In this document: piece by piece, positions 1 to 64,000 of the stretch
Numbering within the stretch: position 1 is the stretch's first letter
How the letters are laid out: the number at the start of each line of letters is the position of its first letter
Source: an uncultured Bacilli bacterium
GTDB lineage: Bacteria; Bacillota_I; Bacilli_A; RF39; UBA660
Direction: 5' to 3'
DNA length: 64,000 bases
NCBI GenBank assembly: GCA_910578855.1
Contig: CAJTRV010000004.1
Coordinates: 5,551-69,550, forward strand
Position numbers and translations under genes: made by a program
The notes under the pieces: generated by a model
Databases searched by the model: none
Told to the model about the DNA's origin: nothing
What the model saw: only the letters and a program-made list of their open reading frames with translations

Positions 1-796
1 TTAAACGATCCCGATATTTAATATGAATTTGTTCTCCAAATTTTTCTTTTAATCCATGAATACATAACTGTTTTAAATAGGTATAACTATCTATGCCATC
101 TGGACATTTATAAATCGGTAATAAATTTCCACCAGTTTCAATGGTTACATTACATAACTGATTGATCTTAAGGTTATTATCCCAATCCTCAGGAAACTGA
201 TCCTTAACTTCATCTGGCAAGCGAAATGGTTTGGGAACATCTTTAATCTTATGATCAGTGATTGTTTTTCCATCACGAATATCAGTTAAAATGGTCAGAT
301 ATTTACTATCATCAGCTTCAAAATAACGAATCTCATCCATATAAACACAATGTTCTCCGCGGTAAGAACGGCGTTCTTCTAGTGAAGTATATCCGTGGAA
401 AACATATTGATATATTTTATTAACCTGATCAATCAGTTCCATACTAGCAAATGGTAAGATAGCCAGTAACCCTTTACTATGTGTTTCTAAATCACATAAA
501 GTAAGAGCCCGTTCACTCATAAGGGTCGCCAATTTCATTAAATTATGATACCCATCACTATCCATACAATATAAAATAATATGTTTTTGATTAAAAGTAA
601 TATCTAACCCAATGATTGGTTTGATATCATGTTTCCGACAAGCTTCATAAAATTCCATGACACCAAACATATTATTATCGGTAATTGTGAGGGTGTCTAA
701 TTGATTAGCCTCGGCAAATTTAATCAATTGAGGAATCTTGATTAAACTATAAAGTAAAGAATATTCTGTTTTTAAATTTAGTGGTACGTATTTCAT
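1..796 (-). CDS. dnaE: DNA polymerase III alpha subunit DnaE, N-terminal PHP-domain portion. The gene runs off the window start, so the 3' part lies outside.
   Basis: Reverse-strand ORF starting at ATG 796, about 10 nt downstream of an AGGAGG RBS, and not closed before position 1. Translation MKYVPLNLKTEYSLL...IKPIIGLDI matches the DnaE PHP-domain N-terminus, with the usual metal-binding His residues replaced. Confidence 0.7.
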   Translation of the reverse strand, partial: MKYVPLNLKTEYSLLYSLIKIPQLIKFAEANQLDTLTITDNNMFGVMEFYEACRKHDIKPIIGLDITFNQKHIILYCMDSDGYHNLMKLATLMSERALTLCDLETHSKGLLAILPFASMELIDQVNKIYQYVFHGYTSLEERRSYRGEHCVYMDEIRYFEADDSKYLTILTDIRDGKTITDHKIKDVPKPFRLPDEVKDQFPEDWDNNLKINQLCNVTIETGGNLLPIYKCPDGIDSYTYLKQLCIHGLKEKFGEQIHIKYRDRL

Positions 797-840
797 AGAA
801 TCCTCCTCTACCTTATTATAACATGTATCATATTATTTTT

Positions 841-875
841 GACAATTTCCTTATGATTGTGTTAGAATAACCATA
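841..875 (+). promoter_or_regulatory. Putative sigma-A type promoter for the 892 gene (TTGACA, 17-nt spacer, TGnTAGAAT), in the region divergent from dnaE.
   Basis: ttgacaatttccttatgattgtgttagaat is followed by GAGGAG and the ATG at 892. Confidence 0.3.
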
Positions 876-891
876 AGAGTGAGGAGTATAT

Positions 892-1794
892 ATGAACGCA
901 ATTTTTTTTACAAATAGACAATTGAAAAAACTACAGAACTGTAGTTTGCAAAAAAGTATTGATCATACCGAATCAAAACTATATATTGTTGAAAATAATG
1001 GAAAATGGCAGCATAAAAAAATGATATTAAAATATTTTTATAATAATAGTGGCGAATACTTTAAAAACAAATTATTTACCATTAATAATCTTATTGATAG
1101 TACTAGTACTATCAATATCAGGGCCCTGATATTGCCCCAAAAATTAGCAATTGCTGGAGGGCAAATAATCGGATATATAATGCCATTTATTGAAAATACT
1201 AATTTATTAACTTTATTACAAGATTTCAAACTCAATACAGAAAAGAAAAAAGAGTATTTAACACAAGTTGGCCAAATTATTTCTCAAGTCCATGACCTAA
1301 ATAAATTTCAAAGCGAGTTATTTATTGGTGACATTCACGAAGCCAACTTCATTGTTGGAAAAGAAGATGATCAAGTATATGTAGTTGATAGTGATAGTTT
1401 TAAAACCAAAAATAATCTTCCTTTTGCTGCCAAATATTTAGCAACCAATCCTAATATATTAAATATGACACATAAATATCCCATCAATACCGAAGGGATT
1501 CATATTCCAAATGAAAATAGTGATCTTCTTTGTTATGTTTTTATCATATTAAACACAATTGCTCGAAAAGAAATGCAGAAAGTTTCTATTGATGAATATT
1601 ATAATTACCTTGATTATTTATTATCACTTGGATTTGGAGACGATTTTATTAAAACATGTGGCAAAATTTATACCAATGCCAAAAATACCTCTCCATTGCC
1701 ATATTTAGAACAAATTCCTAATAATATTTATCAAGCTACCTATCAAGTATTTAAACAGCGTCAATATATAAGTAATAATAACCGAACAAAATAA
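892..1794 (+). CDS. Hypothetical protein, possibly with a protein-kinase-like / phosphotransferase fold.
   Basis: 300-aa ORF with an RBS. The motifs GDIHEANFIV and VYVVDSDSF resemble the kinase catalytic loop and a DFG-like element. No confident family assignment. Confidence 0.45.
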   Translation: MNAIFFTNRQLKKLQNCSLQKSIDHTESKLYIVENNGKWQHKKMILKYFYNNSGEYFKNKLFTINNLIDSTSTINIRALILPQKLAIAGGQIIGYIMPFIENTNLLTLLQDFKLNTEKKKEYLTQVGQIISQVHDLNKFQSELFIGDIHEANFIVGKEDDQVYVVDSDSFKTKNNLPFAAKYLATNPNILNMTHKYPINTEGIHIPNENSDLLCYVFIILNTIARKEMQKVSIDEYYNYLDYLLSLGFGDDFIKTCGKIYTNAKNTSPLPYLEQIPNNIYQATYQVFKQRQYISNNNRTK

Positions 1795-1841
1795 ACATTT
1801 TTCATATAAAAATTGTTGATTACTCAACAATTTTTTGTTCT

Positions 1842-2615
1842 TTATTTAGCTATCATTTTATCGACAATTATCTTAATATCCCGTTCATTAAACGGCTTTT
1901 GTAAGACATCGATAATCGGATATTGAAATGCCTTCTTTACTTCATCATCATTGCCAATTCCAGTAATAATTGAAACCGGAATTTTCGTAAACAATTGTTG
2001 CCTCTGAAAATAATCTAATACCGTAAACCCATCGACATGGGGCATATTTAAGTCTAGTAACATTCCAACAATATCATATTGATTGGATTCAACAATAATT
2101 CGTAATGCTTCTTCCCCATCACTAGCCGTTACAACTTGATATTGATCCATAAATAGCTTCTGAATAAACTTTTGGATAATATCAGAATCATCGACCACCA
2201 AAATAGTTTTATCAGTTGCGACGGTAACTTTCTCATGATCAATTGCAACCTCTCGCTGTTTTCCTAAATACGTTAATCCAATTTGAATCATCTGTTTAAA
2301 TTCCTTGATTAACTCATCATAGTGTTCATACACATAATAAATATCATTTGCACGACTCTTTTCTTCGTGTTGATAACACATATCCCCTAGTACATCAAAC
2401 CCAAAATACCGAGCATCACTTTTTAAGGCATGAACTAAAATAGAGTAATTTCCCATATCAGCGATCTCTTTAAACGCTTTTAATTGTTGAAGACGCTCCT
2501 CAATATCTTGAAGAAAATCCGCCAATGTCTCATCATATGTCTCCATATCTCCAAATAATTCCAAACTCTTTTGAACATTTACTCCATGTTGAAGCAATAA
2601 ATTTACATCTTTCAT
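1842..2615 (-). CDS. Hpt domain plus receiver (REC) domain phosphotransfer protein.
   Basis: HALKSDARYFG (an Hpt HxxKG-type motif) lies in the N-terminal half. The C-terminal half has a CheY-like signature: ILVVDDS...DLNMPHVDG...K. Confidence 0.65.
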   Translation of the reverse strand: MKDVNLLLQHGVNVQKSLELFGDMETYDETLADFLQDIEERLQQLKAFKEIADMGNYSILVHALKSDARYFGFDVLGDMCYQHEEKSRANDIYYVYEHYDELIKEFKQMIQIGLTYLGKQREVAIDHEKVTVATDKTILVVDDSDIIQKFIQKLFMDQYQVVTASDGEEALRIIVESNQYDIVGMLLDLNMPHVDGFTVLDYFQRQQLFTKIPVSIITGIGNDDEVKKAFQYPIIDVLQKPFNERDIKIIVDKMIAK

Positions 2616-2643
2616 ATCAATTCTCCTATTTTCTAATCTTTTC

Positions 2644-4485
2644 CTATAAAAATTTCCGCAATACTCTATCTAATTCAGCTCGATCAATTGGTTTTGAAAG
2701 ATAATCATCAAACCCATCTTGCAAATACTTCTCCTTCATTCCGGTAATCGCATTGGCAGTTAAAACAACCGTTGGAATCATAAAACCAGGTATTTTCTTT
2801 AATGATTTTAATGTTTCAACACCACTCATTCCTGGCATCATATCATCTAATAATATCAAATCATACTGTTCACCATTATTAATACGTGTAAGACATTCTG
2901 CTCCTGATGATAAACAAACAGTCTCAACCTCATAATTTAATAATAAGCGCGCAGCTACTTTTAAATTAATACGATTATCATCCACCAATAATACCTTCTT
3001 ACCCTTAGCAACAAACGGTTTTTGGTCCGCGCTTATTAATTTTTCTTGAGCAACTTTTCGCTCCTCTGTAATCGGGATAATTTTCTGATCGATTGCCACC
3101 GTAAAACAAGATCCCTCTCCATAGGTACTCTGAACGACAATTCGGCCATGCATTAATTCAACCAATTTTTTGGTAATTGCTAGCCCAAGTCCCGTTCCTT
3201 CAATGGTTACATTTTTCTCAACATCAAAACGCTCAAACTTGGTAAATAACTTCTGAATATTCTCTGGCTTAATTCCGATTCCAGTATCTTTTACTGATAT
3301 AATTAAGCGACAGATATCATCTTGAATCACCGAACTCATCTGCAACTCGATGGATCCATCTTTCGTATATTTAACCGAATTGGTCAGTAGATTAACCATA
3401 ATCTGCTTTAAGCGCATACTGTCACCATATAATATGGGCGGCATATCGGCAGCCAAATGAAAGTGGAACGCCAAAAACTTATTTCCAATCCGGACTTTCG
3501 TTAACGAGACAACTTCATCAAAGATTTGCCGCGGATGATATTCCGTATTTACAATCTCTAATTTACCAGCTTCAATCTTAGAAATATCCAAAATACCGTT
3601 GACAATTTCTAACAGATTATTAGAGGCGATCAAGATATCTTGAATTTCATCTTGAGTATGTTCAGGTAAATTCTCTTCTAGTAAGACTTGACTGAATCCG
3701 ACAATCGAATTTAATGGTGTTCGAATCTCATGTGACATATTAGATAAAAACTCTGATTTTGCTTCGTTAGCGCGGACCGCCTGTTCCCGCGCTAGTTTCA
3801 GTTCATGAATTAATTTCAAATCAGGATTCTCAATAGTAAAATACATTAAGAATGTTACAAATGTCTCCATCGATGTAATAAGTAATAAACTAGGATTATA
3901 TTTTTGTAATAGCATAATTACCGTTCCAAACGTTAATAGAAAAAATAATGGTAAATATTTCTTGGAACGAATATTTTTTAAATTCGCAATTAAACTAACA
4001 ATACTGATTATAATACAAATGATCGACACCAAATAAACCAAATCAATACTAGGACCATAAGAATATATCTGTCCAGCAGTATTAACAAATGATATTGGTA
4101 AAAAAATTAATAATACAATAATAATCCAATAACTTATAGTAACAAAATTCATTACTTTCCTAATATTTGTACTAATATCATAGTGAATTTTATCTTCTTT
4201 ACTAAAGGAAATAATAAAAATATAAACAGTAAAAATTAAAATCCATGTTAATAAATAAACCAAATATAATTTTGAAATAACTAAATTATAAAGGGGATAA
4301 GAATTCATATTTAACACAGAATAATAATTTAATAATTCGATCATTAAACCGAGAAAATTAACGACAATCAAAATAGAAAAAATTTTATTTTCAACACTTT
4401 TCACTTTATCTTTTCTAAAAAAAACCGTCATTAATGAAATACTATAAAATAAACTTCCGACGATTAAGATAACACTTCCTATCAT
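2644..4485 (-). CDS. Hybrid sensor histidine kinase with a multi-TM N-terminus, HisKA, HATPase_c and a C-terminal REC domain.
   Basis: About 6 predicted TM helices. H-box [15 protein letters not shown]-box DTGIGI...GTGLGLAI. C-terminal [15 protein letters not shown]...[14 protein letters not shown]. Confidence 0.8.
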
Positions 4486-4603
4486 GAAACATCATCCTTT
4501 ACTATCTGTCAATATTATAGCATAGAAAAAGAGAAAAAGTAAACACACTTTTCCCTTTCACTATTTAGTAAAAAATACTAATTGTTAACATCCATTTATT
4601 TCT

Positions 4604-6496
4604 TTAGCGTTTATAACAATACACCTTTGAATTTTCCTTTTTATATTGATTAGCCGTTAATAACTGGCCTGTCTCTATACTAGGTTTCACCATAAAATCA
4701 CCATCATACCCTTCAGCCTTTAACAAGGGTTGACTACGCTTTCCGCAACCGCTTAACGGAAATGACTCTTTCATACCACGAATTCGATAATACAAACAAT
4801 TTAACACTTCATCAGAAAAAACATTCTTACATCTTTTTTCAGCTCCCATTAAAACATTCGTGACATTAATCTTTACTCCTGGTTGAAACTCAATATGCAC
4901 AACAATCTTATCATCATTTTTATCATCTTTTACCATGACTAACTCGCATGACAAAATATGTTTGGTATCTTTTAATATCTCATCGCTTATTAAAAATAAG
5001 GGAATTTTTTCGCCATTACTACTAATAAATTCATTTCCTATTCTTCCTTTGATATGAATAGATCCAAATTGATCAATATATCCATAAACTTGACAATCTC
5101 CCCATCTTTTTCCTGTATTATCATAAATAAAAAATTGCCTCGTCGCTTCCGGATTATTTTTATATCCTTTCATTGTACAATTAGAATTGGCAACTAATCT
5201 CCCTAGTTCATTGACTCCACATCGCTTCCCGTTCTGATCCAAGATAGCATACTCAGCCAAAGCAAATGGTTTTAAACCAAATGATTTTTTCCGTAGCCAA
5301 CATGATAATCGCTTTTCTTGTAATGCCTTATAGAGAGTAAAAAATAATCCACCGTGTTCACAATCTCCCCCACCAATCGAAAGGCAAACTGGCGTATAAG
5401 GTAAATGAAACAGATCCTTTCCCGCTTTAGTAGTTTTCAAAGCTTTATTAATAAACTTTTCTTCATTAGGTGCGACCGGCTCACCTACCGCAGTTGGTAT
5501 TATCAAGAATGGCAATTGTAAATTTCGGTATGACTCATCAAATCTAATTTTCTTCGCCGCATTTAACCAAAAACTTGTAGTAGCTGGAACAAAATTAGGT
5601 TTGTTAATCATCAAACTAGTCAAAAAGAAATTTTGATCATAGATTGGCTCTAAGGCAACCGTCCCATGCTGCGATAATACATCAGAAATACTCGTAATTA
5701 AATCCGTATTCGAATGAGCTGGAATATGCGCTAATCCTCTAATATTTTTCATTGCTGGTAATCCTGAAACATCAGAATCATGAATCCGCGCCATGGTAAC
5801 AAAACTTCTAATTCGATGAACAATTGCCTTGGGTCTTGTTGAATGGGTAGAACCACTACTATATGTAATGGTGAATTCATCATCTAAATTGGTATTGGCA
5901 GGAACAATATCCTCCATATCATCACCAAAAGCTGCAAACTCTTTCACATCGATGATTTTATCATTTTCACATTGAAATTCTGGAATTTTATTCCTAAATT
6001 CGCAAAAAATCTTATCTACCTCATCATAAGGATCTATCCCGTCCTTCAATGAACTAGTCAACGAAACCAAAACAATCTTTTCAATGCTACTTTCTAAAGT
6101 TATATTCTTAATATCTTCATATTGACAGTCAGTCGCAAAGAATACTTTTGAACTACAATCATCGATAATCTTTTTTATATAATCCTGATCAAACTGACTT
6201 CCAAAAAGATTAATTTTAGCTCCAAGCATACTAATAGCCAATAAAAGATAAATAAGTTCTGGTGTATTAGATAAGCATGCTGATACTTCATCACCTTGTT
6301 TTATTCCTAGTTTTCGTAATGACTTTGCATACCTATTTGCTTCTTTCAACATCTCTTGATAAGAGATGTTGGTACCGCGGTACCATAGGGATGGCGCATC
6401 TAAATTATCTTTGTTTCGCTCATAAATGTCTTGAAACCACGACTCGTTATGTTGTTCTATTTCACTTAGTACTTCTTTGATATCAGATTCTTTCAT
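4604..6496 (-). CDS. Adenylate-forming enzyme of the AMP-binding / acyl-CoA synthetase-like superfamily.
   Basis: 630 aa. Degenerate A3 motif TYSSGSTHSTRPKA. C-terminal region ...GYKNNPEATRQFF...GDCQVYGYIDQFGSIHIKGR is typical of ANL enzymes. Confidence 0.55.
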   Translation of the reverse strand: MKESDIKEVLSEIEQHNESWFQDIYERNKDNLDAPSLWYRGTNISYQEMLKEANRYAKSLRKLGIKQGDEVSACLSNTPELIYLLLAISMLGAKINLFGSQFDQDYIKKIIDDCSSKVFFATDCQYEDIKNITLESSIEKIVLVSLTSSLKDGIDPYDEVDKIFCEFRNKIPEFQCENDKIIDVKEFAAFGDDMEDIVPANTNLDDEFTITYSSGSTHSTRPKAIVHRIRSFVTMARIHDSDVSGLPAMKNIRGLAHIPAHSNTDLITSISDVLSQHGTVALEPIYDQNFFLTSLMINKPNFVPATTSFWLNAAKKIRFDESYRNLQLPFLIIPTAVGEPVAPNEEKFINKALKTTKAGKDLFHLPYTPVCLSIGGGDCEHGGLFFTLYKALQEKRLSCWLRKKSFGLKPFALAEYAILDQNGKRCGVNELGRLVANSNCTMKGYKNNPEATRQFFIYDNTGKRWGDCQVYGYIDQFGSIHIKGRIGNEFISSNGEKIPLFLISDEILKDTKHILSCELVMVKDDKNDDKIVVHIEFQPGVKINVTNVLMGAEKRCKNVFSDEVLNCLYYRIRGMKESFPLSGCGKRSQPLLKAEGYDGDFMVKPSIETGQLLTANQYKKENSKVYCYKR

Positions 6497-6580
6497 AATA
6501 CCTCCATCAAACTTTACTACTCACTCTTATCATAACACAGTTAAATGAAATATAGAACTACTTTAATCATAAATATCTTC

Positions 6581-7672
6581 TTATTTTTGATAACGACTAA
6601 TATTTAAAATAATTCCAATACTAGACATCGTAATAAGCAAGCTAGAGCCTCCATAACTTAGAAATGGAAGTGTAACCCCAGTTACGGGAATTAAGCCAGT
6701 TACAACCATTAAATTTAAAATCGCTTGGAAGCCAATTTGAAAGGCAATCCCAAATGTCAAATACTTCGCAAACATATCTTGACTCTTTCTAGCAATCTTA
6801 AACGCACGCGTAAGAATAATAAGAAACAAACCAACGACAATAATGACCCCTAGAAAACCAAACTCTTCACTGATAATGGAGAATATAAAATCAGTCTGTG
6901 GTTCTGGTAGATAGAAATGCTTTTGTCGCGAATTTAAAAAGCCATAGCCAAATAATCCTCCAGGACCAATCGCATATAACGATTGAATGATCTGGAAGCC
7001 ACTACCAAGTGGATCCTTCCATGGATTTAAAAAGGATAATATCCGTTCTAACCGATAGGGAGCTACAGCAATCAAGCCAACAATCCCGGCCATTCCAAGC
7101 ATTCCCATGCGTAAGAAAAATTTGAAAGGAACACCGCCAACAAAGATAAGCCCCATAATACTCATCACGATAATCATTCCGGTTCCAAAGTCAGGTTGTA
7201 ACATAATAATTCCAAAGACAAGTAAGGTAAGGCTTAGAATCGGTAAAACCCCTTTTTTGATATCAGTCATCTGCTTTTCATTCTTAACCAGATACTTCGC
7301 TGTAAAAATGATAAGTGCCAATTTCATGAACTCACTTGGTTGAATCCCAAATGAGCCAATTCCAAACCAGCTACGACTTCCATTCCGAACCGTTCCAATC
7401 CCAGGAATTAAGACCAACACCAATAAAATAAAACAGGTAATAACCAAAGGTGTAGCCTTCTCATAATAAAGTCGATAATCAATTTTACTAATAACATACA
7501 TAAAAACTAGTCCCAAGAGAAAGAAGACACCTTGATTAATGACAAATTTAAATGGATTATGAAACTTATATTCAGCCCATACATAAGAAGCGGAATAAAT
7601 CATGATAATTCCAAAGATGGAAATCAAGATCACACTAATCAGAAGTCCATAATCAATATTCCCTTTTTTCAT
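6581..7672 (-). CDS. ftsW: FtsW/RodA/SpoVE family peptidoglycan glycosyltransferase (cell-division / SEDS protein).
   Basis: 363 aa with about 10 TM helices and SEDS-family conservation. Located in the dcw cluster downstream of mraY. Confidence 0.8.
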   Translation of the reverse strand: MKKGNIDYGLLISVILISIFGIIMIYSASYVWAEYKFHNPFKFVINQGVFFLLGLVFMYVISKIDYRLYYEKATPLVITCFILLVLVLIPGIGTVRNGSRSWFGIGSFGIQPSEFMKLALIIFTAKYLVKNEKQMTDIKKGVLPILSLTLLVFGIIMLQPDFGTGMIIVMSIMGLIFVGGVPFKFFLRMGMLGMAGIVGLIAVAPYRLERILSFLNPWKDPLGSGFQIIQSLYAIGPGGLFGYGFLNSRQKHFYLPEPQTDFIFSIISEEFGFLGVIIVVGLFLIILTRAFKIARKSQDMFAKYLTFGIAFQIGFQAILNLMVVTGLIPVTGVTLPFLSYGGSSLLITMSSIGIILNISRYQK

Positions 7673-7684
7673 TCTATCACCCTT

Positions 7685-8677
7685 TTAAAACCATACTCCA
7701 AATGCCAGCGCAACCATTGCCCCCAATAGTCCGATAATCCAAAATAACTTCACAATATCATTTTCCTTCCAGCCCCATTTTTCAAAAGTATGATGAATCG
7801 GTGCCATAGGAAAAAGGCGTTTTTTCGTTAGTTTATAATAATAACGTTGTAAAATACAACTCATCGTTTCTAGAACAAAGACAATCCCGATGATCACTAG
7901 TAGCAATTCATGACGCGTCAAAATGGCTAGTGTTCCTAATGTTGCCCCAAGAGCGAGCGAACCGGTATCACCCATAAATATTTTAGCTGGTTTGGTATTA
8001 AACACAAGAAACCCTAGTAGTGATCCAATCAGAATAAAACAAAATAAGCCAAGATCCGTATACCCCTCTAACCAACCAGTATTATAACTAATTAAACCAA
8101 AAGCAAGAAAAGCAATAACGGAAAGACCGCCAGCAAGACCATCTAAGCCATCGGTTAAGTTAACCGCATTACTACTGGCAAGGAGCAAAAAGAGAATAAA
8201 TAAACCATAGAAGAACCCGATGTTACAGCGAATATTAAATGTATGAATCCAGATTAGTGGCTCGTTCCCAGCTTTCATAAATAAATAGAAAAAGACAATC
8301 GCAATGATCAATTGTAATAATAATTTTTGTCCCTCCGATAATCCTTTATTATTATGTCTTAACACAATTAGATAGTCATCGATAAACCCAATCATTGCAT
8401 AACCAATAAACGATAATAAAACGATTGCTAGCGTATAAGTCATCACCATCTTGCCTGTAAGAATTAAGATCGTCACCGTAAATAACGTTGGAAGTAGGAA
8501 AATAAGTCCGCCCATCGTCGGTGTATGCGACTTACTCTGGTGGGCCTCCCGAAGATAAATACTGAGATTTTGATCAACCTTAAATTTCTTTAAAATAGGA
8601 ATGAGAATCGCAGCGGTAATCACCGATAAAATAAATCCGATCATCATTGCTAGTACTGATTTTGTCATTAGTAACAT
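7685..8677 (-). CDS. mraY: Phospho-N-acetylmuramoyl-pentapeptide transferase MraY.
   Basis: PTMGGLIFL and NAVNLTDGLDGLA motifs. Multi-TM protein in dcw context. Confidence 0.88.
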   Translation of the reverse strand: MLLMTKSVLAMMIGFILSVITAAILIPILKKFKVDQNLSIYLREAHQSKSHTPTMGGLIFLLPTLFTVTILILTGKMVMTYTLAIVLLSFIGYAMIGFIDDYLIVLRHNNKGLSEGQKLLLQLIIAIVFFYLFMKAGNEPLIWIHTFNIRCNIGFFYGLFILFLLLASSNAVNLTDGLDGLAGGLSVIAFLAFGLISYNTGWLEGYTDLGLFCFILIGSLLGFLVFNTKPAKIFMGDTGSLALGATLGTLAILTRHELLLVIIGIVFVLETMSCILQRYYYKLTKKRLFPMAPIHHTFEKWGWKENDIVKLFWIIGLLGAMVALAFGVWF

Positions 8678-8687
8678 ACCATTCCTC

Positions 8688-10604
8688 CTACTGTTTTAAT
8701 AACAATCTTACTACGTCACCCTCGTAAATTTTCTCGCCTGCTTTAGGTGATTGATAGGCGATTGTCTCCCCAGTTCCAGAAAATTCTACCTTGAAGCTGG
8801 TAAGCTCCTTCATCGCCTCACTGGTACTCTTGCCAACAACATTTGGAACCTTGGCATATTTCTTATCCCCATAGTTATAGCGTTTCTCGCTACTTCCTTT
8901 TCGTTTGGGAATATTAAGAGCAGTAATCGAATCTTGTAAAATAGTCTTAGCAATCGGTGCCGCAACAGTTCCACCATACTGGGTAATGCCCTTGGCATTG
9001 TCAATTGCTACATAGACAACAACCTGAGGATCATCAGCTGGTAAAAAACCAATAAACGAGGTAATATAGTTTCCTACCATATAACGACCATCCTTTACCT
9101 TTTGCGCTGTCCCAGTCTTTCCACCAACCCGGTACCCATCAATAAAGGCTGGGCGTCCTGTTCCATTGGTTACAACACTTTCTAGCGTCATTCGTACTTG
9201 CTCAGATGTTTTCGAACTGATGACTTTGCGGACCACTTTCTTCTTCGTCTCTTTAATTACACCATTGGTTTCCGGTTCATTTAAACTCTTAACAATATAG
9301 GGTTGATATAAGTATCCCCCATTGATGGCTGCACTAACTGCTGTAATCTGTTGAATTGGTGTAACTGATACCCCTTGCCCAAATGACGTCGTTGCAAGTT
9401 CAACAGGCCCTACTTTATCGAGTGGAAACAAGATACCAGATCCTTCTCCATTTAAATCAATTCCGGTTTTCGTTCCAAAACCAAAATTATGAATGTACTG
9501 GAACAATTTTTCCTTACCGATTCGCTGCCCCAGTACAACGAATCCTGGGTTGCATGAATTTTCAACAACCTGTAAAAAAGTTTGTTCCCCATGACCTCCA
9601 TGCTTCCAACACTTAATCTTGGCATTCTCAACCCGAATTGATCCCCCATCGGTAAACTTATCTTTATTAAGATCAACAAGCTTCTCTTCTAAAGCCGTTG
9701 CAAGGGTAATAATTTTAAATGTCGATCCTGGCTCATAGGTCATCCAAATTGGTAAATTTCGATTGATTTCCTCGATGGTATAATCTTGATAATTACTTGG
9801 TGAAAAATTAGGACGCGAAGACATTGCTAATATCTCCCCACTCTTAGGATCCATCACAATTCCAAGAGCTTGATCAGGATTATACTTTAACATCGCATTA
9901 TCTAGTTCCCGTTCTAGTGAGGATTGAATATCATAATTAATTGTTAACGTCATATTCATTCCATCCTGTGGTTTTTCATAGACCTCATTTAATTCTAACT
10001 TGTTTCCCTTGGCATCACTAAAATATTTAATTGCTCCATATTCTCCCGTTAAATACTGATCATACATGAGTTCCAATCCTGATAATCCTTGGTTATCAAT
10101 TCCAACAAATCCAATCGTATGTGATAAATACCGATCGTTAGGATAATTGCGTTTTGACTCTTTTACGAGATAAACCCCTGGTAATTCTAAAGCAGCAATT
10201 TTATCGGCAACATCATATGACAAACGGCGTCCTTCAGGGTGAACCCGTTCAATCGACTCCTTCTTGGTAACATGCTGATAAATAGTCTGATATGAAACAC
10301 CTAAAATCGCACTGATCTCTTTGGCTGTCTTTTCCTTATCTTTAATTTGATTGGGAATAAAGACCAATGACGATGTTGTTAGATTATCAGCGAGAACAAC
10401 CCCATTACGGTCATAGATATTACCACGACTCGCCTCGATAGGAAGATTACGACTCCATAAACCAGCTGCATATTGATTAAGACGTTTATAATCGATTACT
10501 TGAATATAAAAGACTTTCCCAATGATCATCAAAAATAATAGAAGCATGATCAATAAAACAATCCGAATACGATAGTGAATATTTTTAAAGAACATGGTAA
10601 TCAC
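8688..10604 (-). CDS. Class B penicillin-binding protein (SpoVD/FtsI-like transpeptidase) with a C-terminal PASTA domain.
   Basis: SXXK (GSTFK), SXN and KTGT motifs. Dimerisation domain present. PASTA-like C-terminus. Confidence 0.85.
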   Translation of the reverse strand: MITMFFKNIHYRIRIVLLIMLLLFLMIIGKVFYIQVIDYKRLNQYAAGLWSRNLPIEASRGNIYDRNGVVLADNLTTSSLVFIPNQIKDKEKTAKEISAILGVSYQTIYQHVTKKESIERVHPEGRRLSYDVADKIAALELPGVYLVKESKRNYPNDRYLSHTIGFVGIDNQGLSGLELMYDQYLTGEYGAIKYFSDAKGNKLELNEVYEKPQDGMNMTLTINYDIQSSLERELDNAMLKYNPDQALGIVMDPKSGEILAMSSRPNFSPSNYQDYTIEEINRNLPIWMTYEPGSTFKIITLATALEEKLVDLNKDKFTDGGSIRVENAKIKCWKHGGHGEQTFLQVVENSCNPGFVVLGQRIGKEKLFQYIHNFGFGTKTGIDLNGEGSGILFPLDKVGPVELATTSFGQGVSVTPIQQITAVSAAINGGYLYQPYIVKSLNEPETNGVIKETKKKVVRKVISSKTSEQVRMTLESVVTNGTGRPAFIDGYRVGGKTGTAQKVKDGRYMVGNYITSFIGFLPADDPQVVVYVAIDNAKGITQYGGTVAAPIAKTILQDSITALNIPKRKGSSEKRYNYGDKKYAKVPNVVGKSTSEAMKELTSFKVEFSGTGETIAYQSPKAGEKIYEGDVVRLLLKQ

Positions 10605-10630
10605 CTCTAATAATGTATATGTACAAGCAC

Positions 10631-10660
10631 AAAAAAAAGAACAACATCACGATTGTTCTT
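10631..10660 (-). terminator. Rho-independent terminator downstream of the deacetylase gene (hairpin AAGAACAA-N8-TTGTTCTT plus a T8 tract on the minus strand).
   Basis: Inverted repeat at 10639-10660 followed on the minus strand by TTTTTTTT (10631-10638). Confidence 0.6.
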
Positions 10661-10839
10661 AGCGTTCTTTATGTGCATAAATATAAAGTGAGATAGGGTA
10701 ACCAATCTAATGATCATTGCGGTCATCAACCAGTAACAAAGTCCCTGGATGCGCAAAAAATATTTCAAATAATACTACACCAATGGGAAGATTATGCTTC
10801 CAGATTTTCCAAAAAGTTCTCCAGTAAGACAACTAAATC

Positions 10840-12042
10840 TTAATTGTTCACTCCATGATGGATGGGCTTAGTCCCAGCTGTAATCCGATCAAACTGATAG
10901 CCATTCTGTTTGCCATAGGTAATAATACGGTCTAAAGCATCCGCTGTTTGTTGGTTTGCTGCATAATCATGCATCAATACAACATATGTGGACTCATTAC
11001 CTAAACTAGACGTTACATTTTTGACAATCGCATCGCTCCCAATTCGCCCAGTATCTCCGCTATCAATATTCCAATCAAAATAATGAAATCCTCGGCGCAT
11101 TACTTCGGTTGTCAGAGTACTCATAATGCCTGGTTGAAACTTACTAACAGTATTCGAACTTCCTCCTGGAAAACGAATAATATTAGCATCTTCCCCAGTA
11201 ATCGTTTTTAAGCGAGCTCGTAATTCATAAAGATCTTTAAAATAAGTATCCACTGATTGATAAATATAACGATAATTATGCGTATTGCTATGAATTGCCA
11301 CCGTATGACCTTCATCATGTACTCGTTTCGTGATAGCATTGTAACTAGAATCTTTCCCGATCATAAAAAATGTTGCTTTGACCCCATGCTGCTTTAAAAC
11401 ATCCAATATGGCAGGTGTAACCTGCGATGGACCGTCATCAAATGTTAAATAAATAGTTTTTAAATTTGGATCTTTCTTAGGAACCACTCGAATTGTTCGG
11501 ATTTCCGTCACTTCATTCCCCGCTTGATCCTTACTATAATATTGTAATCGATATTCCCCCTGTTTCTTTGGATTGACTTGCCCCGTTACCCGAACAGATT
11601 TGGTAATATCTCCATCATTATTATCGATTGCCTGATAACCAGGCTCGGTATAGTTTGTCCCCTCTTCTACAAACATCTCTTTGGCTCCATGTAGGACAAG
11701 TCGGGGTTTATCACGGTCTATAACAATCACTGTTCGTGATTTACGAATCGTTCCATTTAGATAAGAAATACGATATTGAATTTGATACCTACCAGCTCTC
11801 TTCATATTTAAATTACTTTTAACGATAACCCGTGGTGACTTCATTCCAAGTATCACTGAAACCTTCGTTCCAGGATCAACATAGTTCTCCCCCATAGGAA
11901 TAGTCATTGTCTTTGGACCCTTCAATTGGATCCTTGGACGATATAATACCAGTCCCGTAATTAAAATAAATAAAAAACTCCAAAAAACAACGAGAAACTG
12001 CATTCTTCGCGTCCATTTTTTTATCGCTTGTTGCTTCATCAA
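10840..12042 (-). CDS. Polysaccharide deacetylase (NodB homology domain) with N-terminal Ig-like domains.
   Basis: DDGPSQVTPAILDVLKQHGVKATFFMIGKD is a NodB-type motif. A signal/TM segment lies at the N-terminus. The gene sits between the two PBP genes. Confidence 0.75.
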   Translation of the reverse strand: MMKQQAIKKWTRRMQFLVVFWSFLFILITGLVLYRPRIQLKGPKTMTIPMGENYVDPGTKVSVILGMKSPRVIVKSNLNMKRAGRYQIQYRISYLNGTIRKSRTVIVIDRDKPRLVLHGAKEMFVEEGTNYTEPGYQAIDNNDGDITKSVRVTGQVNPKKQGEYRLQYYSKDQAGNEVTEIRTIRVVPKKDPNLKTIYLTFDDGPSQVTPAILDVLKQHGVKATFFMIGKDSSYNAITKRVHDEGHTVAIHSNTHNYRYIYQSVDTYFKDLYELRARLKTITGEDANIIRFPGGSSNTVSKFQPGIMSTLTTEVMRRGFHYFDWNIDSGDTGRIGSDAIVKNVTSSLGNESTYVVLMHDYAANQQTADALDRIITYGKQNGYQFDRITAGTKPIHHGVNN

Positions 12043-12178
12043 TAATCACATCCTACATCCTCATCATTAGTATAACTAATTTTAATCAAAATACTCTTTT
12101 TATCATAACACACCCAAATCTTTTTGTATAGCAAGTTCTAACTTATTTTAGCAAAAAAACATAGTCATTTTTTCATGT

Positions 12179-14377
12179 CTATGTTTCTTTTTTAGAATCT
12201 TGTTCCTCTACATATTTATCATTTAAAATAATTTTAATCGTTTCTTTTCCAGTAATTACCGTTCCTGGTTTGATACTCTGGTTAGTAATATATCCATGTC
12301 CTTCTGTTTCATACGCAATTCCTAATAAGGTAAACAGGTGAATGGCATCACCACTCGACCAACCAGTTAAATCAATCATTTTTTTATTGGCATCATTGGT
12401 TAATAGAATTACTTTATCTCCTGACATAACGGTTGTTCCACGAGAAGGATATTGACTAATAATTTTTGCACCCTCTCCAATGACGATTGGCGTAATTTTT
12501 TGATTGGTTAACTCTTTTACCACCGTCTCCTTTGTTTTGTTGATATAGGATGGCAACACATAAGTAACAATCGCCGTCTTATCTAATGTTTCACCAAACA
12601 TATTTCTATATTTGGCAATACTAGTAATCACACTCTTAACCGCGGTATATAGGCCTTTACTTTCACCCCAGCTTGGTTTTCGCATGGCACCATAAATAAT
12701 AATTTCCGGCTCATCTTTGGGATACATCCCAGCAAACGAGAAAATATAATCATTTTTCCCACTCAAATATAGACCTGTTTCATTGTCAAAAATTTGGGCA
12801 GTTCCGGTTTTTCCAATAATATCAAAACCATCAATTTTATATGTTGTTCCGGTCGTTCCAAGATCTTTTCCGTGAATGGTATTCCACATCAATTCTTTCA
12901 TCTTATCAACCGTCGATTGTTTGACTAGTTGTTCTGATTCTTCCCGCTTCGCCTTATACGTAACTTTTTTGGTATTAGGATCGACGATTTTATCAACAAT
13001 ATGTGGTTTCAACATCTTTCCATTATTCGATAGAATTGTAAGGGCTTGTAAATTTTGAATTTGCGTTGTTGTAATCCCTTGCCCAAATCCCGCATTGGCA
13101 ACTTCAATGGGATATGTGAATGAAATATCACCAGTTTGTTCCCGAGGAAGTTCAATTCCCGTCTTCGCCCCAAAACCATATTTTTTAAGACAAGTCCGTA
13201 AATCTTCTTTATTGATAAACCGCGATAGCATATTGGTAATACCAACATTTGAAGAATACTCATACCCTTTATCAAAGGTGATGTTTCCCCAACCTTTTCG
13301 GTTCCAATCATATACCGTATTCTCACCTACAGCAATCGATCCCGATTTAAACGAAGCTTGACCATCATAAGTACCTTTTTCAAGCGCACACATATAGGTA
13401 AATGTCTTCATCGTCGATCCTGGTTCATAGACATATGAGACTAAAGGATTCTCATAGTTTTCAATATCTCGTAAATTAGGATCAAATGAAGGAATCGAGG
13501 AAGTACCAAGTATTTTCCCAGTCTTTGCATCCATAGCTGTTAAAATTAGCCATTCTGGATCATAAACGTTTTCACTTTCTTTCACCGCACTTTCGATAAA
13601 GCGCTGAATATTAGAGTCAAGTGTAAGATAGATATTTGCCCCATCCAAGGCTGGAGTCTTATATTCTTTCGTATCAGGTATTTGATATCCATTTCGGTCC
13701 TGTTGTTGCCTAAGACTCCCATTACTTCCTTTCAGTAAATCATCATACATACTCTCGATACCAAGCTCTCCAACAATATAGCTTTGAATGGTACTAATAC
13801 CATTATCTTCAATTGTTTTATCATACTGTTTGGCATATCCAACGACATAAGAAGCAAAATTTCCATTTGGATAGTAGCGTTTCTTATTCTCAGTAAAACC
13901 AATTCCTGGTAGCTCCAACTGTTCAATCTCTTCTTTTTTTAGCTCCGTAATTCCCCGACCACCAGGTCCAAGCTCAACCTGATAGGCATTGCTACTAAGT
14001 AGCCGCTCTAAATATTCTACAGTCATCCCAAGAACGGGCGCTAATTTTTCGGCTGTCTTCTTTTTATCGACAACATGACGTGGCTTTTTCGAATTGGTGG
14101 TTCGGCTCTCACTTAGATAAGCAACCACCGTATACGAGTAAACATTTAAAGCGAGCGTATTTCCATCTTTATCATAGATATTTCCCCGCTTCGCATATAA
14201 TGTTTTCGTTACTGTATTTCGAGCCTTAGCAAATTTCTCCATATTAATTCCATAAATAATTGGTGACAATGATAAATAACACAATTGCACATACAAAAGA
14301 ACCATAAAAAAAAGGAAGCATTTTAAAATCAAATTTGGAAATTTCCAAGCTTTTAATTTTACACTTCTCTTCTTCAT
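12179..14377 (-). CDS. Class B penicillin-binding protein (PBP2B/FtsI-like) with two C-terminal PASTA domains.
   Basis: STMK (SXXK), SSN and KTGT motifs. N-terminal TM anchor. PASTA repeats at the C-terminus. Confidence 0.85.
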   Translation of the reverse strand: MKKRSVKLKAWKFPNLILKCFLFFMVLLYVQLCYLSLSPIIYGINMEKFAKARNTVTKTLYAKRGNIYDKDGNTLALNVYSYTVVAYLSESRTTNSKKPRHVVDKKKTAEKLAPVLGMTVEYLERLLSSNAYQVELGPGGRGITELKKEEIEQLELPGIGFTENKKRYYPNGNFASYVVGYAKQYDKTIEDNGISTIQSYIVGELGIESMYDDLLKGSNGSLRQQQDRNGYQIPDTKEYKTPALDGANIYLTLDSNIQRFIESAVKESENVYDPEWLILTAMDAKTGKILGTSSIPSFDPNLRDIENYENPLVSYVYEPGSTMKTFTYMCALEKGTYDGQASFKSGSIAVGENTVYDWNRKGWGNITFDKGYEYSSNVGITNMLSRFINKEDLRTCLKKYGFGAKTGIELPREQTGDISFTYPIEVANAGFGQGITTTQIQNLQALTILSNNGKMLKPHIVDKIVDPNTKKVTYKAKREESEQLVKQSTVDKMKELMWNTIHGKDLGTTGTTYKIDGFDIIGKTGTAQIFDNETGLYLSGKNDYIFSFAGMYPKDEPEIIIYGAMRKPSWGESKGLYTAVKSVITSIAKYRNMFGETLDKTAIVTYVLPSYINKTKETVVKELTNQKITPIVIGEGAKIISQYPSRGTTVMSGDKVILLTNDANKKMIDLTGWSSGDAIHLFTLLGIAYETEGHGYITNQSIKPGTVITGKETIKIILNDKYVEEQDSKKET

Positions 14378-14390
14378 AGGTTCACCTCGA

Positions 14391-14687
14391 TTATTTATTA
14401 ATTATTACAATATTATCATTATTATACTCTAAACCCATTTCCTTGGCAACATCTTTCACTTTATCAAAAGATGTTAACTCATTGACTTTCATCGTTAAAC
14501 TCTCATTCTTTTTTTCTTGTTGGGTAATATCATATTTTAACTTTTCAACATTCATTTTTAAATTTCCAATATTGGCTCCACAAAAAATAGAGGAAGCAAA
14601 AGAAAGCACAGCACAAAGAACTGCTGCTGTATATAATATTTTCTCACCCTTAGTAATACGTAGTCTTCTCACTTTTCTCGTTCTCAC
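14391..14687 (-). CDS. ftsL: Cell division protein FtsL.
   Basis: 98-aa bitopic protein with a TM segment and a coiled coil. Canonical position between rsmH and the PBP gene. Confidence 0.6.
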   Translation of the reverse strand: MRTRKVRRLRITKGEKILYTAAVLCAVLSFASSIFCGANIGNLKMNVEKLKYDITQQEKKNESLTMKVNELTSFDKVKDVAKEMGLEYNNDNIVIINK

Positions 14688-14701
14688 ACTGAACCCTCGC
14701 T

Positions 14702-15619
14702 TTATTTTATTCTTTCAATGACTCTAAGTCGCGCACTACGAGCCCGATTGTTTTCTTCTAATTCCTCAGTACTTGGACAAATATTAGCAATGATTTGATA
14801 CTTTGGCAAGTATTCCTCCGGAACTACCGGCAATTGCCGCAAGCTAGCATCCATTGTACTATGTGCTTTAAAGATCGTCTTTACCAACCGATCTTCTAAG
14901 GAATGAAAGGTAATTACACAGACTCTTCCCCCTACTTTGACAAGCTCCAGTGCTTGTCTTACCGCTTCTTCACAGACTGCTAATTCCTGATTCACTTCAA
15001 TTCGAATTGCCTGAAACACTTTGCGTGCAGGATGTTTTAAACGACGATATTTTTCAGGAACATGATTCTTAATAATCTCAACCAGCTCTAATGTCGTGGC
15101 AATTGGTTGTACTTCTCTTGCTTGAACAATTCCCCGGGCAATTTGATAAGCAAATTTTTCTTCTCCATATTCTTTAAAAATACGGGTTAAATCAGAAATC
15201 GTATAAGTATTAACCACTTGATAAGCAGATAACGCTTGATCCTGATCCATGCGCATATCAAGCGGTGCATCCTGATGAAAACTAAACCCCCGATCTTTTT
15301 CATCTAATTGTGGACTTGAAACCCCAAGGTCAAACAAGATCCCATCGACCTCTTGGATTCCCCGCTTCTGTAATTCTTCTGTCATATGACAAAAATTACT
15401 CTTGATAATTTCAAAATTAGGCGCTATTTCACTAAGCCGTTTCTGACTATGAGAAATAGCATCGCGATCTTGGTCAAAGGCGAATAGAAACCCCTTTTTA
15501 ATTTCTTTTAAAATGGCACTACTGTGCCCGCCATATCCCAAGGTGGCGTCGACGATAATACTATCGTCGTGTATTTTTAAATAGGATAGACTCTCTTCTA
15601 ATAAAACACTTTTATGCAT
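14702..15619 (-). CDS. rsmH: 16S rRNA (cytosine1402-N4)-methyltransferase RsmH (MraW).
   Basis: MHKSVLLEESL...DATLGYGGHS...FDLGVSSPQLD are hallmark motifs. Confidence 0.9.
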   Translation of the reverse strand: MHKSVLLEESLSYLKIHDDSIIVDATLGYGGHSSAILKEIKKGFLFAFDQDRDAISHSQKRLSEIAPNFEIIKSNFCHMTEELQKRGIQEVDGILFDLGVSSPQLDEKDRGFSFHQDAPLDMRMDQDQALSAYQVVNTYTISDLTRIFKEYGEEKFAYQIARGIVQAREVQPIATTLELVEIIKNHVPEKYRRLKHPARKVFQAIRIEVNQELAVCEEAVRQALELVKVGGRVCVITFHSLEDRLVKTIFKAHSTMDASLRQLPVVPEEYLPKYQIIANICPSTEELEENNRARSARLRVIERIK

Positions 15620-15627
15620 AGTCCCTC

Positions 15628-16059
15628 CTAATTAAAACTTGTAGAAAATAGATTATCAGCAATTGCTGATAAGTTGCTCTCATTTTCATCAATAAACGCT
15701 TCCCAACGATCTTTACTCCAGATTTCCAAACGATCATTGACGCCAATAATAATACAGTCTTTCACTAGACCGGCAAATTTCATCAGTGGTGGTGTTAATT
15801 TTAAACGTCCTTGTTTATCAAATTCACAAGTGGTCGCACCCGATAAAAAGAAGCGCATGAAATTACGAGCATCTTTCGTATTGGGTAATTCTTTGTACTT
15901 CTCAATAATGGAATTCCATTCTTTCATCGGATAGACAAATAGACAGTTATCAAGACCTCGCGTCACGACAAAAGTTTCTCCTAGGTCATAACGGACTTTC
16001 GACGGAATGGTTAATCGGCCTTTGTCATCAACCGAATGATGATATTCCCCCATCAACAT
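15628..16059 (-). CDS. mraZ: Transcriptional regulator MraZ (start moved to the internal Met, MLMGEYHH).
   Basis: Two DXXXR-type MraZ repeats (DDKGRLTIP, DKQGRLKL). A 143-aa product fits the family. The track ORF extends 20 aa upstream, which is unlikely to be real. Confidence 0.85.
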   Translation of the reverse strand: MLMGEYHHSVDDKGRLTIPSKVRYDLGETFVVTRGLDNCLFVYPMKEWNSIIEKYKELPNTKDARNFMRFFLSGATTCEFDKQGRLKLTPPLMKFAGLVKDCIIIGVNDRLEIWSKDRWEAFIDENESNLSAIADNLFSTSFN

Positions 16060-16336
16060 GAAATCACCCACTTTGCTCCACTTTATTCCACTAGATACCA
16101 CTATTTTACTCCATAACACCCACTTTGTAAATAGGTCCTTTCGATTTTTTCATAAAAAGTGAAGCAAGAAAACAAATTAGAAATCAATTATGACAAGTAA
16201 ATTGTCAAGAAATAAGAATGGCCAACCATAAGACACAAAAAAAGACAATCAAAAATTCGATTGTCGAGACCATTATCAGAAATTGTGAATAGTATTTGAT
16301 AAATCGGTATTCCCAATTTAAAATCAATTCTATCAA

Positions 16337-16795
16337 TTACCAACGTCTTACTTTATTATTTTTTACTCTTTGAATATTTTGAATATTAAGCTGATTGTAA
16401 TTTTGTTCTGCACCACAGAGATTCAATATATCTTCATCAGAGTTTAATTCAAAGAATCTTTTTAACGACTCCTCTAAAGTGATATTTTTACCTTCCATTC
16501 GCTGCTTCATTAGCCATATTTGCATATCACCATAATTCATAATATTTTTCAGAAGCAGTAGGAATTCATCATACTCCATCTTTTCTTGTCTTTTATCTTC
16601 AATAGCTGCTTTTATTATCCAAAGTCTTTGTAACACTTCATCATCCCGAATACCGTATACTAACTTCATATCTTCTAATGTTTCATTTATAATAAGAATG
16701 TCTGTACAACAAAGTTTGCTCGGTTCCGTACCACATCCCTTTTTCTGCTTCCTCTTTAAACTTTCACTCAATTTTTTAAATATGTTTTCACCCAT
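16337..16795 (-). CDS. Hypothetical protein.
   Basis: Start chosen at MGENIF, preceded by GGGAGGAAG. No recognisable family. Confidence 0.4.
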   Translation of the reverse strand: MGENIFKKLSESLKRKQKKGCGTEPSKLCCTDILIINETLEDMKLVYGIRDDEVLQRLWIIKAAIEDKRQEKMEYDEFLLLLKNIMNYGDMQIWLMKQRMEGKNITLEESLKRFFELNSDEDILNLCGAEQNYNQLNIQNIQRVKNNKVRRW

Positions 16796-16885
16796 ATATA
16801 CTTCCTCCCAGAAGTAGTATAACATATTTTAGATATTATTGTTATTATCTACTAATATTATTTAAAATAACTGTATAAAATTTTA

Positions 16886-16918
16886 TATAAAAAAGAAAAG
16901 AGGACTACTCTCCTCTTT
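16886..16918 (-). terminator. Putative rho-independent terminator after the YjcZ-like peptide gene.
   Basis: Hairpin AAGAGGAgagtagTCCTCTT followed by a T-rich tract on the minus strand. It overlaps the stop codon. Confidence 0.4.
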
Positions 16919-17057
16919 AAAAGAAACAAGAACCTAAAATAATTGCTAATAAGATGTATAATACGATAATGCAAACATAATTATTTCCGGTGTTGCATCC
17001 ACATCCACATCCACAATTAGTTGGTTCTGGACGACTGCAATTGTTTCCACATGCCAT
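16917..17057 (-). CDS. YjcZ-family small sporulation-type peptide (46 aa), with a Cys-rich N-terminus and hydrophobic C-terminus.
   Basis: Not in the ORF track. GGAGGTG RBS precedes the ATG. MACGNNCSRPEPTNCGCGCGCNTGNNYVCIIVLYILLAIILGSCFF resembles the YjcZ core (FALIVVLFILLIIVG). Confidence 0.5.
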   Translation of the reverse strand: MACGNNCSRPEPTNCGCGCGCNTGNNYVCIIVLYILLAIILGSCFF

Positions 17058-17073
17058 ACGATTCACCTCCTGC

Positions 17074-17157
17074 CTAAATGTACGCTCCAAGTATGATTAT
17101 TAAAAGAATAAATAATACTAAAACGATAGCAGCGCCTGATACTCCTGTGTTACACAT
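17074..17157 (-). CDS. YjcZ-family small peptide (27 aa).
   Basis: AGGAGG RBS. MCNTGVSGAAIVLVLFILLIIILGAYI. Tandem with the previous peptide gene. Confidence 0.5.
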   Translation of the reverse strand: MCNTGVSGAAIVLVLFILLIIILGAYI

Positions 17158-17303
17158 AAAAATCATTCCTCCTTTTTTTGTCTTTTCAAGAGTATTTTAT
17201 GGCAATCAGAGTAATTTGTGATTACTTATAACCAAAATATTGTAATTTTTATATTTTTTTGATAATATAGTACATGTATAATTGAAAGGAGTTCATAAAA
17301 CAT

Positions 17304-18299
17304 ATGAATAAAAACAGAAATAAAAAACTAGGTTTGATTGCCCTTGTAGCAGTTGTACTGTTAACAGCTGGATGTGGAAAGGTATCAAAACTAAAAAATG
17401 GTGAAGAATTAGTTGCTAGTATCAATGGAAAGAAAATTACAACCGAAGATTTATACAAGGAATTAAAAAAACAGGGAGGATCTAGTGTTCTGATTAATTT
17501 AATTGACGAATATATCGCCAATAAAGAAGTAAAAACCGATGATACAACCAAAGAATATGCCAATGCACAATTAGAACAAATGAAAACACAATATACCCAA
17601 GCTGGACAAGACTTTAATGCAGCTCTTATCAATGCTGGTTATAAAAATGAAGCGGCATTTAAAGACGTATTAATTCTCGACTATAAAAAACAACAAGTAG
17701 TTAAGAAATTCTTAGAGAAAGAATTGAAAGATGAAGAAATTGACAAATACTATAAAGATGAAATCTTTGGAGCCATGACAGCTCGCCATATCTTAATTAA
17801 ACCTGATGTCAAAGATGATGCTAGTGATGAAGACAAAGAGAAAGCGGAAGAAGCAGCAAAGAAAAAAGCCGAAGAGCTCATAAAAAAATTAGAAGATAGC
17901 AAAGATGTTGAAAAAACATTCAAGGAACTAGCTGAGAAAAATTCTGACGATGAAGCTACAGCCAAAGAAGGTGGACTATTTAGTGACTTTGAAAAAAGTG
18001 AAGTCGTAACTGAATTCTGGGATGCAAGTGCCAAATTAAAAGATGGAAAATATACCAAAGAGCCAGTAAAAAGTGACTATGGATATCATATCATTTATCG
18101 TGTTAGCCAAAAAAGCAAACCAAAATTAAAAGATGTCAAAGACGAAATTAAAGAAACCCTTGTTTCTAATAAATTAACAAATGACGCTAACTTATCTAGT
18201 AAAACTTGGGATCGTATTCGTCGGGAAAAGTATAAATTAAAAATTGAAGACAGTGAACTAAATGATTCTTATAAGAGCATTGTTGATAATATTAAATAA
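17304..18299 (+). CDS. prsA: Foldase lipoprotein PrsA (parvulin-type peptidyl-prolyl isomerase).
   Basis: Lipobox LLTAGCGK. PpiC domain (ARHILIK ... YGYHIIY). Strong RBS AAAGGAG. Confidence 0.8.
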   Translation: MNKNRNKKLGLIALVAVVLLTAGCGKVSKLKNGEELVASINGKKITTEDLYKELKKQGGSSVLINLIDEYIANKEVKTDDTTKEYANAQLEQMKTQYTQAGQDFNAALINAGYKNEAAFKDVLILDYKKQQVVKKFLEKELKDEEIDKYYKDEIFGAMTARHILIKPDVKDDASDEDKEKAEEAAKKKAEELIKKLEDSKDVEKTFKELAEKNSDDEATAKEGGLFSDFEKSEVVTEFWDASAKLKDGKYTKEPVKSDYGYHIIYRVSQKSKPKLKDVKDEIKETLVSNKLTNDANLSSKTWDRIRREKYKLKIEDSELNDSYKSIVDNIK

Positions 18300-18300
18300 A

Positions 18301-18325
18301 AAGAGCAACTGCTCTTTTTTTGATC
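18301..18325. terminator. Probable bidirectional rho-independent terminator between prsA (+) and truB (-).
   Basis: aagagcaactgctcttttttt: a GC hairpin plus T-run. On the opposite strand an A-run precedes the hairpin. Confidence 0.55.
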
Positions 18326-18327
18326 TT

Positions 18328-19188
18328 CTAAAACATAATCCGTGGTTTAAAGTGTCCTGGTTCATATTGTTCATATATCCCAATCGGTGAGCCATCAGGA
18401 TTAATAAATAAAATCTTATCAACATCATAATAAGCTTCTATTTTATTACCATTCCGGATCCGGGTTGCATTTTCATCACCAACGACCATCTGTTTGACAT
18501 CGACTAATGCTTCGGGAATCGAAATACAACGATAATTGCCATTTTCAAGCGCGGTTAAGCGAATTGCCGATGCCAAGGTATAATTTCCCTGTCTCGTCCG
18601 TTCTAACCGCAGCATCGTTCCAATCGTTCCCAACTGAGCAGCCAAGTCCCGGATGAGACTACGAATATAAGTCCCCTTACTTACCGTTGTTCGAATCGTA
18701 AACCGAATTTTTCCATCGCTAACAGTAAGTGGGGAAATCCGTTTTAAAGAGGCAATTGTCACCTCTTTTTTTGGTAATGTTACTGCCTCATGATGACGAG
18801 CATACTCATATAATTTTTTTCCCCGAACCTTAACCGCTGAATAAATTGGTACTTCTTGCAGATACGTCCCAATCATTTGCGCTAAGGCATGATCAATCTC
18901 AGTCTCTGATTTCCTTACTGTTTCCGAAGCGAGAATCTTACCCGTAATATCTAAAGTATCAGTCAACGTTCCCAATTCTATTTCGGCAATATATTCTTTC
19001 TCCTTATTGGTAATATAATCCACTAATTTCGTTGCTTTCCCAACGGCTAAAACCAACACCCCGGTAGCCATGGGATCAAGAGTTCCCGTATGGCCGATTT
19101 TCTTCGTCTTTAGGGCCTTGCAGGCAATGTTTACAACATCACGACTTGTATACCCTGTTTCCTTATTAATCACAATAAACCCATTCAT
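18328..19188 (-). CDS. truB: tRNA pseudouridine(55) synthase TruB.
   Basis: GHTGTLDPMATGVLVLAVGKATK catalytic motif. 286 aa. Confidence 0.9.
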   Translation of the reverse strand: MNGFIVINKETGYTSRDVVNIACKALKTKKIGHTGTLDPMATGVLVLAVGKATKLVDYITNKEKEYIAEIELGTLTDTLDITGKILASETVRKSETEIDHALAQMIGTYLQEVPIYSAVKVRGKKLYEYARHHEAVTLPKKEVTIASLKRISPLTVSDGKIRFTIRTTVSKGTYIRSLIRDLAAQLGTIGTMLRLERTRQGNYTLASAIRLTALENGNYRCISIPEALVDVKQMVVGDENATRIRNGNKIEAYYDVDKILFINPDGSPIGIYEQYEPGHFKPRIMF

Positions 19189-19253
19189 ATCATCACCACT
19201 CGTCTTACAGTATAAAGAAAATTATTGAAAAAGGCAAGAAAAAAAAATCCAGG

Positions 19254-19715
19254 TTATGAATTCTTACAGGTAAGACCATCATCTTCCATCTGTTTTTGAT
19301 ACTTTTTCACATCAATCGTTTTCTTGTTTGCATCATACTTAGGCATAAACTTTTGAATATCTGCTTCCGAAGCCTTGGCAAAATCTAGCTCTAATAACAC
19401 GACAAGATTGTTATCCTTCTGTTTAACCGAAGCTTCGACTCCGGTAGCATTATATGATTCATAGGCTTTTTTTAATGCCTCATAGGCAGCGGTTCTAACA
19501 CTCTCTTGCTGCTTAGAAACATCCATATCAACCGATATCGTCATTTGTTGAATCGCATTTCGCTTGGTCTTTAAAACCATTTTTTGCTCGGTTGGAATCC
19601 CAGAATCTTCCGTATGCTCCGTACAAGTTAAGGTCTTCGTTCCCCCGAAACATCCCGTTACCATGCTTACCATTAAAACAGTAACAACAATGGCAACTCC
19701 TTTTTTCTTTATCAT
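19254..19715 (-). CDS. Hypothetical lipoprotein.
   Basis: Signal peptide with lipobox MVTGCFGG. No family call. Confidence 0.45.
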   Translation of the reverse strand: MIKKKGVAIVVTVLMVSMVTGCFGGTKTLTCTEHTEDSGIPTEQKMVLKTKRNAIQQMTISVDMDVSKQQESVRTAAYEALKKAYESYNATGVEASVKQKDNNLVVLLELDFAKASEADIQKFMPKYDANKKTIDVKKYQKQMEDDGLTCKNS

Positions 19716-19790
19716 TTCCTCACTCCTCCTATTTCAATTATAACATAATTTGACTTTTTTCACCAATGTTTCACATTCAAAAAAACAAGA

Positions 19791-20489
19791 TCAATCACGA
19801 TCTTGCATCATTATAATAATTCGCAAAATATTTAGAATATTCGATACCAAACTCGCCACATAAGTCATCGCTGCTGCTTTCAACATATCAGCGATCCCTT
19901 GTTTTTCGTCTGGTTCGATTAACATTAACTGTTCTAACTGAACTCCAGCTCGTTTAGAAGCATCAAATTCAACTGGCAATGTCACTAGCTGAAATAACAA
20001 TGTCGCACATAACACCAAGATAGAAACCATGAAATATCCTGTCAGTCCACTAAATAAAGAAATGATAATTCCAAAATATCCAAGGTAAGAAACAAGATTT
20101 ACAAATGGTACTAAAGCTGAACGGATTTTCATCATGGAATACCCTTCTTTATCCTGAATCGCATGCCCTACTTCATGGGCAGCAATTGCTAAGGCAGCAA
20201 TCGTTTCCCCATGGAAAATCTGTGACGACAGACGAATCACTTTTCTACTAGGATCGTAGTGATCAGTCAATTCTCCTTTGGTTTCCACCACATAAATCTC
20301 TTGTAACCCATTGGCATCTAGAATAACGCGAGCAGCTTCTGCTCCACTCATCGTTTTCTTATTCTTGATCACTCTAAATCGTCGGTAGGCGCTGCTTATT
20401 TTTGACTGTGCAACAACTACAATGATAATTGCAATAATTGATAATAATATGGTTAAGGGCGTCTCATAGCCCCATGTTAAATAATTCAT
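19791..20489 (-). CDS. Putative neutral zinc metallopeptidase (membrane-associated, HEXXH).
   Basis: HEVGHAIQ motif with an N-terminal TM segment and C-terminal TM helices. Resembles the YpfJ-type zinc metallopeptidase family. Confidence 0.65.
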   Translation of the reverse strand: MNYLTWGYETPLTILLSIIAIIIVVVAQSKISSAYRRFRVIKNKKTMSGAEAARVILDANGLQEIYVVETKGELTDHYDPSRKVIRLSSQIFHGETIAALAIAAHEVGHAIQDKEGYSMMKIRSALVPFVNLVSYLGYFGIIISLFSGLTGYFMVSILVLCATLLFQLVTLPVEFDASKRAGVQLEQLMLIEPDEKQGIADMLKAAAMTYVASLVSNILNILRIIIMMQDRD

Positions 20490-21887
20490 TTATTTCTCCT
20501 CTATTTCATATGTCGTACCAACTCTTGTATCTCGAAGCACAATTCCTTGTTTTAAGAGCTCTGATCGAATTCGATCGGCAGTTGCAAAGTCTTTTTGCTC
20601 TTTGGCTTCTTGACGTTTGGCTATTTGTTCTAAAATATATTGTTCTAAATTTTTATCAACTTCAACTGTTTCTAACAATGACAATGATAAAACAGAATCG
20701 AACTTACGTATCAAATCAAGTTTGGTCGCATTGTTACAATCCAATTTCAAGACATCATATAAAACAGTACAAGCATTGGCAGTATTTAAGTCATCCATTA
20801 ACGCTTCCTGAAATTGCCTGTCATACTGAAAAACGATTTTAGAATCAACTTCTCCACTAGAATCTAATAATAAACCTCGTACCCGCTGTTTTAGTTTTTG
20901 ATATGCCTTCGCCGCACTTTCTAATGATTCATAATGAAACAATAACTGTTTACGATAATGCGAACCAAGACAGAAAAAGCGGTAACTAAGTGGATCAAAG
21001 CCTTTTTCTTCTAAGGTTGCCACCGTAATAAATTCCCCAGTTGACTTACTCATCTTCCCACTTGCTATATTCAAGTGTTCATTATGAACCCAATAGTTAC
21101 ACCATTTATGCCCCAAATAGGCCTCACTTTGGGCAATTTCGTTGGTATGATGGGGAAAAATATTATCAACTCCGCCACAGTGAATATCCAATGTTTCCCC
21201 AAGATGACACATCGAGATACAGGAACATTCAATGTGCCAGCCAGGATAACCAATTCCCCATGGACTATCCCACTTCAGCTCCTGATCATCAAACTTTGAC
21301 TTAGTAAACCACAAAACAAAGTCGGCCTGATTTCGCTTACTATCATCATACTCTACCCCAGCCCGTGCTCCTACTACCAAGTCATCTTCCTGATGATTGG
21401 TCAGTTGATAATAATCATCTAGCTTAGATGTATCAAAATAAATATTACCTTGACTCTCATAGGCATACCCTTTGGCTAGTAACGTCTCAATCATTTTAAT
21501 ATAATCAGCAATATGGCTCGTTGCTGGGGAAACAATATCAGGGTATTTAATATTTAATTTTTCACAGTCTTGAAAAAATGCTTTCGTATATAAATCAGCA
21601 ATTTCTAATACCGTTTTATGTTCCCGTTTGGCCCCCTTTAACATTTTATCTTCACCAGTATCTGCATCACTACTAAGATGTCCAACATCGGTAATATTCA
21701 TCACTCTCGTAACCTCGTATCCGATATACCGTAAAGTCTTTTCTAAAATATCTTCCATAATATAATTACGAAGATTTCCAATATGTGCATAGTGATATAC
21801 CGTCGGACCACAAGTATACATTTTTACTTTTCCTTCTTCAAGGGGAACAAATGGTTCGATCTTTCCAGACAATGTGTTATATAATTT
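20490..21887 (-). CDS. cysS: Cysteine--tRNA ligase CysS.
   Basis: HIGN (HIGH-class) and KMSKS motifs. Start placed at MKLYNTLSG. Confidence 0.9.
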   Translation of the reverse strand, partial: KLYNTLSGKIEPFVPLEEGKVKMYTCGPTVYHYAHIGNLRNYIMEDILEKTLRYIGYEVTRVMNITDVGHLSSDADTGEDKMLKGAKREHKTVLEIADLYTKAFFQDCEKLNIKYPDIVSPATSHIADYIKMIETLLAKGYAYESQGNIYFDTSKLDDYYQLTNHQEDDLVVGARAGVEYDDSKRNQADFVLWFTKSKFDDQELKWDSPWGIGYPGWHIECSCISMCHLGETLDIHCGGVDNIFPHHTNEIAQSEAYLGHKWCNYWVHNEHLNIASGKMSKSTGEFITVATLEEKGFDPLSYRFFCLGSHYRKQLLFHYESLESAAKAYQKLKQRVRGLLLDSSGEVDSKIVFQYDRQFQEALMDDLNTANACTVLYDVLKLDCNNATKLDLIRKFDSVLSLSLLETVEVDKNLEQYILEQIAKRQEAKEQKDFATADRIRSELLKQGIVLRDTRVGTTYEIEEK

Positions 21888-22028
21888 CATAGTTTCCCTC
21901 CACACTATTTATTATATCATATCTCATTTACTTTGGAAATATGTTCGACATCTCTATATTCCGCTATATTTATGGTACCTAGACCAAAAAGATTTAAAAC
22001 TATTTTTACATCTTCTTAAAGTAAGTAT

Positions 22029-22907
22029 TTGAATATTCATCCCCAACATGTTATAATACAACCATTCCAAGTCACGCTTTTAAATACCATAAAAAGAAGT
22101 GAGGAAAATATAATATATATATCTTACTATTTATGTATATTATATTACTTTATAATGAAATATAATTTAGACAAAGAGGCGGCGCTATTTATCGATAGAA
22201 TTAATCATGGTTTTTTCTACCAAGATTACCTAAAAAACGGGGCAAAAAGTTATCACGATACCGGAAAAGCAGACCAAGATGTCCAGACGTTCCTTGATTG
22301 TATGCTTTTAGATTTTCCTGATTTATTCGCCCAGGAAACCCCTTATACAATTAATGTCAAATACAGCGAATTATTAGATCCAATTTATTTTGAAACAATG
22401 AAAAATAGATATAAAATGATTCTAGAAGAAATGATAGCTTTCATTGAAAAAGGTAATCATGAAAATAATTTAATTATAAATACCAATCTTTTAAGTCAGG
22501 CTATTTTGGATTACTTTCTTAATATTCAACATTTAAAGAGTATTTATAATGTTTACAATGTTAACACCGATATCATCTATGCTGATACAGCATTCTGGCT
22601 CTTACGAAAGAAGCCTATTCAAGTTATCCCTACTTTGAATCATGATGAAATAACAATTCCAAACCAAAAGGAAGCAATCAATCAATTCCTATTTATCAAT
22701 GAAGAGTTTGTTGCTTTCCAAATGATAAGTAATCTTTTATCAGACTTAGAAATTAATCCATTCTTATTAAAAACGGAAGAAACACATCTTACTGAGTTTT
22801 ATAATCATTTATTATACTATTTTAAAAATTATGATTTCACATCATTCCATTTAGAGTTAATGGTGAAGGGATTTAGATCCGGCTATACATTCGGTAAAAG
22901 AAAATAA
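22029..22907 (+). CDS. Hypothetical protein (start uncertain; possibly the internal MKYNL at about 22154).
   Basis: 292-aa ORF with no clear RBS at the annotated start and no recognisable family. Confidence 0.35.
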   Translation: MNIHPQHVIIQPFQVTLLNTIKRSEENIIYISYYLCILYYFIMKYNLDKEAALFIDRINHGFFYQDYLKNGAKSYHDTGKADQDVQTFLDCMLLDFPDLFAQETPYTINVKYSELLDPIYFETMKNRYKMILEEMIAFIEKGNHENNLIINTNLLSQAILDYFLNIQHLKSIYNVYNVNTDIIYADTAFWLLRKKPIQVIPTLNHDEITIPNQKEAINQFLFINEEFVAFQMISNLLSDLEINPFLLKTEETHLTEFYNHLLYYFKNYDFTSFHLELMVKGFRSGYTFGKRK

Positions 22908-23061
22908 TTTTAATACCTTTCATGCCAAAATAAAAGACTAAATAGCAAAGTTGATTTTCAAAACCGCCTTTGCTACTAGCCTATAAAATTTTAAAATAAA
23001 CCGGTTTATTACAATTGGGAACTTTTCTAAAGTTGCCAGGATCGATTATATATCCCATTGT

Positions 23062-24021
23062 TTAAGAAATTATCTCATAATCTAACAATTCAATTTGATT
23101 AGATAAATAAGCTGCATCAGAATTGATCTCATCGGCATACGAAGTAGATAAATATTTTTTATTATCATCAGGAAAAACGGTTGCAACTACTCCAGGATAA
23201 TCAGCTTGTTCTAAGACAGCTGCTAAAAAATTAGCACCCGAAGAAATTCCTACGCCAAGTCCAAGTTTGGCTGCTAAGAGCCTTGCCATATTAACTGCAT
23301 CATCATCATTAATTAATCGAACATCATCTAATAATGATTGATCGACTAATTCAGGAATAAAATCATCGCCAATTCCCTCAATTTTATGTTGACCGAGTAT
23401 CGCTCCATTTGTCAGCATTGGCATCTTATCAGGTTCTAAAGCTACAACCCGAATACGAGGGTTATTCTCTTTGAGATAAGAGCCAATCCCCATTAATGTT
23501 CCACCCGTTCCAATCCCTGATACAAAACTCGTAACACCAGGAAGCGATTTATATATCTCTAAAGCGGTACTTTTATAATGGGCCTTTCGATTATCAGAAT
23601 TTGAAAATTGATCAGGTCGATATCCACCAAGTGTTTTCGCTAAGGCATCTGCTTTTGCAATACACCCAGCAAACCCACCTTCTGCTTTAGATACCAGTGT
23701 AAGATGGGCGCCATATCGCTTCATCATAAGTTGTCGTTCTTTGCTACACCAATCTGGCATAAAAATATAAACTGAGTGATGATAACGAGCTCCTAACGCT
23801 GCAATCGATATTCCTGTATTCCCACTCGTTGCTTCGATAATCGGCATACCATCTTTTAACATTCCCGTTTGTTTGGCATTCGTTAATATATAATCGACCA
23901 TTCGGTCTTTAATGCTACCTGATAAATTATAGTACTCTAATTTGGTATAACATGAGCCCATCACTCCTTGATATCGATAGTTTATTTTGATCATTGGGGT
24001 ATTTCCAATTAATGTTGTCAT
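23062..24021 (-). CDS. cysK: Cysteine synthase / O-acetylserine sulfhydrylase (PLP-dependent).
   Basis: SGSIKDRM (PLP lysine) and GNTGISIAALGA glycine loop. Start placed at MTTLIGNTPM. Confidence 0.85.
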   Translation of the reverse strand: MTTLIGNTPMIKINYRYQGVMGSCYTKLEYYNLSGSIKDRMVDYILTNAKQTGMLKDGMPIIEATSGNTGISIAALGARYHHSVYIFMPDWCSKERQLMMKRYGAHLTLVSKAEGGFAGCIAKADALAKTLGGYRPDQFSNSDNRKAHYKSTALEIYKSLPGVTSFVSGIGTGGTLMGIGSYLKENNPRIRVVALEPDKMPMLTNGAILGQHKIEGIGDDFIPELVDQSLLDDVRLINDDDAVNMARLLAAKLGLGVGISSGANFLAAVLEQADYPGVVATVFPDDNKKYLSTSYADEINSDAAYLSNQIELLDYEIIS

Positions 24022-24139
24022 CTTTTTCCTCACTTTCACATATATTATTATAGCCAATTTTTAAATAATTGCCCTCTTTTTTAGAAATAATGTTGCAAAA
24101 TCATCAAACTTATGATATTATTAAATAGCGATGTATCTT

Positions 24140-24216
24140 GGACCTTTAGCTCAGTTGGTTAGAGCATCCGGCTCATAACCGGACGGTCGATGGTTCGAGT
24201 CCATCAAGGTCCACCA
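24140..24216 (+). tRNA. tRNA with CAT anticodon. Most similar to the lysidine-modified tRNA-Ile2 type; elongator tRNA-Met cannot be excluded.
   Basis: Cloverleaf ggaccttTAGCTCAGTTGGTtAGAGC...ggCTCATAAcc...GGTTCGAGTCC...aaggtccACCA. Closely resembles the B. subtilis tRNA-Ile(CAU) sequence. Confidence 0.8.
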
Positions 24217-24222
24217 TTACTT

Positions 24223-24307
24223 GCGAGTGTGGCGAAATTGGCAGACGCACTAGACTTAGGATCTAGCGCCTTATGGCATGGGGGTTCAAGTCCCTTCACT
24301 CGCACCA
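24223..24307 (+). tRNA. tRNA-Leu (anticodon TAG), a class II tRNA with a long variable arm.
   Basis: Acceptor stem gcgagtg/cactcgc plus CCA. Anticodon loop cTTAGGa. TPsiC arm GGTTCAAGTCC. Confidence 0.85.
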
Positions 24308-24439
24308 TCGATGAATCTGTTCGAACTATTCGAACTTCATATATAAATATCAACTCAATTTGGGTTGATTTTTTCGTTATATGGAAAATCATCCTACTAA
24401 GAAAAGCTAGTGTCTATGATAAACATTATTAAGCAAGAA

Positions 24440-25100
24440 ATAACTTTTGATGAATCTTTAAAATAAAAATTAGAGTTTATCTATAGTTTTTGCAATACTA
24501 CATCTACTATTTATAATGAATTTATCATATTTCTTCATTATTCTTATCTCCAATGATATCATACTAAGATGTATCACAAGGGTAAATTTTTCATTAAAAA
24601 ACGTCTATACCCAAAACTGCACCAGCGTATTTTGACCAAGTTACTTTAAATTCACTTTGGACTACTTTTAGATTAGCAGTAAATTTTATAGTCTTTACTT
24701 GGAACATATTTTAAGAAATTTCTAATTAAACGTACAATACATCTTTGTACAATAACACCTTTAAAGATTCCTTTTGCACCATCCTCAATACCACTGACTT
24801 CATCCATAGAAATAAAGAATATGTCTTCAACACCACGAGTTTTTATCTCATCAAATATTTGCACCCAAGAATGCTTCGATTCTGTCTCATTTAACCAGAT
24901 ACCAGTGAGATCCCTATGACTATCATCATATCCAAGTATTATATAAACAGCACTTTCCGTACGTTCAGATTCATAACACATCATAACATACACATTTCAC
25001 CCTGTAGCATCACCTCAAACATAGGAACAAATACATCTTTTAATACATCCGGCACTTCTTTAGTAGTTTCTGGTTGATAAACACCTAACATTGATTGAAA
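24440..25100 (-). mobile_element. Decayed IS256-family insertion sequence. Includes the internal transposase fragment ORF 24673..24993.
   Basis: The 106-aa ORF AVYIILGYDDSHRDLTGIWLNETESKHSWVQIFDEIKTRGVEDIFFISMDEV...IVRLIRNFLKYVPSKDYK aligns to the central DDE region of IS256 transposases. The flanks contain out-of-frame remnants. Confidence 0.6.
24673..24993 (-). pseudogene. IS256-family transposase fragment (central region only).
   Basis: See the mobile element above. The ORF is truncated at both ends relative to a ~390-aa transposase. Confidence 0.6.
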
Positions 25101-25210
25101 TAGCTCATTTTACTTCTCATACTTTTACCTCTTTCATTTATTTTATCACACTATAAAAGTGCGTAGCTTTTACTAGACTACACACTTTATTTTACGCACT
25201 CTCGACTTAA

Positions 25211-25645
25211 TTATAATTTGATGCTAATATTTTTAGTTGCTCCCTGATTACCAGTTGCAAATACTTTTATACTTTCTGGATCTGTTAAAAAGTACATGTT
25301 GTAAACTACTTTTTCCCTTATTAATTGTAACCATTTATTATCATCATCAACCATAGATCTACCAAACCTTGAAATTAGAACTAAATCGTCACCAATTTCA
25401 GTTATGTTTCTTTTTATTGTATCAACGTCATTGTGAATAAATCCACATGCATCTGAACAAGCTAAAAGATAATCTAGCGCCTGAAAATCTTCTAAACTTT
25501 GAAGTCGATTCCAAAGCCTACCACTTTTTAAAGTCGTCAAACTTGCTAAACTTATCAATAGATGTTCATCAATCCCTAACTCTTGTAAGATAAATGTCGT
25601 CAGTATTGATATATAATATCTCTAAAGTTTAAAAATAACTAAAAA
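25211..25645 (-). pseudogene. Hypothetical gene fragment lacking a start codon, possibly a remnant of a mobile or defence gene.
   Basis: The 115-aa ORF reading frame stays open upstream to about 25645 (..LTTFILQELGIDEHLLISLASL..) without an ATG or RBS. AT-rich islet context. Confidence 0.3.
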
Positions 25646-26650
25646 TTATAATAGCGTTTTTAATACTAAGTCAATTAAAAAAGAGATCGTTTTAGATTTT
25701 CCATAAAATTGATAAAAAAAGTTTCTAATATAGGTATTATAAATTAAGAATTTTGATATTCTATGATTAAAAATTATAAATCTATCCTTCCACATTCGAA
25801 CTTTATAAAACCAATTCATTGATTTTGATAAATTATAAGAAGATGATACAGCATAATAAATTCCCTCACCACTTACTGGAGAAATAAGACCTGCGGCATC
25901 TCCTACAAAAAATATATCCCCTTTTCTCAGAAAAATATTATTCCCTGTTGGCAAAAAGGCTCCCCTCATAGGAATATCATTCTTTAAATAAAAATGATTT
26001 AAAAATATATTTTGAATATCCGTATTTTGAGAAACATCTCCCAACCCCCTCAAATTAGTTTTATTATTTGAAATAGTCCAAGCATATCCTTTGAAATGAT
26101 TAAAAAAATCTATTTGAATTATTTCGTTTTTTATGGCATTTTCACTTTCAATAGCAAAATTCATTTTCTGACGTTTACCTGTCAAATCATTTCTTACTTT
26201 ACTAAAAACCCCGTCTGCCCCAACTAAATGATTATATTTAAAAGCTTTCTCAGAAGTATATATAATTTTATTTTTAAAATCTATTTTTTCATAACTAGTG
26301 TTATCAATAACTTTCCCACCACATTGTTTAAACTGATTAACTACAAAATCGTCCAAATCTTTTCTATCTATTGTATATATCGAATGCATCTTTATTTCTT
26401 TTGTAATTCCATTATTATTAACCTTAAAAGTATCAAATTTTTTAAAATCTATTTTTGCAAGTTCTGTTCCATATATTTTAAATAAAAGTTTATATGCCTT
26501 CGTTGTAACGATCCCCCCACATAATTTGTTTTTCTTTTTTAAATCTTGACTTTCAACAATCATTACAGTTTGTTTTTTATTTAGAAGAAGATTACCCAAA
26601 GTGCATCCTGCTAATCCCGCTCCTATTATTATAGTATCAAAATACTCCAT
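25646..26650 (-). CDS. FAD-dependent oxidoreductase of the geranylgeranyl-reductase-like family.
   Basis: N-terminal dinucleotide-binding motif IIIGAGLAGCTLG. GDAAG motif (FFVGDAAGLISPVSGEGIYYA). Very AT-rich codon usage, distinct from the core genes. Confidence 0.65.
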   Translation of the reverse strand: MEYFDTIIIGAGLAGCTLGNLLLNKKQTVMIVESQDLKKKNKLCGGIVTTKAYKLLFKIYGTELAKIDFKKFDTFKVNNNGITKEIKMHSIYTIDRKDLDDFVVNQFKQCGGKVIDNTSYEKIDFKNKIIYTSEKAFKYNHLVGADGVFSKVRNDLTGKRQKMNFAIESENAIKNEIIQIDFFNHFKGYAWTISNNKTNLRGLGDVSQNTDIQNIFLNHFYLKNDIPMRGAFLPTGNNIFLRKGDIFFVGDAAGLISPVSGEGIYYAVSSSYNLSKSMNWFYKVRMWKDRFIIFNHRISKFLIYNTYIRNFFYQFYGKSKTISFLIDLVLKTLL

Positions 26651-26937
26651 TTTAACCTCCGATATTTAAATTTTTCCTTTTGATAATTATACCATTTTTT
26701 ATAAATTTATAATAGAATACTAAAATCTTTTTATATGCTTTTTATTTAACCAAAAGTTACATAATTATAATCGATATCGTAAATATAGTATTAAATCAAT
26801 ATAGCTCCATCTTATCCTATTGTATACAACTCTATCTAATTACCGATCCCTGTCCCCTAACCTCATCAAAAATACACGTTATTCATAAAAAATATGCTAT
26901 AATAGTTATAATCATTTTAACCATTGGAGGTGTTGGA

Positions 26938-27537
26938 TTGTCAAAGATATCAAATGTTATAACAATGCTTAATCTTCTAGCAACTGGTAAAAAATATGGC
27001 ATTAAAGAACTCGCTAATCTGCTAGAAGTATCACCAAGAATGATTAGAATATATAAAGAAGAGTTAGAAAAAGCAGGAATCTATATTGATTCTATTATGG
27101 GACCATATGGAGGATATGTCTTAAATCAAACAATTAGAATTCCAAAACGTAAATTTAAACAAGAAGATTATCTATTACTCGATCAACTACTAACGAATCA
27201 TATTTCTAATCTAGAAAAAGAAAAACTAGAACTATTAAAAGATAAAATTAGAGGTATCTACATTGGAAGTACCCAAGAAAGAGTCGAATTAAATTTGGAC
27301 GATTACAATTTAAAAAAATATAATATTTTAACACGAGCCATTAAAGAAAGACAAAAAGTAAATACCTTATATTATTCTTATAACAAAGGTGAACATGAAA
27401 GAGTAATCTGTCCAGCTGAAATGTTTTTATTTAAAGATGGCTGGTATTGTGCCGCCTATTGCACCCTTAAACACGATATGAGACACTTTGAATTAAAACG
27501 AATTAGAAATATAGAACTTTTAGATGATAAATTTTAG
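26938..27537 (+). CDS. HTH plus WYL-domain transcriptional regulator (YafY-like).
   Basis: TTG start 7 nt after GGAGG. N-terminal HTH_11-like region (ITMLNLLATGKKYGIKELANLLEVSPRMIRIYKEEL). C-terminal WYL-like segment (DGWYCAAYC...RHFELKRI). Confidence 0.65.
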   Translation: MSKISNVITMLNLLATGKKYGIKELANLLEVSPRMIRIYKEELEKAGIYIDSIMGPYGGYVLNQTIRIPKRKFKQEDYLLLDQLLTNHISNLEKEKLELLKDKIRGIYIGSTQERVELNLDDYNLKKYNILTRAIKERQKVNTLYYSYNKGEHERVICPAEMFLFKDGWYCAAYCTLKHDMRHFELKRIRNIELLDDKF

Positions 27538-27595
27538 AGTAGACCATATATTACCTCCTTACGTGATAAGATTCATGTAGGAGGTAATTTTAATT

Positions 27596-28510
27596 ATGAA
27601 AGACAATATGAATGATAATTTTTCTAAATTACAAGCAAGAGTCTTCGATTCTATAGGCAAAACAGATTTACTAGCAATACGAAATATTTTATCTACAATA
27701 AAGGACCCTACACTGGTAAGTGGGGTCGGTGGTTCATCCGTAGTGAGTTTATTTTTATCCAAAGTATTAAGTGCTAAAAATAATATTATATGTGAAGATG
27801 TGACCCCAAGAGACTTAAATTATAAAAATTTACAAGGTTTTAAAAATATCATCGTCTGTAGTTATGGAGGGCTTAACTATGGTGTTACAACAGCCTTTAA
27901 TCATGATTTAACAAAATATTTATTGGCTAGGAACACCAAAGACGAAATCATCAATCTTCAATATCAAAACGATGATCTAGAAAAAAGTTTTATTTCACTG
28001 GCGGCAACTTTAATCCCAATGACTATTTCCTTGATGTATTATTTGGACAATGATCCTACGATTATCTATGAAATTTTGAATTCATCACCTCAGTTTGATT
28101 TTATCGATCATGATATCTATGAAATATTGACTGGATACGAAACGAGCACAGCCGCAAGATTCATGGAATCAACCCTAGTCGAAGCAGGGCTTGCAATTCC
28201 TATCCTCCACGATAAATATGACTATTGTCATGGAAGAACAACATTAGGCTTTCAACAAGATCATGGTTTACTATTCTTTAATAATCATAATGAGTTAGAC
28301 CAACTATATAGCGAGATACTAAATCATGCCTATCACAACATCATCACAATCGATCGAAAATATGATGATCATATTATTAACGATTATTATTTTACCTATA
28401 TAAGTATGCTATTATGTAAGAAAATTGCCGAACAAAAAGGAAAAGATTTATCAAATGTAAGTTATTCGCCACTCGTCAAAAAACTATATTTTTATAAAGG
28501 AGAAATGTAA
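27596..28510 (+). CDS. Hypothetical protein co-operonic with the WYL regulator, with a weak Rossmann / SIS-like G-x-G-x-S motif.
   Basis: RBS GGAGG upstream. VSGVGGSSVVSLFL and IIVCSYGG glycine-rich segments. No confident family assignment. Confidence 0.4.
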   Translation: MKDNMNDNFSKLQARVFDSIGKTDLLAIRNILSTIKDPTLVSGVGGSSVVSLFLSKVLSAKNNIICEDVTPRDLNYKNLQGFKNIIVCSYGGLNYGVTTAFNHDLTKYLLARNTKDEIINLQYQNDDLEKSFISLAATLIPMTISLMYYLDNDPTIIYEILNSSPQFDFIDHDIYEILTGYETSTAARFMESTLVEAGLAIPILHDKYDYCHGRTTLGFQQDHGLLFFNNHNELDQLYSEILNHAYHNIITIDRKYDDHIINDYYFTYISMLLCKKIAEQKGKDLSNVSYSPLVKKLYFYKGEM

Positions 28511-28523
28511 AAAAAGTCTACAA

Positions 28524-29480
28524 TTAAATAGACTTTTTGATTTCATTCTTCTCAGGATAGATCGCAAATAAAACAATTTCCGTTGGAAAAATATTACTAC
28601 CATAAAATCTTAAATAAAATTCATATCCGGGACAAATCTCCTCGATCATTTTAGGAATTTTCCACAAATCCTCATGGTTATGGTAAACAGATAGTAATAA
28701 TTTAGGATGATCTTCTACAATATGTCGCCGACACCCTAATAATGCTTTCGTCTCTGCCCCTTCAATATCCATTTTCACCATTGTAATTGGTTCACTAATA
28801 TCATCATCCAAGGTTACCGTTTCGACAAATGTATTCCCATTGTCTACTAACACATTGGCAGAAGCATTGACCCTATTCGTATCCATCGAGACAACTTCTT
28901 GTCGATCAGTCACAGCTTTTTTACGACATACAATATTGGGATAATCTTTGACATTTGTTTGGAGATTTAAAAATGTCTCATCCGTCATTTCGTAACAATA
29001 AATTTTTTGATAAGCATCCAAGCCATAACTATGAATAAAGTCTAAGGTCGAATCACCAATATAAGCTCCAACATCAACCAATATTTCTTGATCACAAGTC
29101 ACAATATCTAAATCAAAATAGTGACAATAAGTTTGATCCATTAACTCCTTTAAAGTTGTAAAATCGTAATCATACCAATTATATAATATAGCAAATAATA
29201 ATTTTTTTGAACGATAATCTTTTAAGTGTTGATATAACCAGCGATAATCATCAATATGATCATGAAGTGATTCTGCTTTATTATGAATCTCTTCATATAC
29301 TTTCTTCTGATCATCTAATACACCCCAATAAGGAAAATCAGATAAGAATTGTTCCATTGACTGTTTCACTGCTAGTGGAAGTAGCTGGTACTTCTTCTTG
29401 ATATGTTCAAATACTTCTATCTTCGTTTTTCCTTTTATTTCCGAAGTTAACCATTCAAAATTGCGATCCACATAATTCAT
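28524..29480 (-). CDS. FkbM-family methyltransferase.
   Basis: VDVGAYIGDSTL and KMDIEGAE are hallmark FkbM motifs. Confidence 0.7.
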   Translation of the reverse strand: MNYVDRNFEWLTSEIKGKTKIEVFEHIKKKYQLLPLAVKQSMEQFLSDFPYWGVLDDQKKVYEEIHNKAESLHDHIDDYRWLYQHLKDYRSKKLLFAILYNWYDYDFTTLKELMDQTYCHYFDLDIVTCDQEILVDVGAYIGDSTLDFIHSYGLDAYQKIYCYEMTDETFLNLQTNVKDYPNIVCRKKAVTDRQEVVSMDTNRVNASANVLVDNGNTFVETVTLDDDISEPITMVKMDIEGAETKALLGCRRHIVEDHPKLLLSVYHNHEDLWKIPKMIEEICPGYEFYLRFYGSNIFPTEIVLFAIYPEKNEIKKSI

Positions 29481-29586
29481 CTTCTCACATCCTATTTCTT
29501 TACATCATATTCTAAACTTGAAAAATGATACCAATAATTGATTAAAGAATCGGAAACGTCCATAAATAATATTATGAACGTTTTTT

Positions 29587-30819
29587 TTATTCATTAAAAA
29601 TTCCTTTTAACATATTGGATACCGCAACAAAAATAGCTGATATTCGATACCAAGTAGCAAAGTTAACAATTCCTGTAACTGGTAGATTAAAAACACGTTG
29701 AAATACCTTTACGGCCTCGATCGTATCTGGGCCATATATTCCATTGGCCTTTTGAATGGAAGGAATAGCAGGATAACTCCCTCTAATTTTATTCAATGCA
29801 TTTTGTAATAGTTGAACTTCTTCACCACATGCCCCTTCTGTCAAATTATAACCTGGAAACGAAGTTGGCAACCCTGGGACAATTTCAGCTGTAACAAGCT
29901 CGATGGTATTTCCATAATAATAACGAACAATTTGTAGAGAATTATAACCTTGGTCCCCTAGTGACTTAGACCCCCACTGACTAAGCCAACCTTCTCGCAC
30001 TACATTAATTCCATCACTATATTGGGCAAAAAAAGGATAAGAACGTCCAGGAAATTTTAAATATTCCATAAATACTTCATCGACTACATTAGATATGGTA
30101 TCAAAAATTGTTCGATTATGAGAATATTTTTGATCATATGCAGTCGAAGAGGTAATCGTAAAATTATACCCTTTAGAGTAATACCATTCCGTATAGACCC
30201 GATTTAAAGTAAATGATACAATCGCATGGACATTGGCCTTTAGTGTTTCTCTAGGCCAACTAGGATAAATTTCTGACGATGTGACATTCTTGATATAATC
30301 TGAAAATGATACATAATAATTTGGAGCATAAGTATCCGTAGGAATTCCATCATGAACAATAATATATTCGGGAATGACAACCCGGGGTAATACCTTAGAT
30401 TCCAATGATCCTATCTCTGGATGTTCAACAATTTTGGGAACTTCATTGTCCCATATCGTTGGTGGTGGGACAATTGTTGTTATCTTTCCTGATCCCCCTG
30501 TTGTTGTACTGAGATATACATCCTGAATCGATGTAATACCAGCATAAACTTGAACCCCGAGAACGGTTCCGGTTCCAAGGCCATCTTTGGTTACGGTAAC
30601 ATTATACGTCTCCCAAGGTTGAACTATCGTCTGTGGTTCTAAAGAGTATTCGATATTAGGTGCTTCAAGAGCAATCGCCTCCGTCCTTCCAGATTCATCA
30701 GTAACAACATTAATATTGGTATTATTTCCACTAATATTCACTCTGGCCCCCATTAATGGTTGCGCAACATTATCTACAAACACATTCACAACCAAATGTC
30801 CAATTGCCATAACACTCAA
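29587..30819 (-). CDS. SpoIID/LytB-domain protein with a C-terminal peptidoglycan-binding (PG_binding_1) domain.
   Basis: EIYPSWPRETLKANVHAIVSFTLNRV resembles the SpoIID region (...EALKAQAVAARTYA). C-terminal GEEVQLLQNALN...PDTIEAVKVFQ is PG_binding_1-like. Confidence 0.55.
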   Translation of the reverse strand: MSVMAIGHLVVNVFVDNVAQPLMGARVNISGNNTNINVVTDESGRTEAIALEAPNIEYSLEPQTIVQPWETYNVTVTKDGLGTGTVLGVQVYAGITSIQDVYLSTTTGGSGKITTIVPPPTIWDNEVPKIVEHPEIGSLESKVLPRVVIPEYIIVHDGIPTDTYAPNYYVSFSDYIKNVTSSEIYPSWPRETLKANVHAIVSFTLNRVYTEWYYSKGYNFTITSSTAYDQKYSHNRTIFDTISNVVDEVFMEYLKFPGRSYPFFAQYSDGINVVREGWLSQWGSKSLGDQGYNSLQIVRYYYGNTIELVTAEIVPGLPTSFPGYNLTEGACGEEVQLLQNALNKIRGSYPAIPSIQKANGIYGPDTIEAVKVFQRVFNLPVTGIVNFATWYRISAIFVAVSNMLKGIFNE

Positions 30820-30928
30820 ATCCTTTCTTTCTATAATTCAATATATGTTTTTTAACAACTAATATCATTAAAAGACAACATTTTTCATCTTTCTAATATA
30901 ATACAAGTAATAGAGATGGGGTTATAAA

Positions 30929-31942
30929 ATGAATGATAACAAAAAATACTTTGTTCACCAAGAAACGGTTTCATCACTAGAAAATATGTATTTTAATGAT
31001 GTAATTACGATGATTCAACATCAACTTAAAACATTAGGTTATTATGATGTCAGCATTACCGGTAGCTACGACCACAATACCAAAACAGCAATCAAAAATT
31101 TTCAGACAGATCACCATTTAAAAAACGATGGTACGCTCAATGATCAAACCTGGGATACACTTTACTCTAACAGAAATAATTTAGAGCGCCAAGTAGCGGA
31201 ACGCCAAACAAGACCGGTTCTTAGACTCGGTAGTACTGGCCCATATGTAACGGAGTTACAAACAATTTTAAAAAATCTTCTTTACTATACTGGTACCATT
31301 GATGGTAATTTCGGAAATACTACTGCTCTCGCAGTCAAAACATTTCAGACGAATAATCACTTAACACCAGATGGTGTTGTCGGTCGAGATACTTGGAGTG
31401 CCCTTTCGACGCTATATTCACCACTGGCTATCTGTGATGACAACGAAAATGGAAATGGGAATAATCCAATTTCTTATACAGTGGTGGCCGGGGACTCCTT
31501 ATGGAGTATTGCCAAACGATTTAATACTACCGTTGAGGCAATTAAACAATTAAATCAATTAACGAGTGATGTTATTTATGTTGGTCAGCAACTTCTCATC
31601 CCGAGCGGCAATGATAATGGAACACCGCCAACTTATACCCTATATACGGTGGTAGCTGGTGATTCTCTATGGAATATTGCCAAACGATTTAATACCACCG
31701 TTGAAGAGATTAAAAGCCTCAATAATCTGACAAGTAACCTATTAACTATCGGTCAACAATTAAAGATCCCATCAGATACTTCAAATGTCATCACCTATAC
31801 AGTAATTGCTGGGGATACATTATGGAAAATAGCTCAAAAATTTAATACTACTGTAAATACATTAAAAAGCTTTAACAATCTTACCAATGACACTTTAAAT
31901 ATTGGTCAGCAATTAAGAATCCCAATCAATCGTAACGAATAA
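30929..31942 (+). CDS. Peptidoglycan-binding protein with 2x PG_binding_1 and 3x LysM domains.
   Basis: Two repeats of the form TLGYYDVSITGSYDHNTKTAIKNFQTDHHLKNDG. Three LysM repeats (YTVVAGDSLWSIAKRFNTTVEAIKQLNQL...). Confidence 0.75.
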   Translation: MNDNKKYFVHQETVSSLENMYFNDVITMIQHQLKTLGYYDVSITGSYDHNTKTAIKNFQTDHHLKNDGTLNDQTWDTLYSNRNNLERQVAERQTRPVLRLGSTGPYVTELQTILKNLLYYTGTIDGNFGNTTALAVKTFQTNNHLTPDGVVGRDTWSALSTLYSPLAICDDNENGNGNNPISYTVVAGDSLWSIAKRFNTTVEAIKQLNQLTSDVIYVGQQLLIPSGNDNGTPPTYTLYTVVAGDSLWNIAKRFNTTVEEIKSLNNLTSNLLTIGQQLKIPSDTSNVITYTVIAGDTLWKIAQKFNTTVNTLKSFNNLTNDTLNIGQQLRIPINRNE

Positions 31943-31973
31943 AAAATACCATCGAAATGGTATTTTTTGTTTC

Positions 31974-32942
31974 TTATATAATTAATCGTTGGCCTGGATA
32001 AATTCTATTGGGATTATCTCCAATCGTTGCTTTATTCTTATTATAAATAGTCTGCCATGTCGTCCCAAATTGTTTGGCAATTTTAGATAAATTATCGCCT
32101 TTTTTTACAATATAAACAGTTGGTTCAACTGCAGTAGATGGCAAGATTAGTACTTGACCTGGATAGATTAGATTGGGATTTTTAATATGATTCAATGCTA
32201 CTAATGTCGCAACAGTTGTTTGGTACCTACTTGCAATCGTCGATAAGTTATCACCAGCTTTTACGACATATGTTTTCTGATTAGTTGGTGGTTCATCTGG
32301 ATCAGTTGGTTCTGTTGATTCATCTAGGTGGTTTAATCCTCGTTCTTTTATGATCATAGGATAATCTAGATAAGCAATATCACGATCGACTCGACCATTA
32401 ATTCCGGAAATACTTCCATCACTCGTATACTGCCACATACCAAATGGTTTATCATAAGTAGGAAGATTACTCCATTGTGCCAACCACTTATCATAGCGAT
32501 CTAATTTAGGTGAATTTAATTTTGATTGAAAAAAGGCTTTGCTCGAATATATTCCTACATAGTATCCAGCCTGCTCTATTTTATCACAAAATGTTTGACA
32601 CATTTTTACCAGCATTTCATTACTATTTTGGTCGGTATAAGAGTTAGCCTCAATATCATAATAAATCGGATATTCTAGTCGGTAATTCTTAGCCAATCGT
32701 AAAGCATGATCTGCTTCACTACTCGCTTCAGCTGTTCCCCTGGCGTAACTAAATAAATAGATTCCAAAGGGAATCCCTAACCGAGTACATTCTGAAGCAT
32801 TACGGTGGAACTTTGTATCATCTTGACTAGTACGATCAACACCATAACCACATCTTAAAATAGCAAAATCAACTTGATCTTTAACTTTTTCCCAATCGAT
32901 ATCACCTTGGTAATAAGAAACATCAATTCCTTGCTTTTCCAT
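31974..32942 (-). CDS. GH25 family lysozyme (muramidase) with two C-terminal LysM domains.
   Basis: [17 protein letters not shown]...[10 protein letters not shown] is a GH25 signature. C-terminal LysM repeats. Start at MEKQG. Confidence 0.8.
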
Positions 32943-33025
32943 ATACAACTCCTTTCGTTATTATAGTATACGAATGAAATAATATAAGAGTAAGGAAGTC
33001 AAACTAAAAAAGAAGGAATAACCTT

Positions 33026-33445
33026 CTATTTTTGAATCATGTTTAATAAATTGATTTTAAAAATGTCTTTTTCCGCATGTTCTTTCGAAACCATAACACC
33101 CTTGTAAGTAACCAATTCCGATTGATGACCTTCTGCTAAAATATCTTCCGGTGTAATCGTATCTAACATAATAATATGATCTGCTTCATAAACGTGATAA
33201 TGTAATTTAATATCACCATGGACTTTAGAAAACATGGAATCCGTTGGCAATTTTAATTCATAAGTTACAGTTCCTTTGCTTTGATTGGTAGAAACAATTT
33301 CTCCTAGAAAAATACCAGTTTTTAGTTTTGGATAAAATTCGAAATATAATTTTTTATAGGCTAACATATTATACTTTTTTAAAGAACGTTCAAGCTTCTT
33401 AAATTCATTTTCATTGACATAGTCAAATACGTAAGCACCCTTCAT
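33026..33445 (-). CDS. Hypothetical protein.
   Basis: 139-aa ORF, last gene of an apparent three-gene operon. No family. Confidence 0.4.
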   Translation of the reverse strand: MKGAYVFDYVNENEFKKLERSLKKYNMLAYKKLYFEFYPKLKTGIFLGEIVSTNQSKGTVTYELKLPTDSMFSKVHGDIKLHYHVYEADHIIMLDTITPEDILAEGHQSELVTYKGVMVSKEHAEKDIFKINLLNMIQK

Positions 33446-33565
33446 TATATTTCACCTTCCCCATGCATCTACTATTTTCTATCGTACTTAAATGATAACA
33501 TGATTACTGGTTTTTGTCAAACAAAAAAAGGAAAGATTCCTTTCCTTTAGAAACTTGAATAACAA

Positions 33566-35239
33566 CTATCGTGACATTCCACCAGTAGATGCTTCTACTT
33601 GAACAGGAGTGCCATCAGATAAATACCAGTTACCATCAGCACCCATAATCAAGTCACTATAATAAACTTCCTCAGTCGTCGTTGTAGTAGTTGCACTATT
33701 ACTATTTTCATTTGGTTGCGACTGTCCACCATTATTTGGAAGCACATTACCACTATCGAAACCTGGATAATAGTTGTCTTGTGTATCTTGATTATTATCT
33801 ATAACATTATCGTCCTCAGGTGGCGTTATGTTATTTTTAACAGAATTATATCCTAACATATAATTAGAATCACTTGATTGTGGTGGCAACCCTGCAAGTG
33901 CATCATTTGCCCCACGTTGAACTAATTGTTCAACTGTTTCTTTATTTGACTGTTGATTGTTTTCATCATGAAAACCGGTATCCACTTCTTGACCTTTATG
34001 TTCATTATAATCAGCTACACCTGCATTAATCGTCGTTTTTCCAGTCTTTGGATCAGTTCGCAAATTTTTATAATCCTCCGCTGTCATCTGACTACCTTTT
34101 TGTTTTTTCATTGCTTCTGTATATTCATGTGAATCACTTGCTTGCGAAGCAATTTCACTAGCATTTTTCTTATTTTCAACTTTTACTTTACTAATTTCAA
34201 TCGCGATTTCTTTTAAAGATTTACCACCATCAGACTTTGATTCATCAGTTGCTTTTTCAATTTCAATCATCTCAGTAATATTTTCTAATATTGATGTGAA
34301 AGCACTGGAATAACTAGAATGATTTTCTTCAATAAAATCCGTATTTTCTGTTCTTTCAGCACATGCTTTATCGAGATGATCAATGAAAGTATTTCGAACA
34401 GTTTGATTAATATCCTTATAGCTATGAAAATACTGAGCGTAACTTGTTGCAACGAACATAGCCATTTCACTATAACCAGCTGATCCATTTTGAATTTTAT
34501 CTAAGGTCTTTACCAATTCATCACGATTTTCATTACTTCGTTCTGTATTCAATTTTTGATACAATGCTTGTAACTCATTTAACATCTTCGCATCATATTT
34601 TTTCGGAAATATACTAGACCAATCCACTTTGAATTGATTAGTCATCAACCCAGTATTCAATGATTGTCTATATTCCTCAAGGTATTTCAACGCATCCGCT
34701 CTATTAGATACAAACTCAGAAATATTTAATGATTTAATTCTAGCATCAGTTTTTGCTTCAAAACCAGCTAATATTGAATAAAATGCTAACTTATCATTAG
34801 AAAACCGTCCCTCTTCTAACAATCCATTTTCACCTAATAACTTCTTAATACTAATTCCTTGATCAATTAGCGTTTGGTCTGCTAAAGCATTACGGCTCCA
34901 ATAATCCTCATCAAACAAAACAATATTATTTTTATCTGAACCTGGTTCTTTATCTTTACTATCATTTCCACAACCAGTCAAGGAAACCGCAATTGCTCCA
35001 ATTAGTCCCACTGGAACTAGTATTTTTACAAGTACTCCATACTTTTCTTTAATTTTACTGACAATATTTTCCCGAACACCCTGTTGCTTTTTATAGTCCT
35101 TCACAATTTTATTAATTTTAGTTAATGCTCCATTCGAAAAATCATTTAGTTCAAGTTTCGAAAAGGCTTCCAACACATTTTCCCCGCGATCGAGTGTTCG
35201 TTGTAAAGCTGCAATTATGGACATTTCATATGCATTCAT
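33566..35239 (-). CDS. Hypothetical membrane-anchored lipoprotein with an Asn/Gln/Gly-rich C-terminal region.
   Basis: TM helix followed by the SLTGCGND lipobox. Low-complexity tail. Confidence 0.45.
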   Translation of the reverse strand: MNAYEMSIIAALQRTLDRGENVLEAFSKLELNDFSNGALTKINKIVKDYKKQQGVRENIVSKIKEKYGVLVKILVPVGLIGAIAVSLTGCGNDSKDKEPGSDKNNIVLFDEDYWSRNALADQTLIDQGISIKKLLGENGLLEEGRFSNDKLAFYSILAGFEAKTDARIKSLNISEFVSNRADALKYLEEYRQSLNTGLMTNQFKVDWSSIFPKKYDAKMLNELQALYQKLNTERSNENRDELVKTLDKIQNGSAGYSEMAMFVATSYAQYFHSYKDINQTVRNTFIDHLDKACAERTENTDFIEENHSSYSSAFTSILENITEMIEIEKATDESKSDGGKSLKEIAIEISKVKVENKKNASEIASQASDSHEYTEAMKKQKGSQMTAEDYKNLRTDPKTGKTTINAGVADYNEHKGQEVDTGFHDENNQQSNKETVEQLVQRGANDALAGLPPQSSDSNYMLGYNSVKNNITPPEDDNVIDNNQDTQDNYYPGFDSGNVLPNNGGQSQPNENSNSATTTTTTEEVYYSDLIMGADGNWYLSDGTPVQVEASTGGMSR

Positions 35240-35253
35240 CTAAACCCCTCCTT

Positions 35254-36606
35254 CTATTTTTCTTTCTTCTCGCCGGTCCATTCATAACCGTCGTTGATTA
35301 AATTTTTATCGTCACACTTGCTCCATTTTTCATCACGCCATCCGCTCTTAATAGATCGTGTTCGGTAACGATAATACTTTGTATTAACAGGAACTTTGAC
35401 CGTTCCATAAATTGGTTCGGTTGTTTTTTCGACCCGTTGTGATGTACCATAATCTACAATCACCTTAATGGTTGTATAAACAGGTGTTGACTTCGTCTCC
35501 CATTTTGTACATACCGTTTGCGTTTTAGTAACTTCGTACTTTTGACATGTTTTTTGAGCCCATATCTGATATTCTCCAAAAGAACAATTACCACAATGCT
35601 CTGGGACATCTGAAATCCAATACCAATACTCAGTATCACTAAAAGTTAACTCGTCTCTACTTCCAACCTTTTTTCTAACCCCTGTATCAGTAAATTTTGT
35701 ATATTTATACTCACCAGTTCCCACTTCCTGAGTTTTCGTTGCTGTACATACTTTTTTCTGTTCAGTACCAATTTGAATTTGTTTATCACCATAAATTGGC
35801 TTATTTTTATCTTTATATGTAATGGTCTTGGTGATAATTCGTTCTCCAATTTTAACCGTCTCATTTTTATAAGTAACTTCGTTTTTCGTTTCAACATCAG
35901 TTAAATCATCTTCATACTTTGGTGATGTTGACCAGCTTGACCAGTTACCCCAATCAGTATAGGAAGCCTTTACCGTCTTAACATACTTACAAATAAATTC
36001 TTTTTGACCTGGTGTTGGCGTTGGTTTTGGTTTATTTGTCGGAGTTGGTGTCGGTTTTGGTTTACTAGTTGGCGTTGGTGTTTTACTAGGCTTACTGGTT
36101 GGTGCTGGAGTTGCCTTTGATGGTAAGATCGCTGGTGTTTTCACATCCTTTTCATCTTTTTCACAGATGGTCGTCTTACAATAATCATAACATCCCATGT
36201 AAACTAATAAATAATTTTCTTGTTCAGTACATTTCAAGTTGACCTTCATGATATACTCTTCATCCATCTTCGTAATTTCTACATAAGAAGCCGTATTATC
36301 ACATGATCTTCCTTTACTATCGGTAAATGGTAACACAATTTTCTTGTCTAACATTTCACCTAATGTCATCGACACTTTATCCCCAACTTTTTGTGGCAAT
36401 CGCGGCGTCGTATAATAACTCTTTGCTGAATCTTTCATCATTAAAATGTTTTCATTAAAGATTCGATCATATAAAGGTGTTAACGCATCCTTTACAAATT
36501 GTTTTGATGGAAATAAATAAATTAAAATAAATACAAACAGTACTACAAATAAAATCTGTAATACAATATCCTTAATTGAAAAACTATCTTTACGTTCTTG
36601 ATACAT
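35254..36606 (-). CDS. Hypothetical membrane protein with a Pro/Thr/Lys-rich repeat linker.
   Basis: Start at MYQERKD, preceded by GAGGGGGAG. N-terminal TM helix. PTSKPSKTPTPTSKPKPTPTPTNKPKPTPTP repeats. Confidence 0.45.
   Translation of the reverse strand: MYQERKDSFSIKDIVLQILFVVLFVFILIYLFPSKQFVKDALTPLYDRIFNENILMMKDSAKSYYTTPRLPQKVGDKVSMTLGEMLDKKIVLPFTDSKGRSCDNTASYVEITKMDEEYIMKVNLKCTEQENYLLVYMGCYDYCKTTICEKDEKDVKTPAILPSKATPAPTSKPSKTPTPTSKPKPTPTPTNKPKPTPTPGQKEFICKYVKTVKASYTDWGNWSSWSTSPKYEDDLTDVETKNEVTYKNETVKIGERIITKTITYKDKNKPIYGDKQIQIGTEQKKVCTATKTQEVGTGEYKYTKFTDTGVRKKVGSRDELTFSDTEYWYWISDVPEHCGNCSFGEYQIWAQKTCQKYEVTKTQTVCTKWETKSTPVYTTIKVIVDYGTSQRVEKTTEPIYGTVKVPVNTKYYRYRTRSIKSGWRDEKWSKCDDKNLINDGYEWTGEKKEK
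35990..36125. repeat. Short imperfect tandem DNA repeat encoding the PT-rich linker of the 35254..36606 protein.
   Basis: Reiterated ggtgttggcgttggttttggttta-like units. Confidence 0.5.
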
Positions 36607-36742
36607 AAAAACTCCCCCTCTTCTCAAATTATGTTCGCTATGATAACACAACCGTCTATTCTTGTCAAGTGCCACACAATTCCAATTTTTTCTTATTTTT
36701 CAAACCATCACTTGTTAATAAATTATACCATATTTTAGGCTG

Positions 36743-37012
36743 TTAGTCAATTTTGATTTGGACAATTGTACAACCATGATTATAGTAAAAACTCTTGTAA
36801 TCGATTACCATTTTATGACTTCTTAATACTTCGTTGGTCGTGCTTCTTAAAATTCCATATCCAATTCCATGAATGATAACGATAATTGGTTGTTTTAACG
36901 TTCTTTGATCACGAATAAAATCCTGAATGGCTACTCTCGCCGTTTCCCGATCATAACCATGTAAATCTAGTTTAGGAAAGCGATCAATAAAAATAACATC
37001 ATTTAAATTCAT
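36743..37012 (-). CDS. Smr-domain protein.
   Basis: LDLHGYDRETARVAIQDFI...IIHGIGYG is an Smr signature. Start placed at MNLNDV. Confidence 0.6.
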   Translation of the reverse strand: MNLNDVIFIDRFPKLDLHGYDRETARVAIQDFIRDQRTLKQPIIVIIHGIGYGILRSTTNEVLRSHKMVIDYKSFYYNHGCTIVQIKID

Positions 37013-37898
37013 AAAAATACTTCCGCATTTCTTCTTTTTCGGGCATCGAAGGCTTACTGCCAATGCGGGTTGCCGAAATGGCCCCAGCTAAATTACCGAT
37101 TCTGAGGCAATCTTCAAACGGATAATGTTTGGCAATCGCATAAGTAAATGCCCCATGAAAAATATCACCTGCTCCAGTTGTATCTTTGGCCTCAACCGTA
37201 ATAGATGGCATGATTTTGATCATTCCGTCATATTCATAAAGACAACCATGTGCTTCTAAAGTAATAACAATATTGGTTTGAAATCGTTGTTGTAAATAAC
37301 GGAGATTATCAATTAACGTTTGATGATTTTCGTAATCAATAGTAATCCCACTTACTTGCTCAGCAAAATCATGAGAACAAACAACATAGTCAACCAACGA
37401 ACATAATTCCTGAATCTCAGGAGTGGACCTACCCGCATCGATAATTCCAATTGCCTTCGGATACTGCTTTAACACCATCTTCGCATAGGCATATTCCTGA
37501 CCATCAATTAAAATAATATCAGGTTCCACAGGATAACACGGTGCCTGGTATTCTAACTGATCAGAGCGATATGTCAAAATTGTCCGTGACCCTGTTTCCG
37601 TATTGACAATTACCGTTGATGATGTTGTCGCCCCTGTCTCACTAAACGCTAAATAATCCGTATTGACATGGGCTTCCGTTAATTCCTGCTTAATCTTCTC
37701 TCCAAAACGGTCTTTTCCAACCACCCCAGCAAAGGCGACATCTAAGCCCCATTTTCCTAGTAAATAGGCAGCATTACATGCCGGACCACCGCCACATTCA
37801 ATTTGCTGTTTCACTCTATTTTTGGTATTTTCCTTAGGATAACCATCAACGGGAATGGTCGTATCATAGGCAGCATGTCCAATTGCTAAAATTTTCAT
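36999..37898 (-). CDS. PfkB-family carbohydrate kinase (ribokinase-like).
   Basis: N-terminal GG motif (ECGGGPACNAA) and C-terminal DTTGAGDIFHGAF. Confidence 0.8.
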   Translation of the reverse strand: MKILAIGHAAYDTTIPVDGYPKENTKNRVKQQIECGGGPACNAAYLLGKWGLDVAFAGVVGKDRFGEKIKQELTEAHVNTDYLAFSETGATTSSTVIVNTETGSRTILTYRSDQLEYQAPCYPVEPDIILIDGQEYAYAKMVLKQYPKAIGIIDAGRSTPEIQELCSLVDYVVCSHDFAEQVSGITIDYENHQTLIDNLRYLQQRFQTNIVITLEAHGCLYEYDGMIKIMPSITVEAKDTTGAGDIFHGAFTYAIAKHYPFEDCLRIGNLAGAISATRIGSKPSMPEKEEMRKYFYEFK

Positions 37899-38009
37899 TG
37901 ATCCACCTCATCTTGTGTATCGTACTATTTACGATCTACTATTATTATTCTACCACAAAACTAATTATTACAGAAAAAAAGTGATCAAAATCATCACTTT
38001 TTTACAACT

Positions 38010-40637
38010 TTACATCATTTCTTTTACTTTGGCCTGTGCTGCCGCTAAACGAGCAACCGGAACACGGAATGGACTACAAGACACATATGTAAGGCCAATG
38101 TTATGGCAGAACTCGACGGTTGCTGGTTCTCCACCATGCTCTCCACAGATTCCCATTTTCATATTTGGTCTTGTTTCACGACCTTTTTCCACAGCCATTT
38201 TCACAAGCACTCCCACACCTGTTTGATCTAATTTAGCAAATGGATCAGCCTCGAAAATTCCTTTGGCATAATAATCTTCTAAGAATTTACCAGCATCATC
38301 ACGACTAAATCCATATGTTAGTTGTGTTAAATCATTGGTTCCAAAACTAAAGAACTCAGCCTGTTCGGCAATCTTATCAGCTAAAAGCGCTGCTCTTGGA
38401 ATCTCGATCATCGTTCCAACACTATAACGAAGTTTTACACCAGATTCAGCAATAATTGCATCGGCTGTTTTAGTGACAATATCTTTTACAAATTGCAATT
38501 CCTTTTCATCACCAATCAATGGGATCATAATCTCAGGTTCAACATTCATACCATCTTTATTAACATTGATGGCCGCTTCAATCACCGCTTGTGTCTGCAT
38601 TCTTGCAATTTCTGGATATGTTACAGCAAGCCTGCAACCACGATGTCCCATCATCGGATTAAATTCTTTTAATGATTCAACCCGCACCTTTAATGCTTCA
38701 AAAGTCATCCCAAGACTTTCAGCAAGTGGTTTTATCTCTTCATCTGTATGAGGCAAGAATTCGTGAAGTGGTGGGTCTAAGTAACGAATGGTAACACTAT
38801 ATCCATCCATTGCTCTAAATAAGCCTTCGAAATCGTCACGTTGATAAGGAAGAATTTTTTCTAAGGCTTCTTCACGTGCTTCTACTGTTTCTGCGGTAAT
38901 CATTCGGCGGAAATTAAAAATTCGCTCTTCTTCAAAAAACATATGCTCCGTTCGACAAAGTCCAATTCCCTCAGCACCATATTTACGAGCATTGATCGCA
39001 TCTTTTGGGGTATCCGCATTCGTTCTGACCTTTAATGTACGAATATCATCAGCCCAAGCCATAAACACTTCGAAATCCCCAACAATTTCTGGATCAACAG
39101 TTTCAATCTTTTCCCCATAAACATTACCAGTAGTTCCATCTAAACTAAACCAATCACCCTCATGGTACTCATGACCATCTTTGGTTCTAACAATTTTAGC
39201 TGTTTCATCGATTTGTAATTCACCACAGCCACATACACAGCAAGTTCCCATTCCTCGGGCAACCACAGCAGCATGACTGGTCATTCCCCCACGCGTTGTC
39301 AAAATACCATGGGCGAGGTTCATCCCTTCGATGTCTTCCGGTGATGTTTCTAATCGAACAAGAAGAATATCTTCAATCCCTTCTTTATGTGCCTTAATTA
39401 CATCAGGAGCTGTAAAATAAATATGTCCCGTAGCTGCTCCAGGAGAAGCTGCAAGTCCTTTGGCAATGACCGCCCCATTCTTCAACGATTCACTATCAAA
39501 ATTAGGATGAAGCAATTGATCTAATTGCTTTGGTTCTACTTTTAACAAAGCCTCTTCTTTGGTACACATTCCTTCATTGACTAAGTCAACCGCAATTTTT
39601 AATGCTGCTGGCGCTGTTCGTTTCCCATTTCGAGTTTGTAGCATAAATAGTTTTCCATCTTCAATCGTAAACTCCATATCTTGCATATCACGATAATGAT
39701 TTTCTAAAATACCACAGATTTTTACAAATTCGTTATAACAATCAGGCATAACCTCTTTTAACGTATCAATTGATTGTGGTGTTCGAATTCCGGCAACCAC
39801 ATCTTCTCCTTGGGCATTCATGAGGTATTCTCCGTATAACTTCTTTTCACCTGTCGCTGGATTACGTGTAAAAGCTACTCCGGTTCCTGAGGTTTCCCCA
39901 CGGTTACCATAAACCATCTCTTGGACGTTAACAGCTGTTCCCCAACTTCCTGGGATATCATTTAAACGGCGATAAGTAATTGCCCGGTCATTGTTCCAAC
40001 TACGGAATACTGCTTTGACCGATTCTAATAGTTGTACCTTAGGATCTTGAGGAAAATCAGTTCCTGCATGATTGCGATATTCATTTTTATAGATTTCCAC
40101 CACTTCTATTAAATCTTCAGCAGTTAAATCAGTATCAAACTCAACTCCCTTAGCTTCCTTGATACGATCAAACTGATGTTCAAATGAACTTTTAGGAAAT
40201 CCCATCACCACATCAGCAAACATCTGGATAAAACGACGATAACTATCATAAACAAACCGGGGATTATTGGTGATTTCGATAAATCCTTTGGCAACTTCAT
40301 CATTTAGTCCCAAGTTGAGAACCGTATCCATCATTCCTGGCATACTCGTTCTTGCCCCACTACGAACTGATACCAATAATGGATTCTTAGGATCGCCCAT
40401 TTTCTTACCCGTCATCACTTCGAGCGCCGAAAGCTGTTCAAAGATTTCCTTTTCAACTTCCTCGCTAATTCGTTTCCCATCTTCATAGTACTTGGTACAA
40501 GCTTCGGTCGTAACAGTAAATCCTTGAGGAACTGGTAGTCCTAATCCCGTCATTTCTGCAAGATTGGCGCCTTTTCCTCCTAACAAATTCTTCATTTCTT
40601 TATTTCCCTCTTTAAAGAGGTAAACGTACTTTGTCAT
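38010..40637 (-). CDS. ppdK: Pyruvate, phosphate dikinase.
   Basis: 875 aa with PEP-utilising enzyme motifs and the catalytic His region GGMTSHAAVVARG. N-terminal ATP-grasp domain. Confidence 0.95.
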   Translation of the reverse strand: MTKYVYLFKEGNKEMKNLLGGKGANLAEMTGLGLPVPQGFTVTTEACTKYYEDGKRISEEVEKEIFEQLSALEVMTGKKMGDPKNPLLVSVRSGARTSMPGMMDTVLNLGLNDEVAKGFIEITNNPRFVYDSYRRFIQMFADVVMGFPKSSFEHQFDRIKEAKGVEFDTDLTAEDLIEVVEIYKNEYRNHAGTDFPQDPKVQLLESVKAVFRSWNNDRAITYRRLNDIPGSWGTAVNVQEMVYGNRGETSGTGVAFTRNPATGEKKLYGEYLMNAQGEDVVAGIRTPQSIDTLKEVMPDCYNEFVKICGILENHYRDMQDMEFTIEDGKLFMLQTRNGKRTAPAALKIAVDLVNEGMCTKEEALLKVEPKQLDQLLHPNFDSESLKNGAVIAKGLAASPGAATGHIYFTAPDVIKAHKEGIEDILLVRLETSPEDIEGMNLAHGILTTRGGMTSHAAVVARGMGTCCVCGCGELQIDETAKIVRTKDGHEYHEGDWFSLDGTTGNVYGEKIETVDPEIVGDFEVFMAWADDIRTLKVRTNADTPKDAINARKYGAEGIGLCRTEHMFFEEERIFNFRRMITAETVEAREEALEKILPYQRDDFEGLFRAMDGYSVTIRYLDPPLHEFLPHTDEEIKPLAESLGMTFEALKVRVESLKEFNPMMGHRGCRLAVTYPEIARMQTQAVIEAAINVNKDGMNVEPEIMIPLIGDEKELQFVKDIVTKTADAIIAESGVKLRYSVGTMIEIPRAALLADKIAEQAEFFSFGTNDLTQLTYGFSRDDAGKFLEDYYAKGIFEADPFAKLDQTGVGVLVKMAVEKGRETRPNMKMGICGEHGGEPATVEFCHNIGLTYVSCSPFRVPVARLAAAQAKVKEMM

Positions 40638-40751
40638 AACTCTTCCTCCTTTATGTTATACATCCACATTATAACACATTTTATTTTGTTTGTAACAAAG
40701 TATGTAAAAACACAATGATTCGACAAAAAAAGAATGTCACTTGACAATCAT

Positions 40752-41648
40752 TCACTTCTCATGGGCCCGGGGATGGGTGTGGAGATAAACACTTCGAAGT
40801 CGTTCATTCGAAACATGGGTATAAATTTGGGTTGTACTTAAGTTTTCATGTCCCAATAATTCTTGAACACTCTTTAAATCCGCCCCATTATTTAAAAGAT
40901 GGGTGGCAAAGGTATGGCGCAGCGTATGGGGAGAAACATGGAGTTTTAATCCACTTTGCTTCAATAGTTTATTTATGATATAACGAACTCCGGCAGTCGA
41001 TAATTGATTCCCATCTTTATTTAAAAATAAATATGATGTCGGTTTCTGGTGAAGCAACTTCTTTCGACCATCTTGCAAGTATAATTCTAATAATTTAGCA
41101 CATTGACGACCATATAATACATAGCGTTCCTTGTTTCCTTTTCCGCAAATTTTAATATTCCGCTCAGTGTATTTAATGTGTTTTAACTGAATAGAAACCA
41201 GCTCACTAACCCGAATGCCGCTAGCATACAGTAATTCCAAAATTAAGGCATCACGCTGCCCAAATGGATCTTTCAAATCAGGAAGTCCTAAAATTGTCTC
41301 AATTTCTGTATCATTGAGATAATTTGGTAACTTTTTATCCTGTTTTGGATTACTAATCAAAGTCATAGGGTTAACCGTAATCTGCTCTTCCTGAAGCAAA
41401 TACTTAAAAAAAGAGCGTAGTGTACTAATATGTCTTGCAATCGTCTTTTTAGCATATTGTTTTTCATACATCATTTTTAGAAAAGAACGAATATCTTGAT
41501 ATGTCACTTGTGAAAACGAATGCATCTTCTGCTGCCTCAAAAATTCACTAAAATGACATAAATCTTCTTCGTAACTCAAAATGGTATCATCCGCATACTG
41601 TTTTTCAAATGTCAAATAATCTAAAAAAGCTTGTTTGTTTCTATCCAT
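40752..41648 (-). CDS. xerD: Tyrosine site-specific recombinase XerC/XerD.
   Basis: C-terminal catalytic region HTLRHTFATHLL...LLGHENLSTTQIYTHV contains the R-H-R-Y residues. Confidence 0.85.
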   Translation of the reverse strand: MDRNKQAFLDYLTFEKQYADDTILSYEEDLCHFSEFLRQQKMHSFSQVTYQDIRSFLKMMYEKQYAKKTIARHISTLRSFFKYLLQEEQITVNPMTLISNPKQDKKLPNYLNDTEIETILGLPDLKDPFGQRDALILELLYASGIRVSELVSIQLKHIKYTERNIKICGKGNKERYVLYGRQCAKLLELYLQDGRKKLLHQKPTSYLFLNKDGNQLSTAGVRYIINKLLKQSGLKLHVSPHTLRHTFATHLLNNGADLKSVQELLGHENLSTTQIYTHVSNERLRSVYLHTHPRAHEK

Positions 41649-41718
41649 ACTATCATCTCTATTTTTAGCATAACAAATTTTAAAAGAAAGAGCAAATAAA
41701 AATGACTATGAAAGTCAT

Positions 41719-42759
41719 TTAACGTCTTATTGTGCATCCATTATAATTATCTTGGGGACGATAGTATCCAGGTTGAGTCAAACGATCGATAAGATCAAAA
41801 ATCTCACCCGCAAGGTCAGCACGTTCTTGGCGTAAAACATCAAATTGCATCATCATCTCCAGCATTGCTTTTACCCTATCATAATCATTTCGTCTACGAA
41901 AAGGAATCTTTGAAAGATCAACCGTTCCATTAATAATTGATTGATAAAATTTCCAAACCACTTCATTTCCTTGATAACGAAGAGAATCAATATAACTCAA
42001 ATTTTCACTTCCGAAAGAAGCGGCCGTTATTTCATCAGGCTTTTCGCAATGATAAAGCCACCAATCGCGTTGTGTTACTTTTTGTTCCTTTAATTCCTTA
42101 AAATAATGACTTGCAGCTATATAGGTTCCGCGTAATACAGGATAAGAACTCATCAACTGAAAGACATTATAAATTGAGACGTGATTCCCATTATAGTGTT
42201 GTAATGCCTGTTTCATCTTAGTTCCAATATAAGGACCTTCCATCAAATGATTCCGGTAAGCTGCTTGATCGATATCATTCATAAATTGTTCTTTATAATG
42301 CAAAAACGAATCAGCAAGCATAGGGATTGTTTCATTCTTCGAATCCATACTTTCGAGAATTTCTTCCATCATATAATCATGATAAAGTGGCTCGATATCG
42401 ATTCGTTGCTTCTGTTTCTTTTTAAATAATTCAATCCGTACAAAAGCTTTGTACTGATCTTCAAATGGATCATATGATGTAAAATACTGATCAATAAAGT
42501 GTTCCATGCAATCGTACTTTAACAATTCACGATCAATATCACTAAGCCGATTCCCAATCTCTTCAGGACAAAATGTATAGATATGATCAAAACGGGTATA
42601 ATGATTGATCGTTAAATGAAATAAACTAGGATCTTTTGGCTTTATTTGATCTCCCATAGTTTCAACGATAAGAAAATACTGATTATTTCGTTTTCTTACT
42701 TTCATACTATCCCTCACTTCTTTCATTATATCCAATCTTGGGCCAAACGTCAATTGCAT
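41719..42759 (-). CDS. Hypothetical protein.
   Basis: 346-aa ORF with no family recognised. Likely start at the internal MKVRKRN. Confidence 0.4.
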   Translation of the reverse strand: MQLTFGPRLDIMKEVRDSMKVRKRNNQYFLIVETMGDQIKPKDPSLFHLTINHYTRFDHIYTFCPEEIGNRLSDIDRELLKYDCMEHFIDQYFTSYDPFEDQYKAFVRIELFKKKQKQRIDIEPLYHDYMMEEILESMDSKNETIPMLADSFLHYKEQFMNDIDQAAYRNHLMEGPYIGTKMKQALQHYNGNHVSIYNVFQLMSSYPVLRGTYIAASHYFKELKEQKVTQRDWWLYHCEKPDEITAASFGSENLSYIDSLRYQGNEVVWKFYQSIINGTVDLSKIPFRRRNDYDRVKAMLEMMMQFDVLRQERADLAGEIFDLIDRLTQPGYYRPQDNYNGCTIRR

Positions 42760-42792
42760 CTTTATCCTTTTTCCTACAAAAAAAGGGAAAGC

Positions 42793-43212
42793 TTATTTCC
42801 CTTCGCTTTCCAAACGTGTTAACACTTCTTTGGTCGTTGTAATCGCTTTTTCCCGAATTGAGTTTGCTGTTTTTTCTAACACTGGTGTCCCTTTTTCTAC
42901 CGTATATTCAACCAATTCTTCCACAGCATCTTGAATTTGTTTTGCTTTTTTCTTGGCAATCTTAAGAACTTTCTCTTTGTCTAAGTCTTCTAGTTCTTCT
43001 TTGATCTCATACAACTTTTCTTCAAACTCTACTTTTACTTCTTCAACATCAATATCTTTAATTTTAAGAATCATATCATCGATCGCTTTTTTTAAATCTT
43101 CTCTTGTTTCACTTCCTTTTTTCGGTGCGAACAAAATTCCAAGTCCAGCCCCAAGTGCTGCTCCAGCTAAAAATTTTCCAAAACCACTATGCTTTTTACT
43201 CTTTTTACTCAT
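42793..43212 (-). CDS. YtxH-like protein (DUF948 family, general stress).
   Basis: GFGKFLAGAALGAGLGILFAPKKGSETRE N-terminal helix, then a charged coiled-coil region. Confidence 0.6.
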   Translation of the reverse strand: MSKKSKKHSGFGKFLAGAALGAGLGILFAPKKGSETREDLKKAIDDMILKIKDIDVEEVKVEFEEKLYEIKEELEDLDKEKVLKIAKKKAKQIQDAVEELVEYTVEKGTPVLEKTANSIREKAITTTKEVLTRLESEGK

Positions 43213-43492
43213 AATTGTTATCCTCTTTTCTTTTTCTATTCATGATACGACTCACGGTTCGTGTAATATATCCAACCGCCATATCACTTACCGATGCTAA
43301 AGCATCAGCAGTATGATCAACAATATCAAACACACCATTTAACTTACTCGCTTTTAAATTAACATCATCAATTAGCGTATCCACTCGATTCAACGTCTGA
43401 ATCAATCGGACACCTAATACAATCATGACAATTAATAATATGCTACCTAACATATAAAGTATGATTGGAAATAATTCATTTATACAGATCAT
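43205..43492 (-). CDS. DUF948 (YtxG-like) membrane protein.
   Basis: N-terminal TM segment followed by LIQTLNRVDTLIDDVNLK. Confidence 0.5.
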   Translation of the reverse strand: MICINELFPIILYMLGSILLIVMIVLGVRLIQTLNRVDTLIDDVNLKASKLNGVFDIVDHTADALASVSDMAVGYITRTVSRIMNRKRKEDNNYE

Positions 43493-44292
43493 TATTCTTC
43501 ATCTCTCTTTTCATACATCGAATCAATCAAATGAAACAAATCATTTTCATCTAATTCTTGGTCTTCTACTTCTTGATTTAACGCTTCTTCAACCATATTA
43601 TCAGATTCGATCGCGTGGGCCATTGCTGGCGATTCTTCCACATTACCAATTGTAATATCATCCGTCTGATCAATCACTGGTTCGGTAAGATGATCGACAC
43701 TCATTTCCTCAAAAATATCATTTTCTAATGACTCTTCACCAAATTGATTTTCTAAGACAAGATCATCATCTTGCAAAGCAGATTCGGTATGCAAATTCAA
43801 ATCTATATCATCTTCTAGAGTGCCAAATGCCTTTTTTCGTACTTCATCTACCGTTAATTCTCTTGTTGTCTCATGGTAATAGGATGATACAAAATCTTCT
43901 CCTTTATTCACAATATCTTCTTTTTTATAATTTTTATCTAAAATACCATACACTGGAGAAATAATTGGCGAAGGCTCGAATACATGCTTTTCCCGACGGT
44001 CTTTTTGATGATACGTTGGCCGTTCCGTTCGCTTAGCAGGTACTTCCTCTTTCCGTTTTGGCTTTGGTTTTGGTTGTTCCAAATTGACAAAATCCTTGTC
44101 ATCAAAGAACACTGGTCCCGATGTTTTCATTTCTTCTAATGGGGCAATGACATGATCCACTTCAGGTACTCGTACAGTTTCCTTCTTCGGTACTGGGGCC
44201 TTAATCTCCACCTGCATCACTTCTTTTTTAACGGGTTCAATGATTTCCTCTTCCTCTGTGAATAAATTCTTCATTTTTTCCATAAATCCCAT
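43492..44292 (-). CDS. Highly acidic hypothetical protein.
   Basis: 266 aa, Glu/Asp-rich. The N-terminus (MGFMEKMKNLF) is SepF-like, but a SepF C-terminal domain is absent. Confidence 0.4.
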   Translation of the reverse strand: MGFMEKMKNLFTEEEEIIEPVKKEVMQVEIKAPVPKKETVRVPEVDHVIAPLEEMKTSGPVFFDDKDFVNLEQPKPKPKRKEEVPAKRTERPTYHQKDRREKHVFEPSPIISPVYGILDKNYKKEDIVNKGEDFVSSYYHETTRELTVDEVRKKAFGTLEDDIDLNLHTESALQDDDLVLENQFGEESLENDIFEEMSVDHLTEPVIDQTDDITIGNVEESPAMAHAIESDNMVEEALNQEVEDQELDENDLFHLIDSMYEKRDEE

Positions 44293-44293
44293 C

Positions 44294-44944
44294 TTATTTC
44301 ACCTCTTCGTTTTTCTTTGCTTCTGCTTCCAGGCGTTTTGCTTCTTCTTCATCATACTGTAAAAAATTGTTATCAGTATCCTTCTTAGTCGTGTCAAAAA
44401 TATCATATTTTTCCTCTTTATTGACAAAACTATTTTCATTCATCATAAGTTTAATTACATTATGATTAAATTTAACTGTTGACAAGATATAGGAAGCATT
44501 TAAGACTGTTTCGTTGATATCTTGTTTATCAACCAACGCTTCAATCTTAGAATAGTTATACATGAATTCAATGAGATATTTTCCATCCATCTCGTTAATC
44601 TCCAAATAGCCTGTCTTACCATTCATATTTAGCGCTCTAGAATAATAAGCATCCGGATTTTCTTGATAATTACTCTTGGCTTTATGATAATACCGAATTG
44701 CGTCAATATATAAATAATAATAAGTACCATTGGAATACAGCTTTTCATTTAATTCATTGGTATCAATATAAGTTACACCTCGTGGTACATAATACTTATA
44801 TCCCTTACCTACGCGATTATATAATGTATTGTTCTTCGATAATATTACATTGATAGTATTATCTATACTTGCTGTATCTATTCTCACAACAGTACATCCT
44901 GATAGAAAGACTACAGTAAGCATTATCCATATGAGTTTTTTCAT
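44294..44944 (-). CDS. Hypothetical lipoprotein.
   Basis: Signal peptide plus lipobox LSGCTVV. Confidence 0.45.
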   Translation of the reverse strand: MKKLIWIMLTVVFLSGCTVVRIDTASIDNTINVILSKNNTLYNRVGKGYKYYVPRGVTYIDTNELNEKLYSNGTYYYLYIDAIRYYHKAKSNYQENPDAYYSRALNMNGKTGYLEINEMDGKYLIEFMYNYSKIEALVDKQDINETVLNASYILSTVKFNHNVIKLMMNENSFVNKEEKYDIFDTTKKDTDNNFLQYDEEEAKRLEAEAKKNEEVK

Positions 44945-45023
44945 ATATCACCACTCTTTCTAAATTATATCAGATTTTAATGACTTGCAAAAGTCCTTTT
45001 GTTTTTTAGTGTATATCAAATGT

Positions 45024-45662
45024 CTAATCATGCTTTTTGGCAACTAGTTTATAGATTGGAAAACCTTGATTGGCAAACCTTTCTTCATATTCAGTTGGAA
45101 TATTATCCTTTACATTATCTTGATATAAATCGAGAGATAATTCCGTTAGTTGGTATCCATAATTAGCAATACTCATTATGGAATATGCAAATAAAGATCG
45201 ATTATCTGTTTTCATAACAATTTGTTTTTCTTGACAAAATAAGGAATCATATTTTTGAAGAAATAACGGACTACTTAATCGACGATTCTGATGCCGTTTC
45301 TTAGGCCATGGATCAGAAAAATTCAAATATACAGTCGTAATTTCATGATCAAATACCTCCATAATATGAAGCGCATCCATACGAATTAGTTTTAGATTTT
45401 GTAGTGGTTCTTCCACTTCCAACTTCTCAATCGCCCGAACAATCACACTATCAAATTTTTCAATTCCAATAAAATTGATCTCAGGATAACGTTTGGCATT
45501 TTCAATAATAAAATTTCCTTTTCCCATTCCAATTTCAACATGGATTGGATTATGATTTTGAAAGACTTGGTTCCAGGCTCCAAAATGGTCCTTAGGATCT
45601 AAGACCATATAGGGGGAGTTATAAATCTTCTCCTCTGCCCCTTTCACTTTTTTTAATCTCAT
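45024..45662 (-). CDS. trmB: tRNA (guanine46-N7)-methyltransferase TrmB.
   Basis: VEIGMGKGNFI and FSDPWPKKRHQNRR motifs. Confidence 0.85.
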   Translation of the reverse strand: MRLKKVKGAEEKIYNSPYMVLDPKDHFGAWNQVFQNHNPIHVEIGMGKGNFIIENAKRYPEINFIGIEKFDSVIVRAIEKLEVEEPLQNLKLIRMDALHIMEVFDHEITTVYLNFSDPWPKKRHQNRRLSSPLFLQKYDSLFCQEKQIVMKTDNRSLFAYSIMSIANYGYQLTELSLDLYQDNVKDNIPTEYEERFANQGFPIYKLVAKKHD

Positions 45663-45757
45663 ATTATCACCACAGACATTATATCATATTTTTAAATTTG
45701 ACACCATTTTATTCTAGATGCATATAATGAATTAGAGAAATAAAAGGAGTGTGTAAT

Positions 45758-46126
45758 GTGAAGAAAGATAGAAACTGTGGTTGTCCTGGAAACATGGCAA
45801 TGCCCTATGGTGGTATGCCCGTAATGCCAGGTGCTCCAATGCCAGGAGGAATGCCAGGAGGAATGCCTGTATATCCAATGGGTCCAGGAATGGCATACCC
45901 AATGCCAAATGATATGAATACCATGCCAACACCTAGTACAGGAAGTACGATGAATTCTAATTCAGGCATCACGACCAACCAAGCTGTAACAGCCGTTGAA
46001 CAGTTACAAGCCCAGATCAATAATATTGATCGCCGAGTTAGTCGCTTAGAGTCAATGATTCAAGATACTAAATCAACATCATTCTCTAGTAACAAATATA
46101 CTGATTCAAATTATCATATGATGTAA
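45758..46126 (+). CDS. Hypothetical Met/Pro/Gly-rich protein with a C-terminal coiled coil (GTG start).
   Basis: AAGGAG RBS lies 8 nt before GTG 45758. The track start at 45749 abuts the RBS. PGGMPGGMP repeats, then a coiled coil (VEQLQAQINNIDRRVSRLESMIQ). Confidence 0.45.
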   Translation: MKKDRNCGCPGNMAMPYGGMPVMPGAPMPGGMPGGMPVYPMGPGMAYPMPNDMNTMPTPSTGSTMNSNSGITTNQAVTAVEQLQAQINNIDRRVSRLESMIQDTKSTSFSSNKYTDSNYHMM

Positions 46127-46129
46127 CAA

Positions 46130-46160
46130 AAAACTTCACAAATCGTGAAGCTTTTTTTAG
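46130..46160. terminator. Probable bidirectional terminator.
   Basis: cttcacaaatcgtgaag hairpin followed by T7. Lies between the convergent genes at 45758 (+) and 46163 (-). Confidence 0.5.
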
Positions 46161-46162
46161 TA

Positions 46163-48073
46163 TTAGAAACGGCCACCACCACCGCCGCCACCGAAAGATC
46201 CACCACCACTAGAAAATCCTCCGCCAAATCCGCCACCAGATGAGTTGGACGACTGAGCAGCACTTTTGGTTGAAATCGCATTCGATACAGCCCGACTCAT
46301 TCCCTGATTAATTGCTCGGTTAAATGAAACCATAAAATAGAAATCATATGAACTATCTGGGTAAATCGAATGGTCACCAGAATAATATTCCTGAGCCTTG
46401 ATCTCCATCGTTTTCGCTAGCTTATTAGCACATCCTAGAACGACAGCATAAACAAGATATTTTTCCCATAGAACAATCTCTGGTAATTCTTTTTGACTAA
46501 AATTCCCAAAGTCTAATAAGAAATTTTTAAACGCTTTCCAGCGAACATATAATTCATTTCCTTGAATCGTTCGTTTTTGAAATGATAATAGATAGATTAT
46601 ACTACCAATTGTCAGTACCAAAATAGAGGCTATAACAATATTATTTACCTCTAAATTAACAAGCATAAAGACAAGAATAAATCCTAGTAAAGCATAGAAA
46701 ACAGTTCCTATTTTTTGACGCGTAAAATTGTAGAAAAAATTACGTTGTTCAGCCTCTTTTTTCACAATATTTTTCCAATCCTCATAGCCACTTAAAAAGG
46801 TATCATAGTTGCGTTTGGCATCCTTTTGCAATTCTGATAACAAGATACTTTCCTCTTTTGAAGCATCATGATGACTTTTCTGAAATAACCATCCTATCAA
46901 AATTCGATCAGTTGGTGATAACGTCTCATTGGCAATTTGATCTGGTTGATAAAGAAAACGATAGTCATCTTTTTTCTTTCCTTGAACTTTTTCAACCTTA
47001 ATTGCTTTCCGATAAACAAGATCTAAAATGGTTGCCGATAATGCCTTAGTTCCAATTTTTTGTTCCATCAAATATTCAATTGTTGACGGCGAATCCTCAC
47101 TCGGAAACTCTCGATAATACTTACCTGTAAAATTACCTCGATATTCTTTATCATACTTGAAATAAACCCAGATCACGATTGCGATCATTCCCAGTGACCA
47201 TAATCCACTAAGCATTAAAACTCCATAGTATTTTACCCGAGCTTGCTTACGAATTTGATTGGCTTCATCGGCCATTTTCTCCTCATACTTCAGAATCTTA
47301 TCTAAAGCTATCACATCTGTTTTTTTCGTACTTTCTTTAATCACTTCTTGATCAAAAGCGAGCCGAACATCAAAGGCAGTATTTGCTGATAAATGATCGA
47401 TGGTCACTTTGACTGTTTCAGAATCAATTATTTCACTCTTTCCATTCAATGGACCATGCGCCCAAATTCGCATCAAAGTTTTATTATCCGGAAGATGAAC
47501 CATTAGTTCAAAATAACCAACTGATTCTTTTAATTCGTCACTAAAAATATTCCAACCAATTTCTGCCATATCCTGATGTAGAATGGCTGCATTTTTGACA
47601 ATATATTCTAAATAAAATGATTTGTTTCGCTCACTTGGATTATAAATTCGGTACCGATAACCATTTGCTTTACTTATTGTTGTGTAATCCCCATAATCAC
47701 TTCCAATATTGGTAGCAGTAAAGACTTCGATATCACGATCTGTAAGTGTTTCTAAACGTTTCCCACGATCAACTGCCCCTACTCTTACTAGTACAATATC
47801 ATCAGCATTATGAATGTCACTCCCACCATAATAATTTTGATTTGCGTCAAAAGATGAAGCAAGGGAGTTCTTATAATTAATAATACGATCATACCCATTA
47901 TAATCCCCATTCACGGTAAATAATTCCTTTATGAGAATATCCCCGTTAGCCTGTACAGTTGCATCCATATAATAATGCTTAATGCCATCATCACTTGCCA
48001 TTACATAATCAGGCGCAACATTCAATGCCAAAACAAAGAAAAATGCAATGATAAGACTTTTTATTTTTTTCAC
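46163..48073 (-). CDS. DUF2207 family membrane protein with a Gly-rich C-terminal tail.
   Basis: Signal peptide and a large extracytoplasmic domain. TM helices in the last third. The C-terminal GGGFGGGFSSGGGSFGGGGGGGRF is typical of DUF2207. Paired with LemA. Confidence 0.7.
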   Translation of the reverse strand: MKKIKSLIIAFFFVLALNVAPDYVMASDDGIKHYYMDATVQANGDILIKELFTVNGDYNGYDRIINYKNSLASSFDANQNYYGGSDIHNADDIVLVRVGAVDRGKRLETLTDRDIEVFTATNIGSDYGDYTTISKANGYRYRIYNPSERNKSFYLEYIVKNAAILHQDMAEIGWNIFSDELKESVGYFELMVHLPDNKTLMRIWAHGPLNGKSEIIDSETVKVTIDHLSANTAFDVRLAFDQEVIKESTKKTDVIALDKILKYEEKMADEANQIRKQARVKYYGVLMLSGLWSLGMIAIVIWVYFKYDKEYRGNFTGKYYREFPSEDSPSTIEYLMEQKIGTKALSATILDLVYRKAIKVEKVQGKKKDDYRFLYQPDQIANETLSPTDRILIGWLFQKSHHDASKEESILLSELQKDAKRNYDTFLSGYEDWKNIVKKEAEQRNFFYNFTRQKIGTVFYALLGFILVFMLVNLEVNNIVIASILVLTIGSIIYLLSFQKRTIQGNELYVRWKAFKNFLLDFGNFSQKELPEIVLWEKYLVYAVVLGCANKLAKTMEIKAQEYYSGDHSIYPDSSYDFYFMVSFNRAINQGMSRAVSNAISTKSAAQSSNSSGGGFGGGFSSGGGSFGGGGGGGRF

Positions 48074-48115
48074 TCTAACACTCCTTCATTATAAAAAAGG
48101 GCTTACTTTGTAAGC

Positions 48116-48679
48116 CTAAAATTTTACTTGTGGCACTTCTTTATCCGCTTCAGATGCTTCAAAGAATGCTTCCTGTTTAAATCCAAACATTCCGGCGATA
48201 ATATTAGATGGGAACATTTCTAATTTATTTTTATAGGCAAGTACCGTATCATTATAAAATTGTCTTGCAAATGTTATTTTATCTTCGGTATCCTGTAATG
48301 AAGCTTGTAATTCCATAAAATTGGTATTGGCTTTTAAATCAGGGTAACTTTCCGTAAGAGCAAATAAACGACTCAAGGCACCACTGAGTTCTCCATTAGC
48401 GGCCATTTCATCAACAGGGGTAGTCGCACTCACCGCTTTATTCCGCGCGTTGATCACCGCATCTAATGTTTCTTTTTCATGACCAGCATATCCTTTGACA
48501 GTTTCCACTAAATTAGGGATTAAATCAGCCCGTCTTTTTAAGACAACATCCACTTGTGCCCATTGATCTTTCACTCGATTCCTTAAACGAACTAAGGAAT
48601 TGTAAACTCCCATCGCCCATAGGGCAATTAAGACGATTAAGACAACGATAACAATAACACCAACCATAATTCCATTCAT
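48116..48679 (-). CDS. lemA: LemA family protein.
   Basis: TM helix then SLVRLRNRVKDQWAQVDVVLKRRADLIPNLVETVKGYAGHEKETL, characteristic of LemA. Start placed at MNGIMVG. Confidence 0.8.
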   Translation of the reverse strand: MNGIMVGVIVIVVLIVLIALWAMGVYNSLVRLRNRVKDQWAQVDVVLKRRADLIPNLVETVKGYAGHEKETLDAVINARNKAVSATTPVDEMAANGELSGALSRLFALTESYPDLKANTNFMELQASLQDTEDKITFARQFYNDTVLAYKNKLEMFPSNIIAGMFGFKQEAFFEASEADKEVPQVKF

Positions 48680-48786
48680 AACAAATCCTCCTTCTATTTT
48701 CATTATATAATAATTTTCTAAAAAAATATAGATAAATTGAATAAAATTGAATTATTTCATCACTATAACTTAGAAAGGATGGTTAT

Positions 48787-48990
48787 ATGAATATCGATAT
48801 TAGAAAAAACATCATCGACAATTTTAAAGGATCAGATATTGAGGAGATTAAAACATCGATTGTCTCTTCAATTTCAGAACATCAAGAAATTACATTACCT
48901 GGACTTGGTGTCTTCTTTGAATTACTATGGAACAATAGCGATGAATCAAATCAAACCGAGATATTAAATACCATCAAAAAAGGACTTTAA
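48787..48990 (+). CDS. sspI: Small acid-soluble spore protein SspI.
   Basis: 67 aa. TLPGLGVFFELLWNNSDESNQTEILNTIKKGL closely parallels B. subtilis SspI ([32 protein letters not shown]). Confidence 0.7.
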   Translation: MNIDIRKNIIDNFKGSDIEEIKTSIVSSISEHQEITLPGLGVFFELLWNNSDESNQTEILNTIKKGL

Positions 48991-51900
48991 CAGTCTTTTT
49001 TTGATGCTAATTCTTGATAAGATTGAAAGCGTCGCATCGCATCTTGTTTATTTTGTTCAAACAATTCTTTCGCATGATCAGGATTAACTGTTTCTAACAT
49101 TTGATAGCGAAGCTGACTTCGTAAATAGTTCTCATACTGATCAAAATCGACATTTTTATAATCTAGAAGGAATTTTCCGGTCTCAGGATGCCGATGAAAG
49201 ATTGGGAAATAGCCACAAGTAACCGCCAGTTTTTCACTCGCAATACTCTCCTGCATTCCCCCAATTAGTCCATGGGCAATACATGGGGCATAAGCAATGA
49301 TAATAGATGGCCCATCATAATTAGCAGCCTCCCTCATCACCCGAATTACCTGTTGCATATTGCCACCCAGTGATACTTGGGCAACATAAACATGAGGATA
49401 CATAAGCGCAATTGCTGCCAAATCTTTCTTAGCTAGTTTCTTTCCACTCGAAGTAAATGAGGCAATCGTTCCTTTGGGACTTGCTTTACTAGACTGCCCG
49501 CCAGTATTAGAATAAACTTCAGTATCTAAAACGAGAATGTTGATATTATCACTCCGTGATAAAACATGATCAATCCCACTATATCCAATGTCGTAGGCCC
49601 AACCATCCCCGCCGATACACCAAACTGTCTTGGTCAAAAAATCACTTCGATAATTTTCTAACTCACTTGGTAACTTCATAGTACTTAACGTATGATATAA
49701 TTCTTTTACTTGATCCAAATCATGATGTTGTTCAAGCCATGTTTCAAAAATAGGATATTCCCTTTGATATTTCGCTACCAGTGCTCGCATCCGTTCTTGT
49801 TTTAGCTGTTCTGACAATAAAATTCCATACCCATATTCAGCATTGTCTTCAAACAATGACGATCCCCAGGATACTTGATATGGTAATGTCGGAACACTGG
49901 CTCCATAAATAGACGAGCACCCAGTCGCATTGGCAATCACGAGTTGCTCCCCAAATAACTGTGTTAATAATTTAATATAGGCTGGTTCCCCACAGCCAGC
50001 ACAAGCCCCACAGAATTCAAATTTAGGCTTGCGAAATTGACTTCCCTTGATCGTATATTTATTCCCTACAGGTTTTTCTGTAACATGTTGATTTACATAA
50101 TCAAATATTTCCTGCTCATGATTTCGCTTGCTATCGTCTAAACTAATTTCAGTAAGAGCTTTCGGAATCGCAGGACATGTTTTAATACATAACCCACACC
50201 CGGTACAGTTTTGAATCGATACAGCCAACAAATAGTAATAGTCGGATAAATCTGGTGTTTTGGCCTTTATTGCACGCTGTTTTACAATATCTGGAGCTTC
50301 TTGATACTCTGCCTCTGTTAATAGAAAAGGTCGAATGACACTATGCGGACAGACAAAGGAACATTGATTACATTGAATACAATTGCTGCTGATCCACTCG
50401 GGAACCAAGGCACTGATTCCCCGTTTCATCGTCTCCTTTTCATCATAGTAGAATTTTCCATCGGCCCCTTTAAGAAATGCGCTAGTTGGAAGAAGATTGG
50501 CAGTTCTATTTTGGAGAGCGTTGATCACACTCTTATTGGCAAGATCTAATATTTCAGCATCATCAGTGTCATATATACTAATTCTTGTGATATAGCTAAG
50601 GGCTTGATCAAGCGCTTGAATATTGGCCTCGACAACTTTATGACCTTTTTTATAAAAGTGATGTTGAATATACTGGATTAATTCCTGTTTCATCTCTTCA
50701 TGAGAAAAATCTTCTAATAAAGACAGAATTGCACTTTCCATAATCATACTAATTTTATCTTTTAGACCTAACTTTCGAGCTAGTGCATAAGCATGAATGG
50801 TGTAGCAAGTAATATTTTGATCCCGTAATAACTGCTTATCTTTTGGTGTTAATAAATGATTCAATTCTTCTTCCGTCTTAGCCGTATTAATTAAGACAAT
50901 TCCATTTTTACAAATTCCATGAAAACAATCAAAGTCATCAAGGTAAGTATCTTTACTAATAACCACAATCCGTGGATGTTCAACATAATAAGTTGATCGA
51001 ATAGGATGCTCACTAATTCGTAGATGACTAATCGTTACCCCACCTGATTTTTTAGAATCATATTGGAAATAGCCTTGAATATACTGATTTTTACTAGTTC
51101 CGATTAATTTTAACAAGGACTTACTAGCGCTGATCATTCCGTCACTACCATATCCATAAATGCGCATTTCATGCGATGATGAAATATAAAAATGATGATC
51201 AACTGGCAAACTCAAATGGGTCACATCATCGATAATCCCCACCGTAAAGTTATGAAATGGTTGCTTTCGTAAAAAATCATAGACCGCCTTGATATCAGCC
51301 GGAGTTGTATTTTTACTAGATAATCCATAACGTCCTCCATAAACAGAAATGTTATCTCCTAAGACACTCTTAATATCTAAATATAACGGTTCCCCTACAC
51401 TTCCACTTTCTTTGGTACGATCTAAGACTGCAATTCTTTGAACTGTGGTCGGCAATACTTGTAATAGATACTTCGGACTAAATGGGCGATATAGGTGAAC
51501 GATGATCAACCCTACTTGATATCCTTGTTCATTTAAGACATCAATCGTTTCCTTGATCGTCTCTGTCACCGACCCCATTGCCACGATAATATGCTCAGCA
51601 ACACTCGATCCATAGTATTCAAATGGCTGATAATGCGTCCCCTTAATCCGATTGATTTTAGTCATGTAATCGTTAACTATATCAGGAATTGCATCATATG
51701 CTTGATTTCGTGCTTCCGTAGCTTGGAAGTAAATATCATCATTCTGATTGGTTCCAATAGTATAAGGGGTCTCTCCTAATAAAGAATGAGTTCTAAATTT
51801 CTCTACCTTTTTCTTATTCAATAATGGAGCTAGATCATCACGTTCTAATAAAGTCACAGTAGATAATTCATGACTGGTTCGAAAGCCATCAAAAAAGTGA

Positions 51901-52397
51901 AGAAAGGGCATCCCCGCCTCGATCGCCGCTAAATGACTAACCGCCGCCATATCGCCTGCTTCTTCTGGATTAGATGAAGAAAGCATGGCAAAGCCAGTCA
52001 TTCTTGTCGCATAGACATCTTGATGATCCCCTAAAATACTAAGAGCATGAGTCGATAAACTACGGGCTGCTACATGCATTACACAAGGTAGCATTTCCCC
52101 GGCTATCTTATACATGTTGGGTATCATCAACAATAGACCTTGACTTGCTGTATAGGTAACTCCTAAAGTACCAGCTTGTAAAGCCCCATGCAAAACCCCG
52201 GCAGCCCCTGCTTCACTTTGCATCTCGACTACATGGACCTCGGTATCAAACAAATTTTTCATATTCTGACTGGCAAACGCCTCGACATGCTCGGCCATCG
52301 GACTCGACGGTGTAATCGGATATATGCTAGCAAGTTCTGTAAATAAATAAGAGACCCTTGCTACCGCCTCATTACCATCTATCATTAATTTTTTCAT
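48987..52397 (-). CDS. nifJ: Pyruvate:ferredoxin (flavodoxin) oxidoreductase (PFOR / NifJ).
   Basis: 1136 aa single-polypeptide PFOR. 4Fe-4S Cys clusters (CIQCNQCSFVCP, CTGCGLCIKTCP). TPP-binding GGDGW motif. Confidence 0.95.
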   Translation of the reverse strand: MKKLMIDGNEAVARVSYLFTELASIYPITPSSPMAEHVEAFASQNMKNLFDTEVHVVEMQSEAGAAGVLHGALQAGTLGVTYTASQGLLLMIPNMYKIAGEMLPCVMHVAARSLSTHALSILGDHQDVYATRMTGFAMLSSSNPEEAGDMAAVSHLAAIEAGMPFLHFFDGFRTSHELSTVTLLERDDLAPLLNKKKVEKFRTHSLLGETPYTIGTNQNDDIYFQATEARNQAYDAIPDIVNDYMTKINRIKGTHYQPFEYYGSSVAEHIIVAMGSVTETIKETIDVLNEQGYQVGLIIVHLYRPFSPKYLLQVLPTTVQRIAVLDRTKESGSVGEPLYLDIKSVLGDNISVYGGRYGLSSKNTTPADIKAVYDFLRKQPFHNFTVGIIDDVTHLSLPVDHHFYISSSHEMRIYGYGSDGMISASKSLLKLIGTSKNQYIQGYFQYDSKKSGGVTISHLRISEHPIRSTYYVEHPRIVVISKDTYLDDFDCFHGICKNGIVLINTAKTEEELNHLLTPKDKQLLRDQNITCYTIHAYALARKLGLKDKISMIMESAILSLLEDFSHEEMKQELIQYIQHHFYKKGHKVVEANIQALDQALSYITRISIYDTDDAEILDLANKSVINALQNRTANLLPTSAFLKGADGKFYYDEKETMKRGISALVPEWISSNCIQCNQCSFVCPHSVIRPFLLTEAEYQEAPDIVKQRAIKAKTPDLSDYYYLLAVSIQNCTGCGLCIKTCPAIPKALTEISLDDSKRNHEQEIFDYVNQHVTEKPVGNKYTIKGSQFRKPKFEFCGACAGCGEPAYIKLLTQLFGEQLVIANATGCSSIYGASVPTLPYQVSWGSSLFEDNAEYGYGILLSEQLKQERMRALVAKYQREYPIFETWLEQHHDLDQVKELYHTLSTMKLPSELENYRSDFLTKTVWCIGGDGWAYDIGYSGIDHVLSRSDNINILVLDTEVYSNTGGQSSKASPKGTIASFTSSGKKLAKKDLAAIALMYPHVYVAQVSLGGNMQQVIRVMREAANYDGPSIIIAYAPCIAHGLIGGMQESIASEKLAVTCGYFPIFHRHPETGKFLLDYKNVDFDQYENYLRSQLRYQMLETVNPDHAKELFEQNKQDAMRRFQSYQELASKKDC

Positions 52398-52524
52398 AAG
52401 ATCCTCCTTTTAAGCATACGAAAGAAACATTCTATCTATTAATATTTTATCACAAAATTCTATATTATGGGCCCTGGAAACAAGATTTACCAAAAAAGAG
52501 TAGCATCATCGCTACTTTCAATAA

Positions 52525-53151
52525 TTACTTTGTATCTAATTCATCTAAAATATTACGCATTTTCCCTTTGATCCGTTGTAAAGCATTATCGATAGACTTC
52601 GTATTCTTATCTAAAATGCTGGCAATTTCATCATAGGAAAAATGGTTAAGTTTTAATTCAAATACCTGCAATTCAAGATCAGTTAACTGATCTTTGATTA
52701 AATTGGATAAGATATGTTCCCGTTCACTATTTAATAAAACATGTTCTGGATCCGTAGTTTCATCACGTAATAGATAATCAGCATAGACCATTTCATTATC
52801 ATCACCACGCACTTCAAAAGGAACTGATTCATTGAGAATTTTATGTTTCATTCGACGGGTGCTAACAGCTGCAGTAATGATTTTCCGTTCAATACACGTT
52901 TTAGCAAACGTATAAAAAGTAATATTCTTTTTTTCATTAAAGTGATCAATCGCTTTCGATAGACCTAACATCCCTTCTTGAATCAAATCATTGAGTTCGA
53001 GGCCACCATTTTCACAATAAGGAAGCATTTTCTTCGCAAAATTAACAATTAATGGTTTATATTTATCGTATAAAAGAGTTTCTGCTTCATCACTATGTTC
53101 TGCAATCGCATAATTTACCAACTCATAATCATTAAGATCTTTATAATTCAT
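52525..53151 (-). CDS. sigH: RNA polymerase sigma factor SigH-like (sigma-70 regions 2 and 4).
   Basis: LIQEGMLGLSKAIDHF is region 2.2-like. Sits in the conserved rlmB-mrnC neighbourhood as in Bacillus sigH. Confidence 0.75.
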   Translation of the reverse strand: MNYKDLNDYELVNYAIAEHSDEAETLLYDKYKPLIVNFAKKMLPYCENGGLELNDLIQEGMLGLSKAIDHFNEKKNITFYTFAKTCIERKIITAAVSTRRMKHKILNESVPFEVRGDDNEMVYADYLLRDETTDPEHVLLNSEREHILSNLIKDQLTDLELQVFELKLNHFSYDEIASILDKNTKSIDNALQRIKGKMRNILDELDTK

Positions 53152-53157
53152 AAGAAC

Positions 53158-53853
53158 CTACTTTCTAAGTCTTACTGCTTCATAAATAATAATCCCGGCA
53201 GCCACCGAGGCATTTAGACTATTGGTCTTACCCTTCATAGGAATACTGGCAATAAAATCACAGTTTTCTCTGACCATTCGCGCCAAACCGTCACCTTCAT
53301 TTCCTATCACAATCGCACATTTTCCACGATAATCAATATCGCTATAGTCTTCACCCTCCATATCTGTTCCAACAATCCAAAACCCCTGTTTCTTTAAATA
53401 ACGCATCGTATTATTTAGATTGGTTACCTGGGCTATTTTCATATAATCAATCGCCCCCGTACTCACTTTAATAACCGTTGGGGTTACCCCAACAGATCGA
53501 TGTTCTGGAATAATAATTCCATCCACTCCAGCCGCTTCACAAGTACGAATAATCGCACCTAAGTTATGAGGATCTTCTAAATGATCGAGAATGACAATGA
53601 GTGGGTTGTCCCCTTGAATTAGGGTTTCTATTTCATCATACTGAAAATCAGGAACTTGCAAAACAATTCCTTGATGATTTCCTTTAACCATTTGATCCAA
53701 CTGTCTTTTTTCGACATAGCGAATTGGAGCTGCAGTCGTGGCAAGGGCACCTATGACTTCGTTATCCCGAAATTGTTTGGATAAGTAAACCCGTTTTATT
53801 TTCTTGTTCGTCTTAATTGTTTCTAATGCGACATTTTTTCCATAGATATACAT
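53158..53853 (-). CDS. rlmB: 23S rRNA (guanosine-2'-O)-methyltransferase RlmB (SpoU/TrmH family; YacO).
   Basis: SpoU motifs (ILDHLEDPHNLGAIIRT, VIGNEGDG). N-terminal substrate-binding domain. Confidence 0.85.
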   Translation of the reverse strand: MYIYGKNVALETIKTNKKIKRVYLSKQFRDNEVIGALATTAAPIRYVEKRQLDQMVKGNHQGIVLQVPDFQYDEIETLIQGDNPLIVILDHLEDPHNLGAIIRTCEAAGVDGIIIPEHRSVGVTPTVIKVSTGAIDYMKIAQVTNLNNTMRYLKKQGFWIVGTDMEGEDYSDIDYRGKCAIVIGNEGDGLARMVRENCDFIASIPMKGKTNSLNASVAAGIIIYEAVRLRK

Positions 53854-54230
53854 AATTTTTCTCCTAACATTATTTCCATAATTTCTTGAATTCGATTAAA
53901 GTGACCATTTAGATAATGATACCCAATTAATGCTTCTAAACCAGTTGATTCTTTATAAGTTACAATGTCAGTATGCTTAGGATGACGAGATCCTTTATGA
54001 TTCCTGGCACGTTTCACAATCTGAATCTCTTCGGTTGTTAATGATTCCTGATCTAGTAACATTTTTAAATAACGACTTTGGGCTTTGGCACTAACATATT
54101 GAACAGCTTCTTTCTGAAGATCATTCACTTTACAAAGACCTTTTTTTAATAACAGAGTCCGAATAACAACTTCATAAATACTATCACCAACATAAGCCAA
54201 CGCCAAAACATTTAGGCAATCTGTTTTCAT
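53823..54230 (-). CDS. mrnC: Mini-ribonuclease 3 (MrnC / YazC).
   Basis: LNVLALAYVGDSIYEVVIRTLLL is the RNase III signature. 135 aa. Confidence 0.8.
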   Translation of the reverse strand: MKTDCLNVLALAYVGDSIYEVVIRTLLLKKGLCKVNDLQKEAVQYVSAKAQSRYLKMLLDQESLTTEEIQIVKRARNHKGSRHPKHTDIVTYKESTGLEALIGYHYLNGHFNRIQEIMEIMLGEKLCISMEKMSH

Positions 54231-55108
54231 ACAAGTTCCTCAATTCGATCAAAGGTAATTCCTTTTATTAGACCACTTTTCATATCGTTTAAAATGAGAT
54301 TCATCACGCGGTCATAATCAATTTCCCCACCCTGAATCATACATCCTCGACGTTTACCAATGATATCCAACGTGTTAACCATATCTTCTTCATCAATAGT
54401 CGTAATTCCATAACGTGATTCTAACTCCTGAGGATAATAAGTATATAGCATGTTCAAAATGTAACAGACCACATCATAAATAGGCAATACTTCCTCTTTA
54501 ATTGCCGTTAAACTTGCGAGATTAAGGGCAATAGTTTGATCATCAAACTTCGGCCATAGTACCCCTGGTGAGTCTAACAATTCAAGACGCTGATTGATGC
54601 GAATCCAATCCAATGACTTCGTCACTCCAGGACGGTTTCCAACATTGGCAACCTTTTTTCCAACTAAGCGATTGATCAATGTGCTCTTTCCAACATTGGG
54701 AATCCCGACAACAAGGACCCGAATACGTCTTGATTTCATTCCTCTAGCAATCATATCATCCATCTTATCTTGCATCATCGCTTCAGTCTTTTTCACTATT
54801 CCGGTTGTACTTTGTTGATGCTCTAAATCAACCCCCATTACTTGATAACCTAGTTGTTCATAATACCGAATCCAGCGCTCTGTTTCTTTTTTATCACATA
54901 GATCCATCTTGGTCATAATTAACAACTTCGGCTTATTTCCAATAATCGATTCAATATCTTGAATCTTTGATGAGTATGGCATCCGAGCATCGATTACTTC
55001 ATAAACAACATCAATAACACTCATTTTTTCCTTCATAATTCGCTTGGCTTTCGCCATGTGACCGGGATACCAGTTGATTGTCGTATTTTGTCCTTTATTG
55101 TCGTTCAT
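54227..55108 (-). CDS. rbgA: Ribosome biogenesis GTPase A (RbgA / YlqF).
   Basis: Circularly permuted GTPase motifs (IDARMP...TKMDL...GIPNVGKSTLINRL). Start at MNDNKGQ, preceded by AAGGAAGTGAAACAA. Confidence 0.85.
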   Translation of the reverse strand: MNDNKGQNTTINWYPGHMAKAKRIMKEKMSVIDVVYEVIDARMPYSSKIQDIESIIGNKPKLLIMTKMDLCDKKETERWIRYYEQLGYQVMGVDLEHQQSTTGIVKKTEAMMQDKMDDMIARGMKSRRIRVLVVGIPNVGKSTLINRLVGKKVANVGNRPGVTKSLDWIRINQRLELLDSPGVLWPKFDDQTIALNLASLTAIKEEVLPIYDVVCYILNMLYTYYPQELESRYGITTIDEEDMVNTLDIIGKRRGCMIQGGEIDYDRVMNLILNDMKSGLIKGITFDRIEELV

Positions 55109-55559
55109 TTGTTTCACTTCCTTTAGATTTATTTTTATATTTAACATATTCTTCAATTTTTTTATTATAGTTCTTTAAATCTTCTACAAATTGAGGCTTA
55201 AATTGATTTAAATAATCAATGATTAAATCAGCATATTCATCAATATTTTCATCATCAACTATATCTATGAGATATTTATTGATTCCTTTTTTAGTATTTA
55301 TTCTTTCTACATAAAAGGCTAACAAATTAGTTGGACCTATTTTTTCTTTTGCTGATAAAACAATAGAAATCAAATTTTCTCTTGATGCATAATATCTCGG
55401 TTTAAATCCATTTGACCTAGAAAATAATATCAAAGTACAACCAATAAATAATTTATCTGAACCATTTTTAGGAAATGTTTTGTTTGCAAATTCAATTAAA
55501 CTTTCTGTATTACCCTGTTCGTAATCATCATATAGTTCCATTAAAATTCTATTTATCAT
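55095..55559 (-). CDS. Hypothetical protein, the variable last gene of cassette A. Its 3' end reads through the rbgA RBS and start.
   Basis: 154-aa ORF. Its stop overlaps the rbgA start by 14 nt. Confidence 0.4.
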   Translation of the reverse strand: MINRILMELYDDYEQGNTESLIEFANKTFPKNGSDKLFIGCTLILFSRSNGFKPRYYASRENLISIVLSAKEKIGPTNLLAFYVERINTKKGINKYLIDIVDDENIDEYADLIIDYLNQFKPQFVEDLKNYNKKIEEYVKYKNKSKGSETNERQ

Positions 55560-55569
55560 TTTATCTCCT

Positions 55570-55845
55570 CTATTTATATAGACTTTTTATAACTCTATTA
55601 ATGCAATCTTTGGCACTTCTGTTATTATTTGAAAAACTAATTTTTACTAATGTCCCATTTACTTTAAAAGCATATGGATTCTTTGTGGAAGCAATAAAAT
55701 CCAATATTCTTTCATTACTAGGTTTTCTTCTATCTATTTTTATATTTGTTATTTCATCCACATCTTCTAATTTTACATCATCAAGATTTACATTTCTACA
55801 TCTTTCTAATTTTTCTGCTAATTCTTTAATATTATATTTATTCAT
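55570..55845 (-). CDS. Small conserved cassette protein (about 91 aa), paralog of 57697..57996.
   Basis: The N-terminal 50 aa are about 96% identical to the cassette B copy at the protein level, and about 97% at the DNA level over about 145 nt. The C-terminal half is diverged. Confidence 0.5.
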   Translation of the reverse strand: MNKYNIKELAEKLERCRNVNLDDVKLEDVDEITNIKIDRRKPSNERILDFIASTKNPYAFKVNGTLVKISFSNNNRSAKDCINRVIKSLYK

Positions 55846-55927
55846 AAAATCACACTCCATATTAATTATAAAATCAAATACAATTAATGTTAAATGTGCA
55901 ATTTTTTATTATAAATGATAATCTTTA

Positions 55928-56953
55928 CTAATCTTTATTATTTTCTGAAGTTTCTAATAATTTTGTACTTTCAATAAATTTATCGAAGTCAGAAATATAT
56001 AATTGGTCTTGTTTTTCCTTAAACTTATCATACTCTTTATATGCAAGTTCTTGAGCCACTTTATGAGATATTTTTCCTGCATCATGCAGTATTTCTTGCC
56101 CATTAAATTGTAAAAACGCATCCAATTTTTCTACCCAATCTTTCATTGTCATCGCATTATGATTTTCTGCTTGTAATTCAGCATAATCTAAATACATAGT
56201 AACTATTCTATTTAAGTTTTTTAATTCTTTTTCTGTCAAATAATTTTTAGCAATATCAACATCATATTTATAAATCGTTCCATCAGGAGAACCTGTCCAA
56301 TTTGTTAAACCCATATTGTCTTTTTCTGAATCAACTCTATTATAAATAATCTCTGCAGCAGTATTACCAGTGACTGAATAATGAAGTTTATTCTGCACAG
56401 TTTTAAAAAAAGTTTTAGTGATTTCTGAATCTTTATCATAATCAACACTACAAGATGAATATATATCTGTTATCTTTTGGTAAAATCTTCTTTCACTAGA
56501 ACGAATATTTCTAATTCTTTCTAGTGTTCTTTCAAAATAATCTTCTCCAAAAATATAATTTGGATTTTTTAATCTCTCGTCATCCATAACAACGCCAGTA
56601 ATTAAGTATTCTTTTAGAACTTTTGTTGCCCATATTCTAAATTGCGTTGCTTTTTTGGAATTAACTCTATAACCTACAGCAATAATCATATCTAAATTGT
56701 ATATTTTAGATTTTCTTCCACCTGTACTTTCGTCGGAAATTCCGACAGAAGTTTCTTCCTTAAGTTCACCACTATTTAATATATTATTAATATGTTCTGT
56801 TATGGTACTTCTACCTACTCCAAATAATTCAGCAATCAAATTTTGCGTCAACCAAATATCATTATTAATTAATAATACATTCACTTTGATATCATTATTA
56901 TCATCACGATATATTAAAAAGTCGTGGGTAGTTATTTGTAAATTATTTTTCAT
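55928..56953 (-). CDS. RhuM-family protein (the first gene of cassette A, a member of the KilA-N/Bro-N-related superfamily).
   Basis: WLTQNLIAELFGVGRSTITEHINNIL and KIYNLDMIIAVGYRVNSKKATQFRIWATKVLKEYLITGVVMDDERL are hallmark RhuM regions. Confidence 0.75.
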   Translation of the reverse strand: MKNNLQITTHDFLIYRDDNNDIKVNVLLINNDIWLTQNLIAELFGVGRSTITEHINNILNSGELKEETSVGISDESTGGRKSKIYNLDMIIAVGYRVNSKKATQFRIWATKVLKEYLITGVVMDDERLKNPNYIFGEDYFERTLERIRNIRSSERRFYQKITDIYSSCSVDYDKDSEITKTFFKTVQNKLHYSVTGNTAAEIIYNRVDSEKDNMGLTNWTGSPDGTIYKYDVDIAKNYLTEKELKNLNRIVTMYLDYAELQAENHNAMTMKDWVEKLDAFLQFNGQEILHDAGKISHKVAQELAYKEYDKFKEKQDQLYISDFDKFIESTKLLETSENNKD

Positions 56954-57215
56954 TTATTTTCACCGCTTTCTTATGTTCTTAAATGTCGTAATCACCTATC
57001 TAATTTCTATTATAAATAGCGCAAAAATTACTATATTTTTATGAATTTTTATTGTTTTTTATCATTTTTTAATGAAAACATGCAAGATATAAATTGGATA
57101 GTTTCCTTTATTTATAAGGGTTTAAGGGTGTTCTTAATTAAATCGTAATCAACCAGTTTATGTTTGCCTGATTTTGTCGATTTTCATTATTCATTTATTT
57201 CACTTCCTTCAATTC
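56954..57215. repeat. Direct repeat R2, the cassette boundary. It is a degenerate rbgA 5' end (57150-57213) followed by a ~150-bp regulatory region carrying two TGATTACGA motifs (fwd TCGTAATCA at 56986-56994 and 57143-57151).
   Basis: About 85-90% identical to 58900-59147. Contains aaggaagtgaaataaATGaataatgaaaatcgacaaaatcaggcaaacataaactgg on the minus strand. Confidence 0.7.
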
Positions 57216-57704
57216 AATATTATTTTCTAATAAAACGCTTTCTAATGTTTCATTTTCGTTTATAATATATAAGTTCTCATAATTTCTTTGCAAACAATCC
57301 TCATAGAATGGAACAAATACATTTCCCAAGCCACTAATAAAACTTTCATTATTACCTCGATTTATACACTTTCTCTTTACATCTTCCCAATTATTAATAT
57401 TAGGATATGCTATACTGTATTTAATATTATTTTTATCGAAATAATCGAAGTGTTCTGGTTTTAATTGAACTAAAACAACATCATATTCCTTTATAGCCAT
57501 TCGAATGGCTTTATAGTAATTCTTTGGCCATTCACTATTTACTTCTCTTTTCGTTCCTTTTCTTGCTTCAACAGGTACATTTTCAAGATTAGTATTAATA
57601 TATTTAAAATTACTCGATTCTAAATCAATTACATTCCTATATTTTTTACCCAAAATGCTTTTTCCACACGTTGCAAATCCTGCAATTATTATTCCCTTAG
57701 CCAT
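57195..57704 (-). CDS. P-loop NTPase / small kinase-like protein, the variable gene of cassette B.
   Basis: Walker A motif GFATCGKS near the N-terminus. 169 aa. Its stop abuts the pseudo-rbgA ATG of R2. Confidence 0.5.
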   Translation of the reverse strand: MAKGIIIAGFATCGKSILGKKYRNVIDLESSNFKYINTNLENVPVEARKGTKREVNSEWPKNYYKAIRMAIKEYDVVLVQLKPEHFDYFDKNNIKYSIAYPNINNWEDVKRKCINRGNNESFISGLGNVFVPFYEDCLQRNYENLYIINENETLESVLLENNIELKEVK

Positions 57705-57996
57705 TATTTACCTCTTGTCTATATAAATTTTCTAAAATTTTAGTTAAACAATCATCTGCAGTTAAATTACTATTTTCTGAAAATCTTATTCTAACTAATT
57801 TCCCATTGACTTTAAATATATATGGGTTCTTTTTCTTCATTACAAACGCTAATATTCTTTCATTACTAGGTTTTCTTCTATCTATTTTTATATCTGTTAT
57901 TTCATCCACATCTTCTAATTTTACATCGTCAAGATTTACATTTCTACATCTCTCTAATTTTTCTGCTAATTCTTTAATATTATGTTTATTCATATT
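57697..57996 (-). CDS. Small conserved cassette protein, paralog of 55570..55845.
   Basis: MNKHNIKELAEKLERCRNVNLDDVKLEDVDEITDIKIDRRKPSNERIL... The start is at MNKHN; the track ORF is extended upstream. Confidence 0.5.
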   Translation of the reverse strand, partial: NMNKHNIKELAEKLERCRNVNLDDVKLEDVDEITDIKIDRRKPSNERILAFVMKKKNPYIFKVNGKLVRIRFSENSNLTADDCLTKILENLYRQEVNNG

Positions 57997-58056
57997 ATAC
58001 CTTCTTTCTATAATAATTTTATTATTTAGAAAGAAATAACACAAATGTGCAAAATA

Positions 58057-58899
58057 CTAGATATTATCTTTTTCTCCTAATAGTTTTATCTTTTCTGCAT
58101 TATTAAGTATATCAAGTTGATACTTAGCAATGCTACTTAATATTTCAAATCTTTCTTCTTTGCTTTTTCCTTCTTTAATTAGTTCTGCATTATGTGATTC
58201 TAAATTAGATAATACTGTTAATTCATTTATCGATGCATAATCTCTAACATTTGAGTTTTTTGCTAAATTCGGATTAAGTTCTCTCCATCTTTTAGCAGTT
58301 GTGTTAAATAAGGCAACATTTAAAATATCTGCTTCTTCTGCATACTTTAACCATTCTCTATCTTTATAATAATCATTATCAGGTAATATATAATTTTTAA
58401 TTGCATCTGTATGAATAAGATAATTATTTTTGGTTAAGATTCTTTTTATATCCCATTCCCTATTTTGATTTTCTAACTCTTTTAGTCTTTCAAATTCTTT
58501 TATCAAATATAGTTTAAAAACCGGACTAATAGAAGATGCAAATTCAAAAGCAATGTCTTTATGAGCATAAGTTCCACCATATTTTCCACGCTTCGAATAT
58601 ATCCCAATTGCATTTGTTTTACTACACCATTCTGTAACACTTAGTGTAAAAGTATGAAGTCCTGCCTCACTTTTAAACCCGTCGAATTCGACGGAATTAA
58701 AATTTGGATTGTAAATTGACTCCCAAGTACCTAAAAATTCTAAAGTAATTCTATTTCTTAACCAATTTCTGATAACATCATCTGATGTAGATTTTCCTTC
58801 TTTAAACTTGGTAAAATCAGAAATACAAATATAATCGCTATCATTTATATTTGTTATGTTCACTTTAATATTTTGAACTTCAATTATTTTGTTTGGCAT
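58057..58899 (-). CDS. KilA-N domain-containing protein, the first gene of cassette B.
   Basis: DYICISDFTKFKEGKSTSDDVIRNWLRNRITLEFLGTWESIYNPNFNSVEFDGFKSEAGLHTFTLS...RGKYGGTYAHKDIAFEFASSISPVFKLYLIKEFERL matches the widespread KilA-N family pattern. Confidence 0.7.
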   Translation of the reverse strand: MPNKIIEVQNIKVNITNINDSDYICISDFTKFKEGKSTSDDVIRNWLRNRITLEFLGTWESIYNPNFNSVEFDGFKSEAGLHTFTLSVTEWCSKTNAIGIYSKRGKYGGTYAHKDIAFEFASSISPVFKLYLIKEFERLKELENQNREWDIKRILTKNNYLIHTDAIKNYILPDNDYYKDREWLKYAEEADILNVALFNTTAKRWRELNPNLAKNSNVRDYASINELTVLSNLESHNAELIKEGKSKEERFEILSSIAKYQLDILNNAEKIKLLGEKDNI

Positions 58900-59147
58900 A
58901 TATTCGCCTCTTTTCCATGTCCTTAAAATTCGTAATCACCTATCTAATTCTTATAATAAATAATACCAAAATTATTAGTTTTTATATTTTTAATTATTTT
59001 TTAATGAAAATATGCAAGATCTAATCTAGATAATTTTCTTTATTTATAAGGGTTTAATGGTATTCTTAATTAAATCGTAATCAGCCAGTTTATGTTTGCC
59101 TGATTTTGTCGATTTTCATTATTCATTTGTTTCACTTCCTTTATTAT
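58900..59147. repeat. Direct repeat R3 (cassette boundary) with the same architecture as R2. TCGTAATCA motifs lie at 58930-58938 and 59075-59083. The rbgA-like RBS plus 14 codons lies at 59082-59142.
   Basis: ggaagtgaaacaaATGaataatgaaaatcgacaaaatcaggcaaacataaactgg|ctgattacga on the minus strand. Confidence 0.7.
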
Positions 59148-59312
59148 TTAACATTGAGAATTTAAAAAATTTGCAATTTGTTCTAAATTTTTAAATATTT
59201 TTCCATCATTTCTTATAACTATTCCTCTTGCACCATATCTCATTCTAGGCTCATTCATTTCAATCATACTTTCGCCTAAATCTTCATCAGTTATTTTACA
59301 TATTAATTTCAT
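59148..59312 (-). pseudogene. Truncated NUDIX-hydrolase-like N-terminal fragment (54 codons).
   Basis: MKLICKITDEDLGESMIEMNEPRMRYGARGIVIRNDGKIF resembles a NUDIX N-terminal strand. It is followed by an early stop. Not in the ORF track. Confidence 0.35.
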
Positions 59313-59338
59313 TAATATCATCTCGCTTTCATTTTATA

Positions 59339-59863
59339 TTACAACTTGTATTCTTTTATCTCACAATTCTTCAATCCACGATTTAAAAACCAACCATCAT
59401 TAATGCCATCAAAATATGCACTAAAAGCTTTTGAAACACCACTATGTGCAACAATTAAAACACTTTTATAATTTTGAGTTTTAAGTTCATCTAAAAAATT
59501 ATATATTCTATCAAAAAAGTCTTTTATATTTTCAGAGGTTCCATATTGAATTGTTGTATTATAATTCCAATATTCATCACGATTAGTTATTTCAAGAGGT
59601 TTACCACTTAAATCTCCACAACTTCTTTCTTGAATTCTATCATCAATAATAATTTCATTATTATTAGCATTAATAATATTAGCTGTGTGTTTTGCCCTAA
59701 TTAAAGGTGAAGAAATTATAATATCAAAGTTTATATCTTTAATTTTGTCTCTTAATTCTTCTGCTTGACTTATTCCAAGTTCAGTTAAATCTTCATCTTT
59801 TGTATTATATTGTTTCAATGCATTATGAGGTACTTCACCATGTCTTACTATATATATTTTCAT
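59339..59863 (-). CDS. Histidine phosphatase (phosphoglycerate-mutase-like family), in cassette C.
   Basis: IYIVRHGEV (RHG catalytic motif) plus a second His in VAHSGV. Confidence 0.7.
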   Translation of the reverse strand: MKIYIVRHGEVPHNALKQYNTKDEDLTELGISQAEELRDKIKDINFDIIISSPLIRAKHTANIINANNNEIIIDDRIQERSCGDLSGKPLEITNRDEYWNYNTTIQYGTSENIKDFFDRIYNFLDELKTQNYKSVLIVAHSGVSKAFSAYFDGINDGWFLNRGLKNCEIKEYKL

Positions 59864-59989
59864 TTATTGACTCCTTTTTTATAGAATTTTTATAGTAACA
59901 TTTTATCATCGAGGATATATATTTATTTTATTATTGATACCATTATATTAAAATCATACTCATTTTTACTATTTTTATCTGTTTCTAAG

Positions 59990-60717
59990 GTTATATGATT
60001 ATTCTCTGTTTTTCCTTTAAAATAAAGCAAATCAGCTATTTTAAATTGTCGTGTCATTTCGCGTACACAAGCCAGGAAGTCAGGCCCATATGTTCTTTAT
60101 TTGAATCAACTCTATTATATATAATTTCTGCTGTTTGTTTTGATACAGCAAAATGCATTTTGTTTTGTACTTTTTTAAAAAATTCAATTGATATTGGAGA
60201 TTTAAAATCATAGTCAATACTTGTAGCATATATATCTGTTATTTTTTGATAAAATCGCCTTTCTGATAACCTTATTTCTCTAATTTCTTCTAATAATTTT
60301 TCAAAATAATCTTCTCCAAAAATATAATTTGGATTTTTTTATCTTTCGTCATCCATAACAGCATCATTAATTAGATATTCTTTTAAAACCTTTGTTGCCC
60401 ATATTTTAAATTCTGTTGCTTTTTTAGAATTGATCCTGTATCCAACTACAATAATTACATCTAAATTATATATTTTGGTTTTATATTTTTTACCATCAGA
60501 GGCAGTTATCGAGGATTCCTCGATAACTGAATCCTGATTTAATGCATTATCTTTAGAAATTGCAGATTTTTTTATTTCCTTTTCATATAAATCTCTAGCA
60601 CCTTTAGCAACTCCTCCGCCTCTTTTTGCTACATTTAAATTTTCTTTTAAACCTTGCGGATGTTCTTCTCTTGCAATATCTCGTGTTGCAATCTCTCCTA
60701 TATTTGTTCACTAGCTT
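59990..60717 (-). pseudogene. RhuM-family gene remnant. It carries a nonsense mutation (DDER* at about 60345) and a C-terminal deletion. It is fused downstream of the DinD-like reading frame via a frameshift near 60700-60720.
   Basis: DNA about 85-90% identical to cassette A RhuM (compare 56561-56600 with 60331-60370: tctctcg versus tctttcg creates a TAA). The fragment ..KIYNLDVIIVVGYRINSKKATEFKIWATKVLKEYLINDAVMDDER* is present. Confidence 0.55.
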
Positions 60718-61263
60718 TCATTCCAGACCACCCCTTATAGATTTCATTGGTTTGGTTATGCCTCCTTCTTTCCAAACATCTGTAAGTTTAAATCTATCTA
60801 CAACCCCCATTAGTCTTGCCTTAATCCATTCATCAGAGTACCCTTTATTACGATAATAATTTACTGCTCTATTTATTGCAATTTCAGGATCAAATACTTC
60901 ATCAATCCTCTCACTACCAAGACTCGCTAACCAAACTTTAAATGGTTCGGCCTTAGGGCTAGAAACTGATTCAATTAATCTTAATATTCCATTTGTATCT
61001 AAAGTATCAGTTATACGATTTTTACCATCCCGGGCCTCCATTTTCAACTGCACGATTTCTTCGTGCAGTTCACTTCCTTCATAAATTAATCTTCTTTTTA
61101 AACCGCTCCAATAATTTCTTGGGATTTTTGCTTCAGTTAATACACTTATTACATCAGCAACGCTAAAATAATACTCTTCTTTTTCACTATCCCAAATGCT
61201 TCTTATTTCTTTACCTTCAAATAAATTTGATATTGTTTCTAATTTGTTGTTCAAATATAACAC
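60718..61263 (-). CDS. DinD-like (DNA-damage-inducible protein D-like, Bro-N/KilA-N-related) N-terminal portion, the first gene of cassette C. Probably a disrupted gene.
   Basis: EEYYFSVADVISVLTEAKIPRNYWSGLKRRL parallels the DinD N-terminus (FWSARDLAPLLDYRDWRNFQKVL). The frame is broken at 60718 relative to the downstream continuation. Confidence 0.45.
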   Translation of the reverse strand: MLYLNNKLETISNLFEGKEIRSIWDSEKEEYYFSVADVISVLTEAKIPRNYWSGLKRRLIYEGSELHEEIVQLKMEARDGKNRITDTLDTNGILRLIESVSSPKAEPFKVWLASLGSERIDEVFDPEIAINRAVNYYRNKGYSDEWIKARLMGVVDRFKLTDVWKEGGITKPMKSIRGGLE

Positions 61264-61400
61264 CTCTTTTCTATGGTCTTAAATGCCGTAATCATCTTTC
61301 TAATTCTTAAATAAAAATATGGAAAATTTAAAATCGTACAACCTCCTTATTTATAGGGATTTACTTAAGAGTGCAATAAATCGTAATCAAACAGTTAATT
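61264..61400. repeat. Direct repeat R4, an older degenerate copy of the cassette boundary. It has two TGATTACGA-type motifs (61286-61294 variant CCGTAATCA, and 61381-61389). Only codons about 7-14 of the rbgA-like segment remain.
   Basis: cttaaatgccgtaatcatctttctaattcttaaata...ttatttatagggatttacttaagagtgcaataaatcgtaatcaaacagtt aligns with R2 and R3. Confidence 0.55.
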
Positions 61401-61503
61401 CTGACTGATGAAAAACTTTTTTGATTACTTTCGCTATTCTTTTTTCTTGTCTCATTTTTCCCTTTTGATATATATCCATATTTTTCACTTTCTTTTCAAT
61501 AGT

Positions 61504-62064
61504 TTAAAGTTTTTTACCCATTACAATGGGTCTATCATCATAAATATGAATTCTGTTATTTATATCACTAATTAATGCAACAAGTTTTCTAGGATTTTCT
61601 ACTCCTTCAAAACTCATTCCATTTTTTATTTGTTCAATTAAATTATTAGCATAAAAATTAAAAGATATATCTCCATAATTATTTTTTTCTCTTGCAATTC
61701 CAATATGTTCTATATCAGATATATTTTCTATCCTAAATCCATTTTTAGAATTATATAGAGCTATCCTTTTATTGGTAATAAAATATTCATTATTTTTCTT
61801 TTTATATTTTAAGAATATATTATAAACTAATCCATAAATTAAACAAATTGTTAATATGCCCAAAGTAAGAAAAATTATCAAAATTTCAAAATTTAGTATT
61901 TCCCCACTTTTTATACCTATTATAATTAATATCCAAAATAATAACAATACGGCAAAACCTAATAAAAATCTACCATATTGTTTACTAGTCTTACTAACGT
62001 TTGAAACACCATAGAATAATATTTTTTCATTCTCTTCCAATTTATTTATAAACTCATTTTTCAT
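61504..62064 (-). CDS. Membrane protein with a bacterial PH (bPH_2/YdbT-like) domain.
   Basis: Two TM helices, then FITNKRIALYN...ISDIEHIGI, typical of a bPH domain. AT-rich. Confidence 0.45.
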   Translation of the reverse strand: MKNEFINKLEENEKILFYGVSNVSKTSKQYGRFLLGFAVLLLFWILIIIGIKSGEILNFEILIIFLTLGILTICLIYGLVYNIFLKYKKKNNEYFITNKRIALYNSKNGFRIENISDIEHIGIAREKNNYGDISFNFYANNLIEQIKNGMSFEGVENPRKLVALISDINNRIHIYDDRPIVMGKKL

Positions 62065-62201
62065 TTATCTCTCTCCTTACAATTTATTAAATATAATACC
62101 ATTTAATAAAAGAGAATTCCTTTATTAAAATCATTCTAGTTTTATCCACTATAGATTCCTCATAAGATAACCATTTATTCATTTCGAAAATGCATTTATT
62201 T

Positions 62202-62840
62202 TTATTTAAAGATTACATATGGAATGCCCATTTTATGATAAACATCATAAGCTCGTGGCCACGAGAACATTCGGGCAATTAATAAATTATAAAGTTCATC
62301 AAACATGATGATAGAACACAATGTAATTGAAAGCATTAAAAATAATTTTTTATTCATCCGTTTCGCAAGAAAAAAACACATAGGAATTATGACATACATC
62401 AACAATAAACTAGATAACCCAAAGAACATAACACTTCTTAAACAAACAAAACCATGAATGTTTCCAAAGTTTAAAATTTCCGAATTATAATCCCAACAAC
62501 GCATTCCATTTCCAATGATATACATGCCCAAACCTGATATATATTCGAGAATCCCAGTTGCAAAAAAACTAATTAAAAATACCCAGAATGGTTTTTTTCG
62601 ATGCTTGTAAGTTAATAGATAAATCATAATTGAACCTGTCGCATATATATTAATCCATGGTAAGAAATTACCACCTCGCCAATAAAATTGTTTCATACCA
62701 CCATTAAAATAATAAAATATAAATTCATAGATCCAACCAAAAATTCCGGTGATAACGATTAACAGACAACAAATTCCTAGCATCGTCCATTTATCAAACG
62801 AATGATTATTTTCTATATAATGTTTATACCATTTCTTCAT
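62202..62840 (-). CDS. Hypothetical polytopic membrane protein.
   Basis: 212 aa, about 6 TM helices, AT-rich codon usage. Confidence 0.4.
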   Translation of the reverse strand: MKKWYKHYIENNHSFDKWTMLGICCLLIVITGIFGWIYEFIFYYFNGGMKQFYWRGGNFLPWINIYATGSIMIYLLTYKHRKKPFWVFLISFFATGILEYISGLGMYIIGNGMRCWDYNSEILNFGNIHGFVCLRSVMFFGLSSLLLMYVIIPMCFFLAKRMNKKLFLMLSITLCSIIMFDELYNLLIARMFSWPRAYDVYHKMGIPYVIFK

Positions 62841-62896
62841 ACTACTAAACTCCTACCTCATTATATCGTAAACAAAATATTAACTTAACAATTGTC

Positions 62897-64000
62897 CTAC
62901 TTTCGTTCTTCCATTTTCAATATTTTTTGTTTTCCTTTTTCATAACTGCTATCTAACACTTGCTGCTGCTTTAATAACTGTTCTTGTTGAGCCATAACCG
63001 TTTCTTCTAACGATTGTAATTCCTCTAAAAATTGTTCCACTTCAGGACTTCGATCATAAGCGAACTGTCCCATAAACTCCATCTTTAACGATTGAAGTTG
63101 ATCAAGTGAATCAGCGCAAAAATCAATCGACATCATCAAAGCATCTTTCTCTGTTTTTAATTGTTTCATTATCTTTTTTAAATCAAAATAAGCAATATCC
63201 TCGTTTCGGTCTTTGACCATATTGCGCATACCGCGAATTCCATGGTTCGTAAGCAATATCCCAGTTAGTAAGCCAAAGGCATTCTTGCGACTCTTTAATA
63301 ACGTAAAAACCCCCAGACTAGCAAACATTGTATGTTTAATTAACGATCCTAATCGAAAGAGACGACCACGTTTTCTCTTATGTTGTGGCAGTTTCCAAAG
63401 ACTCGCCTGTAATGACTCAATCATAATCCGTTGTTTGGTAATTTCTTGACTCATTTTTTTCTTTTCCAGAGTAATATCGACCATTTTCTCTTTTTGTTTA
63501 TTCAATACTTGTTTCTCTTTTTCTTTTTTTACCACTTGCTGCTTCTGCTTCACTTGCAATTGGTGAGTTCGCTCTTGACACTTCTTCAATCTTGATGCAA
63601 AGATAAGATCGGATGTTAAAAAATGTTCCTTATCTATCTTTTTTAATGTCTTATCAGAGGCAAACTTTGAAAAACGATATTGCTTTCGCATCGATAATTC
63701 TGACATATGACAAGAAAATATTTTATCATAAAGATTCGATAATTGAAGCAGAACCATTCCTATTTCCTTGTCATCAATTGATCCAGTATATTTTGCAAGT
63801 TCCCGGTCAAATTCTTTTAGTTTTTCATGACTTTCTTCTAAATATTGAGCAAGTACCACGATCGCTGGATCTTTACCCTCACCGACTTTTTTTCGTTGTG
63901 GAGAAACCAAGACCATTTCCGTGGCTTCTGCTAGCGCTATTTCTTTTTGTTCTAATTGTTCACTTACCGCATCGATCGTATCAAGTGTTTCCTCAAGTTG
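62897..64000 (-). CDS. Hypothetical coiled-coil / membrane protein. The 5' end lies beyond the window, where the frame stays open.
   Basis: The reading frame continues in-frame upstream of MVLVS to position 64000 (..QLEETLDTIDAVSEQLEQKEIALAEATEMVLVS..). GC returns to the core level. Confidence 0.4.
   Translation of the reverse strand, partial: QLEETLDTIDAVSEQLEQKEIALAEATEMVLVSPQRKKVGEGKDPAIVVLAQYLEESHEKLKEFDRELAKYTGSIDDKEIGMVLLQLSNLYDKIFSCHMSELSMRKQYRFSKFASDKTLKKIDKEHFLTSDLIFASRLKKCQERTHQLQVKQKQQVVKKEKEKQVLNKQKEKMVDITLEKKKMSQEITKQRIMIESLQASLWKLPQHKRKRGRLFRLGSLIKHTMFASLGVFTLLKSRKNAFGLLTGILLTNHGIRGMRNMVKDRNEDIAYFDLKKIMKQLKTEKDALMMSIDFCADSLDQLQSLKMEFMGQFAYDRSPEVEQFLEELQSLEETVMAQQEQLLKQQQVLDSSYEKGKQKILKMEERK

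Follow-up and report, generated by a model that had tools for sequence, protein, structure and literature searches.

Paired arm motifs at the left ends of small tandem cassettes, most likely added one by one to the rbgA start by a serine recombinase, in many uncultured gut bacteria

Cassettes and paired motifs upstream of rbgA

The window, that is, the whole 64-kb stretch of DNA from an uncultured Bacilli bacterium analyzed in this work, contains a low-GC island upstream of rbgA, in which three cassettes are arranged in tandem (Table 1). Among the encoded products, RhuM and KilA-N are candidate anti-phage cargo (PDC-S05 and PDC-S22, respectively); the KilA-N protein also has a PHROG match, with the annotation transcriptional regulator. 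The DUF6870 protein has no PHROG or PADLOC match, no mention of it was found in the literature, and its structure model (pLDDT 79) has neither a PDB fold match nor a recognizable DNA-binding fold; the model, PHROG and PADLOC gave no lead on a role of this protein as a binder of the arms described below or as a directionality factor. Neither a tyrosine integrase nor a conjugation module was found in the cassettes.

The original prediction held that every cassette boundary carries two minus-strand copies of the 9-mer TGATTACGA, one exactly at the junction with an rbgA-like fragment and the other close to the RBS of the first cassette gene, just past a -10-like element, and that the region upstream of the functional rbgA lacks the motif. 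Reanalysis bears out this layout: five exact copies and one copy with a single mismatch (TGATTACGG) occupy the three boundaries. In all three, the first copy (hereinafter A) lies directly 3' of a mimic of the rbgA 5' end, which comprises an RBS, an ATG and ...ATA AAC TGG, and the second copy (B) follows a TATAAT- or TAGATA-like hexamer some 20 nt ahead of the first gene's RBS; in cassette 1, B comes directly after TAGATA, ~20 nt ahead of the RBS of the RhuM gene. The A-to-B spacing is 157, 145 and 95 nt in the three boundaries, the short distance in cassette 3 being due to an internal deletion, and a simple promoter scan of the window gave no sigma-70 promoter between A and B. The functional rbgA junction is free of the motif, its center being followed by TATCCCGG.

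The motif is also well above background, with eight exact copies in the window against 0.71 expected from shuffles, and 0 of 100 shuffles reached eight or more. The remaining three exact copies, at 29164, 37330 and 55519, lie within ORFs on the same strand, the one at 55519 encoding Asp-Tyr-Glu, and a similar copy is present near 10675 in a related locus (L005); as candidate sites, all of these were rejected and are taken as chance coding matches (GAT TAC GA, Asp-Tyr-Glu/Asp). One point of the prediction that had to be revised is the extent of the conserved unit, which is an arm of ~25 nt (compare TTGATTACGATTTAATTAAGAACA and GGTGATTACGACATTTAAGAACA) rather than the 9-mer; the latter represents positions +4 to +12 of arm A.

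Table 1. Features of the rbgA-upstream cassette array in the window
Feature	Position	Strand	Details
rbgA (ribosome biogenesis GTPase A), target gene	54227..55108	-	first 13 codons from cassette 1
Functional junction, center CTGG	55070..55073	-	right half is the rbgA body (TATCCCGGTCAC...), no arm
Functional junction, left half		-	from cassette 1: SD, ATG 55106-55108, MNDNKGQNTTINW
Cassette 1, 2083 bp	55072..57154	-	arm A, arm B, RhuM, DUF6870, 154-aa ORF, rbgA start
Cassette 1, DUF6870 gene	55570-55845	-	
Cassette 1, RhuM gene	55928-56953	-	
Arm B, cassette 1 (GTGATTACGACATTTAAGAACATAA)	56971..56995	-	9-mer 56986-56994; putative solitary half-site without TG center
Conserved CTTATAAATAAAG block	57106..57118	-	20 nt after arm A, in both arm classes
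Arm A, cassette 1 (TTGATTACGATTTAATTAAGAACAC)	57128..57152	-	9-mer 57143-57151; right half-site of the junction, left end of the cassette
Junction center CTGG, cassette 1/2	57153..57156	-	inferred crossover TG at 57154-57155
Cassette 2, 1932 bp	57155..59086	-	arm A, arm B, KilA-N, DUF6870, 169-aa ORF, rbgA mimic
Right end of cassette 2	57157..57215	-	left half-site and rbgA-5' mimic: SD GGAAGTGA, ATG 57192-57194, MNNENRQNQANINW
Cassette 2, DUF6870 gene	57697-58044	-	
Cassette 2, KilA-N gene	58057-58899	-	
Arm B, cassette 2	58915..58939	-	9-mer 58930-58938; upstream of the KilA-N gene
Arm A, cassette 2 (CTGATTACGATTTAATTAAGAATAC)	59060..59084	-	9-mer 59075-59083
Cassette 2 junction, center CTGG	59085-59088	-	
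Cassette 3 rbgA mimic	59089-59143	-	
Cassette 3, 2306 bp	59087..61392	-	arms A and B, RhuM pseudogene fragments, His_Phos_1 phosphatase, 57-aa ORF, rbgA mimic
Cassette 3, His_Phos_1 phosphatase	59339-59863	-	
Arm B, cassette 3 (TGATTACGG, one mismatch)	61271..61295	-	9-mer 61286-61294; upstream of the decayed RhuM gene
Arm A, cassette 3 (TTGATTACGATTTATTGCACTCTTA)	61366..61390	-	9-mer 61381-61389; center CTGT 61391-61394

Junction anatomy and the second arm across genomes

A scan with a pattern composed of arm A and the CTTATAAATAAAG block, which may be a site for an architectural protein, identified at least 118 genomic stretches, almost all of them from uncultured gut Bacilli, 'Tenericutes' or Mollicutes-like bacteria. 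Because arm A is part of this pattern, statistics on A are ascertained, whereas those on B, the center and the reading frame are independent of it. Across 785 kb of related loci, 152 copies of the 9-mer were counted where ~9 would be expected; of these copies, 132 are at A or B positions, of which A belonged to the search pattern and B did not. Arrays are located between lepB and rbgA-rnhB (L002 and L005-L010), with at least five boundaries in L002 and at least two in many other loci. This recurrence bears on one alternative, namely that the repeats are functionless remnants of a recent tandem duplication of one boundary segment in this genome, as might be supposed from the fact that boundaries 1 and 2 of the window share 90% identity over 163 nt, and the DUF6870 genes of the cassettes 95% over 151 nt. 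Such an origin is scarcely credible, given that the same architecture, including the A/B pair, is kept in more than 100 boundaries of different genomes with differing flanking genes, that the two arms co-vary by class, and that highly diverged arm classes share the layout.

In each junction, a left half is followed by a 4-bp center of the form NTGN and by arm A. The TG is found at the dyad center in 103 of 113 boundaries, and in 75 related boundaries an arm A of the cassette 1 type follows the TG center. The inner symmetry of the junction, ATNAA-yTGs-TTGAT, is maintained with an agreement of 0.83-1.0, positions -9, -8, -6 and -5 (A, T, A and A) mirroring TTGAT. In some 15-20% of the junctions, the symmetry extends over 15-22 of 25 positions, with near-perfect 54-bp palindromes in, for example, L018, L028 and L132, and the inverted arm bears the subtype of its own cassette (L036 and L085); most junctions have no palindrome beyond the inner 5 bp. 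Left half-sites are mostly rbgA-like, inverted copies of A being a minority, and the right halves are very unlike each other, being either arm A or the rbgA body (TATCCNGG). Since all left halves are rbgA-like or inverted A, a simple attL/attR scheme does not describe the internal junctions. In cassette 3, arm A is preceded by a second type of mimic of the RbgA N-terminus (..KSF..INC frame), and the left-half type of this junction recurs in L002, L079, L099 and L125. The junctions are imperfect inverted half-sites of ~20-25 bp around a central non-palindromic dinucleotide, which is the configuration of the att sites of large serine recombinases.

The central TG supplies the opening two bases of the codon for a Trp that is invariant in RbgA. 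The right end of a cassette has two functions: it is a half-site, and it provides an RBS, an ATG and 7-16 codons, with Ile-Asn-Trp as the last residues, that are able to restore rbgA. An ATG in frame with the TG precedes it in 88 of the 101 junctions, compared with ~20 in each of the other frames, and 80 of these 88 junctions have an SD-like sequence as well (other frames, ~11). Integration is at conserved 5' codons of rbgA, with the coding sequence restored by the element, as is the case with Tn5252-type elements.

Copy B is retained, within one mismatch, in 95 of the 113 boundaries. It co-varies with A in 91 of the 103 class-1 and class-2 boundaries, and no cross-class pairs were observed: the B zone contains TGATTACG in 60/70 and TGATACC in 0/70 class-1 boundaries, and TGATACC in 31/33 and TGATTACG in 0/33 class-2 boundaries. 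The A/B pair is also retained in highly diverged arm classes (GAAATAACGACTTATGGAAAACT, 18/18 positions, in L139 and L140). In both arm classes, the A-B spacing has two modes, 143-147 and 154-159, which are ~10 bp apart and could represent two lineages rather than helical phasing. At the position of the TG of A, B carries AA, TA or GA. The possibility that B is an alternative crossover site was considered and rejected; in none of the arm classes does B have the TG or an inverted partner, so that it cannot be a crossover site.

Upstream of B, there is a conserved TTGAyg-17-TAGAaA sequence, a weak match to the promoter consensus, and the location of B directly after the -10-like hexamer, ~20 nt before the RBS, might fit the second role envisaged in the original prediction, that of an operator. 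Under this explanation, both copies, or at least copy B, would be bound by the KilA-N protein, the Bro-N/RhuM N-terminal domain or the DUF6870 protein, with no role in recombination. KilA-N or Bro-N DNA-binding domains are frequent in the products of first genes, one of which matches a regulator PHROG as noted above, and KilA-N first genes were seen with class-1 arms only (15 vs 0). However, arm classes 1 and 2 both occur before genes for RhuM, the YhcG nuclease, ParA and unrelated first-gene products, the same motif classes preceding KilA-N, RhuM, YhcG, ParA, DUF6870, recombinase and other genes, so that arm sequence does not co-vary with the putative regulator; cassettes without KilA-N, RhuM and DUF6870 proteins retain both A and B; A lies exactly at the junction, its mirror image being the other half-site; and the DUF6870 model offers no recognizable DNA-binding fold. 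Regulation by such a cassette-encoded protein is an unlikely explanation of the motif. The most likely role of B is that of an accessory half-site to which the recombinase binds, and its operator-like role, if any, would most plausibly depend on binding of the recombinase rather than of the first-gene product.

A role at the RNA level, whereby the 5'-UTR copy B and an inverted arm at the 3' end of the cassette would form a duplex, or the junction palindrome would form a hairpin for processing or termination, was considered as well. B is probably transcribed, the right-end arm of some cassettes is complementary to their own A and B, and distal-arm subtypes co-vary. Nevertheless, this explanation is very improbable: most right ends, including 3/3 in the window, are rbgA mimics with scant complementarity to B, no Rfam match was found at E <= 1, the boundary folds no better than shuffled sequences (z = -1.18), the variation is in discrete classes rather than in free compensatory changes, and the A-B spacing modes are about one DNA helical turn apart.

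Discrete cassettes are common to different genomes. L036:5505-6771 and L085:780-2046 are ~99% identical over 1266 bp, with unrelated neighbors, and the identity ends at the centers; furthermore, 21 of 89 internal homology break points are at most 20 nt from a center, compared with ~2% expected. The arrays are tandem and contain recombinase-less cassettes bounded by integration-site repeats, as is typical of SCC-type elements. A phage att site was considered and dismissed, with one true match (L209) in 2.9 million viral contigs and a second match (L210) due to chance. In the literature on KilA-N/RhuM cassettes, serine recombinases at rbgA and integron-like serine-recombinase arrays, no description of this system was found, and it appears to be undescribed.

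Candidate recombinase and proposed mechanism

Proteins of 395-412 aa with Resolvase, Recombinase and Zn_ribbon_recom domains are encoded within cassettes in seven loci (L032, L036, L038, L079, L099, L106 and L110), in the orientation of rbgA. Among the metagenome loci found with these recombinases, rbgA lies 18-1524 bp downstream, on the same strand, in 11 of 80. The recombinase clades follow the arm classes, and the nearest solved relative of the catalytic domain is TnpX (2mhc, E = 1e-21). The recombinase is present in only ~10% of the array loci, and a tblastn search of the 64-kb window for the serine recombinase gene gave no match. The original suggestion that the motif is an element end recognized by a recombinase or a transposase is supported for copy A in its recombinase version, as the dyad center next to A has an invariant TG and is the place where homology between genomes breaks off, and serine recombinase genes accompany the cassettes in other genomes; the transposase version found no support. 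From its association with the cassettes, we infer that this recombinase reads the arms, and cleavage would be at the TG.

Arm-type sites of tyrosine integrases are typically directly repeated 9-10-mers, spread over ~150 bp beside the core, and the direct 9-10-mer repeats over ~150 bp beside the core of the junctions resemble them. The cassettes could, accordingly, be moved by a tyrosine integrase of the Tn5252/Tn5253 type, with the TGATTACGA pair as arm-type sites to which the N-terminal domain of the integrase would bind, in a lambda-like attP (P' arm). Tn5253 integrates at the same codons of rbgA; its insertion point follows a conserved stretch of 11 bp with which the first 20 nt of the CDS end, and the element brings a replacement rbgA 5' end (PMC8571831, PMC4701971). 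Against this explanation, which has a slim chance of being correct, stand the geometry of the site, where A abuts the presumed crossover with a dyad around a 2-bp TG and, in a subset of junctions, 25-bp inverted arms, as expected of serine recombinases, and the presence of serine recombinase genes within cassettes and beside rbgA. Moreover, a crude regular expression search for the tyrosine-recombinase signature found no such ORF in any array locus, and the only one in the window (40752-41648) is Xer-like and is located 14 kb away, among host genes. The idea of Xer-dependent (IMEX) movement was likewise rejected, since no such gene was found in the array loci, and the arms do not resemble Firmicute dif sites.

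The best explanation, to which we give roughly two chances in three, is that the rbgA-upstream island consists of tandem mobile cassettes of ~2 kb moved by a serine recombinase, with A as the crossover half-site and B as an accessory or operator half-site; most likely, this recombinase stacks cassettes at the rbgA start in many uncultured gut bacteria. A cassette comprises, in this order, arm A at the left end, arm B as a direct repeat ~145-157 bp inward, 1-4 genes and the rbgA-like right half-site. In the proposed mechanism, a short large serine recombinase (~400 aa, TnpX-related) would bind two half-sites, cut and swap strands at the TG, and thereby introduce a circular cassette into the rbgA start; it would excise a cassette by recombining two junctions with each other. 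Only a minority of cassettes carry the recombinase gene, the product of which would serve the remaining cassettes in trans, and for the window, such action in trans or past activity is assumed. Each insertion would supply a new rbgA 5' end, so that the essential gene would stay intact and the newest cassette would adjoin rbgA. Arm A, the conserved spacer and B would form a res-like compound site of ~180 bp that could mark the left end or the orientation of a cassette, and, given the overlap of B with the cassette transcript start, the recombinase could also repress transcription. Recombination between like junctions would depart from the attP x attB logic of canonical large serine recombinases.

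A broader reading, on which we regard the odds as even, is that of an undescribed integron-like gene-capture platform driven by a serine recombinase, in which cassettes of 1-3 kb would be inserted serially at the TG of the rbgA Trp codon, A and B would form a res-like site read in trans, and the cargo would largely be candidate anti-phage genes. Such a platform may be widespread in uncultured gut Bacilli and Mollicutes-like bacteria, its short recombinase may be coiled-coil-poor, and each cassette may provide the rbgA promoter region, RBS and N-terminal codons.

If the serine-recombinase explanation is true, the motif gives access to an entire group of mobile gene cassettes from gut bacteria that have received little study. 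The cassettes would form a bank, similar to SCC or integrons, of small and probably defense-related modules, the imprecise loss of which would be lethal owing to their anchoring in an essential gene, and would account for a variable region that is now unannotated in hundreds of metagenome-assembled genomes. Defined att sites (TG center, 25-bp arms, several specificity classes), along with compact recombinases of ~400 aa, could then serve genome engineering. The solitary half-site B would pose the question of direction control by a coiled-coil-poor large serine recombinase, and a second, unrelated recombinase family would have converged on the rbgA codons used by the Tn5253 tyrosine integrase.

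Relation to known systems

In Tn3/gamma-delta, res overlaps a promoter, such that the resolvase represses its own promoter, and in Sin resH, the half-sites that make up the accessory site are in direct repeat and flank a site for an architectural protein. The cassettes share with these systems a crossover site accompanied, on one side and over ~100-200 bp, by extra recombinase-binding sites, which are putative here; unlike res and resH, which are served by small serine recombinases, the putative accessory site B is a single half-site ~150 bp away. TnpX of Tn4451/Tn4453, the closest solved relative of the catalytic domain, and TndX of Tn5397 excise circles, insert them at joint-like sites with a 2-bp center and are not known to require a separate directionality factor. 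In contrast to the recombinase described here, TnpX has 707 aa, a GA center and targets other than rbgA, and is not known to form cassette arrays.

Similarly to integrons, small cassettes form an ordered array at one chromosomal site, the newest probably being nearest to the insertion point, and the inter-cassette sites are partly palindromic and vary in sequence from cassette to cassette. Integron cargo also includes defense candidates (bioRxiv 10.1101/2024.07.02.601686). Integrons have an IntI-type tyrosine recombinase gene next to the insertion site, whereas the array loci, flanked by lepB and rbgA-rnhB, yielded no tyrosine-recombinase signature. Folded single strands (R''-L''/L'-R' with extrahelical bases) are recognized in attC, whereas the sites described here are dyads of double-stranded DNA around TG. 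Moreover, the cassettes seem to be provided with individual promoter regions, and the insertion point is inside an essential gene.

Tn5253 targets the same rbgA codons (PMC8571831). Tn5253/Tn5252 and the cassettes have in common the rbgA 5' end with codons Ile-Gln/Asn-Trp, a polarized orientation, and a substitute upstream region and first codons carried by the element (PMC8571831, PMC4701971). By its description, Tn5253 is set apart as a 64-kb conjugative element with a tyrosine integrase, no mini-cassette arrays and no known TGATTACGA arms.

In SCC-like systems, Ccr recombinases mobilize tandem recombinase-less cassettes (PMC11470126). The cassettes resemble SCC/SCCmec in the probable use of a large serine recombinase, in the targeting of a conserved ribosome-related housekeeping gene that remains intact, in the formation of tandem composites in which most cassettes are recombinase-less and, here presumably, mobilized in trans, and in a cargo rich in anti-phage genes, which are candidates here. 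They differ from SCC in that the target is the 5' end of rbgA (Trp codon) rather than the 3' end of rlmH, the cassettes are 1-3 kb rather than 20-60 kb in size, the recombinase is a single TnpX-related protein of ~400 aa rather than CcrAB or CcrC, and each cassette equips the target gene with an RBS, an ATG and N-terminal codons and possesses a second, solitary arm B 145-157 bp inside.

The boundary motif and the cassettes of the window

In the window, rbgA is preceded by a 7-kb island (~25% G+C, compared with ~36% in the flanks) made up of cassettes 1 to 3, which measure 2083, 1932 and 2306 bp and of which the first adjoins rbgA. The motif at the cassette boundaries is genuine; its occurrence is not random, and it is conserved in other genomes too. 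As originally described, the 9-mer TGATTACGA is paired at all three boundaries, in one position as the variant TGATTACGG; there are eight exact copies in the window against 0.71 expected, none of the shuffles had eight, and the three copies outside the boundaries lie within ORFs and look like background. Alignment of the boundaries reveals a common order: an rbgA-like start (SD, ATG, ...ATA AAC TGG), copy A of the repeat, the conserved CTTATAAATAAAG block after a gap of 20 nt, AT-rich sequence, copy B with TAGATA or TAGAAA immediately 5' of it, and the RBS of the first cassette gene. The functional rbgA start shares ...ATC AAC TGG and continues with TAT CCC GGT CAC, without the motif, which bears out the absence claimed for it. 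The pairs are real, but the conserved unit is an arm of ~25 nt rather than 9 nt, and the spacing at the third boundary is 95 nt, ~55 nt having been lost from the A-B interval of cassette 3.

Features of the window and of related loci (L numbers; other genomes and metagenomes)
Feature	Position	Strand	Remark
rbgA	54227-55108	-	
9-mer TGATTACGA, exact	56986, 57143, 58930, 59075, 61381	-	
TGATTACGG	61286	-	replaces exact 9-mer
13-nt block CTTATAAATAAAG	57106-57118, 59038-59050	-	also in all related boundaries
RhuM	55928-56953	-	Pfam; first gene, cassette 1
KilA-N protein	58057-58899	-	Pfam; first gene, cassette 2
DUF6870 proteins	55570-55845, 57697-58044	-	Pfam; downstream of the RhuM and KilA-N genes
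RhuM-type gene	59923-61263	-	cassette 3; several fragments
Third-gene regions	55095-55559, 57195-57704	-	outside homology with L054, L019, L061
ORF with tyrosine recombinase signature	40752-41648	-	regex only
Low-GC segment	61395-62200	-	
Membrane-like ORF, 186 aa	61504-62064	-	in low-GC segment
Shared 1266-bp cassette	L036:5505-6771, L085:780-2046		
Terminator/promoter region	L002:5528-5600, 17560-17650		both ends of 12-kb array
Element with recombinase	L130:1-12297		
Class 1 boundary	L209:7368-7600		viral collection; A and B present
Arm classes GAAAGCCCTATTTTAGTAAAACC, GAAATAACGACTTATGGAAAACT, TATAAACCGAATTATGGAAAACT, TTGATGACG.., TTGATATCG..	L079 (rc) ~3044; L139 ~8760; L140 ~30; L144 ~7335; L099 ~30; L121		same A/B layout, beside diverged recombinases

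Besides the genes listed, the cassettes encode a His_Phos_1 phosphatase (Pfam) and small ORFs without known identity. Cassette 3, whose RhuM-type gene is disrupted by frameshifts or stops, is the oldest and is decaying. No recombinase was found in the cassettes or elsewhere in the 64-kb window, and for this reason, together with the decayed gene, the array may currently be immobile. RhuM and the KilA-N protein match the PADLOC phage-defence-candidate models PDC-S05 (E = 5e-140) and PDC-S22 (E = 7e-116), respectively. The array may serve as a store of anti-phage genes. The DUF6870 protein is conserved (91 aa, more than 500 close homologues); it is without literature, PHROG match or PADLOC match, and its AlphaFold model (pLDDT 79) has no fold match in the PDB. 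In L096, its gene immediately precedes that of a 529-aa serine recombinase. The low-GC segment beyond cassette 3, probably a fourth cassette that has been truncated, ends in a second type of rbgA N-terminus mimic (..KSF..IN-); neither arm A nor arm B is present to its left.

Conservation and co-variation of the two copies

On contigs with DUF6870 homologues, similar arrays occupy the interval from lepB to rbgA-rnhB, with no integrase adjoining them, and TGATTACGA is paired there at 147-155 nt. In L002, one boundary has TGATTACGA at both A and B, and in several others A reads TGATACCGA and B reads TGATACCGC, so the two copies co-vary. Scanning 185,579 species genomes with the pattern TTGAT-N4-ATTTA-N17-23-CYTATAAATAARG yielded at least 118 stretches; the matches listed derive almost entirely from MAGs of uncultured gut Bacilli, 'Tenericutes' or Mollicutes-like bacteria, with a few chance ones from Prochlorococcus and Campylobacterales. 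Copy B differs by at most one mismatch from its own A 9-mer in 95 of the 113 non-identical boundaries used for statistics, which is an independent result, since B is absent from the search pattern. The B zone contains TGATTACG in 60/70 boundaries of arm class 1 and 0/33 of class 2; TGATACC is found in 0/70 and 31/33, respectively. Sub-variants are paired as well (TGATACCA/TGATACCA, TGATATCG/TGATATCG), and the distal part of the arm is often, though not always, the same in A and B (TTAAGAACA, TTGCAACCCC, TTTAAACCCC, GTAAACCC). The 785 kb of related loci contain 152 copies of the 9-mer, 132 of them at A or B positions, where ~9 copies in all would be expected. Background frequency and lack of conservation elsewhere had been named as outcomes that would speak against the motif; it is non-random and kept across genomes. 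The arm pattern is nearly missing from the viral collection, with one true match, L209; this contig, which has a genuine boundary, may be a misclassified chromosomal fragment.

Copy A and the candidate recombinase

Copy A very probably (roughly 85%) forms the core of a half-site, located at the cassette end, within a site-specific recombination site. The 4 nt 5' of arm A, the centre, read NTGN in 103/113 boundaries, and the bases around them mirror each other (A-T-N-A-A-y-TG-s-T-T-G-A-T), so that the dyad axis runs through the non-palindromic TG. In ~15-20% of junctions an almost complete inverted arm occupies the left side, making a palindrome of ~54 bp (for example, AATGTTCTTAATAAAAGTGTAATCAA-CTGG-TTGATTACGATTTAATTAAGAACA); the subtype of this arm is that of the cassette it ends, not of the next one (L036, L085, L089). 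The remaining junctions have an rbgA-type coding start on the left. An ATG is in frame with the TG(G) codon, with no intervening stop, in 88 of 101 junctions, and 80 of these 88 have an SD-like sequence; for the other two frames the figures are ~20 and ~11. Since TG forms bases 1-2 of the Trp codon of the invariant RbgA motif W-[YF]-P-G-H-M, each cassette ends in a ready-made rbgA start.

Sequence identity breaks at the same centres. L036 and L085, from two different rabbit-gut MAGs, share a cassette at ~99% identity that starts right after one centre and stops at the next, flanked by unrelated cassettes; centres are also break points in many independent pairs (L002/L074, L073/L075, L083/L120, L028/L093, L064/L112). 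High-identity matches across all the loci have 89 internal ends, of which 21 are no more than 20 nt away from a centre, with ~2% expected. Judging from these alignments, the cassettes appear to be discrete mobile units. The TG dyad and the identity breaks agree, for copy A, with the predicted element end recognized by a recombinase. In relatives of the window cassettes (L054, L019, L061; 90-93% identity), homology spans both arms, the first gene and DUF6870 and ends before the third gene, indicating that the last gene is exchanged independently of the backbone. In L002, the terminator/promoter region upstream of rbgA is duplicated at the two array ends, which suggests that some insertions copied more than the coding start; the 83-bp attB of Tn5253 is a parallel.

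Clustering of all ORFs from the array loci revealed one recombinase family (395-412 aa, a few of 529-558 aa) with Resolvase, Recombinase and Zn_ribbon_recom domains, the nearest solved relative being the catalytic domain of TnpX from Tn4451. In ~10 of ~110 loci, cassettes contain genes of this family, oriented like rbgA; in L032 the recombinase gene is the first of the cassette adjoining rbgA. A metagenome scan seeded with four short recombinases returned 80 loci, in 11 of which rbgA follows 18-1524 bp downstream on the same strand, about half of the low-GC contigs that reach far enough. Recombinase clades track arm types: L032/L130 with TGATTACGA...ATAGAAACT, L106/L110/L132 with TGATACCG, L079 with GAAAGCCCTATTTTAGTAAAACC, and L139/L140 with GAAATAACGACTTATGGAAAACT, where the A/B pair persists (18/18 positions identical, 113 nt apart). 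Tyrosine recombinases were looked for with a crude signature, and none turned up in the array loci. The enzyme acting at the copy A site is likely to be a short large serine recombinase. The ORF with a tyrosine recombinase signature in the window is surrounded by host genes, 14 kb away from the array, and is probably of the Xer type and unrelated to the cassettes. L130 contains an element of at least 11 kb that has a class 1 arm at its left end and, behind the arm, a recombinase with 91% identity to the L032 enzyme; the element also codes for ParB-like, membrane and SSB-like proteins; larger elements may use the same site.

Copy B and comparison with known systems

Copy B always has the orientation of A, lacks an inverted partner and carries AA, TA or GA in place of TG; with neither TG nor inverted partner, it was ruled out as a crossover site. 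RNA-level explanations of the repeats are unsupported. A conserved match to TTGAyg-17-TAGAaA directly precedes B, which puts B at or just past the likely transcription start; in the A-B interval of the window a simple scan scored no promoter. Arm class does not track first-gene type, and the proposed operator for the KilA-N/RhuM-type first gene is not supported in that form. In both arm classes, A-B distances cluster at 143-147 and 154-159 nt, about one helical turn apart; this suggests, without proving it, a requirement for proteins at A and B to be on one face of the helix. The CTTATAAATAAAG block, kept across arm classes 19-21 nt past arm A and followed by ATCTTGCAyrTTTT, may bind a DNA-bending protein. 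Non-autonomous cassettes retain B, hence it would be needed in cis.

In Tn3/γδ res sites the resolvase doubles as a repressor, and resH of Sin has directly repeated accessory half-sites with an architectural-protein site between them. By analogy, B would be an accessory binding site of the same recombinase, A, B and the conserved spacer would form a res-like compound site, and B could double as an operator. We regard an accessory or operator role for half-site B as plausible, with about even odds.

A literature search, which was not exhaustive, found no description of this cassette system. Tn5253 inserts at the same rbgA codons by means of a tyrosine integrase and restores the coding sequence (PMC8571831, PMC4701971); it is, however, a large ICE with an enzyme of another family. 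The concept of an ordered cassette array is common to integrons, whereas the rbgA arrays lack the integron-defining features tested. In SCC/SCCmec, serine recombinases stack cassettes at a housekeeping gene, many of them recombinase-less and rich in anti-phage genes (PMC11470126), but the target, cassette size, recombinase and site layout differ from those of the rbgA cassettes.

What the first reader, a model, noticed from the sequence alone, without database searches (positions are those of the whole stretch)
59990..61263. Decaying cassette C: a DinD-like gene fused by frameshift to a RhuM remnant that carries a defined nonsense mutation
The ORF 60718-61263 encodes a DinD-like N-terminus. 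A second reading frame continues from about 60700 (..IATRDIAREEHPQGLKENLNVAKRGG..) into sequence that is about 85-90% identical at the DNA level to cassette A RhuM (..KIYNLDVIIVVGYRINSKKATEFKIWATKVLKEYL..). That frame is terminated by a single substitution relative to cassette A (tctctcgtcatcc at 56573 versus tctttcgtcatcc at 60343, which gives DDERL changed to DDER-stop). The region upstream of 60060 has lost most of the RhuM C-terminus. This shows ongoing recombination between cassettes at the shared KilA-N-like module. It also shows progressive pseudogenisation of the oldest cassette, supporting an age gradient away from rbgA.
Basis: seen in the sequence. Interest (0 to 1): 0.5.

Follow-up and report, generated by a model that had tools for sequence, protein, structure and literature searches.

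The report
Broken gene remnants in mobile cassette
This stretch holds the non-functional wreck of two candidate phage-defence genes, broken by several deletions and one stop codon; it is ordinary gene decay, but it sits in an unusual, fast-changing array of small mobile cassettes inserted at the start of the essential gene rbgA.

Summary

- **Bro-N gene:** ORF 60718-61254 (TTG start) is the front of a 286-290-aa Bro-N ("DinD-like", PADLOC PDC-S13) gene. It is broken by two internal deletions (22 nt and 70 nt), not one frameshift.
- **Fusion:** its tail is butt-joined at 60537|60536 to the start of the RhuM Pfam domain, with no shared module at the join.
- **RhuM remnant (60536-60072):** It ends at Pfam position 155 of 252.
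- **Mosaic:** the remnant combines two RhuM lineages. It is 76% identical to cassette A overall and 96-98% only in 60359-60300.
- **Leader:** the cassette leader has also lost 61 nt.
- **Not an artefact:** the same sequence recurs in several assemblies.

Context: the array (61392-55072) sits in the Asn-Trp codons at the 5' end of rbgA. Conspecific strains (98-99.7% identical downstream) carry entirely different DNA upstream of that point. Two of them carry a pair of large serine recombinases there.

Verdict: ordinary decay inside a site-specific cassette array that I did not find described. The "age gradient" is not demonstrated.

The parts
61400..61479 (-). Decayed copy of an earlier rbgA 5' end (ATG at 61479; MDIYQKGKMRQEKR...SEL), displaced to the far end of the array. 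It is the left flank of the distal junction.
   Evidence: Resembles the RbgA N-terminus of L019 (MDMYQKRKMRQEKK...) and the live rbgA 5' end of conspecific strain L102 (...AAAAGTTTTACATCAGTCGGAGTTAACTGG).
61377..61396 (-). Distal junction of the array: degenerate core AACTGT (normally AACTGG) followed by TTGATTACGATTTA.
   Evidence: Repeat family D10. Junction alignments. The motif AAYTGGTTGATTAYGA recurs in 6 other species, always in rbgA orientation.
61255..61376 (-). Cassette C leader. It carries a 61-nt deletion at 61310|61309, TTTCCA in place of the conserved TTGCA, a second TGATTACG copy at 61296-61285, and the ribosome-binding site AAGAGGTG.
   Evidence: Alignment with six other leaders, from the window (A, B) and from L002, L036, L043 and L047.
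60718..61254 (-). Truncated Bro-N ('DinD-like', PDC-S13) ORF of 178 aa from TTG 61254. Codons 1-171 are orthologous; the 22-nt deletion then shifts the frame to ...KSIRGGLE-stop (TGA 60720-60718).
   Evidence: Pfam Bro-N E=3.3e-8. Intact 286-290-aa orthologs. DNA alignment. PADLOC PDC-S13 E=3.6e-110 for ortholog P0002.
60745..60749 (-). Site of the 22-nt internal deletion (removes EYAMLTN plus 1 nt). The exact boundary is ambiguous because of a CCAATG/CCAAYG short direct repeat.
   Evidence: Gap at columns 510-531 of alignment A3 against L001 and L005.
60707..60708 (-). Site of the 70-nt internal deletion (removes YKELKGLRKESLRDNMTDIEVAL plus 1 nt). The 38 nt between the two deletions (60745-60708) read EIYKGWSGMKASE in a third frame.
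   Evidence: Gap at columns 573-642 of alignment A3.
60537..60707 (-). 3' segment of the Bro-N gene (TNIGEIATRD...SKDNALN), in a different frame from the 5' ORF. It lacks the last ~16 codons and the stop.
   Evidence: Translation. 85-89% nt identity to orthologs up to 60537, then complete divergence.
60072..60536 (-). RhuM (PDC-S05) remnant covering Pfam positions 1-155 of 252. It lacks the N-terminal ~58 codons and the C-terminal ~40%. It is a mosaic of two RhuM lineages with the switch near 60296.
   Evidence: Pfam. tblastn 68-71% amino-acid identity to intact RhuM genes. Sliding-window identity to cassette A and L102.
60339..60341 (-). In-frame TAA created by TTA→TAA (Leu→stop). It is next to a silent GAG→GAA change and lies in a tract 96-98% identical to cassette A.
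   Evidence: Alignment A1. String positions. The same base is present in L009.
59864..60071 (-). Unassigned filler after the RhuM break (contains a 44-aa ORF, 59923-60057). The DUF6870 gene expected here is missing.
   Evidence: No family and no relative outside identical contigs. DUF6870 follows the lead gene in cassettes A and B and in many other loci.
59339..59863 (-). Intact cargo gene: histidine phosphatase, 174 aa. It is the only undamaged gene of cassette C.
   Evidence: Pfam His_Phos_1 E=3.5e-36. Distant His_Phos cargo follows DUF6870 in L036, L043 and L101.
59148..59321 (-). 57-aa ORF with no family match; possibly a fragment of a further cargo gene.
   Evidence: No Pfam hit at E≤0.1. 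No relative in other loci.
59085..59143 (-). 3' end of cassette C: a copy of the rbgA ribosome-binding site, ATG and ~11 codons, ending in the core AACTGG (59090-59085). Cassette B's leader follows.
   Evidence: Repeat families D5/D6. 98% identical to the copy at 57158-57209. Junction alignment.

Best explanation
**Shown**
- Window 61392-59087 (minus strand) is the rbgA-distal unit of a three-unit array of ~2-kb cassettes. The array is inserted at the Asn-Trp codons (AAC-TGG) of the NWYPGHM motif at the 5' end of the essential gene rbgA.
- A healthy unit reads: core, then TTGATTACGATTTA, then a promoter-like leader with a second TGATTACGA.
- The genes follow: a lead gene (RhuM, KilA-N or Bro-N type, all three PADLOC 'phage defence candidates'), DUF6870, and a small enzyme gene.
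- The unit ends with a replacement ribosome-binding site, ATG and ~11 codons that run back into AACTGG.
- Cassette C is a wreck with six lesions:
  1. A 61-nt deletion in the leader.
  2. A 22-nt deletion inside a 286-290-aa Bro-N gene.
  3. A 70-nt deletion inside the same gene.
  4. A deletion that butt-joins Bro-N codon ~270 to RhuM codon ~58 at 60537|60536.
  5. TTA→TAA in the RhuM part.
  6. Loss of the RhuM 3' 40% together with the DUF6870 gene.
- The RhuM remnant is itself a recombinant of two RhuM lineages.
- No functional fusion protein is encoded. Only the histidine-phosphatase cargo gene is intact.

**Inferred**
- Cassette C descends from two neighbouring cassettes, one Bro-N-led and one RhuM-led, collapsed into one by lesion 4. 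The order Bro-N cassette then RhuM cassette is common elsewhere.
- The cassettes are moved in trans by a pair of large serine recombinases. These would act at the imperfect palindrome AATCAAC-TG-GTTGATT, much as SCC elements are moved by CcrAB.
- Lead genes are lost often because they are costly or no longer selected.
For: **Lesions**
- Translations and Pfam matches.
- Intact orthologs of 286-290 aa exist. No protein covering both halves appeared among the best hits for the conceptually repaired fusion.
- Nucleotide alignment shows the 22-nt and 70-nt gaps and the end of Bro-N homology at 60537.
- The stop codon, the RhuM mosaic and the leader deletion.

**Reality of the sequence**
- Identical sequence in L090, L093 and L094, and in L009 from another study.

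**Array and site**
- Copies of the rbgA 5' end at each cassette boundary.
- Junction architecture is conserved in other species.
- Cassette proteins are 95-98% identical in species whose RbgA is only 51-60% identical.
- Conspecific strains are 98.2-99.7% identical for at least 9.8 kb downstream of window 55075-55079. Upstream of that point they are unrelated.

**Recombinase**
- DUF6870 followed by two large serine recombinases sits directly upstream of rbgA in conspecific strains L097 and L098. The same is seen in two other species, L019 and L034.
- Recombinase fragments occur inside other arrays.

**Two-cassette origin**
- Bro-N cassette followed by RhuM cassette in L003-L007, L027, L043 and L047.

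**Lead genes as defence candidates**
- PDC-S13, PDC-S05 and PDC-S22 at E=1e-110 to 1e-140. These candidates are untested, by 10.1101/2024.01.29.577857.

**Precedent for the target**
- Tn5253 and other streptococcal ICEs integrate in the first 17-20 nt of rbgA and restore its coding sequence (PMC8571831; PMC4701971).
Against: - No undeleted parent was found (a Bro-N cassette followed by this RhuM lineage). The two-cassette origin is therefore inferred from the join and from gene order elsewhere.
- The 178-aa ORF keeps its ribosome-binding site and a complete Bro-N domain. A truncated protein could still be made if there is read-through from upstream.
- Three of the identical assemblies may derive from the same mouse-gut dataset. 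The clearly separate contig (L009) covers only 61344-60288.
- The window contains no recombinase.
- The recombinase-bearing elements lack the TGATTACGA leader, so their action on these cassettes is not shown.
- No excised circle or empty site was observed directly.
Confidence: 0.8

Rival explanations
1. A single frameshift fuses a DinD-like gene to a RhuM remnant. The fusion arose by ongoing recombination between cassettes of this array at a shared KilA-N-like module. The decay marks the oldest cassette of an age gradient running away from rbgA.
For: - Frames, stop and truncation exist.
- Part of the remnant (60359-60300) is 96-98% identical to cassette A.
- Cassette C is the only damaged unit and is the most distal one.
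- If new units enter at the rbgA-proximal site, distal units are older.
Against: - There are two deletions of 22 and 70 nt, not one frameshift.
- The join lies between the Bro-N tail and RhuM Pfam position 1, with no homology between the partners.
- The A-type tract is equally close to RhuM genes of other species.
- The internal rbgA-5' copies show no gradient.
- rbgA-proximal lead genes are the broken ones in L003, L004, L006, L007 and L016.
Confidence: 0.15
2. The truncated 178-aa Bro-N protein is still expressed. On this view it has been retained as a shortened DNA-binding regulator or decoy, rather than being a dead gene.
For: - The Bro-N domain (residues 19-113) and the ribosome-binding site are intact.
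- No intrinsic terminator-like site lies on the minus strand across the array, so read-through transcription is possible.
- The exact protein is seen in several metagenomes.
Against: - The leader has lost 61 nt, including both −10-like stretches.
- All copies found are near-identical, so their conservation says nothing about selection.
- The C-terminal ~110 residues, invariant in many columns among orthologs, are out of frame.
Confidence: 0.1
3. The lesions are artefacts of metagenome assembly. On this view they are chimeric joins between repeated cassettes, or indel errors.
For: - The window is identical to a metagenomic scaffold.
- Cassettes share repeats.
- Contig L009 ends by switching to cassette-A-type sequence.
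- L008 looks mosaic.
Against: - The same 2,338 nt occur in assemblies made by different pipelines.
- L009, from another study, has the deletions, the join and the TAA.
- The longest identical tract between cassettes A and C is about 40 nt. That is shorter than the k-mers named in the contig ids (k107, k127).
Confidence: 0.03
4. A natural Bro-N-RhuM fusion gene is read through by programmed frameshifting or stop-codon suppression.
For: RhuM Pfam position 1 begins right at the join, as it might in a designed domain fusion.
Against: - Reading it would need three frames and a TAA read-through.
- No protein with both halves appeared among the best hits in a 5.8-billion-protein search with the repaired fusion.
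- The RhuM domain is cut at position 155 of 252.
Confidence: 0.02

Closest known systems
Staphylococcal cassette chromosome (SCC/SCCmec) composite islands moved by CcrAB/CcrC large serine recombinases
   Same: - Site-specific insertion at one end of a conserved housekeeping gene, without inactivating it.
- Tandem arrays bounded by short repeats of the target.
- Units that lack recombinase genes lie next to units that carry a pair of large serine recombinases.
- Frequent internal deletions and remnants.
   Different: - The target is the 5' end of rbgA (Asn-Trp codons), not the 3' end of rlmH.
- Units are only ~2 kb and carry a shared promoter leader.
- The recombinases are only distant relatives of Ccr (98 bits against a cut-off of 900).
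- The hosts are uncultured mouse-gut Bacilli.
- Recombinase action on these cassettes is inferred, not shown.
Tn5253 / Tn5252-type and other streptococcal ICEs that integrate in the 5' end of rbgA (PMC8571831, PMC4701971)
   Same: - Same target gene and the same place: the first codons of rbgA, ending at the conserved I-(Q/N)-W codons.
- The element carries a replacement 5' end, so the rbgA coding sequence is restored.
   Different: - Those elements are large conjugative elements with tyrosine integrases.
- Here there is no integrase and no conjugation or mobilisation gene.
- The units are 2 kb and arrayed.
- The recombinases seen at the site in sister strains are serine recombinases.
Integron gene-cassette arrays
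   Same: - Array of small, one-to-three-gene units in one orientation at a fixed site.
- Variable cargo.
- Units lack their own recombinase.
- Distal units decay.
   Different: - No IntI tyrosine recombinase and no attC hairpin sites.
- Each unit has its own promoter-like leader instead of relying on a common Pc.
- The array feeds into an essential gene.
PADLOC phage defence candidates PDC-S13 (Bro-N type) and PDC-S05 (RhuM type), from 10.1101/2024.01.29.577857
   Same: The intact ortholog and cassette A's RhuM match the models end to end (E=3.6e-110 and 4.9e-140).
   Different: - Those candidates were defined by being embedded in BREX, DISARM or type I R-M loci, and are untested.
- Here they head mobile cassettes next to rbgA.
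- The copies in cassette C are broken.
Escherichia coli DinD (SOS-inducible protein, b3645) and Salmonella RhuM (SPI-3)
   Same: - DinD also has an N-terminal Bro-N domain and is 274 aa long.
- Its C-terminal half shows a weak colinear motif resemblance.
- RhuM gives its name to Pfam PF13310, which the remnant matches.
   Different: - There is no significant pairwise similarity to DinD (BLASTP E=6.3).
- SOS control was not examined.
- The window copies are fragments.

Membership tests
Pseudogene (decayed copy of a known gene family) | Intact full-length orthologs exist, against which the copy shows frame-breaking lesions. | tested here: met
   Orthologs of 286-290 aa. Gaps of 22 nt and 70 nt, loss of the last ~16 codons, a TAA in the RhuM part, and RhuM cut at position 155 of 252.
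Pseudogene (decayed copy of a known gene family) | Lesions are reproducible rather than sequencing or assembly errors. | tested here: met
   Identical in L090, L093, L094 and L009. Independence of the first three samples is uncertain.
BRO-N domain proteins (Pfam PF02498) | Significant match to the Bro-N profile at the N-terminus. | tested here: met
   E=3.3e-8, residues 19-113, profile positions 1-91 of 96, above the gathering score.
DinD (E. coli DNA-damage-inducible protein D) family | Sequence homology to DinD over its length. | tested here: inconclusive
   Both proteins have an N-terminal Bro-N domain and similar length. BLASTP gave E=6.3. hhalign gave E=0.042 and probability 1.2% over 57 C-terminal columns. 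No NCBIfam model matched.
DinD (E. coli DNA-damage-inducible protein D) family | LexA/SOS-regulated expression. | not tested
   No LexA-box search was made. The leader is shared with RhuM- and KilA-N-led cassettes.
RhuM family (Pfam PF13310) | Complete RhuM domain (252 profile positions) in one reading frame. | tested here: not met
   Only profile positions 1-66 and 71-155 are present, split by a TAA. Cassette A's copy covers positions 16-249.
PADLOC PDC-S13 / PDC-S05 candidate defence genes | Full-length match to the PDC profile. | tested here: met
   Met for the intact relatives P0002 and cassette A RhuM. The cassette C copies themselves are fragments.
PADLOC PDC-S13 / PDC-S05 candidate defence genes | Protection against phage. 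| not testable with these tools
   The source paper lists the PDCs as untested candidates.
Integron cassette array | IntI-type tyrosine recombinase with attI next to the array, and attC hairpin sites between cassettes. | tested here: not met
   No recombinase was found in the window by tblastn with the serine recombinases. No integrase family appeared among array ORFs or in precomputed Pfam lists. Junctions are rbgA-5' copies plus TGATTACGA leaders, not attC.
SCC-like element (large-serine-recombinase cassette at a housekeeping gene) | Pair of large serine recombinase genes at the same integration site. | tested here: met
   Seen in conspecific strains L097 and L098, and in L019 and L034. Domains are Resolvase, Recombinase and Zn_ribbon_recom. 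Absent from the window itself.
SCC-like element (large-serine-recombinase cassette at a housekeeping gene) | Recombinases are Ccr orthologs and the target is the rlmH 3' end. | tested here: not met
   CcrB model scored 98 bits against a cut-off of 900. The target is the rbgA 5' end.
SCC-like element (large-serine-recombinase cassette at a housekeeping gene) | Excision and integration of the recombinase-less units by those recombinases. | not testable with these tools
   Inferred only from shared site, strain polymorphism and recombinase remnants in arrays.
rbgA-5'-end integrating ICE (Tn5253 type) | Integration within the first codons of rbgA, with duplication that restores the coding sequence. 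| tested here: met
   The breakpoint is at AACTGG in all strains, and each unit ends with a replacement 5' end. Compare PMC8571831.
rbgA-5'-end integrating ICE (Tn5253 type) | Tyrosine integrase and conjugation module. | tested here: not met
   None in the window's array or in the arrays surveyed.

The most novel reading that the evidence does not exclude
The wreck at 59990-61263 would be a fossil inside a family of mini mobile cassettes that I did not find described.

- The units are ~2 kb and insert at the Asn-Trp codons of rbgA in uncultured gut Bacilli.
- Each unit brings a shared promoter leader, one of three interchangeable candidate defence genes (RhuM, KilA-N or Bro-N type), and DUF6870. 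DUF6870 may be a recombination accessory, since it also precedes the recombinase pair.
- Each unit also carries a nucleotide- or phosphate-modifying enzyme and a replacement start for rbgA.
- The units would be exchanged between species and shuffled within species by a pair of large serine recombinases acting in trans. This would be an SCC- or integron-like system for defence candidates, tied to expression of an essential gene.
Probability: 0.45. Interest if true: 0.65.

Novelty: new member of a known kind. Interest (0 to 1): 0.3.

Why it matters
- **The finding itself** is ordinary. It is a deletion-riddled, nonsense-bearing remnant of two accessory genes, and it should be annotated as pseudogenes rather than as a fusion gene.
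- **As a marker of turnover.** The lesions show non-homologous deletion collapsing neighbouring units. The RhuM mosaic shows homologous exchange between RhuM alleles.
- **The surrounding array** points to a site-specific cassette system at the start of rbgA that swaps candidate phage-defence genes between and within gut Bacilli species.
- **If the recombinase link holds,** the system offers a defined att site and a recombinase pair for experiments. It would also give a natural setting in which to test three untested PADLOC candidates and DUF6870.

Tried and rejected
- **Rfam:** a scan of 54000-62500 at E≤1 found nothing, so the leader is not a known RNA family.
- **Promoter consensus scan:** uninformative in this AT-rich DNA, with fewer hits than in shuffles.
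- **NCBIfam:** no model for the Bro-N ORF, the RhuM pieces or the intact orthologs.
- **PDB sequence search:** no relatives for the Bro-N ortholog or for RhuM.
- **Other TGATTACGA copies:** those at 29164 and 37330 lie inside unrelated ORFs and were dismissed as chance.
- **Distal rbgA-5' copy in L019 and L034:** the search for one bounding the recombinase elements gave only noise.
- **Source species:** the genome-contig scan did not contain it, with best RbgA identity 72%.
- **Exact look-up of the 293-aa RbgA:** failed.
- **The idea that 61479-61400 is simply the native chromosomal rbgA start:** weakened. L102 carries a similar 5' end behind a RhuM cassette, so it may itself be cassette-borne.
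- **NUDIX guess for the 57-aa ORF:** dropped for lack of any match.
- **L008 as the pre-fusion state:** not relied upon, because the 1.4-kb contig may be chimeric.
- **Second large protein search for natural Bro-N-RhuM fusions:** judged unnecessary.
Full report
**Setting.** All genes of the region lie on the minus strand. rbgA runs from 55108 (ATG) to 54227.
- **A:** RhuM 55928-56953, DUF6870 55570-55860, and a 154-aa ORF.
- **B:** KilA-N protein 58057-58899, DUF6870, and a 169-aa P-loop-like ORF.
- **C:** the subject of this finding.

**Unit boundaries.** Each unit ends with a copy of the rbgA ribosome-binding site, ATG and about 11 codons. These copies lie at 55075-55125 (the live one), 57161-57211 and 59093-59143. 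Each copy runs into the hexamer AACTGG. In the internal junctions it is followed by TTGATTACGATTTA and a ~200-nt conserved leader, which holds a second TGATTACGA about 35 nt before the lead gene.

**The observation: what holds.** The ORF at 60718-61263 has a Bro-N domain (E=3.3e-8).

**The observation: the Bro-N gene.** Aligning two intact orthologous genes (L001, L005) with the window gives four results:
- The start is TTG at 61254.
- 22 nt are missing at 60749/60745, between CCAATG/CCAAYG short repeats.
- 70 nt are missing at 60708|60707.
- Homology to the Bro-N gene ends at 60537, about 16 codons before the natural stop.

The gene is therefore split over three frames: the 5' ORF, 38 nt reading EIYKGWSGMKASE, and TNIGE...SKDNALN. 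That is not one frameshift.

**The observation: the RhuM remnant.**
- From 60536 the same frame continues as RhuM, starting at Pfam position 1.
- It is interrupted by TAA at 60341-60339. Cassette A has TTA at that position.
- RhuM homology ends at 60072, at profile position 155 of 252.
- Overall identity to the cassette A RhuM gene is 76.5% over 408 nt at the DNA level and 68% at the protein level. That is no closer than to RhuM genes in other genomes.

**Further lesions.**
- The cassette C leader lacks 61 nt at 61310|61309 that are present in six other leaders. The conserved TTGCA reads TTTCCA.
- The DUF6870 gene that follows the lead gene in cassettes A and B and in many other loci is absent.
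- The stretch 59864-60071 and the 57-aa ORF at 59148-59321 match nothing.
- The histidine-phosphatase gene (59339-59863) is intact.

**The remnant is a mosaic.** A sliding comparison gives:
- **60480-60296:** cassette-A type, 76-98% identity, reaching 96-98% in 60359-60300.
- **60296-60150:** 93-100% identical to the RhuM gene of a conspecific strain (L102), and only 49-76% identical to cassette A.
- **Switch point:** GATTATTTTGAAA|AATTATTAG.

Homologous exchange between RhuM alleles has therefore happened. However, the A-type tract is just as close to RhuM genes of other species (L001, L047), so cassette A of this array is not identified as the donor.

**Are the lesions real?**
- The window from 45928 to 64000 is 100% identical to an ENA metagenomic scaffold.
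- The whole of cassette C (61480-59143) is byte-identical in that scaffold, in a MEGAHIT assembly of a mouse-gut run, and in an NCBI MAG. Some of these may share raw data.
- A contig from a different study (L009) covers 61344-60288 with no difference until its last 12 bases. It includes both deletions, the join and the TAA.
- The longest tract identical between cassettes A and C is about 40 nt. That is shorter than the k-mers named in the contig ids.
- Assembly error is therefore very unlikely.

**What the array is: spread between species.** Contexts of the intact Bro-N orthologs show the same kind of variable array directly upstream of rbgA. It holds Bro-N, RhuM, KilA-N and DUF6870 genes plus small enzymes.

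A scan of species-representative genomes with RbgA found only uncultured Bacilli/"Tenericutes" gut MAGs, with best identity 72%. Cassette genes lie immediately upstream of rbgA in about 20 of the ~45 loci from this clade. None were found in the more distant Clostridia or Negativicutes loci.

The cassette proteins are 95-98% identical to the window's where RbgA is only 51-60% identical. This is horizontal transfer with a fixed target. The junction architecture is conserved across species.

**What the array is: variation within the species.** Contigs carrying the identical Mini-III gene are 99.6-99.7% identical to the window for at least 9.8 kb downstream (L102: 98.2%). They become unrelated exactly upstream of window 55075-55079, which is AACTGG, the Asn-Trp codons of NWYPGHM. 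Strains carry at that point:
- the C-B-A array;
- DUF6870 and a histidine phosphatase;
- another RhuM and a 211-aa gene;
- in L097 and L098, a PemK toxin, a resolvase fragment, DUF6870 and two large serine recombinases of 569 and 528 aa.

**The recombinase link.** The same DUF6870-recombinase-recombinase-rbgA module occurs in two other species. Recombinase fragments lie inside other arrays. The recombinases are distant relatives of XisF and CcrB/C, far below family cut-offs. The window has none.

The inter-cassette junction reads as an imperfect palindrome, AATCAAC-TG-GTTGATT. That is the form expected of a serine-recombinase site with a central dinucleotide; this reading is my inference.

**The distal end and transcription.** At the far end of the array, 61479-61400 is a decayed earlier rbgA 5' end. 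No terminator-like site lies on the minus strand across the array, which is compatible with transcription running through into rbgA.

**Explanation.** Cassette C is best read as the collapsed remains of two neighbouring units, one Bro-N-led and one RhuM-led. They were fused by a non-homologous deletion. That deletion removed the Bro-N tail, whatever followed it, the junction and leader, and the first ~58 RhuM codons.

Bro-N cassette followed by RhuM cassette is a common order elsewhere: L003-L007, L027, L043 and L047. The parent itself was not found, so this step is inferred.

Disrupted lead genes are frequent in these arrays and are not confined to distal units. RhuM is split in the rbgA-proximal unit of L003, L004, L006 and L007 while the distal Bro-N gene is intact. 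KilA-N is split next to rbgA in L016. The two internal rbgA-5' copies are 98% identical to each other and show no gradient of decay. The "age gradient" is therefore compatible with this one array but is not supported as a rule.

**Comparison with what is known.**
- The three lead-gene types match the PADLOC candidates PDC-S13, PDC-S05 and PDC-S22 end to end. These are untested candidates, defined by being embedded in BREX, DISARM or type I R-M loci.
- "DinD-like" is fair at the level of architecture. E. coli DinD also has an N-terminal Bro-N domain and is 274 aa. It is not supported by pairwise similarity (E=6.3), and only faintly by a profile comparison.
- The 5' end of rbgA is a published target of streptococcal ICEs with tyrosine integrases, which also restore the coding sequence.
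- Functionally, the nearest analogy is the SCC composite island. It shares recombinase-less units and units with a serine-recombinase pair at one housekeeping-gene end. Membership fails on target and on recombinase orthology.
- It is not an integron: there is no IntI and no attC, and each unit has its own leader.
- Full-text searches found no paper mentioning DUF6870. None linked rbgA with serine recombinases beyond the streptococcal ICE literature.

**Cargo.** Sixty array ORFs from 17 sources (16 loci and the window) were scanned.

| Family | ORFs |
|---|---|
| HAD phosphatases | 6 |
| GNAT acetyltransferases | 4 |
| Histidine phosphatases | 3 |
| ASCH | 3 |
| Maf | 2 |
| PurA fragments | 2 |

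Single ORFs matched inositol monophosphatase, a nucleotidyltransferase, VanY, dCMP deaminase and AAA ATPases. Elsewhere in the arrays there are CAT, UDG, NUDIX, a metallo-beta-lactamase and YhcG nucleases.

**Verdict.** The finding is a real but ordinary pseudogene complex. Its anatomy needed correction, and the mechanistic gloss (recombination at a shared module, an age gradient) is only partly borne out. The more interesting object is the array it belongs to.

Noticed in passing
window 55070-55079 (AACTGG of rbgA); loci L097, L098, L101, L102, L104, L105: Conspecific strains (98.2-99.7% identical for at least 9.8 kb downstream) carry completely different DNA upstream of this exact point. This gives at least four array haplotypes at the rbgA 5' end within one species.
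   Followed up: yes
L097:4237-8459, L098:2280-6502, L019:6288-9893, L034:6293-9905: DUF6870 followed by two large serine recombinases (about 570 and 526 aa) lies directly upstream of rbgA. This is seen in sister strains and in two other species. They are only distant relatives of XisF/CcrB/CcrC. Recombinase fragments also lie after the Bro-N gene in L002-L007 and upstream of rbgA in L029.
   Followed up: partly
window 57143-57158, 59075-59090, 61377-61396; L001, L024, L036, L043, L047, L049: The inter-cassette junction reads as an imperfect palindrome, AATCAAC-TG-GTTGATT(ACGA). Each leader has a second direct copy of TGATTACGA ~35 nt before the lead gene. In L001 the stretch between the two copies is deleted.
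   Followed up: partly
window 61400-61479: A decayed earlier rbgA 5' end (MDIYQKGKMRQEKR...) lies at the far end of the array. It resembles the live rbgA start of strain L102 and of L019. The genes between lepB and this point (524, 552, 212 and 186 aa in L090) may therefore be still older insertions.
   Followed up: partly
window 55928-56953, 58057-58899; P0002: All three lead-gene types (RhuM, KilA-N type, Bro-N type) match untested PADLOC candidates end to end: PDC-S05, PDC-S22 and PDC-S13. Here they head mobile cassettes instead of sitting inside R-M or BREX loci.
   Followed up: partly
L027, L036, L047, L052 versus window cassettes A and B: Cassette proteins are 95-98% identical in species whose RbgA is only 51-60% identical to the window's. 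This indicates recent horizontal transfer of cassettes among uncultured gut Bacilli.
   Followed up: yes
arrays in 16 loci plus the window (alignment A5): Cargo genes are mostly small nucleotide- or phosphate-modifying enzymes: HAD, GNAT, His_Phos, ASCH, Maf, NUDIX, dCMP deaminase, UDG, CAT and a metallo-beta-lactamase resembling Apyc1. No integrase appeared among the 25 commonest families.
   Followed up: partly
L008 (ERZ28572040), 1-1466: This contig has 2 mismatches against window 61699-60628 and includes the 22- and 70-nt deletions. It then diverges into a natural Bro-N 3' end and an rbgA only 48% identical to the window's. It is either transfer of an already broken gene or a chimeric contig.
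   Followed up: partly
L091/L100:1852-1927 versus window 55849-55767: A contig from the same sequencing run as L093 differs from the window only in a ~75-nt stretch inside the cassette A DUF6870 gene, where no DUF6870 ORF is called. It partly resembles the cassette B copy. This may be exchange between the two DUF6870 copies.
   Followed up: no
P0001 (381 aa): One Bro-N homolog carries an internal tandem duplication of about 95 residues (the EGSEL...DEWIK block twice).
   Followed up: no
window 54900-61700, minus strand: There is no intrinsic-terminator-like site on the coding strand across the whole array. rbgA may therefore be transcribed from the cassette leaders.
   Followed up: no
window 45928-64000: This stretch is 100% identical to ENA ERZ28667134 scaffold_68. 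Related contigs come from mouse-gut metagenomes. The species is absent from the species-representative genome collection, where the best RbgA identity is 72% (uncultured Bacilli).
   Followed up: yes
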